From positions 5,838,698 through 5,902,697 of the forward strand of contig OZ037765.1 of NCBI GenBank assembly GCA_964035545.1: a stretch of DNA of 64,000 nucleotides, written 5' to 3'. Below, piece by piece: positions 1 through 64,000 of this stretch. The translations under genes and the position numbers were made by a program. Origin of the DNA: Bugula neritina. Its lineage: Eukaryota; Animalia; Bryozoa. The notes beneath the pieces were generated by a model that was not told the DNA's origin, did not search any database, and saw nothing but the letters and a program-made list of their open reading frames with translations. The first letter of the stretch is position 1; every line of letters starts with the position of its first letter.

Positions 1-234
1 TTAGTTCATCAAATATCTGATATCTATCTGTATAGCTCAGGCTGAAAATAAGGCTATCAACAACTCCATCAAGAGTTTCATGGCGTCCCCTGTGTACAAG
101 TTGTACTGTAAGCAGGGGAAATTGAAACATTAGATTGATGCTGAGATGTTTATCAGAAAGGAGCTGTGGTTGTCTCAATCGGGTCATGCAATTGACTTGT
201 GAAGCCTGGACTTATGTAGCAGGGCTCACATGAG

Positions 235-376
235 CGCTATGTAGACTATACACACATTAAAGCTCATTGAAGACTATATACACATTAGAGCTCATTGTAG
301 AATATATAAACATTAGAGCTTATTGTAGACTATATACATATTAGAGCTCATATTGTAAACTATATACACATTATAG
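235..376. repeat. 28-bp minisatellite, about 5 copies (TGTAGACTATATACACATTAGAGCTCAT-like)
   Basis: The GTAGAC/GAAGAC/GTAGAA motif recurs at 241, 269, 297, 325 and 355. Confidence 0.85.
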
Positions 377-763
377 TCTGTGCTGAAATGAAATTAAAAT
401 AGAAGCAGTCCCCAAGGGCAGTTTTTGGATGTGGGAAAACTAAATGTGTTTGAATTCACCCTAAATGCTTTTTTTCGAAGAAAAAAATTATCAAGTGCAA
501 AAATAGTATGTGGTGTAGTCAATTATGTTTGATGAGAAAGTTTGCCAATGGATTACAACATTTCCAATATCAAGTTAACGTAACATTGTATAGGACATCT
601 CAGTCGGCCATGTTGGGTTTAGAATGTTGTTGTAACATCTATTGTACAATTAGCTAAGTCATTCCTATCAGTTACTTCTATAGGTATCCTAATACTGGCA
701 GTACTGATTTTCTAATCCCAGTTGGTGTTGCGTTATAGTGTGGGTGAATTTGTTTTGTTTTAG

Positions 764-3700
764 AATCGATCACAATAAACACTGGACTGCTGGCATTGGG
801 TAATGTAATCAGTGCACTCGGCGATCCCAAGAAGAAGTCGTCTCACATACCTTACCGAGATTCTAAGATCACTCGGCTTCTGAAAGACTCTTTAGGAGGA
901 AATTCCAAGACTCTGATGATCTGTTGCATTAGCCCCGCTTCTAGTGATTTCGATGAAACCTTAAATGCCCTCAAATATGCTAACAGAGTATGTATTTCTG
1001 CGTTTGCATTTATTTTTGTGATGTAAGGTTTTTTATGAATGGAACTTATGAATGGAAAGCTTGGTGTGGCAAACTCTTGTAGGTCAAAGAATGCACCATG
1101 TTGCTCTGTGTTGGTATCCCATAATGCAATTCCTTTTAATTCAATTTCCTCTCTAGTGAGTTTGCTACAATAAAATAGCTTAAATGCACAGAGTATTTGA
1201 TTATAAACATTAATTTTGCTAATTTTAGGGTCATTGATGTTAATATGCAACTTTTCTCAAGGGATTGAAATTTCAGTATTTTTGTATTTCAAAGGAGCTT
1301 CTAGTTAATTGCCTCTAGGTTTTTATTTTAACTTTATATTTCCCATATAAATTAATTTTTTTATGATGTTTATGTTGAAATTTGTAATCTACATAATACT
1401 TTCTTAGTAAGTGAGATTATTGTAGGCAAGGAACATCAGGAACAAGCCTGTAGTCAATCGCGATATTCAATCTATAAACATGGAGGAAATGCAGAATGAA
1501 ATCCAGGTGAATTCAAATAGCTTCGAAAATATTTTATTACTTTTTTGTGAGTTGCCATGTTCCAATTTGTAATGTAAATGATGGCATAATTATATTTTTT
1601 TCATAATATTGCTTCCTGGGGACATCAAGAATGTGTCAGTTTAAAACAAAGTAGTTTCTGATAAAAACATTTCCGGAAATGTTGATTAATTATAAACCCA
1701 TTGAGTGTGTGAAACCATATAATACAGAGCTTCCTGAAGGTACATTAGCTTTTTATTGTCTGTAAAATATAATACTTTGTTTGAAACTTAGGAATTTAAA
1801 ATTCTTAAAATATTGTTAAAGCAATATGGTCATTTCCTAGAGTTAGAAGATTTGACGTAAGTTGTTAACAGTTGCCATTGATGATATTGATTAGCCCTTT
1901 GTTTGGTCAGCTCATTCTCAGGATTATTAACTTTTTATCTTATGCCTCTTTTAAAATTTAAAGTTTAATAGCCGTTCAATCACACTAGCTTTTTAATTTA
2001 TTGATCAATTTGGACAAAGAAAAGTAAATGAATCATGTATATCGTTGAACAAATTGATATTATTCCGGGACACATTTAGCTTTTTTCTAACCTACTACTA
2101 TTATGTATCATTAAAAAGCCAGAGATATGCTGCTCATTTTAACCCAAATCTAGTAAAAGCATCTTCTGGAATGTAGGAAAATAAAAGTTATTGTTAGTCA
2201 AGTCATTGGTTAATTTTACATAATAATTTTTTAGGATAAATTTTCACTCTTGTATTATATATTTTATTTGTTGTTTTTCTACATTTTAAAATACAGACTT
2301 CTTCTGTACAAAGTACTTTTTCTATGTATATTTCAAGCTTCCTTATGGTACAATGGCTGAAGTCATTCATAATTAAATGTTTGTAAGGTATCCCTTACAT
2401 TGCATAAGCTTGATTTTGAAATCAAAATAAACTTACACACTCATAGATGTATATACGTTGGTGTCCAAAATATTTGTAAAAGATAAGGCACCTTCCTTTG
2501 TTTCACGTATTTCAACAGCTTGTTTGGACCAATAGAATAACAGATAAATCGAGATTCAATTTTTACTGATATTTATGACTACTATCTTAGATTATTTGTT
2601 GTGTAAATTCAGTATGGCTGTAATATTTGTTTAATGTTTGCTCATACTTGTGAGTTTCCTAAGGTGACATCTCATTTGATAGTAGGGTAGTCTTAAAACT
2701 CCCTTGCTCTTGTGAAATACAAACTTTTACTTCCTGTTTATGTTGTATTCCCTAAACGAGATGAATGTGTTATCACAGTTTCTTCTCAGTCTCTTCTATA
2801 TTATGTTCAGATAAAGGTGGTACTGTAGTGACCATAAATGTTTTTTCTCCTAAAATTTAAGTAAAGATATGTATATACAGATTTTGTTAAAGCTATTGAA
2901 TAGAAGTTAACATTCAGTAGACTTGTAGCAAATGGTGACATTATAGATATAATTTGACATTCAAAATCATTACAAAGTAACAGTCGTTCTGTAATTCAAT
3001 TCACACGTGTTTTGAGTTGTAACTGCAGGGTTTTAAATTACAACTCAAGTGTTTTGAGTCATAACTCAAGTCCAATGTGACTCCCCAAGTTTCTTAATAT
3101 GTCGAGTTTGTTTACCCAGGCCCTGCGGAGAGAGCTGGAAATCAAAGACTCCATGTTGCGAGAAGACACAAGTCTTTCTGCCCGGACTGCCATGGAGTCA
3201 CAAATGGCGATTACTATGCAAGACAGAGATGATAAAATTATTAGGTTGGTACTTGGTTTCTTGAATTTTTTTTAATAATAATGATGTTGACTAAAAACCA
3301 CATTTTGTGGAAGTAAACCACATGTTTTTTGAAATTTTCTCTGTAATGCATGCGAAACATTTAAAATAATAGAGTTGATATTTGGGGATATAAATAGTGT
3401 ATGCAGTATAAGTAAATTTGCTTGTTGGTGAACATGCTATATTTGCGTCAATGTGAAAGCTGATATATTTTTGGCTCTTCGAGTATATGACAAGTTTCCT
3501 AGAAAGTTTTTTTCAACTACTAACTAAACATGTTAGTCAAAAATGATTAAAATAGTATTCTTTGAAAATTATTCCAATCATTTAATTTTGACAAATAGTT
3601 TCCTATTACCATTCTTTTTATAGCTGAAGCTTACAGCTTTGCTTACAAAATTGCATATTATGTAATATTATATTAAATACAAACTATCACAATTATGAGA

Positions 3701-6700
3701 GATATGTTTAAAAAATTATATCCATTTTAATGTAGTTTACAGAGGACATGTGACAACTATCTCCACCTACTGAACGTAGCAGCTGAAAATATGAGTAGAA
3801 TTGAGAGCAAAGAAATACTTAAAACCAGCATCAAGTCATCTATACAGGAGTGGATGAATCACTGGCACAAAGTTAGTATGATAGTATTATATTACTAATA
3901 TAGGTACAGTATATAGTGAGTATATTACTAAGTACAGTATATAGTGAGGATATTACTAAGCTCAGTATACAGTGAGTATATTACTAAGTTGAGTATATAG
4001 TGAGTATATTACTAAGTAGAGTATATAGTGAGTATATTACTAAGTAGAGTATATAGTGAGTATATTACTAAGTACAGTATATAGTGTGTATATTACTAAG
4101 TAGAGTATATAGTGAGTATATTACTAAGTACAGTATATAGTGAGTATATTACTAATATAAGTACAGTATATAGTGAGTATATTACTAAGTAGAGTATATA
4201 GTGAGTATATTACTAAGTTGAGTATATAGTGAGTATATTACTAAGTAGAGTATATAGTGAGTATATTACTAATATAAGTACAGTATATAGTGAGTATATT
4301 ACTAAGTAGAGTATATAGTGAGTATATTACTAAGTACAGTATATAGTGAGTATATTACTAAGTAGAGTATATAGTGAGTATATTACTAAGTACAGTATAT
4401 AGTGAGTATATTACTAAGTACAGTATATAGTGAGTATATTACTAAGTACAGTATACAGTGAGTATATTACTAAGTACAGTATATAGTGAGTATATTACTA
4501 AGTACAGTATATAGTGAGTATATTACTAAGTACAGTATATAGTGAGTATATTACGTATAAACTCAGCATATAGTTTATATGTAAATGTTATTATAATAAA
4601 TCTATGCAGCTGGGTGCTTGGAATTTTCCTAGTTGTTTACAAGAGTATAATATTTTTCTGAATAAGCTGGAATGGATGAACGAAAGAGTAGGTATCATGT
4701 AGCAACTATTGTTATGAGTTCAACAATATCATGTAGTATGTTATGTTCTGTGCTGGAATCGGTACTAGAGTAAAGTTAGAATGGAAAATAAAACAAAAAA
4801 AAGAAGAAATATGAGGAATATAGCAAAAAAGTTATGTTCTTGTGAGAATTTCAACCCTCCCCTCCCCCGTCCCAAACCGAAGCTCGATAAGAGATTTAAA
4901 GAACTTAGGCTATGAAATTTCTCAATTACAGCACCTTAATGAAAAGCAAGTGGTGAACAGAAAGAATAGATATTTATTTGTTAGGTTGTATTTCATTCAT
5001 GAACTATGATGTAACTACGTCTTTAGTACCACTCCAGTAATGCTCCATCCACTCTTTCATTCTCTCAGAACAATAAAAGCAACTTTTTGTGCAGGGTGTG
5101 CAGTTATGCAAGGTTCAGCCTGATTTCATTACACATTATTTTCAACAGCAAATACATGTATTTCCTTCAGTTGGACGTGAACAGCACTGGGCTATTGGTT
5201 GTGTAAAGTGAGAACTCTTGCGCCATCTCCCCAGTCCGTAGCGAAAAGGGGGAAGTTGGGTGAATCGTAAGACTGGCTCAACTCTTCTCGAATTGAAATT
5301 GTTTAGCTGTACCTGCTTGTATATGCTTCAGAGTCTGAAAGTATATATTTCTAGGAACTTGTTTGGTCACTTGTGAAGAATCATGTTTCAAGAGAGTTAA
5401 TACTGTTTTTATTTTGAGTACTGATTTTATACGTGATGGCTGTTTTCTAACATATCGGTCGGTTACTTGGTTCATATTTATATTTTGTATTTTTCTGTAA
5501 CCAGACAGTCCAGGCTGTTTGACTAGTTATAAGACCTGCAGCCGCTCATGCACAGCTCCTTCCTATCATTTAGAATTCTCAGAGGAGTGCTTTAACCAAC
5601 GCCCACCCCCAGCGTTGTCTGATCATTTAGAAATCACATTCAATATTTTTGAGTTCGATTTTCTAAAAAACAAACATTGTTAACTATTACATATTTTGTG
5701 CTTCTAACTTTATTTCAAACCTTTATCATACAAGCAGCTCCCTAAATCATATTAATACTGAAATATGTTCCCCTAAAGTAAAAAATAATGCAAACAGCAT
5801 TAATTTTTAAAAACAATTCGTGATGTGATACTCAAGGGTCCTGTTAATTCTTTCCATTAGGGCTGTGAGTCTGCTGATTTATGAGCGATCCTCACCAGCA
5901 GCTTTATAATCACGTGTTTCACCTGCCATTATCCTGCCTAGCTTAACCTCACACACAGTGTAATGAAAGAAGGCTCTCCCACAAACTGGCTGAACTGCTT
6001 TTTATTTACGACGTTTCACTTTAAATGGGCAAAAATTTAAAATGGGATAAGCATACATTTTAAAAAACTTTAGTTTCACTCATAGAATTTATGTAATTTT
6101 GAAAGAACTGTCAAATTTAAAAAATGATTTTGTAGTAGAATACTGTAAATTAGAGATAGATTGGAATGAGATTGTAAGCAATCTTGTAAATCTCTCTCTT
6201 GTGTGGTTGCCGATGCTTCACACACATTAGCCGTTGTTAGATCAGACACTCTTACTCTATTTCGTATCATCAATGACTCATATACGTGATCAAATTGCTC
6301 ATCTTCAGTAGATTATGCATCTGATTATGTGATTATGACTAAGTTTGTAATGAGTGACTAGATTTTCAGTGAGTAAGTATATTATGAGCAAGCCAATGCA
6401 AGAGTTGAAAAGTTGATCTTTAGAGTTTATTGATCCTAACTGTTCCTCTTTTTCTAATGCAAGTTTGTTGACTCTGCTTGGGGCATTGGAAACTTTGTAA
6501 CTGGTGCTGATCTTATTCTTATCCTGCTGCTAATTATATCGCAGAAGACTGTTGCTATAGCGACAGCTATATGCTTCATATAGCCACTACAATGCAGGGC
6601 TGGTCATTTCCTCTCCATAAAAATATGCCACCAATAGACCCGATCCGTAGAATGGGCGTTGAGGATTTTGTGCTGTATTGTTGTATTTTGCGTAGTTTCT

Positions 6701-9700
6701 GGTTTACGCTGTCACAGGAACTGCTAATGCTCATTTCAATGCAATGCTCAGCTTGTCAATATTGTCCTATATCTATTTCAGTGTTATATTCTCTCTAGAG
6801 ATAAATACAGAGTTTTCTAGCTGAGAGAATATAATATTGCTGAAAAATCAAACAGCAAAATACTCCAACACTTTGTTTTACTTTCTAGTTTAAATTTTAT
6901 ATTAGTTTTTTCCTTTTAAGTATTTAATTTTGATTAAAAACATTAAAAACGTAATATGTAATAAATGTGCTTTTGCAGTTGGTGGACTTGCTAGAAGCTA
7001 CACAACTACACTGTAACTGAATTGCCGTAACAGATGTTAACAAGAGGCCTATGATATAAAGATCATGTTCCCATACATGTAATTGTTGTAGCTTTGTTTA
7101 TACGGCTAAGCTTTGTAAATAATACAGTCTCTTTATATCTTACAGCTAAAAATGTCAACTGTATTACCTGCAATAGGAGAAGACAATGCAACTATATCTC
7201 AATTAAAACAAGAAATTGTAAAGGTATGAAATTTCTTCCATCTTATCATATTTTCTATCTCCGCAGCTGGTCTTAACAAAAAAGCTAGCTTCATTGAAAG
7301 GCTTTGAGTTTGTGATTTTCATTGTCATGCAGGTGCTGTAAGATTAGTTGGAGGTTAATTGAGCTTCGAACATCAATTTCACAGTATGTTTGTATTACGC
7401 AATATTCCAAACATACTTTTTCATCCTACAGTACACGGAGATGCTCAAGAATGACGAGGATATATTTGCAGAAAAATCAAAACTGATATCGGAGTTAAGA
7501 AAAGAGAATTCTCAGATGGTAATGTTTAACCTATGGTCCCTGCACATGCCCATTCATACTTCCTGCTTCTTGTTTTCACAACTCAAACATGCTCAGAGCT
7601 TCCTAACACTCTTATATATGCATTTTCAGGTTATGGTGTTCAAGACTGAAAAATTTATAGATTCTGTTGGGGTTAAAATTTTATTTTGGTTTCTTTGGTA
7701 TTCTATTAAATTACTTTTTAGTGTTGATGATATAAATATATGTTTATGGATTTTTCTTAAAGATCATATTTTCATTTTCAAACTCATTTTAAAATTTAAT
7801 GCGTAGAACCAAATAAGAAAAACTGGGCTTGTGTATGAATTTCCAGTTTCATGTGCTGAAGTATATTAATAAGTTACTCGATTCTAGAAATCAGAGCATC
7901 GAGGCATCAACTCTGAGTTTGAGGAGATAAGCAGACGATGTCAGCAACTGGAAGAGGTTCTCTTGCAGCAGCAGCTAGCCATAGATCAGATGGGCGCTCA
8001 CGGGGACGGGTTGCATGACTCCGCAGGAAGTGGCCATTTTGTGACTTCTAGAAGAGCCAAGTCTGTGCCCCTCCACGGTGACAGACTAGGGGAACCCCTG
8101 GTATACAATCATATACTCTGTGACTAGTCTTTGGGTCATGTGACTTAATGTCCTTTGCAGTTTAAACTTCCTTTTACCGTCTTCAAAGCTGTTTACCAGC
8201 AAGAGATAGGAATATTATAACCTTATGTCAATGTGTTGAATCTCAAAATTTTTTTGTTTTCGTTTGTTTACTAACACATTTATGAAAGTTTCCTGTGTGT
8301 AAAGATTGTTCGTGCCCAAATTTATTATAATGTTAGATTTGCTGTAATTTATAGCTTTTGTATGTACCTAATAAAATTTAAGGTTGTATTTTCAATATTG
8401 TTATGCAGTGTTTGACATGCATCGTCTTAATGTATTATAGTAGCATAACGCTATACCTTTTTATTTGAATGAAAGGTTTTGCTAGGAATTGCATGCTATA
8501 ACACTATTATCCTGATAGCACATTTCTATGTAGAGTAAATAATATGGTTTAGGAAAGGCCTGTACACACAAGTCCCGCTCTATTCACACTGGAGAGATAC
8601 TTGCAAGGATTCAGGGCCAGGTCACAGCTGCTGGTGGAAAGACTGGATGACGAAGATGAAGTGTTACACCAGCCATTTCCTGTCGCCGATGCAGAGGCAG
8701 CGGCAGATCTAGGAGAAGACAACTTCACTGGCCTTTGGTGTGTAAACATAATATAGATGTTCTTAAACTCATTGAAAATTAATAGTGTCTATAAAAGCAA
8801 TGTAAATTAACATATATGTTTTCTCATATCGCACTGAGCTTTGTTCAACGATTGTAAAAGAAAGCAATAACAAGCCACCTTTATATATCTAAGGACGCTA
8901 TAGCCGTATGTTGTAGTAGTAAAGTAAAATGCTGTCTGCTATTTTGGTTACACTGGTGCATATTTTAGTAATACTAACTTGGCAAAGGAGGTGGCACCAT
9001 CCAAATCTCGGAAAAGAACTTTGTCGTTTGGTCAGGTGATGATTAGACAGGCATCTGAAGGTCAGTTGAATGTGAACATAGCAAGATATTCAACTTGTCA
9101 TCTTTTTAACTCTATAAAGCTTATAAATAGCGTACACGTAGCTGAAGAAGGTGAATATAAAGTGCTTTGAGATTCAAAAGACACTTGATTATGTAATTTT
9201 GTTGAATTCAAAGCTAGTAGGAAACATATTCTCTGACTGTTAGAAACGTAAAATGATAAAAGCACTGATTGTTCAGTAAACCTGTTGATAAAGTATCCAG
9301 TTTTCTTATAATATGTTTATGAAGCATGAATTTTATTCTCTTTTACAGATGACAATGAATATGGTGAACCGACCGAAGTTAAACTCAGCATGGACAAACA
9401 CCAAAAAGAGATACGACAAGCTAAATTGAAATCACAGGAGTTTAACAGTCGTCTGCGTGACCTCACTATTCTGATACGGTAGGTTGTCGTGTTACTTTGT
9501 AATTGCAATCTTAGCAAACACTTAGTTTGGAAATTAATTTGTTGTACAAAATTTATGCTGAGAGTTATTCTATTTACTTAATATGTAATATACTGGTCAC
9601 CTTTGAGAATCTGTCTAAAGTTCTTCACAAGATATAGGCTTACCTTTCATCCAATCAGTGCAAAATGTTCAAATGATACAACACACAATAACATAGTATA

Positions 9701-12700
9701 TTATTACATAAAAAATGGAAGTTTCTATTATAGAATATTGACATGTCATGGAATGTAATGTAATGCAAATAAGTCATCAGTGTATATTTGGCAGCTCTCC
9801 CACACACTACCATCATCCAATCACTGCGGTTGGCTAGTATATGACGTGCTGCTCTGACGCAGTCTCAGAACCAAACAATAGAATTTTTGTCAAATCATTG
9901 AAAAGTGTTTTTAGTGTATTATTAAATGTTGCACTAAGAGTAATTATTGGTAAAACTGTCAAAAAACATGCAGTGAAATTAGACAGCTTTTTATAATCAG
10001 GTTTTATCAGTGTCATTTTACTTTTCTGGAACAACAAAAGAAATCTGAGGAATACAATGTCATTATGTAATAACAACCTTACATTGTGGCATGCGATGTT
10101 TGCTCATGAATAGAAGTATAATAGCTTCATGTAGGTTATTTTCTGGGTCTTTTTTTACTAGTTATTAAAATTGCCTTTTGTGTCTTGATTCAATATTAAC
10201 TTTTCATTATGAGAAAGATTTTCGATGTTTTCATGCACGAGTATATTTTCTAGTTCACTATTTTTTGCATATAGTATACACTGCATATAATGGAAACAGT
10301 AGCTGTTATTTAAAGTATAGCAGGATTGCTTCGATTTCACGTTTAATTAACATTTTGTCCCGATTTCATGTTTGAATCACATAAAAGTCATGAATAATTT
10401 TAAAAAAGACAGCAAAATTTCTTTTGAGGAAAAAATTGTCTGTAGCCTGGTAAACAATCTGAACTTTTTCAAAGACTATGGCCAATACTATCTGCATCAG
10501 ACAGTCGCCTTCTTTTTGAAGTTTAGTTTACAATTTTCTCGGTACGTTTTGTAGGATGAAAGAGCAACTTATTAGACAGCTCGTCAAAAATGAGAAGGAC
10601 TCTGCTATCATTGCTAAACAGCACAAAGATAAAATTGCCCAGATGGAGGAGGTAATTTCTTAAAATAAATCATCATTGTTTCTTTTTCATACTACAAGTG
10701 CCGATATGATTTAGATATACAGAGTTTGTTCTATCATAGAAGGAGATGAGTTTATGGATCGTCAATTTTATAAACTCTGCGCTCTGATGTTTGTTTGTAG
10801 GAAAAAGTTAAAACTAATAGAGAGTTGCAAGATTTGCAGAAAGAATTGCAGAGGTTAGAAGCGAAGGAGAAAATGGAAATTGGTAGCAAACGTAAACTGC
10901 AAGGGTGAGTTTGTATCTAAAAGATATCTTTTTGAATTTCTACTTTTGAATCTCAAGATCTTTACCTGTTTTGTGTTTTTATTTATTTATATATTTCCTT
11001 ACTCAAATCAAAACATGATGTTTTTTACGAAACATTGTTTTTGTTAACTACCATAACTTTATAATATATTTTTAATGAGCTAGTGTAAGTTTTATATGTG
11101 TAAGTGTTGTATGTGTAAATAATAAGCAATGTAGTGTGTATACATGTTGGGGATTATGTTGTTCAGAGAGTACAAAAGAAAAATAGACTCAGCTAAACGA
11201 CGATTGACCAACATACAGACAAAACAAAAAGAAACGGTTATGCTGGCAACAATGTCAGAGCGAAATGACGAAAAGATTTCCGATCTTAATCTTGCGGTAG
11301 CTAAGATGAGGCAGTAGCAAGAAGAGCTCCAAAAGAAATTGAAACAGGAACACGATAAAAAAGAAAAACTCGAGGTTTTATATAGTTATGACCTTGACAC
11401 TTTGCTTATGAGTCTTGAGTCTTTAGTTGAAGGAAGCAATTTGCTTGTACTGCAAAAGTCTATAAATATCTCAACAACTCTGACAATCTTCAACCCTGTT
11501 GTTACGAACTCCAGTCATGACAAAATCAAATGGTTTTTTATAATTCAAAACTTAAAAATCATGTTTTTAAAAATAGAATATTACTCAATTTCTTGTCTTT
11601 TATAGAAGGAAATGACCAAAGAACGGAATAAAGTGAGAGAATTAGAAGACAAAACTGAACAGCAACAAAAAGTATTGAAGATAAAAACCGAAGAAGTAGC
11701 AGCAGCAAACAGGAAATTAAGGAGAGGCAATGGCAGCAGGTGTGTGATGTGTCATTAAAATATAAGATATAGTGTCACACTGTGTCAGGTGTGTGATGTG
11801 TCACTAAAATATAAGATATAGTGTCACTCTGTGTCAGGTGTGTGATGTGTCACTAAAGTATAAGATGTAGTGTCACAGTGTGACAGGTGTGTCATGTGTA
11901 ACTAAAGTATAAGATATAGTGTCACTCTGTGGCAGGTGTGCGATGTGTCACTGAAGTATAAAATATAGGGATGCATTCAGCTATTAACTTATATTTTTTC
12001 GAAATTTGCAAACAAATTCTTGCATTTTAAAAACCTTTTCTGAAATGAACAGTTGTTTATCCTAGTTATTGCACAAGTAAATATGTATATTTGTATACAC
12101 ACCTGTCTTTTTTAAAAAAATTCTATCTAACTGTTGTTAAATACTAGCAAAAACAATAAGCAGATATTTTTTAGGCACAATTAGAATCTTGTAAATATTT
12201 TTTATCTTATTTTATAATCTATAGTAGTTGGAACAAGATCATTAGCATAGTACGCTTGGTTGAGACATTTTATTGTAGTAACAAATGTTTATCGCACATG
12301 ACAGCATTAATGCCTGCTGCTCTAATAGAGTCACATGACAGTAATAACGCCTGCTGTTGTGCTGGTAGAGCAGCTGTAGTGAACTTGTATTGAATTATTT
12401 AGCTCAGTGCTTGGTGACAAGGAGTTTGATGATCCTAAATTAGCCGAACAAAAACAATGGCTGGATGCGGAAATGGACAAAATTCTGGAGCAGAGAAAAC
12501 AAATGGAAATTCTAGACAAGGTATTCACCTCTTCCTACTGTTTATATTCTTTGTGTTTTGTTGAAGAGAATGATTCTGGAACGGATATGATATTTACATA
12601 ATCAGCAAGTGTGCTCGTGGATATAAGAGAATTTGCCGTTATGTTGGTTGTATGTATTTTTCCATCTAATTTGGCATTGACCGTGTCTCACCTTGCTGCC

Positions 12701-15700
12701 AGTTCCTGTCATCTATAAATAACTTGATCTAGTCTTATTAGTGCTGCCATAGATTTCTCACAAGATAACTGCGCAAATGTCCTGCCTCTGATCCAATCTT
12801 GAACTGAATTAGGCTACCTTTTGGCAGATAAATGTTTGTTTTGGTTTTGTCCTTCAGTCGTTACTCTGTACGTTTGACATTGTTTTCTGTATCCTATTGT
12901 ATTCAATGCTTTCTCTTTGTTATTATTTGTTACGTGCCAAACTGTAGTAATATTTTCACAAGTAACAGTTATTGGGTATTTTAATGCAGAACTTTGGAAG
13001 CTCGGAATTTATGTAATCCTTTTTTGGTCTAGCTATATTTTCTCACCTCTTTATATTCAGTTACTTGTGGTTAGTATGAATTTTTTTCTCACAATATTCC
13101 AAATGTGTTTTGTCCTTTAACCATGAGACCAAAGTTCACAGAGTGGTAACTAGGACGAATGTATTTCTGGTCATTGACTTGTGTTTAACTCAACAATAGC
13201 TTAGCAAAAAGTCCCGGAGTAGTGAACAATTTCTGTATCATATGATTGGTTAATTTAAACACGTGATCTTGACAAATCACCAGTGGCAATTTTCACTGGT
13301 TGGTTTATTCTATATATACCTTGAAACATGTGGAAAGGGGTGTTAAATTAAATTTGTGAACTGCAAGCGAGTATTTTCAAACAATGGTACAGGATTTTAT
13401 TCTGGGCAAGGAATGCACCAAATGTGATAATTTCCTATTTAGTTTAAGTTTTGTTATTCCCTTATGTTCAGTTTTCATTGTGTATAAGTATATTTATCCA
13501 CAGCTAAACTCAAACATGGAAATCCTAACTACATGGTCAATTGTGTATAAACAGAAAGTAATGAATTGTAAAAATAGGAAGAATTAAATCTGACTTGGTA
13601 TGGGAAACTGTTACAATGCTGGTGGTCTCCAGTGACCAGTCCTCTTCATAGACCAAAGTACTCTAACATTATGTTATGTAGAAGTCACAGTACGAAGTTC
13701 TATTGCTTTGTACATTGATATTATGTACGCTACTCTGTTTTTCATATTAGACCAAGAAACAGTAAAAATAACAATTTTATACTAAAACCACTCAATTTAA
13801 AAGATATCTGGTTGCGTGTGTACCCACACTTCACTAACCACATGTTCTAGTTTAATCATAGCTTAGGGTACACGTGCAGAATTCATGTATATGGTGAGAT
13901 GTCGGTAGATGAAGCTTTAACATTCAAAGCACATTATTTTAGCAGTTTCTTACCCTTAGCTCCTCAGCAGCGTACTAGTTCTAAATAGTTCCGCTAGTGT
14001 CTGGTGTTTTCTTGCACCTTTTTGCATATATGAACAAAATGTAACAGACTCCACAGTTTTAACTTTGACAATAGTGTAGGATTTTACCAAAATATTAATG
14101 AATGAATATTAAGCATTTTTTTGTATGAAAATGTAAAAAATATAATGACTATTACAATTAATTGCTGTTAAATTTACTATGTTCAAAGTTTATAATATAG
14201 TTTAGTGAATATCTGATATTGTAATAACTTATAAATACCTAATGGTTTTTATTACTTTTTCATAACAAGCCTACCATTTCTACAAATGTCATCTGGAATA
14301 TTAGTAATCATTCCTAGTTTTCATAATTGCAGTGAATTATAACTTTATACAGCTAATTTCTACAATATTTCAATTTTTTCCACCATGGGCCAATACAACT
14401 AACAATTTTAGAATTATTTTAACCCAAGGCTATTCCAATGCCATGCTGTCATGTCTACACACTTGACACTTCTACTCAGTACTTTAGGTGCTCTGTGCGA
14501 CTGACTCCGTTATTCCCCAAACAAATGAGTAAACAGTTATTCAGAGGATGCTGACTTCCTTGACTGTTCTAATTATATCTTACTACATGTCTTTTGCTGC
14601 CAAAGTTAAATGTGAAAATCTAAACATAGTGTCGGCTGCCTTATCTTGTGAGAATGTGTAGCAAACATCCATACTGGTTGCTGCTGCCAATTATTATGTA
14701 ATCATCATGACCTGGCGTGAGGTGTTGTGAGATTGTAATGCTGACAAATATGAGAAAATGTGAAACCATCTTTCCTTTTCCAAGTAGGCAAAGCTTGGCA
14801 TAGGAAAGGCTAGTTCTATATATAGCTCTTGGCATACTAATACCTTGTTGTATGTATTACCTCATTGTCTACAGAGTCTAGGATAGCTTTTGTTCTTAGA
14901 TAGTAAATAACATGTGTTGGCCTAAATAGCAGAAATTGTTTGCTAACGTATTAGAATGCTTTCCTATACGTTCCATCATGTAACCATAGGTCTATTTACC
15001 CGTGTTATGTGCATTTATTGCAGGAGTTGAGGAATAGGGCTATGATAATTTGCAGAAAAGAGGAAATGCTGAAAGAAAAAGATGAACTGGAGTTGAAGCA
15101 TCTTCGTTCGAGTCAACAATTTTCTAAGGTTAGTTTGATCTTTTAGTTGGTGCTAAGCACATGTATTCTTTATGACTTTTCAAAATATTTGCTCAATTCA
15201 ATCAATTAATTTTTATGGCTTTGATGTATTTTATGGACCTTTCTTGAGTAGACCGCGTAAATTATTATGTTCTCTATATATAATATGCTTAAAAGGTATA
15301 AAATTCAGTTCTTATACCCACTTTTAAATGTTTCCAATATTACAATTAAACTGTGAAAATATAGGCTTGAGATATATGATCACTCTCACTTATGATTTCT
15401 GCCTTATAACTTTCAAGTAATCACTTTAAATTTTTTGTAGGTTTGAGAATTGTAATATTTGTGAAGTTTTAAAGTGCTTTACTTGATATTATTTTGCATT
15501 ATGTTTTATGGTAGAGTATAATAATAAAATGTAGTGCATGTAGAATAGAGTATAGAGCATAGTACATAATAGATATGTGAGAGTATAGTAGTAGATGCTA
15601 GATAGAATATAGACTATATAGTATAGAGTATAGAATACAGAGTATAGAATATAAAGTATAGAACATAGTAGATATGCAATAGAGTATAGTACATAGTAGA

Positions 15701-18700
15701 TAGAGTATAGAACATAGTAGATAGAGTATAGAATATAAATTATAGTATATAGAATATAGAATATAGAGTATAGACTATAGATTATAGAATATAGAGTATA
15801 AACTATAGAGTATAGAATATAGAGTATAGACTATAGAGTATAGCCTATAGAGTATAAAATATAGAATATAGACTATGCTGTTATTTAAGACGGCTGTCAC
15901 AGACCTCGAGGCTCTGCACAAAGAGAAGAAACAAGTGCAGGATGAACGAGTTCTGCTGGACAGGAAACTGGACAACGCTGGTCTCTTGGCTCCGGAGGAA
16001 GAAAGAAGGTTAGTTATTGTGAAGTCTAAATTTTGATGAGAAATAAGGAATTTTGCTTTTTAATCAAGCCATTTAATAATTGGCAAAAGTCTATATTTTT
16101 TCAACCAAGTTTAGATTCAGAATAATGCTTTTATGAGTTAATGTCCTGAAAAGAAGTAATTATTCAGACTGGAAGAGTTTTAATACTACTATGCTATACC
16201 AATTTATCTAACATAAACATCGTTTGCAATACTTCTTTAAAGTTTCACCAAATTCTTTAGGTTATTGCTTTTGTCACCATCACCATTATTATACAAAAAT
16301 TAACCTGCAGTTAATTTTGTTTGGGAGTTGTCTATCTATCAGGTACTGTCTACGTATAGTAGATAACTCTTAACTATACTGCCATCATTGTGGTTTTTAG
16401 ATTGTTGGAGCTTTCTGAAGCCATTGAAGCTTTAGATGCTGCTATTGAGTTCAAAAGTGAGTTGATTGCTGGAAAAGAAGCACAGATTAGAAGGTCACAA
16501 GTTTTGTCACAGGTACCCAAGATATATTATATAATGAATAGTATTAAGTTTCTCATGTGTTTTATAACCTGCTCTTGTGTTATGGGAACTGCTATATTAA
16601 ATGTTCGACTGTGAATATGGATATAACTTGAAAGTGGTTTTCATTGTAGTTTTATTATGTTTTAGTTATAGCCCTGAAAATATTGACTAATTTAACTAAA
16701 AATAGTTATGATTTGAATATTTACATATTTTCCTATGCTTCCTATTTGCATCAAATGGATTATGATATTTAGATGTTTGGGGTTTCTGATGTAAAACCTA
16801 CAAGCAAAACTTTGAATTTGAGTCAAAATTAATTTTTTTTTGAGGGGACAACTCTGAAATACATAACTTTTCTTGACTGAATACAAGTTGCATAAATTTT
16901 GGTATGGATAATGTAAAGTTATAAAATATATTTTTGAATTTAGCAATAGATGAAAAAAATTCATGAACTTTTAGAGTTGAAAAAATTAGCTACGTACTAA
17001 TGTTGCTCATTTTTACATCAGATGCATTGTTGATGTTACACAATTTATTGAATGGCCTAAAATAGATATCAATTATAATTTGTTAATTAATTTGAGTAGC
17101 ATGAAGATAACCTGACGAATCGATTGAAGTCTCTCAACATATCAGAGGCTCAGAAGTTGCTGGGAAAATATTTCAACAAAGTAATTGAGTTGAGGGAAGC
17201 ATCGCATGAAACTCGTCTGCAGTCCCAAGACTTGCAGGTCAGTTAATTTCTACGTAAAGGTAAAGTATGCATCTACACACCCACACGCACACATGTAAAT
17301 AGAGTATAAATCATTTGTCACTTACCTATAAGTGTACAAATATGTATATGTAATTATTTACATCTGTTTACTTCATGGTTAACAAGTCAGTCATATTAAA
17401 CCTGTAACTTGACAATCAAGGTATGTCCACAAATTTGTAAGTAGCAGCCTTCATCTTAGTTACATAATTGTTCTCTGTGACTAATGAGTTAGTTATATTC
17501 TGCTTGGATTTTCCAGCAGATAATACACTACAAGCTGTAGAATAAAATACTCTTTTATAGTTTAACCAGTTTTTTTGAAAAGGTGAAAGAAATGTTTTAG
17601 ATCGCCTAAGCTATGTTTTCACCAGTTGTTATGAAGCTGTAGTAATCTGTGTCTTCTTGGTGATACAGCTGGGTGCCATGACAGTTTGTGTATTTTCTCA
17701 TACAGTTGCAATTAGAAGAGCAGAACAAGAGAGCTGCAGAGTTGGAGGCTTCTTTAGAATCTCAGGCTAGGGAACTGGACACCAGACTAACTGAGCAACA
17801 GCAGCAGTACGAGTCAGAAATCAGCAGTCTGCTTCAGAAGATATCCGAGAAAGAAAGCAGTGCTGACGCCAATACTCACCAGCAAATGAAGTAAGATGTT
17901 TCTGTGTTTTATACTCGGGGCATTGAGATGTATTGATCAATCACATTTTACAGGCTTTTGTTTTTAAGGATTTTTTTTTCTTTAAAATTTTTAAACATAT
18001 TCAGTACTTTATTTTGAGATACAGGTGTGTTGCTTTAATATCATTTGCCATATTAATTTTTTGGTGCGTTTTTACGATTGAAAAAGCTGATAAGATTTTG
18101 TTTATATTATTCTACTTTTGCATGCGATGAACTAAAATTATCTGTTTATAGAATTCAACAGTTGGAAAAAGATTTGTACTATTACAAGAAGACATCACGA
18201 GATCTAAAGAAGAAACTTCGAGAGGTCATGCTGAGGGTTAGCGAGCAGTCGGGACACGCTATGTCAGCTGATACTCACGTGGAAGAGACAGAAATAGATA
18301 TGTTAGATCAGGATCACCACAGTAGACCGTCTCCTCGCCATTCCCCTACAGGCACACATTTACCACCTTTAGGTAAGCTAATGTACACAGTGGTCAATAC
18401 CTACCAACTCTTAGGTGAAATAGTTTGTTATATTCTGTTGAAATCAATTTTATTGTTAATCAGTCAGTCAGTCAGTCAGTCAGTCAGTCAGTCAGTCAGT
18501 CAGTCAGTCAGCCAGTCAGTCAGTCTGTCTGTCTGTATGTCAGTATGTCAGTTAACCGCTGTAGTGGTAAAATTGATTTGAAATCTGACAATTCGTCCAT
18601 ACCTGAAGCAACATTTGAATATAACAATTGACATAAAATCTTGTTAAGTTTTTCGGACTCTTATGTATATGTTCATATACTTTACGTAGCTGGAGCCATG

Positions 18701-19222
18701 TCACCAGCTGTTCGTGCCAGTTACTCCTCATTGGATGGCCAGCACGTGAAAATTTCTAAGAAAGATTTGAGACCAATGAGTCATGAAGAAATCATCCGTA
18801 GATCTCAGTTGTACTCGGCTCACTCCACCAGAACTTCTGCAGGTTAGCATTTAGATTAACCACAGCAACCGCGCTTTATGCCAACCTGCATCAAATGTTT
18901 TCCTGTGGATGCATTAATCACAATATATGTATTCGTTGTAAAGCAAGTCTTATGTGGTTATATGTAAATTGCTCTTTGAAATCAATCTTTTGTTGATGCG
19001 TTAAGGAAATGAGCTGATTCATTTGTATCGAATTAAAAGAGAGATATTTGCTTATTGAATAGTATGTCAAAAATCACTATAGCGGGCTATATTGTAATAG
19101 GATTCTTGTTTGCTATATAAAATGCTATATTGCTACAAAGATAAATGTCAATAATTACAATATAACTAACAATATAATTACTCTCTGTTTTTACTGTAGA
19201 TTCCCTTGATGGAGGAATGTAA
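764..19222 (+). CDS. KIF27: Kinesin-4 family KIF27/KIF7-like protein, 5'-partial, 23 exons in window, one internal TAG
   Basis: Exons: 764-987, 1426-1506, 3120-3244, 3736-3871, 7146-7223, 7432-7518, 7888-8100, 8553-8737, 8969-9060, 9349-9478, 10555-10651, 10801-10904, 11167-11374, 11606-11739, 12403-12520, 15024-15128, 15890-16008, 16401-16512, 17100-17237, 17706-17890, 18152-18372, 18690-18842, 19200-19222; all GT-AG and phase-compatible. Motor C-terminus: [59 protein letters not shown]. Motifs I recognise from KIF27/KIF7: [96 protein letters not shown]. Ends ADSLDGGM*. Confidence 0.92.
3880..4555. repeat. 28-bp minisatellite, about 23-24 copies (ACTAAGTACAGTATATAGTGAGTATATT)
   Basis: Direct tandem array with period 28 (e.g. 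4441 and 4469), starting just after a kinesin donor site; some copies carry a 5-bp insertion. Confidence 0.95.
11737..11966. repeat. 49-bp tandem repeat, about 4.7 copies, each containing the kinesin splice donor CAG|GTGTGT
   Basis: CAGGTGTG recurs at 11737, 11786, 11835, 11884 and 11933. Confidence 0.9.
15540..15876. repeat. Degenerate 7-bp satellite (TATAGAG/TATAGAA)
   Basis: Tandem TATAGAR units ending about 14 nt before the acceptor of kinesin exon 15890. Confidence 0.9.
18459..18551. repeat. (CAGT)n microsatellite grading into (CTGT)n
   Basis: Seen directly; intronic. Confidence 0.95.
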
Positions 19223-20175
19223 CTAATGGTCTATGTCAATGGTATTTTGCAACATGTGCTTTCATAGTAGTTTTAGAATGAGTTTTGCTTATGGTGACAG
19301 GAATGTAAATGTTTCAAATGAAAGTTAAAGATTGACTTCTAGTGTAAATTAACTGTTTACACTATTGAAATAATAATATAAATATTGTAATTTAAAAACG
19401 AAAATTTTTGAACTTGAATTACTACATCAATTACTGTTACTCTTCCGTCCCTTTGTTTACAGTTTTTCTATGTTGCTGCCGTTTTTGTGATATAAATTTT
19501 ACTTTGTATGTACAGATTTAAATTGTGACATGTTTATGTAACTAAGTAACTAAATTTTGTTATTGTAATGTTGTGACCACTTAGACTTAATTCAAACTTG
19601 TTCAACATATGTAAAATAAAGGAGTAGAAAATTCAACACTAGACAATGTTAGCTAAACTAGTTTTATTACAATCAAGAGCATTCAATTTGCTAGGATTAT
19701 ACAATATTTATTAAATATCTGGTTACAAACAGATGATTGTACAACTCTATTCACTAAAACATGAACTTCATGCTCCAAATGTGAAAGCAAAGCAGCAATA
19801 AGATACTTTAAATTTACTGCAGGTTAATGGTGACAACAATAATGGCTATGGAGCAAAAAATTATTGTTAACCGCTAAACCATGTGCTAGTATAATGGCAG
19901 TGTGGCTTATATTAATACATATATTACAAGTAGGACTACAGTGCTCCCCCTTCTCCGTATAGACTCACTAAGCTGCGGGTCCCGAAACCTAAATTCATGA
20001 CATAGTAGAATACCAGAGTTAACTCACGGGTCCGTTAAATTCGGCCATTTTGTTCCTATACACACATAAATAAGCCACAAAATAAGGGTACAAGCCCTTC
20101 TCATCATGACCTCTAGAATTTCGTGAGAAAAAGATCCCTGAGGTACGGAGGGGCTCTGTGTATAGATAGACTTGG

Positions 20176-20739
20176 TTAATTCGCCACATACAGGCGACTC
20201 TCAAGAGCGAGTGGTAATTCTGTCAACAGACCATGGAGCTTCACATAGCGAGTGTCTCTCAAAGGGTTGGCTGGCCGTCTGCGTCGAGCAGGCCTAGATG
20301 GCGGGAGTATAACTCCTTTAGGCTCATGCAGACACTTGTAGGTGAATTCAGGAACAGAGTTTTCTCTTGCTACTTGTGTGGTTGGAGATAACGGAACCGG
20401 TGGCATTGTTGGAAGTTCAATCATTGTTTTGGCCCGTAATGGCTGTTGCTCTCCGACCGTTATTCTTTGACTGATGGACTTAGAATTGTTAATTTGTGGA
20501 AACAAGTTCATACCGTGAAGTTCCTGTTTTAAAGCTTGGTTAGTGATAAAGCGTCTCTGCATCTGAGCCCAGTTGAAGGCGGATTTACGTTCATCAACAG
20601 CAATACAAGTCACTTCTCTGCTTAACTTTTGAGTCAGTGACACATTGTCATACAGCAGCACTTTTGGTAGAAGTGAACGTAGCCTAACACCACATCTTGT
20701 GCCATTGTTATTTTTAGCAAAGGCATTAGAGATGTCCAT
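20176..20739 (-). CDS. Uncharacterised 187-aa basic, Pro-rich protein with a single coding exon
   Basis: 564-nt ATG-initiated ORF, GC-richer than its flanks. An acceptor (ttacttgcttgcag) lies just upstream of the ATG and a candidate 5'UTR donor (CAG|gtaag) lies near 21536. C-terminal PLRDTRYVKLHGLL. No family recognised. Confidence 0.7.
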   Translation of the reverse strand: MDISNAFAKNNNGTRCGVRLRSLLPKVLLYDNVSLTQKLSREVTCIAVDERKSAFNWAQMQRRFITNQALKQELHGMNLFPQINNSKSISQRITVGEQQPLRAKTMIELPTMPPVPLSPTTQVARENSVPEFTYKCLHEPKGVILPPSRPARRRRPANPLRDTRYVKLHGLLTELPLALESRLYVAN

Positions 20740-22027
20740 TGCTGGGCTGCAAGCAAGTAATAAGCCACCACTTTAATTATACCCACTATACCTATGCTGA
20801 TCAATAATTAGCGAATAGGGACTAAGAATGCATTCTGTATACTCATTTAAAAATAGTCGGTATCTATTTACAGTTGGCTTGGCATATTTCTGTGCAAATA
20901 GCTCAATACTTGAAAACGCTTTTGTGATGACAGAATACATGATTCTTGAACACAAATTTATAATATACATGACTTCGGTTTTGAAAACATTCAAATAATA
21001 AGATAAGATGCCAAAGCTATTATTGCTTCCTAACAATGTATTTCCTATGGGACACATACAGCTTCAAGTTCATTAGAAAAACGGCCAATAAACAACAAAT
21101 GCTGGAACTCAACATAGAAAACTCCACTTGAAAAAAAATCTAGAACGTAATAGTTAATAATAGAGTAACTGATGCTTAAAGCATAGATACACGTCAATAT
21201 GTATTAGGAAGTTTAAGAGCAAAAATATATAATCAATGGCTTAGGGACTTATTTTACCTTCTGTTGAGTCAATATGAAATTTGCAAAAATCAGACAATCT
21301 AATTAACCGTTAAGTATCTGATTTGTGAAAAATACCAATATGCAGGTAAGTCCCGTTAAAAATTGTTATTACACAATATTTTCTACCAATTATTTACAAA
21401 TGAAATTGTAAATAATTAGTAGAAAATATTATCAAGACATGATTATAATTAAGATCAAGTAACAGTAAAACAGCCTTCATGATAAAACCTAATTATTGCC
21501 TTTTCAGTTCGACTCTGATTATACTTAATACTTACCTGAGGAAAGTTAGAGAATCTGACTTCTAACACCTCTTCAAGTGATGATCAGACATGATACAAGT
21601 TCGAGGCTAAAGTATGAACTGGCTGCCGAACTGACCTCACACTGAGTTATAATTAGCCTTCCTTTAGCTGAATCCTCAATACAGCCATTTCACAATAATT
21701 TAGCATTGTGTGTGCATTTCCTTTCTTAACAATAACTGAGCAAATAAAACTGAATAGCCACTGTAGTACTCTAGACTATGCAAATACTTTCAAGTTTGTT
21801 TTTTCATGATTAGAAATTCTAAAAACTAAATTATGCATTTTTATGGTAATTAGATTGTAAATAGCAACTGGCAGTGAACACTGCTGTTTTCAAACCACCT
21901 ATAATTACACAATTTATAACAATAAGCACAAGAAGAACTATTTACAGAATATATTTTAGAATTATGAAGTCAATAAAAAAACAATTGGAATACATATATG
22001 GAAAAATACTAACAGAAAAGAGCTTAC

Positions 22028-23874
22028 TCAAGTTAATTTTTTAATTAACGTTGTTATATCTTCTTGTTTTGAATCACCATGATGCCTCCTTCGTTTACGA
22101 GCTTTCTTCCCATCAGTTTTAGGTGAGTTTGGCAAAGTTTTACGTTTTTTCTTTAGCTGTGACAATGGGTTCGGACCTTTTCTCTTTCTCTTTTTCACAA
22201 TTTCCCCAGACTCTACGGCACCTTGATCTCTTTTAATCCCAGCAATCACTTTCTTCGAATGTTCTGGAACAGCTTTAGCTACAGTTTGTTTCTCAGCCAA
22301 CGATTTACTGAAGTCTGAAGGAGGTTCAACGCAAGGTACTCGAGATTTCAACGTGAATATTGGAACTCCGCCAGACTTCCGAGCATGCTCTCTTAATTCT
22401 TGGTCCTAAAGCCACATACAAACACCCGGTAGTCAAACAGCAAGCAGACAATTTTTACACTTCAGCAAAATAACTATTGAAACTAATAACTCCAAACACT
22501 TCACACTCGTAGTAAAACACAAAGTTGGAAGAATTATTCTATACCTACCAACTCCTTTTAATAGCTTTAGTTATAGGGAGAACACGAAAAACGAATGTTT
22601 AGACAAACCAAAAGAAACTTTTAGTTGTTTTAGACTAAAAGCAATTGAAGGTTATAATTAATTATTCAATTAAGGGAGTTGCTTTTCCATAGATTATGAT
22701 AGTTCATAGCAGAAAAATATCAAAAAATTAAATTGCTGTATACTTATGTAAATGATATCCTACCCACAAGCTAAAAGTTTTAATCTAAAATTTAAGCCAT
22801 TATAGAAAAATTTTAGGTCCTTCAACAGCAAAACAAATTACTTTAACAAATCTAATAAACTTTCAACCCTATTATAGCACATTACTTAGTGTAACCTTCA
22901 CATAATTTCTAAAAGTAAACAGTGAATCTTACTTGGGTTCCAACGCAAAACTTGTTTTTATCTATATCCTGAGTATTGTATTTATATTTAGAAGAGAAAC
23001 AATCTTTAACATTTCCTGCCAATGGGTGATGACACGGTATTACGGGAAATTGGTGCAGTATAGATAATGAAGTTCCACGACTAACACCTGAAATAGATCG
23101 CAATAGATTGGTACACAGTCTAGAACTTTGTCAACCAGGAGAAAAGGAAATAGAATACTCTAAACGACAATACATCAATATTATCGCATTATGTAACACG
23201 GAAAATTCTCATAGTATTGCCATCTGATATTATCTTATCTCGAATGAAGGTTTTTATAAAAAGTACCAACTGTCTATGATTTAGACCTCAAAATTAAATG
23301 TTTCAATGAGCTAGAGGCTAGATATATATTTAAAAAAATCATCATTACAAAAATCAATAAAATCGTGTATCAAGTCCAAATATTTTTTCAGTAAATGCTT
23401 AGCTTAAATAATGAAATACAAGGATGTGCCTTCATATCACATAGGTACATCTTTAACTCAATACACCTTAGCTGAATTAAATCTATTCCACCAAGAATAG
23501 AATGGTGAAAAAATATTTGGTTTTGCTACTAAAAAAATTCAAATAAATTTGCTTAAAATACATCCTGTTGCTTTGCTTTGCAAATTGAAAAACCCTTACT
23601 CTACCCTCAATCAGGATAAACATACACAAAAAATTACGGACTTACCAAAACGAGCTTGCAAACCCTCAACTTCAGAAATTGCACATTTGGTAGTGAATAT
23701 CCGCACATGAGCTTGAAACAGCTTGGGAATTTGTTCAGCTAAGTTTATGTGATTAGAATATGCAGTGTTGCAAAGTGTTCCATCAACCAGCAGTCTGTAG
23801 GGTGCATCTATCCCAAAATGCAATTTGTAAAAAAGTAAAGTTTTTTGGACATTTTTCAACCTTTTTCCTTTCAT
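22028..23874 (-). CDS. UTP23: rRNA-processing protein UTP23 homolog (PIN domain, Fcf1 family)
   Basis: Exons 23874-23646, 23087-22933 and 22405-22028 join in frame: MKGKRLK..FYKLHFGIDAPYRLLVDGTLC..TTKCAISEVEGL..CHH..FCVGTQDQELREHARKSGGVPIF..EPPS..KRKRKGPNPLSQLKKKRK. The PNPLSxLKKK motif and basic tail point to UTP23 rather than FCF1. Confidence 0.93.
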
Positions 23875-25262
23875 GTTAATGAAGAAACAGAAGCTGTAAT
23901 GAAAAAAGCAATCATAAGCATTAGCAAATTAGTAAAAGAAAATTAATCATTTTAATACATGATATTATTGTTCATATCAACACTAACACAGAGTAGAAAA
24001 TTGTGATCTTAGCTTGAGTTATTGCAGAGCAGATGAAAAAAAAACCGAATCTACCTGAATATACATCAATATAATTTAAACTAATAACTATAAGACTAAG
24101 TAAATTACTAATTACAGTAATTAGTCTTATAGTTATTTTATAATTATAATAACAATAGTAATATACAATAATAAATTGTTGGAGATTAATAATTGAATAA
24201 TATTAAATTTAATTATTTAGATTTAACAATTAATATTAAATTTAATATACTTGCAGTTATACTTATAGTTATATGTCAATGTCAAACTCAAAGTCGATGT
24301 GTCTTCGTCCTCGTAAAAACTTGAAGTTAATCTTATAGTTGTAGCATATTTACATCAATTATATTATCTTAATAGTACTACTAGTATTAGCACTAGCAAG
24401 TTTAATTTAGCTATGATTTACATGGAGTTCACCTTTTAGCTGCACTGCGAAGTTGGTCAAAGACTTGGATCAAACGAATCTGACTTAAACTCAAACTAAA
24501 ACTTTCGCATTTCTCTTCACACGTGACACTAGTTACTACTGCAATACTCGCGGAGTTGTTCTACCTCTCATAGATCGCAGCCATGGGGGATTATAGTTCA
24601 ATGATCGCAGCAGTTTATAGCTAAAAAGTGTATGCCGTATGGTAATAAAAGCGGCGAATAAATTCCGTATATAGAACTGACTATTTTAAACCACTCTACC
24701 GAGTTTCTATAAAAGCTGTCTAGAATACTATTTTACTGTTCGCCCAGCAACAGCAGCAGCAGAACACTAAATTATTCCCTCACTTTGTACTCTATTATAT
24801 TCCTTCGGATGAAAGCCATAAAGCCAAGCACCACCCTTCAATTTTGTTATTTTCATCACCTTAACTCTGTTACACTCGTGATGACAAAATAAGTTGTCCT
24901 TTTTAATGTAAAACTGTAAAACTGAAACTAAAAAAATTAAATCAGCATCAAACTCTCTGTTACACTTACAGGTACTGCATTACTATTAGTGTTAGGATAA
25001 TTTATTGAGAGGAGTTGCGTATCTTTCTCTTAGCAGATGATCCAACTTTGTCTTATTAGTGGGACTTTAGTACTTTATCACAACCATGGCAAGTTATGTA
25101 TTTGTGGTACTTACAAACTGCAATATGATATAGAATCAGTCCATCAACATACAGTAATGGCATAGGGCTTTCTGGTAGAGCACATAATTTACTTGCATGT
25201 TTTAGCAGTAATTACCAATGAGCACAAAAACTGAAGTATTGTGCTAATTCTAGGATATGAAG

Positions 25263-25367
25263 TGTAAAATAATTTTGCCCCTTGGGATTTGAATCCGAGA
25301 CCTCTGGCTTGCAAGCAAGTGTGCTACCATTAGACCACAGGGACCACTGGGTAAACTCATCACTACA
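25263..25367 (-). mobile_element. tRNA-derived short interspersed element, copy 1
   Basis: Minus strand shows an A box (TGGTCTAATGG), a GCTTGCAAGC anticodon-like arm and a B-box-like GGATTCAAATCC; the acceptor stem is not intact. Related copies at 49564 and 52986. Confidence 0.75.
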
Positions 25368-25790
25368 TGGAGTTAGATTTTCAAGATGTTGTGATGGGAA
25401 AATTGTGCAATATAATTAACTATAAACAGTTGTAACTTTATTTTGGATAAACAAGCATATGTATCTTATAAATTTATCTGAAAAATAAAGTTCTTTATGC
25501 TGAATAAAACACAAACAAGTTGAAGATATTATTATATGGATGCTTAATACAAGTTATGTAATGTGTTTGTACCTGTTGTCAAATTGGTAGCAAATGTTAA
25601 TAATATAGGAGTCAGTCAATGGTTCATGGAGTAATGTGTGTGTAACACATGTGGATTGGTGTGTTAACCTATCTGACATGTGGTTATTCACTGTCTGCCA
25701 AATTTTAGCACAATGCTCATTACCAAATTAATTTGTTGACAAATGTCACAAATGATCATCAGGTGCTTGCTATCTCTGTATTTATTGTCA

Positions 25791-25869
25791 TATATAAAGT
25801 CAACAGTTTTTGTTTTAAGCTTTATATTTGCCTAGTTCTGTTTGGTCCAGACGCTTGCTGAATTCAAGC
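25791..25869 (+). promoter_or_regulatory. Candidate TATA box and non-coding first exon of the Cys-rich gene
   Basis: TATATAAA at 25791-25798, a strong donor (GC|gtgagt) at 25869/25870, and an acceptor at 26176 upstream of the ATG at 26208. Confidence 0.4.
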
Positions 25870-26207
25870 GTGAGTATTTTTATTTTGAATTGAAAATAAA
25901 AAAATTCTGATAACAACCAGTGGTTATGATGTAGTTCAAGTGTTTAGTGTGAATTTTTTATTCTGTAATCAGTTTTTACTTACTTAAAATGTATGTACTA
26001 TTAGGAATATGTCAGGCTATATATTATATGCTAAATGGGAATTTCCATGATTTGATTCATTTGTTTTTATATGCATATTTACAGATAAGAAATAATCGCA
26101 AGTGGCTTGTTTAAAATCATAATGTAATTCCAATACAATTTTTATGCATCAATTACGTCACTGAATATCATTGTAGGACATATTGGTGATATTTAGTAGC
26201 AGGAGAG

Positions 26208-29200
26208 ATGCATTTAGAGATCAAGTTTATAATTTACTTTGGTAGGTGATAATATGCTCAGCATAGTTTATTGCTGTACCCGTACATTACAAAACTGAAA
26301 TCTTTTATGAACTCTCACTATTTCCATTTGAATGTTTTTATGTTGAAAGACTGACAAGTGCTTTAACAATGAGCGTGTTCCTACAAATGTAACCTTGTTT
26401 TTCTGAATTCTTATTGGTTCAAATCTTTCATTATTCTGCTTCATTACATTACTTGAAACATTAATAATGGGTGTTAATTTATTCTTGTTTCGTTATTTGT
26501 AGGTTTGTTGCCTTTTACCCAAGGTCAGTATTGATATACATAGTATATATGTCAACATAATGTAATATAATATAATATAATATAATAAAATATATAAACA
26601 GCATATTTCTTATTAAAGCAGACTATATTTATTTTAACTTCACTTTACTATTAATAGGAGCTGCTTTTGCTATTCAGTCAGAAAACTATTTTTCTATCCT
26701 GTCAAATTAGTCATAAAATAATTATATATACTTCTGGCTTTTAATAAGTGCACTTCATACTATTTCATAAAATTTTAGGTACATATTATGGAACAATTTC
26801 TCAAACGTCTCAAATACGCTCTTGTTACCAACAATCGCAATGTTTGAAAGTGAAAGTTGGGCAGTGTTATGGTGAGTCAAGACAAGTCTGGCTTTACTGG
26901 GAGTCTGGTAAGCCATGCCCAAAGGTTACCAAAGATCGGGTGGAATATGCCTGTGCCAACTCTTACACTGCTAGTAAGTGTATTCTCTAAATATTACTGC
27001 TTTTCTTCGGTAGGTTTCATCGTCAGCTCATCTTTATAACTCTCTTTGTATGTTGTGATATATGACAATTGTACAATATAAGATGTGCATTGGTTAAGCC
27101 TAGGGCCACACGGTGCGTATTTTCGCATGCGAAAATTGAAATCACAAGTAGCAAAGGTGTCCACTGTGCGCGTTGAGAAAACCTTCGCACTTGTCGCTCT
27201 GCATTTTCAACGCAAATGCGAATCGTCTCTGTCGTCGTCACCTAATTGGCTGGTAGCTATTCAGCGAGCCCAATTTCTTTATTTAGTGCTATATTCCAGT
27301 AAATTGCGTTTTATTGAAAGCGAGTGCGATTTAAAAATGAAAGCTTTATTTATCACGCATCACTGACGCTACAGTGGACACCTTTGCTACTCGTGATTTT
27401 AATTTTCGCATGCGAAAATACGCACAGTGTGGCCCTAGGCTAAGTGGCTAATTACTTGTAACACCAGGTACACCAGGTAAACCTGCCTGTTTCAAATGCA
27501 AAAATTCTTTGTGATTGTGTAATTGGCATTAAATTCTCAAGCCTCAAAGTCTAGGTTAAGGCTGAAATTTACATTTTATAACCTTGTCAATTGCTGACAC
27601 AGGAAAGAAATGCATGATGGCAAGTTATAAGTATCAGGAAAAAATACTAGTAAATGGCTCTAGGATTATTTGGAATAAGTTACAAAACAGCAAGCACATA
27701 CAGCAAATTATTTAAATATTTGAACATAAGAAGTCAGGTGCAGTAGTTTAGCTACTTAAAAGACTTCAGTTGTGCAACTGAAGTTTATTTGTGATTTCCA
27801 GTCGCAACTGATACTTATAACTTTAAATTTTTTGAAAATCATTCAAAAGCTACACTTTTTGGCAGCATAGTCTTTTATTAATTGTTTCAATATAATTCTC
27901 GACTGTTATTGCAAAGGTTTATTTTTAAAAATTAACCTTGTATTTTGTATCCCGCGTTTAGATGGGACCTTGCATAGAGTTAGAAAGGTGTTCAATTGGG
28001 AGTCTGGAGAAACGAATGGTATTGCTGTTCAACCACAAAATGGCTTTGCTTGTTTCTATATAAGCGAATGTAAGCAACATTTGTAATCATATATTTTACT
28101 GTAATTTTTTACCTCTACTAAGGTAATGATCATTTTTACTTTAATAAATTTAAAATTTAGTATTTTCATCTATTCGTGACAATCTTATTGTGTGTTATTG
28201 TATTTTACAAGGTTTTTAATAGCTTTTATAAAATATATTTTTGAAAACACTTGTGACTGGTTATTAGACCCTATGAGTTCAACCAAACGATCCTATAGAA
28301 GGCTTCAAGCTCGCTATAAAATCCGATCATCTTATGTCACGTCCTTCCGGATTGGTTACGTCAACTCATCTGGTAGTACCGGTCTAACCAGAGCATACTG
28401 CAGAAGTCATGGCAATTTCTGCCCCGAATCATCTTCATATCTGGAACAGAAGTGGTGTTTGCCTGTAGCGCCTTGTAAGTTCTTTGGTTAAGCATTAGAA
28501 CAAATGTTTTGTAAGCTTTCTCATCATTCTTGCAAGTATTGCCCGTAAGATTGGCATAATATGCCCGCAGCTGTTTACACGTGCATTTTACATAAAAATC
28601 TGTACTTATAAATACTGCAATTTAATTAAGTTCAATCACAGCAGTCCAATAATACATGAGCCAATAATTTCAGAAATAGTTTGTTAGTGGAAGAAAACAT
28701 TTATATTGAAGCATGCAACAGCTATATATAAGCTATAGATGAGCATATAGATAAAAGACTAGCAATATGATAGTTTATAACTTCTTTTCTTACGTAGGTG
28801 TTGGAGTTTGTTCAATGGATTCAACTCCCATTAGTGAATGCAAATGTACCGGTGACTCAAATTGTCCTTATCCGAATACCCTGTGTAAAGATGGCTCTTG
28901 TCAATGTAAACCTGGATACCTTCTACAAAGCAATGGCCTGAGTTGTGAAAAAGGTTTGTACTTCGTTTACTAAATTATGTGACTTTTCTTCTGTTGGAAT
29001 TCTGTAATAATTCTATTGGAAAAAGTAAAAGTTATTAATTATATTTTAGGATAAGTAATTATACATATGGCATTAGAAATCAGCTTTACTATAGTGACAG
29101 ATGTAGCTGAGTTTTTGTAAAATTGTAAAGCAGCCTGGTTTGAGTGCCGACTACCTGAAGAAGTTGTGTTTTAATGAAATTTTACTAGCATCCAGAACAA

Positions 29201-32200
29201 AACTATCACAAGAAAGTATGATACTGCAGCTCATGGACATTTTCTAAGTTTTGCATAAATGTTTTGATAAAAGAATAATTTATTTTCAACTTACAGTGGT
29301 TACATCTTCAGAATGCACAGTTGGAGCTACTAAAATCGATGAGTGCAGTTGTACCAGTAACTTTCACTGTCCATTTGATAACACAGAATGTAGAAATGGC
29401 CACTGTCAGTGTACATCTGGTTACATTGCATATAAGAGGGGATTAGTATGTAGAAGAGGTTTGTTTAATTATTATCACCTGTTTTTCACTTTTGTTTTTT
29501 TGTATCAATATTTTTTTAAAATGCTTTTTTTAAATATTTTGTAATATAAATAATAAAGATATCCTGTAGTACTTTTTTTAGAATGCAAAGTTGGAACTAT
29601 GAAAATTAATGAATGCAGCTGTACCTGTAACTCTCACTGTCCTTTTAACAACACAGAATGTAGAAATGGCCACTGTCAGTGTGCATCTGGTTACACTGAA
29701 TGTAACAGTGGGCTAGCATGTAGAGAAGGTATTTCCTTGATACTTATCATCTGCTTGTTCACTATTTCTATTTTTTATGTTTAATGTTAATGAAATAATG
29801 TTTATATAAATATTTTATATAATACTATTAGGATCAGAATGCATAGTTGGAACGACCAAAGTGAATGACTGCAGTTGTACCAGTAACTCTCACTGTCCAT
29901 TTGATAACACAGAATGTGGAAATGGCCACTGTCAGTGTACATCTGGTCACACTGCCTATGAGAATGGACTTTCATGTAGAAAAGGTTTGTTGAATTCTCA
30001 ATTGATATACAGTTGGTTTTTTCAGTTTGTGTGAACATCATGTAGCAGGTTCTGTTGGGTGGTCTACGTAGGTAGCAATGGATAGCATGTAGAAAAAATT
30101 TGCTTTACACTCATCGTATTTCTTTTATTTTTATTATGTTTTAAAATATTTTTTATTTTATAATGCTTTCAGAATGTACAGTTGGAACTACTATAGTGAA
30201 TAAGTGCAGTTGTACCAGTAACTCTCACTGTCCATTTGATAACACAGAGTGTAGAAATGGCCACTGTAGCTGTACATCTGGTTTCACTGCTTATAAGAAT
30301 GGACTGGCATGTAGAGAAGGTTTGTTCAATTTTCATCTCCTGTGTTTTAATTTTGTTTGTTCTTTTATTTTTCACTTCAATGTTTTTTTTAATATTTTTA
30401 GAGGTTTGCTAAATTTTAATCACTTGTTCTTTAATTTTTTTTGTGATTTTTATTTTTCTTTTTAATATTTTAGTTAAAAATTTTTCTACAAATGTTTTAT
30501 ATTTTCTTCAGAATGTAAAGTTGGAATTACCAAAGTGGATGAGTGCAGTTGTACTAGTAACTCTCACTGTCCATTTGATAACACAGAATGTAGATATGGC
30601 CACTGTCAGTGTACATATGGTCACACTGTCTATGAAAATGGACTGGCATGTAGAGAAGGTTTGCTTTTTATAGTCAATACTTGTTTAGTTTTTTTTTCTT
30701 TTTTTATGAAGCTGCTTTTAAGTATTTAATATAGTTTTATGATGTATAAAGTGAGCTGCTAAAGTCAATAAATGCTCTTGCTTCAGTTGTGCAATTCATT
30801 GCTAGTACAAAGTGACTTTCATAGATATGTCAGCATATCTGTATTTTGATAGGCAGGTGCTGTCACAGGTAGCATTGGTTACCTTTGACACTTACTAGAA
30901 TATGTTATTACTTTATCAATATAATATTAGGTCACTCACATGCTCTTAGCAAACATGTAAACATGAAAACAGGTAGCAAATAATAGCACATTTCCGGACC
31001 ACTTGTTTAAATAGCCTATATTTTATTTTATGTCTATTGGCTATCTCTTCTGGGTCAGTGGCCATTGGTTAGTTATAATTTATTACAAGTTTTTCACATA
31101 AAAGATGGTTATTACCTCTGATGTGTATGAAATATTGAAAACCTATGAAATTTCACTGATAAACTAAAACAAACCTTCTTTGATCAATATATAGAAACAA
31201 GGGTCCATCGCCTGTTTTTGCTTCAAAATTTCTAGCACAACATAAATAAGACTCACAATTTGGTAGTAGTTGAGACTGTTTTTATTATGACTTATCATGT
31301 TTCCGTTTCATTCATTCTGCAAGTCATATACTGTACTTGTTTCAATTAAACTACAGTATAACACCCATACTAGCAGCTGCCGATGCTCTATGACTCCTGT
31401 GCAGGTTAAAAACAAACGAGGCTGAAGACTGCAATAGTTTCGTTTTATTTTCTAAAAAAATTTCTTTATTGTTGACTCTCAGTATTATACTACCCTGCTT
31501 TAAAGTGCCTGAGCTTGTGTAAATTAGTGTACATGTTTTAGCTATCTCACTGCTTATATTGCTAAAGTAACTTACCACACCAATTGATCTCTGTGCATCT
31601 TTTTGGAAGTTGCTTTGGTGAGGTTCATGCAATCTGGTTTCAAATTTTGCTAGAAAGGAGTTTATTCTAGCATTCTTCACTAAGCGTTAAATAAATCTTA
31701 CATTTTTCCTTTAAGTTTTCATAGTGTTAGCCAGCTGTTTTACCACAAATGTTATCTATTTAGTGTTTTACCCCTTATTGTTACTTTTCACTTTTCTCAT
31801 AGTCTCTAAGGCCAAGGCTGCCAATACAATAACAAACCATTGTCCAACTACAACATCGATGTTACCAAAATCAACTGCCCTACCTAATTTCTTTACACTT
31901 AACGGATACTCTAGCTCATGTTATCTAAATTATAATTAGGCCACACTGCCGCAACTTCATGGTCTTGACATATAAACTATCATGTTCCACATAATAAGTT
32001 TTCAACAAACCTTTTTTAATCATCATTCATATTAAAACTTGACTAGAAAGAATTGGCTTTATACTCATTGTCTTTTTTACTTTTTATTCTTATATTTTGA
32101 AATAGTTTTTATTTTATAATGCTTTCAGAATGCAAAGTTGGAACTACTAAAGTCAATGAGTGCAGTTGTACCAGTAACTCTCACTGTCCATTTGATAACA

Positions 32201-35200
32201 CAGAATGTAGAAATGGCCACTGTCAGTGTACATCTGGTCACACTGTCTATGAGAATGGACTTTCATGTAGAGAAGGTTTGTTTATTTTTCATCTCTTGTG
32301 TTTTAATTTTGTTTGTTCTTTTATTTTTCACTTCAATGTTTTTTTAATATTTTTAGAAACTGACTAAATTTTAATCACTTGCTCTTTAATATTTTTTGTG
32401 TTTTTTATTTTTCATTTCAATTTTTTAGTTAAAATTTTTTCTACAAATGCTTTATATTTCCTTTAGAATGTACAGTTGGAATTACCAAAGTGGATGAGTG
32501 TAGTTGTACCAGTGACTCTCACTGTCCTTTTAACAGCACAGAATGTAGAAATGGCCACTGTCAGTGTACATCTGGTCACACTGTCTATGAGAATGAACTT
32601 TCATGTAGAGAAGGTTTGTTTATTTTTTATCTCTTGTGTTTTAATTTTGTTTGTTCTTTTATTTTTCACTTCAATGTTTTTTTAATATTTTTAGAGACTG
32701 ACTAAATTTTAATCACTTGCTCTTTAATATTTTTTGTGTTTTTTATTTTTCATTTCAATTTTTTAGTTAAAAATTTTTCTACAAATGCTTTATATTTCCT
32801 TTAGAATGTACAGTTGGAATTATCAAAGTGGATGAGTGTAGTTGTACCAGTGACTCTCACTGTCCATTTGATAGCACAGAATGTAGAAATGGCCACTGTC
32901 AGTGTACATCTGGTCACACTGTCTATGAGAATAGACTAGCTTGTAGAAAAGGTTTGTTAAATTCTCATGACTTGTTTTTTATAAGTAAGTGCGATGGTGG
33001 AGAGAAAATCCTATGTTCTAGAAAAGAAGATACGTTCTCCTACTATTGTTTCTCCACATAAATGTTTCTGCTTTTTGTTTCAATGCTTTTTTCAATTTTT
33101 AAATGCATTTTATAACATTTTCAGAATGCAAAGTTGGAACTACCAAAGTGAATGAGTGCAGTTGTACCAGTGACTTTCACTGTCCATTTGATAACACAGA
33201 ATGTAGAGGCCACTGTCAGTGTACATCTGGTTACACTGTATGTAACGGTGGGCTAGCATGTAGAGAAGGTTTGTTGAATTTTCATCACTCATTTTTGGCG
33301 TTTAGTTTTTTCCATACAAATCTTCAGTTTTTAATTTGCTTTACAAATTTTTTTAAAAAGCGAAGTGAATGTTTTATAATACTTTCAGAGTGTAAAGTTG
33401 GAACTACTAAAGTCAATGTCTGCAGTTGTACCAGTAACTCTCACTGTCCATTTGATAACACAGAGTGTAGAAATGGCCACTGTCAGTGTACATCTGGTTA
33501 CACTGCGTATAAGAATGGGCTGGCTTGTAGAAAAGGTAAGACAACTACAAGTATTTATCATAGGGTTTTGAAATGCCACTCCGTTTACATCCTTGTGTGC
33601 ATGTCTTTAGATAAACTAACTAGGTGTTCCAATGGGGTCTTGCAAAGAGTACGTGTTAGATAGAGTGTACCCCAACACATGAATGTTCCTGCCGTTTGTG
33701 CAGATAGAAACTCTTATTGCTGTGTATTTGTATACCAAAGTGTGTTGGAGATGGTGACACACTTGACTGCAGTATAGATCTTTTATCTGCAGTATGTCAT
33801 TTCATTAATTATTTGATCCAATATTTTATCGATTGATTGATTTCTTCTTTGCTCTTTATTTTTACAAATCTACACTCTTTCTTAAATTTTTTGATTCTAT
33901 TTTTAATGAGATCTATGCTGTTATATATGTGGGTTTTGAATCAAGTCTTGATTGTTAGAAATATAGACATTCACAAGAATTAAAGTGAAATGATCTACAT
34001 TGCAACTTTTATATTAGATCAATCAATAACCTATCTACAGTTCAAACAGCCTCAGAATATAATAGTATAATTTAATAAATAAGCCATTTGTTTATGTGTC
34101 TACTCTAAAGCCAAACTATAATTTTTTTTCAAATCTCTACATTACCTAAAATAACTTTTTATAATAGATTAGTCGAGCTTAGGTTGGTTGAATTGACATG
34201 CTATTACTGCATTATTAGAGTGTCAAGTTGGGAAGACACCAGTTGAGAAATGTTATTGCTCTACAAATGATGATTGTCCTTTTGAGTTTTCCCTGTGTGG
34301 AGAAGACAACTCCTGCATCTGTAAACCAGGCTATGCTTTGTATGATAGCGGTCTCACCTGTGCTCCAGGTTAGTAAGCCTATGACTCATGAGAAGGTTGT
34401 TGTTACTTTCCTTATGCTTAACTTTTAGAATTATAATAGAATTCATATTGATATTTTTTCTATCAAATAATGATTGCTGCCGTTAACAAATGTAAAATTA
34501 TTGATATAAAAAAACTCCCGCAAATTTATTTTCGCCATCACGTGCGAAAACCCCTGATAGAAAGGGGTTTTTTAAAGCAGGCTAAGGACTTATCCATCTA
34601 TGTGGCACAGAAGCAATTATGACTAGATGCTTTTCCTAACATCACCAATATCCTTTATTGGGGTTCAAATCCACGACTTCGTACGTGTTTGCTAAGCCCA
34701 ACACTCTAACCCCTAGACCAGGACTGCTTCCCCTAATTTTGATATCTTAGCTTTAATTCCTCAAGTTTATTCAATTTATCCCTTTCATATTGGCTCTTAG
34801 AACATTTAAATTCTTCTATAAACTTAATATTCACAGTTTGTGGTGATGGCAAAACAAAAGTTGGTGAATGCAGATGTTCAGATACTAGTGATTGTCTCTA
34901 CAAGCATTCCTCATGTGCTAAAAATGGTTACTGTGTGTGCAGTGCTGGTTATACAGAGAGTTACGGTGGACTAGACTGTCTCCCAGGTACAGTCCGAATA
35001 TTATTTCGTACTTGAAAGTTGAGTGAAGCTAGAATTTATATTTTTGATGCTATGGTCACTTTTCAAGCCTCGGAATAACTCTTTAGTCAACATTGAGCAA
35101 CCGTTGAGAATCACTGGTTTTCCACGGCTTGATCCCAGTTTATTTTGGAGTTATCTTTCATTATATTAATACACTGTCTCAATTTGCTGGCGGATGCAAA

Positions 35201-37527
35201 GGGTAGTTTGGGTTATTTAACACAAATATTACTTGCCCCAGCTGTATTTTAGTTCTTGCTGCTAGCATATTATTTGTTTTTACTAATTAGTATCACTGTG
35301 TCAGTTTTTGCTAGCAACTTACTCTCTGGTATAGGAACTTTTCATATTCATGTAGTAAAAGAAGTATTCTATCAGCTACAGTTGTTATCTAGTTTATCGC
35401 ATTTTAAAAATGTTTATTTACCCCATTTTATGAAATCAGCAATTATTTGCCTTTCTTTACTAAGTACGTGTCTATATATTACATACTCTAATAATGCGAC
35501 CTATATAACTTTGAGGGGTTGTAGTATAAGTATATAAGCGAGAGAGTTTCTTCTGATTACATCTTTAAAGATATATAATTATATCATGAAAAAACAACCA
35601 ACTTATTGTTGTTTATTCTTTTAGCTAGTTGCTGTGTAATGCTGATGAATGTAGCAACTATAACAAATATACGAGTATAATAAATTATAATAAATATATG
35701 TATTCTAACTTACAGCTCAGATAAGTAGTGGCTGCGGAACCCCCACCACCCACTATGCCTGTGACAGCATATCTAAATCTGTCTGTCAAGACGGTAGATG
35801 TGTGTGCACATCACCTTTAGTTCCTGCTGCTGACAAGAGCTCTTGTATATGTGCTGTCGGCTTCAGCTACAATTCCGTCACCTCCCAGTGTATACCAGGT
35901 AACTGTTTGCTAATTTCCATTTTGAGTAGTAATTTTGGTATGGAAATATAATCTGAGATTAATCAATAAAATGTATGGTAAATACTTGGCGGTTGCTAGA
36001 AAAGTTTTATGTATGTATATGTATAATGTCCCAGGTAACTGCTTGCTAATTTCCATTTGTTTTGGTATAAAGCTATAATCTGAAATTATTCAATGAAAGT
36101 TATAGTAGATATTTAGTAATTGCTAGAAAAGTTACACTGGGCTTGTGTTTAAGTTTATTTTTTGATGGTTGTTTTTTTTACGTCCTGGTTTAGGACTTTC
36201 AGAGCTTTAACTTATCAGGTCAATCATTCACTTGTAACAATTGCGTTAACAGTTATCTATTGAGGTGCTTCCTTGAAGGTCAAGTGAGACAGTTGCTATC
36301 AGATAAAATATTTTTGACATTAGTATTTGTATTTCAAATGATTAGATAAAAGTTCAAAATGAATTTGTAAGCCACAGCTACTCTGTAATTAGAAGAAGTA
36401 AAGAAAAATTTAACTCATAATTTACACTCAGTAATCTTGACCTGCAACAAGTAGATGAAGTTTGATAATCAGTAGGAATTTTTAGCATCTGCTCAAGCAG
36501 AACTTTGCAAGCTTGTATGGTTGTTGTATCAAAATATAAAATTCTGCACTTACTTTTTACACATTATGTTACATTAGCAAAAGAATTAAAGAAGTTTTTC
36601 ATCAAAAAATAGTTCTTGTTATTTAATATTTCAGATGTTCTTTTTATACATACCAGCATTAAGTATGTGCTGAAAATATACTAATATATATTATATATTA
36701 TATTATATATTATATTATATGTGATTGCCAACTTTATAAGCTGCTTCTCATCACGCAACCATCTCCATGTAATTAACAAAAATATATTTAGAACAATAAA
36801 AACTGTACATGAGCAAAATTCAATATCCTTATTTAATGGGTTAATTTTTTACCTACACATTTTGAAAAAAACTGTCTTTATTTCATAACTAGCTGTATCA
36901 TTGTAGTATTGTTGACTGCGTCAAATTTCAAGTTTAGTAAATTCAATAAATTATACTTTGTACAACATTGCAATTGTATTAAATTAGCACAGAGAACTAA
37001 ACTTTGAGATATGTTAAAGTAAAATACAGAAGTCATCAGTAATTGTGAACATGATGATGAGATGCTTAGAAAAAGTTGTAATAAAAAATTAGTAAAATGT
37101 GCTCATCAAAATTGAATTCTTCAGCTAGCTAATATCATATTAGGTTAAAACATTTATCTTGATAAAAGTCAAATTTCTGAATTTAAGTGTTTGTCATGTG
37201 GCCAGCTTGACTGTATAACAAATTTTGGTCTTTAAAATATATTTAATTAAACATGAAAAAGCTCACTTGTCAATTGTTTTTCAATAATATTTATACATTA
37301 TATGCCAATTATATTCTACAAGCTGTATAAACTCTCAGTCGTTATTTGCTTTGCGAATTGTAGCAATTCCGGGAAGCTATTGTGGCCCACTCTCACCCAA
37401 CGCTTGTGACAGAATAAAGAATGGCAGGTGCAACCGTTTTAGCAAATGTTCCTGTAGGAGCAACTATCGGCATGATGGGAAGGGTAATTGCAAAGCTGTA
37501 CCAAGCCCAAACAATTGGATTTATTAA
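26208..37527 (+). CDS. Secreted cysteine-rich protein with tandem EB/EGF-like modules, about 950 aa
   Basis: Exons 26208-26241 and 26503-26523 give the signal peptide MHLEIKFIIYFGLLPFTQG. Exons 26779-26973, 27962-28069 and 28268-28474 give an unrecognised N-terminal region. Then 28798-28953, ten near-identical module exons between 29297/29312 and 33535, then 34219-34368, 34837-34986, 35716-35898 and 37364-37527 (ends PNNWIY*). All introns are phase 1. Module: ECxVGxTKVxECSCTSNSHCPFDNTECRNGHCQCTSGxTxYxNGLACR. No TM or GPI tail. Confidence 0.85.
27098..27440. mobile_element. MITE, PIF/Harbinger-like, 343 bp
   Basis: About 70-bp near-perfect terminal inverted repeats (GCCTAGGGCCACAC.GTGCGTATTTTCGCATGCGAAAATT..AGCAAAGGTGTCCACTGT), a TAA target-site duplication (27095-97 and 27441-43), and no transposase ORF. 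Confidence 0.9.
29312..33535 (+). repeat. Array of ten near-identical 147-nt module exons; some units duplicated together with their introns (338-339 bp period)
   Basis: Exons at 29312-29458, 29582-29728, 29838-29984, 30173-30319, 30512-30658, 32129-32275, 32467-32613, 32805-32951, 33125-33268 (144 nt) and 33389-33535. Confidence 0.92.
31150..31690 (-). mobile_element. Degenerate Penelope-like (GIY-YIG) retroelement remnant
   Basis: Minus-strand peptide fragments in the expected order: VVSYFSNISSEIAK (compare xPYxxxISxxI), YMTCRMNE (compare HLxxRIxEH) and EILK..ILIKEGLF (compare LLIKEALxI), interrupted by stops and frameshifts. Recognised by eye only. Confidence 0.4.
34655..34728 (-). mobile_element. 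tRNA-like SINE head, probably a different or more decayed family
   Basis: Minus strand has an A-box-like TGGTCTAGGGG and a degenerate B box (GGATTTGAACCCC) at tRNA-like spacing. Confidence 0.45.
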
Positions 37528-39502
37528 ATTTAAGATTTACAGCAATGTTAAAATTGAGTGGATTATTATTTTATTTGTAATATATCATTTTGGTCCATTT
37601 TTTCTTTGTATGATATTATATTTATAAAGCTGGTTTCTTCAGCATGCGACACTTTTATAATTCTTTTTAGCTTTTTACTCTTGTCAATTCATACTATTTA
37701 AACCTTGAACTTCTAGCAATTATCAGCATCAGTGATTTCAAATTGCCACTTTGTTACCCTAGTAATTCCAGTCACAATCTATTTATGTCAGTTAATGAGT
37801 TCAAGGTCATTGAACAATGCACTAGCCGTAACAAATTACTTTTAAACTACATTGCTGGCAGTTTACGAATTGAAAATAAGAACTGTAGGCTCAGATAGCA
37901 ACATCAAAGTGTTATTGTAACATACCGTTTTGCTGTTAGCATAATTATGATGTTATGTCACTGGTTTTATACTAATTTGTTCAACACTGTATAGACCATA
38001 TTGTAATATTTTGAAATCAACAGTTACCTCATGCTTCTAATGCTTATAATAGTATAAATCATTTGTATTACCTGATGAAGCATTTTTTACTCACCCACAA
38101 AGTTTTGTTATTTTTGATATATTTTTGAAATGAATTATTAACTATCATCTCAAAGATAATAAAATAATAAATTAATAAACCTAATGAAGAGTTTCTTTTC
38201 TTACCTTTTTATACCTGTGCTATATTAAACTTCAGCAATACTCAGAAAGGCTATACTTATTCACTGATGTATAATTTTCTTAACTCTTCAAAAGTTATTT
38301 CAGGTTAAAAGCCTAAAACATAGGCAGCCATTTCAGCAGGTTTCTTTTTTACTGAAAAGCTCACCAACAATGTTAGCTGTGTTAGTTGCTGTATATATGT
38401 TTGTTAAATCATATTTAGTTTCCACAAAATGTTTAAAAGATATTTATTAAATTTTAACATAATGCTATCAAAAAAGTGTATTCCATGATACAAAAGGCAA
38501 ACCTACTTTGCAAAGGTATGGTATAGTGTGTGTTTTATGATAAAAAGCAATATTCTGGTTAAAATTAGTGAGATGGAGATCTTCAATTGATATATGAATA
38601 TGAAAAGTAGCAAAAGATCAATAAAATGTGTGGTTATAAAAAAAGTGCATGTCATTGTTCTTTAATGAAACTGAAAAAATACTTTTGTGGAAGTATGAAC
38701 TTTTGGTTATTAAAGCATTTATTCAAACTAATTTACTTTTTATTGTACTATTAAGAGAATTAGGTAAAGTCCTAAGCAATAGATGCAAATTTAATTTCTG
38801 AGTTCCTTCAAAATACGTTTTCACTTGTTGAATTATGGATGAATAAAATTTGAGAAAATTTTTATGGGAAAGTTGAGATTAAAACATGACACCTGATAGA
38901 GTTCAACTTGGAATCCTATTTTACTTTATGCTATACGTCAATGTAAGACATGAAGACAGCATGTAAACTAGGTAAGTTTTTTCAAAGATTTGAATTTATA
39001 TCAGAAAATTGCTCTGGCAGCCATTATTGTTCACGCATGACTATTATTTTCATGGTTTGTTCAAATGTCTCATTAAAAACATTTCAACAACAAATCAAAT
39101 CAATTAGCTTGGAGCTTGAGCAGCAAATAATTATTTACATTCATGCAAAGTTTATACTAAATATTTCTATCTGCGGTTTCTTTGACTTTTCTGTATATTT
39201 TCATGTAACTCTGTTGCTATGCTAGATTTGGTAGTATTTATATTTAGCCATCATTGAACTCGCCTAATCCTGTGGAGATACCAACCAGCCTATGGCATAG
39301 CTCTGCTGGGTATTAATAACACATGCTCGTCAACTGTGAACAGTCATGAACCGTTCAAACTGTATAATCATGCACTTGTCATTTCAGTAAAGCCAGCGAT
39401 TACTGAAGGCTTGACGTTTCCTTAGTTTCTCACTATTCATTAAACTCTCTACATCTGTTGTCGCTAATTTCGATCTAAATTGGATATAACTTATTATTTC
39501 TA

Positions 39503-42500
39503 ATGGATTGGAGAATCGTTAGTTCATGTGTATATTTGCTTATAAGTATAGGTAAGCTCAATACATGTAATATATTGCTTGCATCTTGTAAACTTTTTAC
39601 TTCTCTATTTGGTATGGTATCATGTTTTGTCAGAACTATGTTTTTTTAGCTTAATCTGTCACCTTAGCAACAATAATTATAAACTTTTTACAGCATTTAA
39701 ATTGTAACATTTGTTAAATGCACTCTATTCTCTTTACAATGTCAGTATTTACTCTCTGTACACGTGTCTTGTATATGTGATCTATTAGGGATTGTAAGAT
39801 GCCAAGTGCTAGATGTTGGAGTGTATCTAAACATGGCCGGTGTGAGTGGTTATATAGACTTTACTGCAGCTGGCCCAAGCGTCACTCAAGCCGCCCTCAA
39901 CCTCACGGGAACTAGTGGCTGGACAGGATGGGAAATTAGGGAATATCCTGTCACCACTACAGACTCTCGTGGCTGTAGTGATTCTGTTCTTGGGAAACGG
40001 TAGGGACTTCTATCTTTACCAAATTTCCTGTATATTTATCTTTACCAAATTCCCTTTTATTGTTATCTTTACCAAAATCTTTCTACTTCTAACTTTTTCA
40101 ATTTCCTCTTATTGTTACTTTTATCAATCTTCCTCGATTTCTACATTTACCAATTGCTAATTCTTGTGCTTTTTTAACTCCTTCTACTTTCACATTGAAA
40201 CCCTATTTTCTACTTATGCCTTCAATATTTTCTTCATCCGAGAAAAAGCATCCAACACCATTATCATAACTTCTGCACCCAACCAACCAAACTGCACATC
40301 TGGAAAGATTCGATCAGTCATTGCAAAGTCAAATTCTAATGAAATATAACTTAATCAAAGTCTAATGAAATCACATGCTAACACACTAAGGTAGAGAGGC
40401 TAAAGCTGTAGCTTCATGGTATAATCCATCGACTAGACCTGCTCGTGCAGCTGAACGTTATTTTTATTGTTTTATTGTAATAATATTACAGAAATGATTA
40501 TTTGCTTAGTGTGCCATTGTATTTAATATCTGTGCCACTGTTTCAAAATTTAAAGGATTTTAAGTAATCAATCATGTGTGAAGCTGACAGGGTGACTTCA
40601 ACTCGTTCTGTTGTAAAATTACAGACTTTTGATTGATTGCACTTTAAAACTCAGAAGTGGAAGTCTGTCTTAAATAAATTATAACACCCCAAACAGTAAC
40701 ATTAGAATACATTTAGTTACTCATAAATGAGGAGCATTGACTTTTCTAATGTGATGCAATTGCTGCATATACCAAAAATACCTCAATTTAAAAGTACAAT
40801 ATATTTTATATCCCAAATATGAAGCGAGTTTAAATAAATTCGTCATTAAAATTGCTTCAACCTGAGTTATGAGCATCTACATATACTTTATAAGTATCAA
40901 TATTTTCACTGCCACCAAATCTATGCGATGTATTATTTGTTTTCTTATACTCTATAAACAATAGCTATTGTTCCAATAGGAATTTTATATTTATATATAG
41001 GCTGCTGCATTTTGGAGTTATAAGATTGTCTAATATAAATGAGCAATAATACAAAGTATTTGTTTCTAGGATACATGATCTTTCAACGTATCTGGAAATA
41101 AAAGATGCTACTCCAGGGCAAGAAGTGACAATGCAGGGTGTTTCTCTGGTCATCGGAAATAATGCCATTCTTGGTAAGCTTTAGGTTGTAACTTTCTATC
41201 AAAGTGGTGCACACCGAATTCCTTTTCAAACAGATTGAACAGCAAAATGGTGATCCAAAAGCACAAAACTATTGAATTAGTCTTTTTTTTATTTACTTTT
41301 CAATTAAATTTGTAGCACAGAAAGTTAGAGTAGGTGTAGAGCTGTAGAAAATCGATGGCTAAAGATATTTGTATTATGAGAATAATTGTGAAATAAAGCA
41401 ATCACATTTAACACTTCAAATGCTTGCTGAAAAGTTAAAATAGAAATCAAAGCTAATCCAAAATTATCTCTGCACTTGAAAGAGAAAGCTCTTCCAAGTC
41501 TTGGGATTGCCAGATGGCAAGCAAATGCCAATTCTGTAAAGTGAAGATGTAAACCACAAATATGTCACATTAACTAGTCACATTAACTAGTTACATTAAC
41601 TAGTCACATTAACTAGTCACATTAACCAGTCACATTAACTAGTCACATTAACTAGTCACATTAACTAGAGCTATAGTTGATTTAATGGGTTTGACAACAG
41701 TATTTATTCACCAAAAGATATAAATAGCGAGAATGGCCCAGTTTCTCTTCCATAATTTATTCTTAGTATAACCCAATAATCCCACGTACGCAGTATGAAA
41801 GTTGAACTAGGGAAAGGACAGATGAATGCAAGCTCATAAGTTTTACTTAAGCTATTACTAAACTCTGCAATCGAGGTTTTTTTGTTAGAAGCTTTTTCCT
41901 GAGTATATTCATCTAGTTGCACAAGTCAACTGTTAATCACTGGTGCTTAATTCCTAATCAATTATATGGAATTACAGTGGTAATGTTTCCTCTATAGACC
42001 ATGTGTAAGAGTTTAGTCTATCTCAAGTTATCTGCAGTACTGTACATCGAATGTTTTGTGTTGACTTGCATAGGAAGATCTCTACTGCTTACTAAGGGAG
42101 ATGTGAGAGCATGTGCTACTATAATACAGCGCCAGGAGCATATTTCCTATGCCGTGGTAAAAGGCCATATTAGTGGTGATGTGCATGTACGGCAAGTTAA
42201 CACCAACTTATTTGCTGTGCTCACCGATTTGTTCAGTACAAAATCACTCACACAAAGCCAAACCATGTAAGTATATCTGTATAATCACTATTAAAGTGCA
42301 CTAATATCTTATTTCTTATATTCTAAGCATAATTTTAGTGTTAAACAAAGCTTGTTACCTAATTATTTGCATAAAATTGTAACAGTTTGAAGATCTACAA
42401 CGGCAGCATAGAGGTAGACAAGGCGGCAGCACAGGCCCAGGTGGTAGATGTTGGCAGCAGATGTGACCAGGTGTCTAAAAGGTCAACTCTGATCGCTCAG

Positions 42501-45500
42501 TTCCACAATGTTCCAGTGTCTGGTGGGGGTGGTTCCATCAGAAATATGCTCAATGTTATTGTTGAACCTGGGGAGTTTGACTTCTCCTGTAAGTCTTTAC
42601 AATAATAAGTAAAAATAGCTCTACAAAAGATACAGTTTGTTACAACAAGTTAATTGAGACACACCTAACAGTTGACATGTATAATAACTAGCTAGTTTTT
42701 GTTCATTAAAGCGTGCTCACAAGATCACAGTGAAGACTCCTAAAAACTGTTGATTAAATGTTTTCCTTTCCTTTGCTTAAAATCAAACTGACATTTATTG
42801 GAAGTGCAGAATCTTTGTTAACTGTTTTCAATATGCATACAACAAAAATCTCTTTTCCTGTAGTATATGTATATGATAATCATTAACAAGTATAAAATAT
42901 TTGTTGGAACTTTCACAATTGGTTTTTTAGAGAAAATTGCATTATATTCATTTAAGAACATTTAATAACCAAAAACACTCAATACTTGCATCATTATTTT
43001 ATACGCATGCTATTCTGCAGCTGGCTCTATACTGTTTGGAGACGACTCCCAAACTTCCTGCGCTAACTTCCATCTCTATGAGCCTAAGACAGTACAGGCT
43101 GTGTTCAGTAGAGATGGTGTTGATGGTAGTATAACATTCAAGCAAGATAATCCTTTCAAACCTACCACAGTTGGTGTTAAGCTACAGGTGAACAAAAACA
43201 TATATTTACCAAATGAAGCATGGGTTTTCTTATCTTCTTGCATTTATATTTTATCTGGTATCATCCTTCCTGAAAGGTTTCTGTAACTCAACTTTCCAAA
43301 AACTTTTATCTGTAGAATTTACAGAACATGGCTGGTGGCTACCATGTACACAAGTTTCCACTACCGTACCAGTTCACTACTGAGACAGATCTTTGTGGAT
43401 CTGGTGTTACCAGCGGACACTTCAATCCTTTAGGGGCTACTACTGGCAGTACACAAGACGAGTTTGAGGTAGGATTTATTTCTGTGATCCAGCAGGTTGC
43501 ATTCTTACCTCTAGCAACTTTGATTGTTCTACATACATATATTAATTGCTATAATATTTATTCTTAGTTACAGAAATAAATTCAAACAATTTGGTGTAAA
43601 AGCAGTTTAGATTATAAGCTAAGTCTAAAAGAATGAGGCCATCCTACTCTCCCTCCTTTACTTTATTCTTGAATGAAAGGAAATCTGCCCACACCTTGTT
43701 ATTGGGAAGCTGTTTCTAAGAGTTGTAGAAGATTATCTTTGGATTATGGTTTAGAATTTCAAATGAAATGAAAACCAACCTTAATTCAGATGAGCTTATG
43801 ACTCGTTGCCACTGTTTCTACGGTGATTGATATAATAAAGCATTTGTCTTTTGCTATCTCTTGTTTTTATCTAAAAATGGAAAACATAGAGAGGCAGTAA
43901 AACACTACTCATTTAGCTTGTTTTCTAACAATAGCTTAACAATAAGAGTTTACATTAGAGTTAGTTTTATGACAGAATGGGAGATTATAGGAGGAGGGGG
44001 GGAGGGCTGAGCTGTGATGTTATCCAATATTTCATTATAGGCCATGTTCAATGTGTCAACAGCTACTTCCCTGGTAATCTAATTGTACTTCCCCTGCAAT
44101 AGATTGAGTATCCACAGCTGTAACTTTTTGAACTGTTGAAACTTTGCTTAAGTATTCAACGACTTTGTCAGGAGGTTTTATTCAATACCTCCAGCAAATG
44201 CATTCATTAATTTATATACAGTGCATTAATATTATATAATTTCGGCAAAAGTGGTGGGGTTTACAATGCTCTATTATAAGCATGATAAATCTTTATTTAT
44301 CCACACCCAACAACATCAAATTTAATATTGCATTACGAAATGAGTTTAACATAAACTGTACTAATAATATAAATATCCCATAATATAGTGTTTCATTTCT
44401 TAGAAAAAAAGAAAATTTATTTTTGCTCATGATGGATGAAAAAGAGGAAGACATTACTCAAATATTACACATTAAAATTTTTCTAGAACTTTGAACTGTG
44501 AGGTAAAAAAAGTTTACAGGGCAGTAGAAGTTATGCAATATATTACATGATTTCCAATGTTTCACAAATAAAGTAGACTCAAACTTACAGTTGGTGCACT
44601 TCATGTAAAATTCAAGTTGAGGAAGTTGCTATATATATACCTCCGTAACTATGAATAGACACAAAATATTAAATATTCTATTGCACAATATTTCTTGGTT
44701 GTAAAATCAAATTTATATAAAGATATGTGCACACAAGTTTTACATACATGTTTTATTTAGATTGGAGATTTGAGTGGGAAACATGGCTTCTTAACTGGAC
44801 TAACCAACATCAATAAGGTCTACACAGATTCATATCTGCCTCTGTTTGGTGAACACAGCGTTGTGGGACGCTCCATTGTAATACATTCACCAGGAGGGGC
44901 CAGATGGATGTGTGCCAACATTGGATATTCTGGACCAGTTACTGTTGCTAAAGCAGAGTTTAATGGAGATGTTCTAGGTTTGACTAATTTCTATTTATAG
45001 AATGGCAGTAATAACATTCCCTGTAACAGACAGGAAGTGTTCTATTATTTACTTTATCATGGTAACAGTAAACCCACTTAATGTAATAGCTATACTACAT
45101 TTTATTTATTTTTAGCTAATGAGCTCTTTTGGTAACTTCCACAACGCCTAAAACAATAGCAGAAATTTTCTGTAATTAGCTGGTATAATGTTCATGAAAG
45201 ATTTGATGTATTTCTGTTTTTGCTAGACTTCAGTATTGCTAAATAATTGGAAGTTACGCTGTAGCGTGTTTACTGCATTATTTATATATGCGCAAGCTCT
45301 GTGAGAAACAGGTGGAAAAGATTTTAAGGGCTATAAACTTCTTTGCCTCTCTTTATTCTAGTAACACAGTTTAAGGACTTAATAGTAGCTCAGGAGTTGA
45401 GCAACAACCTAGCGTAAAGTGTCATGATAGACAAGTGTCTGCCCATTGAATCAGGGTCTCTCCTTTACGTATAGGCATGCCTCCTATATCAATTACATCA

Positions 45501-48500
45501 GTGCAAGTGTAAAGCTGTAGCCTCATTCAGATCAGTTGCAATATAGTCATCTAGTTCGAATTTCTGATTTGGTTTCCTTATGACTATTACTTGATATTTC
45601 CTGTTAGCTGTGTTGAAATTATATATGCTAGAATGTTGTGAATGGCACAAAATATCTCCTTTATGTATCTGAGAGGATTTTCTTCTCAATATTCCATTAT
45701 GACTGTTACTTTGGGCATGTGTATCAAATGTCTGTGGAAGATGTATTCGGTTATAGAGTTAATGCTGTGATATATACTGAAGACCATTGATTTGAATCTT
45801 CTAAAACACAAACGTTAGTGTTTGTGTAGTGTTGAAAAGCTGTTCTAGGTATTTGAAAAATATTATCTATCTACACATAGTTAACTTGTTGAATGTTAGA
45901 CAATCATAGTATTTATCTACAGGCACCATAACATTTGTCCAAGAGGAGAATAAGCCATGGGCTGACACTGCACTGTTCATTGAGATGTCAGATGCAGGGG
46001 AGACAATTGAAGAAACTTTAAATCACAATTATCACATTCATATGAGCCCTGTTGGTGATGACTATCTGGCTAACACTGGCAGGTGTGCCTCTACTGGTGG
46101 TCACTGGAATCCATTTGATGCTCCCATTTCAGGTTTGACTTGTGTTTGCCATGTCCCATATGCATTACTTTTATCATTAATATTACTAGAGAAAGAAAAG
46201 TCATTTTAATTAAATATTCGTTGACTATTAATATAGTTCCTTCTTACCTGTCAAAAGGTTATTTTTGTTGTTTTAATGTTTTTGCAATATTTTATTTCTA
46301 GTCATAAAGTCTTGTCCTGTTCCTGTGCCTTTCCAATCCTCAATTTATATTTTTATATATAACAGAACTTTAAAATGGCAGCACTTCAAAATCTTGTAGA
46401 TTCCGCTGTATACAAGCCAACCTGTGCTGCCAATAGACTGGGCTGTGAAGTAGGAGATCTCAGCAACAAGTATAATGAGACAATAAACATAGCAGCAGGT
46501 CAAACTTCTGCCAAGTACTTCTATACGGATAATATTCCTCTGTCTGGTGCCTACTCTGTTATAAAGAGATCTGTTACCATCCACCAACAGCAGAAAGCTG
46601 CAGCCAGATATGTCTGTGCGGACATTGTCAAGAAGGTGAGTTGTATAGTGATTAATATGCAATAATAATAACCTTGCTCTTATCTTTCAAACAATGGATA
46701 ATTCCAAGAGTTATGTTGTTTCATGATGTTCATGAGGTTAATAGTATATTGTGAAGACGTATCATCCCCTCTATCTGTCCGGCCCACCACTTCTCTACTC
46801 CCACTCAAGTTAGCTAAAACTTCATAAAACCTGGATATGCATGCTGGACTCTCATATCATAGTAAACACTCCTTGATGTCTAACAGCTTGCAGTAACCTG
46901 TTCTTTTTACACCAACTTTCCATGTTGGTCTATTTGAAGGCTTTTGACTTCATGTCATATATGACTCATCATTATGTGTCATACTTTCCAATTTATGTCC
47001 TGTATTACTCTCTGTGAAATGTTTTACCAGTGGTTTAAGCAAAGCATTAGGCAAATAATCTCCTTGGTTATGTGGGAAGCTGTAATTGAAAGCAATGAAT
47101 ATACAATCTGCCTGGTTACACACCAGCAAACCAGTGTGCAGTCGTTAGCTAACAACAACCCGTATTTGTGATTACATGGTTGCTTAGATACCTTGTTATT
47201 ACATGACAGTATACACTTTCCAGAAATTAAAGTACCACAGTTGGTTTTTTAGCTTTATGTTATATAATATGCAGAAACAAAAACTTTAGCTTTTAGCTCT
47301 AACATTTTATTGTTGAACTGTTGCTGCTACTGGCAAGGTTCTAGACTGTATTGAAAAGCACAGCTCTCAGAAAATAACAAGCACTGTTTTTAGAATATAG
47401 TAATAGTAGTAAATGGATATATTATGTGTTTATAAAATATGTTGTGAGCATGGGGTTGCACTGGTGCAACCAATGCTAGAGGGAAAAAAACCATCAGCAA
47501 ATAGATATGAGAAGTTGTCTTCTAGTATTAACATGTGAAATGATCTACTTGGCAGCTGATACCTGTTATAAGGACGGAGGATGAGTGGCAGATGCTGTCT
47601 ACTCCAATGGTGACAGGAGATATCGTGATGGCCTCTTCTGGCCTGCCTTCTGCTGTCACAGACGTAAACGTGTCTCTCAGTGGTTTGAACAGAGTTGCAG
47701 GTGGCTACCATGTACACCAGTACCCTTTAAACACCAGGAACCCTGGTGATAACATTTGTGGCACTACAGGCGGACACTACAATCCCTTAGGTGTGTATAG
47801 CTTGTGGTTTTTTATGATTTCTACATTGCTGTTTAGTTAATGTAAAGCTTGCATTTTGAAAAAAAGAAACAGGTATTTTCTAAATGTGAAATAGTTTATA
47901 TGTCAATAATTGTCTATTCCAATTCATATTCTCATATAGATGTTTATAATTCAAGAAGGATAACTCCTAAACTTCAACAATAAAAGTTGTTCAAAAAAAT
48001 TTTTGTTTCTCCATTAGTTGTGATAGTTAACCGTATGCAAGTATATTCCCACACTATGTGTATATGTCGCGTGCTGGTAATATATACCATATGCTAATAT
48101 CACCTGCTAGGAGCATCAAACTGGGAAGCAAATGACACTCTTGACATGTACGAGATTGGAGACCTCTCAAGTAAATTCAAGTACTTAACAGATTTGACTG
48201 ATTACACGGCTCAGGTATGGCGCATGCCATCTTGGATATTAACATTATTAATTTAGTATAGTCACTTACTGGTGGTAAATCTATCATACATCATGGATAT
48301 TCCATTTCCTTGTCTCAAAATATAAAAATGTTTCCTTAAAGTCGTGTTGAGGTCAACTGCTTTTTCAAATATTTGACATGTTGTGATTAAAGTTGTGTCT
48401 TGACTAAATGTACACAGCAAATCTAAAACGGCTGATTCTATCAACTAAATAAGTTATTCAACTGCCTGCTTCATTTTTAAACATTCAAAGCTAAACTTTA

Positions 48501-51500
48501 ATTCGTTGAGAAACTCTAAAGTTTATGAGATTCACTTTTAAAGAAATGATGAAGTATGCATACAGTTAAAGGTTAAGTGTCAAATAATTGCATTAGTTTA
48601 TACAAGTATAAATAATGGTGCTCATTTTCCAGCTCTCGGACACAAATCTACCTCTGAGTGGTGCATACTCAGTAGCTGGTAGGAGCGTTGTCATACACGA
48701 CTCGTCTTCTGCCAGGTGGAAATGTACAAACTTAGTCTGGGATACTCAGGCCATGAATGGAACTTTGCTTCAAGCAAGAGCTGAATTCTTTGGAGAAATC
48801 GAGGGTCATATAACATTTGTGAGTACAAGTACAATACACACCAACTGTACGTAAATGTTGATATAACATATTAAGTGTCGAGTCTCAAAATCATCTCCGA
48901 TGTTTGTCACATAAACAAGTTAGGAGATTTGGTAGAGTAACAGCGATGGCTGAATGCCTAATAAAGGAATCTTTCAATTCTTTTACACAGATAAAACAAT
49001 TATACTGCTATTAATTTGTTATGTATGAAATAAGAGTTTAGTTCATTTTACCTTAATGAGATCCTGACTTCATTGCTCCTCTGTTAGCCACAAGTATGTT
49101 TGCTGCCAGTGGCCTCCTGGCTGAGCAATAACCTTTGGCTAAAGAGCAATTTGCAATTTTGAATACCTACTGCACATTATTTTAAAATGTATACAGTACA
49201 GCTAGCAACTTAGAATCTAACCCCATGACTAATTTGTAACCAAAAACTCATTGAAATAAAAATATGCTGTCGCTGCTGTTATCTAGTCCCAGGTGGTGAC
49301 CCCTGAAGGAGAGAGTGATGTCAGCATAGAGGTGATGCTGTGGTACAGAGATGAGATTGCTGCCGCCACATCAAACCACAACTGGCACGTCCACGTGTCT
49401 AGCGTGGATGGTGATGATTGCGCCACTGCTAATGGACACTACAATCCTTTCAATGCTCCAGTCAGCTCTGCGGTAAGCCTATTCAGTGCAGGACTACTTT
49501 TTGAGTGACTTGTACGTTATGTGTTCTTTATTGTGCATGCTGTGTAGTACACAATTTTGGGTATGTAAAATATTTGACCACACTGGGAATCGAACCACAG
49601 ATCTCTGGCTTGCAAGCTAACATGTTTACCATTAGACCATAGGAGCTACTGGGAAATCTCAATTCTACAGAGCTCCATATATAAACTTAGTTAGTGGGTT
49701 TCATTAAAGTCGTACTTGTATTTGCTATTACTTGTGTGTAGGAGTACAGTACAGAGTGCAACTCTCAGACACCCAGGAAATGTGAATATGGTGACATGTC
49801 AGGGAAGCTGAGTAAACTGGCTATCGGTACGGCAGCTGCTCCAACTCGTTACGTCTTCAATGATAACTTCCTGTCTCTCAACGGAAAGTTTGCTGGTAAT
49901 ACTTTTCAATCTTTTTTATTTATTAATTAGTAGACAAAGTATTTGTATTTGAAAGCTGGCACTTGGTGGAATCTCTTACATTATTTTTGTAACCTTCATT
50001 AATGGTCTTTGCAATCTGTTGATCTTTTAAAAACTTCAAATTTGCTCCAATTCACAACATCAAAAATTATAAAATGTAAATTATATAATATAAAATAATA
50101 TGTGCTATGAGAACATTATATGATGTAATATATGTAATATGAGAACATTATATGATGTAATATGTGTAATATGAGAACACTATATGATATGATATTGATG
50201 AGCAAAATATTTACTAGATGCATTATGGGAATATAAAAAATTATATTTCATGGAGGCATTCATTTTTAAGATACACATATTTTTTAAATATCTATGCCCT
50301 TTGGCTATTTAACTTATTTATTTTACGGTGTACATAACTCTAGATAAGTCTGAAACCCTTATATTGCCTACAAAAGTGCATAGAAGCGTCACAAGACTTT
50401 TGAGTTGAAATAATAAATAATATTTTAATGTTGTAGGCTGATTTCTATATTCCACAAATAATAATTGTAATTTTTCCATGAGATGTGTATTTAGTAATGC
50501 ATTGTGATTTAACAAGGTTGCAGGCCATCATAACATTTTCTGGCCATTTTAAACAATATTTAAAATGTCTGCATGCTGCATCTTCGTAGTGATTGGCCGG
50601 TCAGTTGTTATTCATGCTGCTGACTCTGGTGCTGCCCGTGTGGCATGTGCTGACATAGCGCCGTTTGGTGGAGCTACGCAGGTTGTTGAGTATCACATAA
50701 TGGAGCCAAGTGGAATCTTCAAGTAAGTTGTCTTATCTTGTTCAAAATGTGTTTTATAATTATTATAATATTATTATAATTATATTGGAATATAAGATTG
50801 TAGGTGGAAACTAATATATAGTCTGGTAAATCTTTTGCATATATGTATTATAGACATCATTGTATACATATCAGCTTCCCAATGTGATGGCATTTAAGTT
50901 GATTATTAATTTTCTGTAAAGTTTTCGGTTAATTAATCGAACCTTAAAATTGAGAAATTGTTTACTAATAAAATATGTCAATGATATTGTGTTATTTACT
51001 GAAAATATCCAACCAATAAACTGAATAATATTATGTCTTCTAATTGCATCTGTTTTCATCTTATTACAGAGATGCCATGGCTGCTGCCATCACAGAAAGT
51101 GTAGAGGCTGATGACACGCAGGTGGTGTATGTTGTTGAAGGATCCACGAGAAATAATTGCACAGCCGTGGAGATATACTTCACAGGTACTTCTGTAGCAA
51201 ATCATCAGTCTTTGCAGTAAATATTCTTGCATTATCCACTTACTGTTAAGATAAAAAGTAATTATTTGCTGTTGAATTATGTTTTTCAGGAGATCAAGCG
51301 AGAGAGTTGAAGCAAAGATTCGACCCGGCTACTTTGCCATTGGCTTATCGCAATGTTGACGTCTGCAATGCTGGTAAGTCTGCATCTTCTAACTGGCAGC
51401 TCAACAACTTCAACTTTATTTTCTCCCTTATATCCGTACTGCCTAATACTTATGGACCACCAAAATAACTATATTCATTGCCAGTAAAATATGCTGCTAT

Positions 51501-54500
51501 AGGGCAGCACTAGAATAGAATTAAGACCATCTGATTAGGTCTAGCTTTTTCTTCTATTAATATCATATTAGCAAAGTAAATCATGACTCAATTGAACCAT
51601 TTTTTTTCAAATGTCAACTTGTAGATTCATAAACAAATTTAACTTTGTTTACTTTTTGATGTCTATAGACTGGGCTGAGTTTTAATAGAAATGTTTCACT
51701 TAGTCTTTCTAACTGTTCATTTTGCTAGGCGGAAAAGCGCAGTATGAAATTCGAGCATTTTTCAATATGGCGGGTGTAAAAGGAGATATCGAGTTTCGAG
51801 AAACAAGTATCGACAGAACTCGAGCTATCATCAGTATTGCGACAAACGAGTCATATCAGTGGGAAATTAGAGAATTTCCTGTTCTTACGACAGATGCCAA
51901 ATCCTGTGATGAAGCCTCTTTGGGCCGTGTGTAAGTAGCCTTGTGGGAAAGTTATTAGTAAAATTAAGATCTATGGCTGTTTAAGATTATTAAACAGTGC
52001 TGTTTCTGTCGGTATTAACTAGCTGAATTTTTCAGAAAAAGTGAATGTCAATTTATTTTAACTATATTACTGTTTCATCAATAAATTTGAACATATAAAA
52101 TATTGTATTAAACTTCATTCTTTCTTTTTAGTTTATATTTGACTTTATAGACAAAAGTTATCATACGCAATATAAGCATTTCCTTAAAATATAATAAATT
52201 TTAAATTATTGTAGTTATCACATAGTCTGAGTTTTGTTCAAAGTCATAAAATGTAGGCAAATACAGTTTTAACTTCTGAAAGTATCTAATGTCAATCAGA
52301 AAATGTTGTTGTTTCAACAGTGTGAAGGATTTGACTGAGTTCCTAGATGTGGTAGACAGCAATACTCGAATGGGCTCTAGTGTGGAACTGAAAGATGTCT
52401 CCATGACTGAAGGAGCAGATGCTATTCTTGGTGTGTAATTTTTCTATTATTGTTTATTGACTGCTGCCTTAACTCTCACCTTAATGCAGCTGATACTTCT
52501 CATGTCCGACAAAACAGCATATCAACCTAAGGATTGTCTGCTCCTGAACTCATTTTGGTGAAGGCATAGATTTCATGATTCATAGAATATGTTTTTACAA
52601 GGGCATCTACAAATTTAGTTTCTTTGTATTTCTTAGCTTGAAAAGCAATTTGTGCACAGTTCAATGATACATTCTAACCTTTTACAATTTTTAAGCTAAA
52701 GTGAAAAGATGAGTACCTTACACTGGTGAATTATAGTACACAGAGTAGTAGAGCTGTAAGCAACTGCGTATTTTATAGGAAGGTCATTACTGCTCAAAAG
52801 TGGTAATAGAAGAGCCTGTGCAACCATCCAGGGACCTGAGTCTCTCTTGTTCTCAACAGTCAAGGGACCTGTGGCTGGCCAGGTTCATGTACGCCAAGTC
52901 GGGTCTCGTTACGCCGTATTTACGGAGCTATTTAGCACCACTTCTCTTCAGCCAAGTTCTTCACCGTAAGTTTAGTAGAAAAAATTGTGAAACTTTTTCC
53001 CCACTGAGATTCGAACTTGAAACCTCCGGCTTGCATTCAGGCGCACTAACAATTACACCACGGGGGCCACTGGGTGAACTCAACAATACAAAAATAAGCA
53101 TTGTATCTGCAAGCTGTAACTTGTTCATAGCTTTCTTGTATGAAACTTGATTATATACAATTGCTGAGAGAAAAATATTTTCTGTTATTATTTTCTGTCC
53201 TAAGTTCTATTAAAGCTGCAATAAAATATCTAAGCTTTGTTTGCTGTCTAGGCTGAAAGTTTACAGAGGAGAAGTGAATGCTGACTCACCTGCTGCTCAA
53301 ATGAGTACCTTTTCTCTAAGTCAGAGATGTTCTTCTGCAGCGACCATGATGGGGGAGGTCAAGGACGTTCCAATAGCTGCTGGTGGCTCCAGCAGCAAAT
53401 ACTTCAATTATATTACTCCAACCACGAGAAGTTTTGACTTTGCAAGTGAGCATACAAAGCGACATTCTATAATCCACATCAATACATTCTTTAATTTAAC
53501 TCAATTTTAGCTTTAGAGCTTACATTTTATGTAATGATAAATCAGCCTCTCCAGAATTTAGACAGAGTATAGTATAAATTTTGGTAGACATACCATGTGT
53601 TTTGTGTAACAACATAGTATATATGCTTCACGATAATTTATATGTTTAGGTAGCTGGTTGAAAATAGGAGACAACTCTCAAACTTCGTGCGCTAACTTCC
53701 ATCTCTACGAGCCTAAGACAGTGCAGGCTGTGTTCAGTAGAGATAGTGTTGATGGTAGTGTAACATTCAAGCAAGATAATCCTTTCAAACCTACCACAGT
53801 CAGTGTTGAGCTGCAGGTAAATGGAAACAAATATTAATGAAATGGAATATGGGTTTTCTTATCTTCTTGCATTTATATTTTATCTGGTAGACATCTTTAT
53901 TCCTGGAAGGTTTCTGTCACTCAACTTTCAAAAACTTTTATCTGTAGAATTTACAGAACATGGCTGGTGGTTATCATGTACATGAATTCCCTCTACCGTA
54001 CCAGTTCACTACTGAGACAGATCTTTGTGGATCTGGTGTTACCAGAGGACACTTCAATCCTTTAGGGGCTACTACTGGCAGTACACAAGATGAGTTTGAG
54101 GTAGGATTTATGTGTAAAGTGACGGCTCAAACTAAATATTCTTATGTGAAGCTGTTTGACTAAATTGAACTGCAAGTCTCTTATAATCATATTATGTCAG
54201 GAAAGATAGGTTGTAATGAAATATTTATATTCTCATTAGAAATAGATCAGCGCAGTTACATGATTAAATAGATCAAGCAACTAAGTACCCTTAGCTCAAA
54301 CTGGATGTATAATTGCAGGCTTTTTGAAGAGTTGTATTTCTGCGTTAAAGCAGTTATGTTTTAAATATAAATATCAAAACAAATTGACAGTTTATATGTT
54401 AATTTACAGTGTTAAATTAATAATATATATGTTTTTATTTAGTTTTATATTAATTTTGAGTACTTTTTCAGGTTTGCTGTATTAATTTCCATTATAAGCG

Positions 54501-57500
54501 TTTGTTATTCAGAATTATAATAGCATTCCATTATTATTTTAGCAGAAATAAGTTCAGTTTGCTTAGTGAATTGTGTTGATCTACATTAGCTTGAGTACAA
54601 TTATTCTGTGCTTACTGTTATGCTAACACTTTAGTCTGGATGTTGAGGTTGTCATTCATGCATGGCCTGCACTACCTTAGCTGGTAACAACGTTATGAAA
54701 AAACTGCAAGTTACATTTATGATGCAGTTTATGTTTTTAAAAAAGCTACTTTTTGTTGCGTTGCTTTACTTGGCTATGTACATGTGACTCATACAGCTGT
54801 ATTTTCTGAAACTCTGTAACCACACATGTTGGCCTTTTGTTATTATTCCAAAAAATCGAACCATGACTTTCATTTGTGATTGTGGGTGCATCTCTTACAC
54901 CTCCTACTTTAGATTGGAGATTTGAGTGGAAAACACGGCTTCTTAACTGGACTAACCAGCATCAATGAGGTCTACACGGACTTGTATCTGCCTCTGTTTG
55001 GTGAACACAGCATTGTGGGGCGCTCCATTGTAATACATTCACCAGGAGGGAATAGATGGATGTGTGCCAACATTGGATATCCTGGACCAGTTACTGTTGC
55101 TAAAGCAGAGTTTAATGGAGATGTTGAAGGTAAAATTCTACTGCAATATTATAGTCTTTAACACAGAGTTATGCTCTCTCTTTATGCTCAAAATTAGGCT
55201 GAAATTGAGCTCTCTGACCACGGTAAGGTAGTTAGGCTGTCTGTCATTATGCAAGGCTCATAACTCCTATAGTTGCTTAAGCTCTTTGACTTAAATTCAC
55301 AGCTTTGTAAATATACTCGGGTTGAAAAAATATTTTTTTATTTCCAAAGTGTGGGTCGTGGTACTCTGTTCTGTGCTGAAGGGGGGGGAGCAAACTTCAA
55401 AGCAGCTGCTGCACATAAAATAAGTTATTGTTACTACCTGCGTGTTACCTCACACATAGTTAACCTGTTAAATGTTAGACAATTCTATTCTCTACCTACA
55501 GGCACCATAACATTTGTCCAAGAAGAGAACAAGCCATGGGCTGACACTGCACTATTCATTGAGATGTCAGATGCAGGGGAGACAATTGAGGAAACTTTAA
55601 ATCACAATTATCACATTCATACAAACCCTGTTGGTGATGACTATCTGACCGACTCTGGCAGGTGTGCCTCCACTGGTGGTCACTGGAATCCATTTGATGC
55701 TCCCATAAACAGTAAGTGTTTGTCGTTGTTCATATTCTTTAAAACTGGGGACAATAATTTACTGACAATATGAAACTCTAAAGCTTTGTACCAGCTGCTC
55801 TATTCGTTTACAATACTAACCATATAAATTACCAAACAGCGTGCCCAGAGTCTAAGTCGCACTAGTGAGCATTCATTGCTGCTACTAGTTAGCCATTGGT
55901 TTATTGTGTGCTACGTCACAGCTACCTGAATATAATATTATACTGATTTATTTAGTAGTTCAGCATTCAAATTGTTGGATGTGCGTCTGTGGCTAAGCTT
56001 GTCTACATGCCTTTACTATCTACTACTCAGTATTATTATTTACTCAAAGAAATTATATGACATATGGTACACAATAAACTAGCAACTAGCAACAAAAGTA
56101 GCAATTAACGCTTTTTTTCAGCTGTAGTGGGAGCAGGGTATTAAAAGCTCTCCAGTGGTTCATACCTGGCAGCATTTTTAAATCTTGTAGATTCCGCTGT
56201 ATACAAGCCAACCTGTGCTGCCAATAGACTGGGCTGTGAAGTAGGAGATCTCAGCAACAAATATAATGAGACAATAAACATAGCAGCAGGTCTAACTTCT
56301 GCCAAGTACTTCTATACAGATAATATTCCTCTGTCTGGTGCCTACTCTGTTATAAAGAGATCTGTTACCATCCACCAACAGCAGAAAGCTGCAGCCAGAT
56401 ATGTCTGTGCGGACATTGTCAAGAAGGTGAGCTGTATAGTGATTAACATTTTCATCTATTATATTATATACACATATTTACTGCTTACTAATATTGTTGT
56501 TAACTCTGTTCTTTTAGCTGACACCAGTGATAACAACAGAGAACAGGTGGCACGGAGCTGAAAGTTCTGACACTACAACTGGTAAAGTTATGATGTCATC
56601 AACTGGACTCAACTCTGCTCCAACTTCTCTTTCAGTAAATCTGTTTAAATTGGACCAATTAGCTGGAGGATACCATATTCACATCTTGCCTCTGAACTCC
56701 ATATCTTCTGAGAGTAACATCTGTAGCACAACCAGCGGTCACTACAACCCACTGGGTATGAAGTTTATACCAATTTTTTTTTAGAGAAAAGGGCATTAGT
56801 TGAACAGAAATTGTTAGATATTTTGCAAAAATTTAATTAAAAGTCTTCAAGATTCATTTCATATTTTTAGCATAAATATTTAAATAACTGATTTTGTTTT
56901 TTCTAAAAGTTTTGTTTTTTTATGTTGTTCAGTTTTTCATTCTATGAAAAGTTGAAGCTACACATTTTATTCTAATTCCATCAGGAATATGGCAGTCTCT
57001 GTATCCTCAATTTCTTCATTATTCCAGGTGCAGCTATACTGGACACAGGAGATTCCCTGGATCATTACGAGATAGGAGACTTGTCTAACAAGTTTGGTGC
57101 ACTGAATAAGCTAGACAGTTATAGCAAAGAGGTGTGTAGTATTACTATTGGTAACTTTTCTTATGTCTAAACAAGACTGCTTCTACTATTTTAATTTGCT
57201 TGTATTTCTGCTTATGTTTGGTTAATTGATAAATATCTCATTCTGTTTTGTAATTTGTTGGTTCTATGTCTGCTATATTACTTTTAGTTACAATAATTTT
57301 TCCTATGCTTAATCATTTGTGCTTGATGATAAATATATACATCTCACAATGTACTGAGTATATGTTTAGCCTATTAAATACATTCAAATGTAGTTCAGTT
57401 CTTCTATATGACTGCTGTATTATATTCCAATGTATAATATCTGTAGGCTATGGATACTAATCTACCTCTGAGTGGTGCATACTCAGTAGCTGGTAGGAGC

Positions 57501-60500
57501 GTTGTCATACACGAATCGTCATCTGCCAGGTGGAAATGTACAAACTTAGTCTGGGATACTCAGGCTATGAATGGAACTCTGCTTCAGGCAAGGGCAGAGT
57601 TCAATGGTGATATTCAAGGTCATATTATGTTGGTAAGTTATTGACATATTTTAAGATGAATTTTTCAACTAGAGACATTCTTTTGATTTGCTGTATAGAA
57701 AATCTTTGGTAAATTTATAGAAGCAGTTGAACATTTCATGCTTTTAAATTTTCTAGAACTTTGCTGTAGAGGCGCGCCCACACTGAGTCATTTTTCTGAA
57801 AATTATGCACGTCTTGGGCCATCTTTTGACGCTGATCATTGTTAGAAAACAGGCGTAGCAAAAAATGCATTTTTTTAAAAACTTGCTGGTAATATGATTT
57901 ACTGAAGTTTTTTATTTCCGTTAAATGCACGAACTTTTTCCAGAAAGAAACGCCTCATCATTTTCTGGATATGTTATATTCTGTTTATTTTTGCGACAGT
58001 CAACACTCTTTTTCCCCAAGGCATGCAGACTAGCCTTGAATATAATAGTGTGTATTCTCAAAGTACACAACCAACAAACCAATGACCTCTATGTAATCTA
58101 CAGTATATGGTTTTGTTAGTCACAAGTCGTAACATCAGAGGGAGAAAGTGATGTCACTGTAGAAGTTATGCTGTGGAATGAGATTGGCCGAGCTACGTCC
58201 AATCACAATTGGCACGTACATGTCACGCCGGTGGTGCAACAGGATTGTCAGACGACTGGTCCACATTACAACCCTTTTCTAAAGGATACTAGTGCCCCGG
58301 TAAATAGAGTATTAGTAGTTGGCTTAGTTATGCAATATCCACATGTTCCTGTAACTCTGTAAAATTAGTTTGCGGTTGTGTGGTTAAAAACTTTATGTTT
58401 TTACAATTATTGAAATACAGTTGGTTATCTGAAGTTGTCTACCCTCATTTTACTTTATTCTAAAACCGGTACAACTTCATTATTTTGTAGCTGTTGTCTA
58501 TAAATTGAAAAATGGCATTGAGCATGACTAGCCTGCTTAGGATAGCCATTTTATTAGTATGCAGTTTATTTCACTAGACATATAACAGATTTGTATGTTT
58601 GGTCATGCGGTTTTTACCTGTTCCAAGTTTATTAACTATAATTATAATTATTTAAATTTTATTTTTCAATGTACAATTGCATTATTTATGCTATAATTAT
58701 GTTGTTTACATGTTAACAGAGTTACAAGTCTGATTGTGGCCCACAAACGCCGAGGAAATGTGAAGTGGGAGACATGTCTGGCAAATTTCAGCCAGTAAAC
58801 ATCGGCAGTAAAAGCTCTCCCACCAGATATCTTTTTAACGACAACTTCTTATCACTAACTGGGAAATTCTCAGGTGATCAAGTTAAAAATAAAAACAATT
58901 TCAAAAACTGTGACTGGGCTTCAAGTTTAAAACACTTGGTAAATACATAACGACTCTGCTTCAAATTTTATGTTTCTTTTACACAGTAATGGGCAGGTCC
59001 ATAGTGATCCATGCTGCTAACCGGGGCAGTTCAAGGGTGGCCTGTGCAGACCTCGTACCGTTTGGCGTATCAGCTCATGTGATCCAGTTCTATGTTAAAA
59101 CAGCTGATGGTACTACTGGGTAAGTTCTATATCAAACCGTGCCCTCTTTCTGGAGGTAGATACTTAATAGCCTACCTATTTTTAACTTTAGTATCTTTTT
59201 AAATATTTTGCCTTTGTAATAGGCCTGTCTTTGGACCAATAACTAAATGCAGGTAAACCTGTGATTAATTTTTATTTCCGTAACTATAACTTATATAGAA
59301 AAACTTGAATAAATTTGTACATTATCACTGGTACCACTTTATGGCTCAGAACTTGTGTGTTGACTAGTTGCTGACCTTTGGTTTACACTGCGAGTTTCCG
59401 TATCAACTTTTAGTCGGTAAACTGAAATACAATTTCTGTAGCTAATCAAATCTTTAGCAGCTATAATAGCATGATAGCATGTAGTTCTAAATTGATGAGT
59501 TAATATAAATAACTTTTTCAGTTTACAGACTCCATTTGCTAAAAGGTATATACAACTTTTATGTAATATAATCATGCAACATTCAGAATATTGTGGGAAA
59601 GACAACTCATAGTTGTGCCTAAATTACATGAGCGTTTACTTTTAGCTGTGTTGTGTATTTGTATAGACAAATGATAGCCGACGCTATTGAGAGTCAAATT
59701 AATATTGATGCCTACAATCATGTGTATGTAAAGTTGGGAGCTGAAAGGGGCATCTGTACTGCTGTCAGCGTGCACTTTGCAGGTCAGTGTGAGTCAGCGA
59801 TTACATGCTGTCAGTTTCTTCTCACTCATAACAATCTACATATTCTGAGCATAGCAAGACTAGAGGTGCTTTTAGATTAAATGAAACTCCTGAGTCAAAT
59901 GGACGAATAATTCTTGTACTTTCAGCTATTGGAAACCATTATTTAGACACTAAATAACATAATTTTAAGTTAATTTTGAAATATTAATTTTCTCAATGCA
60001 TTTCTCTATTTCAAACACAAAAAGGAACTTGTAAAGTAGCTGCTGCTGATGAAATTTCTGCATTATAATTAAAATGAACCATTGATAACTTCAGTCAGTA
60101 ACAGTCTTTGGATAGAAAGCTGTACAAGAGATAGGTTTAATGAACGTAGGTCAGCTTAAATGTGATTATTTATAAGCCTGATCTCTGATTAACAAGCTGT
60201 TATGTGTAGAAATTCTAAAGTGTCTTAGATCAAGAATGTGTTGTGTTCACACACAATATAAGAATGACATTAAACACTCACTGTGTTATGGTAAACTAAT
60301 AGTGAAAAAAGCAGTAGTGTAAAACTTTTATTTCTTGCATATTTTACTTTTAAAAGCTTTTTATTTACAAAATTATGTCTTATTCAAACTGCGGTTGTAT
60401 AGAATATTTAGTATTTACTTTTAAACATACATAGTACTAGCTTACCTGTACTTTGCTTTCCTGAAAATAAACATTGTTTTTTGCATACAGGTGTTAAGAC

Positions 60501-62075
60501 ATTAGTGTTATTCATTTAAATAGTTGCTTTGGCAATCTTTTATTATAGATTTATTATAAGCTAATGTACTACTATGATTTCCTAATCATACTGATTGTAG
60601 AGAATGCAAAATGCCTCTGCTTGGTTTTTATTTTACACTATGATATGTAAAGCAATTTTCCCCTAGTTTTCTGCACTTAAAGCTATTATCCCAAACCTTA
60701 TATTCAGGTGAGAAAGCCAAAGAATATCAACAAAAGTTTAGTACCAAAAGTCTGCAACCACCTTACAGGTCTATACACACAGACACTTGCAACAAAGGTT
60801 AGTTAGATGGACTCTCATTCTTTCAAGTTTCTAGACAAGCTTAGAGAATATTTAACATATCCTTGGTATACACAATAAGTAGTCTATAATAATATGCTAT
60901 TGTGCCTACATGAATTTTGGGCTTTGACTTGAGGTATTGTGTTGAAACTCTCTGCTTACATGTACCTTAGATATTTTTAAAATATGTTTTAATTAAAATA
61001 ATTATATGATGTTCGGATAAAGTTGACATAAATTTCAATTTTACTACTACATGCATGAAATCAAAGCATATTTTGCCTCTCTGCAGGCAGTTAAAAATTT
61101 ATTTTTTGGTAGTTGTGCTCTCACTTTTACATATAGCATACAACTCCAAATTTTCTCTGGTAAAGAGTGTAACTTCAAAAGCGGCTTATTTTTCCGTGCT
61201 TCTAAATTTTTCCAAGTCTTACAATAGCACATCCACATTAAATTAATAAAAAGCAGTATATTTTGATGCGTACCTCTGTTAGCTTTTGTTGACTGTAAAC
61301 CAACAACACTGACTTCTAACACTTATTTGACTAAGCCTCCTTTAATTTTATGTAATTACTTTGTTGCTTTCAAAAATTGCAATCAATAAATTTTTGTCTT
61401 ACAATACTTTATAAACTAATTGCTTTAAATAACTTATGTATACACAGTTGTTTGTGTAGCACACTTTAAATACATACATTCATGTGACTGTATATGATAT
61501 ATGATAACTCCAACATTTATTATGGGTTTATTAATACTTCTTGAAATAGCTATAATATCTCCGTTCCATCTGTAGTTTAGATCTTAGCTCCGTCTTCCAG
61601 TTTAAAATAAAACTATTTTATACTTATAAAAGCAGCTAACTGGAGGATTTGTAAATTAAAAATTAAATTCAATATATGACTCATCAATTACTCAGTTAAT
61701 ATATACAAGTGATTACGTTCAAGTCTGTATTCAGTAATCCAGGGACCTATTATATATAATCATGCATTGTGTACCTAAACTTCAAATACTTCAAATACCC
61801 TGCTCTGCTTGCGTAACATTCCTACCACATCAATTAGACTCTATTTAGGTCACCTAGTTATTTAGGAAAGTTCGCATTGTTGAAAACATTAACTTAACAT
61901 TTAATTTCTTGGCTTATATTTCAAATACATACAGTTGGATGCAACTACTGTCAAGTTGATATTTTGCAATTCTAAATTTACATTTTAATTTTGTTGTATT
62001 TTTATTTTAGCAGCTATTGGGACAGCAGTGTCTATTCTCCTGATGGTGCTATCCTTGATCAACCTTTTCTTATAA
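39503..62075 (+). CDS. Double-length copper-only SOD repeat protein (CSRP/Rsod-like); signal peptide plus GPI-type tail, 36 exons, about 1,950 aa
   Basis: Leader exon 39503-39551 (MDWRIVSSCVYLLISIG/IVRC). Unit 1 is 17 exons (39789-51373), unit 2 is 17 exons (51729-60797), and the tail exon is 62011-62075 (AAIGTAVSILLMVLSLINLFL*). Each unit has four domains with HxH..C..(G/P)H(F/W/Y)NP..ExGD(L/M)SxK..RSxxIH..RxxC and lacks the two Zn-only His, which is the Cu-only SOD signature. All junctions are GT-AG and in frame. Confidence 0.85.
41565..41668. repeat. 13-bp tandem repeat (GTCACATTAACTA), about 8 copies
   Basis: Seen directly; intronic. Confidence 0.95.
49564..49669 (-). mobile_element. tRNA-derived short interspersed element, copy 2
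   Basis: Minus strand: TGGTCTAATGG..GCTTGCAAGCCAG..GGTTCGATTCC. Aligns end to end with 25263-25367. Confidence 0.75.
50107..50190. repeat. 32-bp tandem repeat, about 2.6 copies
   Basis: ATGAGAACA recurs at 50107, 50139 and 50171. Confidence 0.8.
51729..60797 (+). other. SOD-repeat unit 2, with the same 17-exon structure and intron phases as unit 1
   Basis: Exons start at about 51729, 52321, 52779, 53252, 53650, 53948, 54913, 55502, 56191, 56518, 57029, 57447, 58120, 58720, 58987, 59667 and 60708 (ends 60797). Each corresponds one-to-one with a unit-1 exon. Confidence 0.92.
52986..53090 (-). mobile_element. tRNA-derived short interspersed element, copy 3
   Basis: Minus strand: TGGTGTAATTG..TGCAAGCCGG..AGTTCGAATCT. 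Shares flanks with copies 1 and 2. Confidence 0.7.
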
Positions 62076-62763
62076 TATAGTAGATAACTAGATCTCAAAG
62101 ATAGTAATTCAGCATATATAATCCATGTACTAAATTTAGTATTTTTTACTTTTTCAAGTTTATTATAATCTTTTTGTTTGTTTATTGTTACAAAACTTTT
62201 ACTAATCACAAATAAAGCTTTGCTTTAAAAAGTATTTTCTTGTTTTCTAATAAATGTGTATGTTTTATTTAAAGCTATCAAGAAACTTTTATATATTTGT
62301 AATATTATACTTCATGAGTACAATTATTATATTTGATTAACTTCCATTGGCTGACAGACTGTAATGGTGTCCTTAAATCTCTACAGTTATGGAGGAAAAA
62401 TGCACATTCAATCATTGTTTTTTTTTACCTTTTAATTAAGATAAGCTTGTTTCACAAATGTTACTACCAATTTGTTTCAACTTCTGTGATTGGTTAATTC
62501 AGTCTCCACCAGTGCATGCAAAAAGTGTCATTTCACATACACTAAATTTAACATTTTTCCACGGTATTTAATAATAAACCAATAAGAAGAAAGGTTAAAG
62601 GTTATTTCATAGTACATAACCAGAGTAATTTAATTAGTTGTGTTTGTAATAATTACACACTCTACTTATTTGGTATTGAAAGAGAGAATCTCTCAATAAG
62701 CAACAAAGTAGTTTTTGCACTATACTGGAGTACTGTTTATCTTATCTGCATAAAAGAGAAGCT

Positions 62764-63802
62764 ATGAGTTGGATATTTCCTTTCCTCTTTTGTACACTTG
62801 TGTTGAGTCAAGGTAAGATTAAATCATATGGTGCTACATATAATACCTGTCCCATTGCATTTTCAAGTGTTGCAGTGTTTTTTTTAGGGTAAGGAATTGT
62901 TTTTATTCATGGAATAGTGAGAAAAGTTGGTGCTCCTCAAAATTTTAAATGCACAGACGATATTTTTATACTATTTTATAATCAAATATCATGTGTAAAA
63001 CTTCATAATTGACGACCTTTATATTCTATTCAAAGTGCAATTTTTATTTTATTATATTTATTTTTTAGAAGTAAGAAGTCAGAATATTCGTCCAAATTTT
63101 CAGCCAGCTGGACAAAACTTCCGACCAGCTGGACAAAGTTTTCAGTCTTTTGGCCAAAACCTTCAACCTAATGGACAGAACTTTCAGCAAAATGGACAAA
63201 GCTTTCAGCAAAATGGACAGAACTTTCAGCAAATCGGGCAAAATTTCCAACAAAGTAATCAAAACATCGGACAAAATGATATTCGAGCTTTCTTCAGCAT
63301 GGCAGGTGTAGCAGGAGATATTGAGTTTAGACCAGCTGGTTTCAACCAAACCCGAGCAATTATCAGTATTACTACTTCTCAATGGTTTCGCTGGGAGATT
63401 CGAGAGTTTCCAGTCATGACTACGGAGAAAAATGCTTGCGACGATATAAAACTTGGCAGAGTGTAAGTAATATTAAAAATTAAAAACTTTTTTAGTATCA
63501 ATGTTGTTGAACTAATGTAGTTTTATAATATCTTTTATCTAAGTTTGAGAAAAAAATTTAATCATATGATAAATTCCTTTCAAAGTCTTCAATTAATATA
63601 GCAAATTATTTTAAATGAAAAGTTAAATATTATAAGATACCAATAGGTTCAAATTAGCTGACAAATCTAGATCATTCTTTAATGTTTTATAGTATCCGGG
63701 ACTTATCAACATTTCTAAATGTAATAGACAGTAGAGTTCGCCAAGGAGAAACTGTGGACTTAAGAGGGGTGTCCCTAACAGAAGGAACTAATGCTATTCT
63801 TG
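62764..63802 (+). CDS. Second SOD-repeat paralogue, 3'-partial, with a Q/N-rich N-terminal repeat
   Basis: Exon 62764-62812 (MSWIFPFLFCTLVLSQ, signal peptide), exon 63069-63462 (EVRSQ..IRAFFSMAGVAGDIEF..WEIREFPVMTT..C..LGRV) and exon 63693-63802 (IRDLSTFL..NAILG). Homologous to the first exons of units 1 and 2, with the same phases. Confidence 0.88.
63095..63262 (+). repeat. Coding 21-bp repeat, 8 copies, encoding (N/S)FQxxGQ heptads
   Basis: NFQPAGQ NFRPAGQ SFQSFGQ NLQPNGQ NFQQNGQ SFQQNGQ NFQQIGQ NFQQSNQ. Confidence 0.92.
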
Positions 63803-64000
63803 GTAACATATTTTATTCTATGAGTTGATTAGAAAATTAAAGAGCATTTACATATTTCCTCTTTAATAAACTAAAACAGATCTGTTCATTACACATCTTC
63901 TCAAAATACAACATAAATTACAACCATATTTATTTAAATTATCGCTCACTAAGATATTGCTGCTATAATACTATATTTGCTAGGTTTGTGTGAAATGCTT

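Follow-up and report, generated by a model that had tools for sequence, protein, structure and literature searches.

A probable fusion of two tandem Cu-only superoxide dismutase repeat protein paralogues in the bryozoan Bugula neritina

We analyzed a 64,000-nucleotide stretch of the Bugula neritina genome (contig OZ037765.1; here called the window, with position 1 as its first letter) that carries two tandem units of Cu-only superoxide dismutase (SOD)-repeat protein (CSRP) sequence, followed by the start of a third, all on the plus strand. Joining the exons of units 1 and 2 from the window sequence gave a model of 36 exons and 35 introns, all of them GT-AG, in the order leader (39503-39551), unit 1 (39789-51373), unit 2 (51729-60797), and tail (62011-62075). 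The joined coding sequence is 5,907 nt (1,968 codons) long and contains no internal stops. The two units have 17 exons each, colinear exon for exon and identical in phase, and each unit consists of six SOD-like repeats (R1 to R6) followed by an ~85-amino-acid (aa) non-SOD region that we refer to as the stalk.

The 49-nt leader exon comprises an ATG and ~16 codons of a putative hydrophobic signal peptide and ends at a phase-1 donor (ATAG/GTAAGC). Repeats R1 and R2 of unit 1, which are SOD-like but lack Cu ligands, occupy 39789-42588 (exons 39789-39999, 41070-41173, 42074-42266, and 42386-42588). The four Cu-site repeats, R3 to R6, follow at 43021-50722 (exons 43021-43187, 43316-43468, 44761-44977, 45923-46132, 46400-46647, 47556-47790, 48111-48214, 48633-48818, 49287-49472, 49742-49895, and 50590-50722). 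The stalk, which contains two Cys residues, spans 51070-51373 (exons 51070-51185 and 51290-51373) and ends in ...DVCNA G at a strong phase-1 donor. In unit 2, R1 and R2 lie at 51729-53445 (exons 51729-51930, 52321-52430, 52779-52965, and 53252-53445), and the four Cu-site repeats R3 to R6 lie at 53650-59119 (exons 53650-53816, 53948-54100, 54913-55129, 55502-55711, 56191-56438, 56518-56755, 57028-57131, 57447-57632, 58120-58299, 58720-58873, and 58987-59119). The unit 2 stalk (59667-60797; exons 59667-59782 and 60708-60797) ends in ...DTCNK at a phase-1 donor (AAAG/GTTAGT). The tail exon opens at a phase-1 acceptor and encodes 21 mostly hydrophobic, GPI-signal-like residues before a TAA at 62073-62075; two AATAAA hexamers 3' of this stop (at 62211 and 62249, within 62211-62254) likely mark the 3' end of the gene. 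By hydropathy alone, the leader scored 2.65 (over 8 residues) and the tail scored 2.89 (over 12 residues, after the small residues CNKAA). The units share exons at 87 to 98% nucleotide identity. Outside conversion tracts, dS between them is saturated, yet the Cu ligands, the Cys pair, and the splice sites have all been kept in both.

Database and family searches were run exon by exon, and the joined protein was used only for frame checks and local comparisons. The Sod_Cu family (PF00080) matched exons encoding the N-terminal half and exons encoding the C-terminal half of the Cu repeats (E = 4e-6 to 0.035); as introns divide the domain, each single-exon match fell under the 28.9-bit cut-off. 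The exon profile retrieved CSRPs from many phyla that carry PF00080. R1 and R2 were homologous to R3 to R6 by hhalign (probability, 96 to 99.7%), such that each unit contains six SOD-like repeats rather than the four per protein that a preliminary description of this DNA had assumed. This count fits the family, whose members have 4 to 12 repeats and mostly six in multicellular animals (PMC13017621). Each of the R3 to R6 repeats contains HxH, GH[FWY]NP, ExGD, and (V/T)IH motifs and a Cys pair. The four Cu-ligand His residues (those of HxH, the GHxNP His, and the VIH His) were found in R3 to R6 of both units and were absent from R1 and R2. The predicted joined product of 1,968 residues would thus have 12 SOD-like repeats, 8 of them with full Cu ligand sets, and both the eight intact Cu sites and the two full 17-exon units in frame proposed earlier are borne out by the ligand sets, the open frame, the colinear exons, and the matching phases. 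When the repeats were aligned to the canonical Cu/Zn SOD of the same genome, every one of the eight Cu repeats proved to have lost the Zn site: none has an equivalent of H71, Glu stands at the position of H80, and the position of D83 is occupied by Asp (ExGD, the "E110/D113" signature). The electrostatic loop (loop VII) is likewise shortened in all eight, by ~15 to 17 residues between VIH and the last Cys relative to that Cu/Zn SOD, and both intradomain Cys columns, a putative disulfide, are retained in all eight.

A third, separate CSRP gene begins at 62764 and continues to the end of the window at 64000, with its own leader (62764-62812, phase-1 donor) and exons at 63069-63462 and 63693-63802, the first of which carries a GQNFQQ-type low-complexity insert. 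The start of this gene was absent from the preliminary description. Unit 3 runs past the window, and its own tail exon lies ~6.7 kb beyond the window's end. The leader of units 1 and 2 equals that of unit 3 in size (49 nt) and phase, and their tail exon matches the unit 3 tail exon, which occupies the homologous position and has the same "AIG" start. Since unit 3 has its own leader and tail, separate genes are the local norm. It can stand alone by virtue of a 49-nt leader, an AATAAA hexamer, and a tail exon located ~300 nt past the stalk, none of which is present at the junction between units 1 and 2.

That junction consists of a 355-nt spacer (51374-51728), which we read as an intron with a GTAAGT donor, a CTAAC branch-like motif, and an AG acceptor. 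The strong donor reported previously (CTG/GTAAGT at 51373/51374) and the acceptor that follows 355 nt later (...TTTTGCTAG/GC at 51728/51729) are both present in the sequence, and both are phase 1. Among all 53 introns in units 1 to 3, the spacer falls within the observed length range (79 to 1,292 nt), and its donor and acceptor scores rank 51st and 29th of 53, respectively. In 51374-51728 and the adjoining sequence, we enumerated all ATG-started open reading frames (ORFs) that end in a GT donor in phase 1, and likewise all AG acceptors in phase 1 that open a short ORF. This full enumeration identified no credible leader or tail exon in or around the spacer, in agreement with the earlier claim that the gap holds neither a leader for unit 2 nor a tail for unit 1. 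The earliest in-frame ATG of unit 2 is at 51767, and a protein initiated there would have no signal peptide. Reading through the 51373 donor adds 31 codons before a TAA at 51466-51468, a possible alternative end. The spacer showed no significant similarity to the first intron of unit 1, the last intron of unit 2, the intergenic DNA between units 2 and 3, or the unit 3 flanks, so that a deletion cannot be mapped; the unit 1 promoter region was not alignable with that of unit 3.

An independent view of the junction came from contig L005 of JGI metagenome 3300002729, which carries the label AY690838, the accession of the Bugula neritina mitogenome (PMC2678162). This contig was reached through a 55-aa genomic ORF, the only same-lineage match in the protein collections, and represents a sibling lineage that is ~10% diverged. 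It is colinear with window positions 50846-52401, covering exons 17 (stalk) and 18, then the spacer and exons 1 and 2 of unit 2, in the same order and with the same spacing. The junction donor and acceptor are both conserved. The spacer is 88.6% identical to that of the window and differs by frame-breaking indels of 5, 1, and 3 nt. Across the 160 flanking codons, dN was 0.016 and dS was 0.334 (dN/dS = 0.049), indicating that the junction-flanking exons of both units are under strong purifying selection. No canonical poly(A) hexamers (AATAAA or ATTAAA) are present in the window's spacer, and the sibling spacer contains two AATAAA hexamers. Given that such hexamers occur in the sibling and are expected often by chance at 33% GC, they are uninformative as a test between one gene and two.

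Taken together, these observations favor a single gene that likely arose by fusion of two tandem CSRP paralogues. The open frame, splice signals, ligand sets, and junction conservation are read directly from the DNA, and the absence of a leader or tail exon, the intron-like spacer, the conserved junction with its purifying selection, and the existence of comparable doubled proteins in fish lend it indirect support and make it the best-supported reading. The part of the original single-gene proposal that needs qualification is its product, since single-unit isoforms are also in frame. In the fusion, unit 1 would have lost its tail exon and 3' end and unit 2 its promoter and leader exon, along with the DNA between the two genes, leaving the 355 nt as a hybrid phase-1 intron. 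Transcription would start upstream of 39503 and end after 62075, with 51373 joined to 51729 by default splicing. The resulting precursor of 1,968 residues would comprise a signal peptide, six barrels, a stalk, six more barrels, a second stalk, and a GPI-type tail. By homology with the oyster CSRP, the only family member whose SOD activity has been measured (PMC12217663), we infer that the product acts at the cell surface as a Cu-only superoxide dismutase, each anchor carrying eight catalytic sites; its transcript structure and GPI anchoring are likewise predictions. The protein collections searched contained no transcript-derived protein and no long protein of the same lineage, nor were mid-length fragments recovered when the final 306 residues of the Watersipora protein served as the query. 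Among metagenome contigs, the spliced junction pattern had 0 matches, and no relatives of the first exon of unit 2 were confirmed.

Since every boundary is phase 1, single-unit isoforms are possible, and the locus could be one transcription unit that makes mainly single-unit products. The two 17-exon units would then be alternative super-cassettes sharing the leader and tail, with 39551 spliced to either 39789 or 51729 and 51373 spliced to either 51729 or 62011. All six boundaries concerned are phase 1; leader-unit 1-tail (1,005 aa) and leader-unit 2-tail (1,000 aa) are both open and of canonical CSRP size; and the tail acceptor scores higher than the 51729 acceptor (9.7 versus 6.8). However, these products would require introns of 10.6 to 12.2 kb and the skipping of 17 good exons in a locus whose longest intron is 1.3 kb, whereas the nearest-site pairings (355 nt and 237 nt) are the earliest to become available as the locus is transcribed. 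Moreover, the precedents in fish are annotated as full doubles. We therefore regard mainly single-unit output as unlikely, although minor isoforms of this type may occur. A gene in which regulated splicing of phase-1-symmetric super-cassettes yields either unit singly or the two in series is also a doubtful proposition, albeit one that, if true, would provide three surface enzymes and a means of tuning how many Cu sites, and of which type, each anchor carries.

It is similarly improbable that units 1 and 2 are two separate genes, as would be usual for tandem copies at this locus, judging from unit 3. Unit 1 would have to end by read-through or retention of its donor, adding the 31 codons up to the stop at 51466-51468, and would use a non-canonical poly(A) signal, for which AGTAAA variants are available in the spacer at 51483 and 51575. 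The read-through ORF does include a weakly hydrophobic stretch, but its maximum 12-residue hydropathy is 1.88, versus 2.89 for the true tail, and the peptide is not conserved in the sibling lineage, where a 5-nt indel directly follows the donor. Unit 2 would either depend on an unrecognized promoter or leader, and the enumeration gave no leader candidate, or be a non-functional copy. Given the purifying selection on its first exons (dN/dS, 0.05) and its intact ligands and splice sites, unit 2 is not a dead copy, and translation from its first ATG would combine a GPI-type tail with no signal peptide. A misjoin or collapsed repeat that removed the unit 1 tail and the unit 2 leader from the assembly would be a natural concern, since exons 87 to 98% identical between the units can mislead assemblers. 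Nevertheless, the junction region is unique sequence, and the matching order and spacing in the independent, ~10% diverged sibling contig make a misjoin very unlikely.

The single fused gene that we favor can be compared with the canonical six-repeat CSRPs of Crassostrea gigas (PMC13017621), Lingula anatina (LOC106177466; P0005, 977 aa), and Watersipora subatra (P0231, 1,005 aa). The single-unit Watersipora protein is the closest named relative, with 54 to 55% identity. From R1 through the stalk, each Bugula unit aligns colinearly with these proteins, with R1 and R2 lacking Cu ligands and R3 to R6 bearing them, and a predicted signal peptide and hydrophobic C-terminal tail are common to all. 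In the canonical proteins, the stalk-matching region lies directly before the C-terminal tail. In contrast, the window's protein would carry two full units in series between one leader and one tail, with the unit 1 stalk internal and followed by a second R1.

The preliminary description knew of no account of this doubled architecture, but the same layout is already present in public RefSeq "cusr" proteins of percomorph fish; our literature search found no paper on it. These proteins include those of Pungitius pungitius (P0172, 1,910 aa), Vanacampus margaritifer (P0173, 1,908 aa), Nerophis lumbriciformis (P0174, 1,942 aa), Salarias fasciatus (P0175, 1,923 aa), and Doryrhamphus excisus (P0177, 1,911 aa). 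In these proteins, two whole units separated by ~10 residues lie between a single signal peptide and a single hydrophobic tail, and each protein gave two alignments to unit 1 residues 14 to ~968. They differ in being only ~31 to 33% identical to the window's units and, by simple counts of HxH and GH[FWY]NP motifs in the three fish proteins scanned, in having two to three sites per unit rather than four. Judged from this level of identity and from the single unit of the bryozoan Watersipora, the fish and bryozoan doublings are independent in origin.

More distant relatives share individual features. The CSRP of Capsaspora owczarzaki (CAOG_08503/P0001), described as the largest known, has 12 repeats, nine of them with Cu (PMC13017621). 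The exon profile ranked it first and matched it in 12 stretches; the longer member of the cluster bears an SH3 annotation. Like the predicted fusion product, it places twelve SOD-like repeats in a single polypeptide, although it belongs to a unicellular relative of animals and its repeats do not form a 6 + 6 duplicate with an internal stalk. The lost Zn ligands, the Glu/Asp signature, the shortened electrostatic loop, and presumably the open Cu site and the extracellular or GPI-linked location are shared with fungal Cu-only SODs such as Candida albicans SOD5 (PMC13017621), each of which, however, has just one domain and a size of ~25 kDa.

Units 1 and 2 are an addition to the known CSRP family rather than a new kind of system. 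If the fusion gene is real, as it probably is on the genomic evidence, a lophotrochozoan makes a 12-repeat, 8-copper CSRP by paralogue fusion, and the fish proteins suggest an independent doubling in vertebrates as well. The repeat number of animal CSRPs would then still be evolving upward, by duplication of whole units rather than of single domains. The locus would also illustrate, in compact form, how genes can fuse through introns that match in phase 1, and doubled CSRPs may serve as natural material for addressing whether tandem SOD barrels matter for stability, for avidity, or for how far the protein reaches from the membrane.

Repeated Cu-SOD motifs occupy stop-free segments of the + strand from 39.5 to 62.1 kb of this AT-rich animal DNA (GC ~33%; C1:5838698-5902697 of a 216-Mb assembly), and a protein-level self-comparison of the window revealed two colinear units. 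Splice sites were fixed by GT-AG ends, phase match, and agreement between units 1 and 2; one exon too diverged for direct pairing was located via unit 3, a separate gene downstream. The resulting + strand model comprises a leader exon (39503-39551), the 17 exons of unit 1 (39789-51373), the 17 exons of unit 2 (51729-60797), and a tail exon (62011-62075). As the preliminary description had proposed, one leader, two 17-exon units, and one tail join in frame, giving 36 exons and 5,907 nt that are open over 1,968 codons with no internal stops. The junction donor (...GCTG/GTAAGT at 51373/51374) and acceptor (...TTTTGCTAG/GC at 51728/51729) likewise have the splice letters and the shared phase 1 claimed for them. 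Database searches were made per exon, with exons joined only for frame checks and local comparisons, and signal peptides and glycosylphosphatidylinositol (GPI) signals were assigned from hydropathy and position alone.

Units 1 and 2 fit the canonical description of animal Cu-only SOD repeat proteins (CSRPs), which contain six SOD-like barrels with no Cu site in the first one or two, in a family whose repeat number ranges from 4 to 12 (2026 review, PMC13017621); the four domains per protein assumed earlier are thus outdated. R1 and R2 of our units lack the Cu histidines yet are homologous to R3 to R6 (hhalign probability, 96 to 99.7%). When R3 to R6 of both units were aligned against the canonical Cu/Zn SOD encoded in the same genome, none of the four Cu ligands had been lost and the disulfide cysteines were kept, whereas the two Zn histidines were gone (Glu at the second position, with Asp kept, ExGD) and the electrostatic loop was ~15 to 17 residues shorter. 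Pfam Sod_Cu matches the half-domain exons singly, each slightly below the cut-off, because introns divide the domain. R6 is followed by a non-SOD stalk of ~85 residues with two cysteines, whose equivalent in other CSRPs lies immediately before the C-terminal tail. Given six repeats per unit, four of them with full Cu ligand sets, the joined product would carry 12 repeats, 8 with complete Cu sites; as far as ligands are concerned, the eight intact sites anticipated for it hold.

The first exon of unit 2 matched a single 55-residue open reading frame in the protein collection, from a JGI metagenome contig (L005) whose label, AY690838, is the accession of the Bugula neritina mitochondrial genome (PMC2678162). 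This 1,632-nt contig aligns to window positions 50846-52401 at ~88% identity and has, in the same order, the two stalk exons (17 and 18), the spacer, and the first two exons of unit 2. The junction donor and acceptor are conserved, and the spacer, with indels of 5, 1, and 3 nt, is 88.6% identical, much as the neighboring introns are. The four exons contain zero indels over 160 codons (dN = 0.016, dS = 0.334, dN/dS = 0.049). Given this colinearity, together with the conserved splice sites, indel-free exons, and low dN/dS, the misjoin considered in the preliminary description is very unlikely. The comparison shows an arrangement older than the split of the two lineages, with protein-coding sequence under selection on both flanks of the junction.

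Searching the whole assembly with a profile of the C-half exons uncovered a third tandem unit just downstream of unit 2, as well as a fourth copy located on a different contig. Unit 3 (62764-64000, continuing to ~6.7 kb past the window end; positions 1-8688 of the stretch L001) begins with its own 49-nt leader (62764-62812), equal in size and phase to that of unit 1. Its second exon holds a GQNFQQ-type repeat, it shares the 17-exon body, and its own GPI-type tail exon lies ~300 nt past the stalk, together with poly(A) hexamers; the product is 1,068 residues long. At this locus, a unit thus normally forms a gene by itself, and unit 3 displays what the unit 1-2 junction is missing.

Indeed, an ORF and splice-site search of the 355-nt spacer (51374-51728) yielded neither a hydrophobic ORF that starts with ATG and runs to a phase-1 donor nor a phase-1 tail exon, bearing out the earlier view of this gap. 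Read from its first in-frame ATG (51767), unit 2 would have a GPI-type tail and no signal peptide. Scored with position weight matrices built on the remaining 52 introns of units 1 to 3, the spacer ranks 51/53 for its donor and 29/53 for its acceptor, and its length falls inside the observed intron range of 79 to 1,292 nt. Read-through past the 51373 donor adds 31 codons in the window, but the peptide differs in the sibling lineage (L005) because of the 5-nt indel, so this end is not conserved. We consider it highly probable that units 1 and 2 use one common promoter, leader, and tail, and reasonably likely that the full 12-repeat fusion is the main product. Single-unit isoforms of 1,005 and 1,000 residues from the same gene would also be in frame, since every boundary involved has phase 1 (the donors of the leader and of both unit ends, and the acceptors at both unit starts and at the tail); however, they require introns of 10 to 12 kb, whereas introns of this gene reach 1.3 kb at most, and we rate them as minor. 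For the fusion itself, a deletion presumably took out the unit 1 tail and the unit 2 leader; its boundaries could not be placed by comparing noncoding DNA between units, because this DNA is no longer alignable. No transcript-derived sequence of this lineage was found in protein collections, and scans of metagenome contigs for the spliced junction and for relatives of the unit 2 first exon were both blank.

Units 1, 2, and 3 are 62 to 65% identical to one another and 54 to 55% identical to their closest named homologue, the CSRP of the bryozoan Watersipora subatra, which has a single unit. Between units, dS has reached saturation except in exons 6 to 10 and 13 (43021-46647 and 48633-48818 versus 53650-56438 and 57447-57632, plus the matching unit 3 exons), where nucleotide identity is 87 to 98% and dS is 0.2 for units 1 and 2; the other exons are 53 to 68% identical. 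One high-identity tract, 43038-43479, extends through an intron. High identity of these exons amid otherwise saturated divergence indicates gene conversion among the tandem units.

Unit 3 carries a Gln/Asn/Gly-rich low-complexity insert of ~60 residues right behind its signal peptide (21/42-nt tandem repeat, 63151-63254), and the HxH motif of its fifth repeat is gone (YHIN), which leaves unit 3 with only three Cu sites that look intact. The fourth, single-unit paralogue (G000 C2:81421-88022, minus strand, L003/L004), on another chromosome-scale contig, appears poorer in introns, with open frames 255 and 341 amino acids (aa) long. Upstream of the cluster, two + strand open frames (29251-29541 and 30163-30462) with weak, sub-threshold EB module matches (PF01683, E ~3e-4 to 6e-4) may belong to an unrelated Cys-rich repeat gene. 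GC rises directly after the unit 3 3' end, and L001 8900-9700 (minus strand, ~9 to 10 kb past the unit 2 tail) looks coding-like by eye on the opposite strand and would be a convergent neighbor gene.

The CSRP family, its chemistry, and its range of 4 to 12 repeats are already published; a Capsaspora CSRP with 12 repeats has been called the largest, animals being said to have mostly six (PMC13017621), and Bugula is among the genera listed with CSRP homologues (Tan et al., PMC12217663). The searchable literature yielded no description of a doubled 6+6 protein in which one stalk is internal, but the same layout is present in public fish annotations. Matches to P0004, a long unannotated double-unit protein used as a query, included RefSeq "cusr" proteins of several percomorph fishes (1,908 to 1,942 residues). 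By local BLASTP, each of these consists of a single signal peptide, two whole units separated by ~10 residues, and one hydrophobic tail, which provides a precedent for reading units 1 and 2 as one gene. Doubled percomorph CSRPs of ~1,750 to 1,940 aa occur in Pungitius, Vanacampus, Nerophis, Salarias, Doryrhamphus, and Periophthalmus (P0172 to P0177 and P0180), whereas eel, sardine, salmon, and sea bass CSRPs are ~980 aa long; our literature search found no paper on this lineage-specific doubling. Further multi-unit CSRPs are P0002, P0153, P0003, and P0004 (unannotated, from 4- to 7-kb contigs of Logan assemblies), uninterrupted ORFs of 1,283 to 1,463 aa that contain two consecutive R3-R6 blocks and gave 8 to 10 profile matches. 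Units 1 and 2 of B. neritina probably represent an independent whole-unit fusion in a lophotrochozoan.
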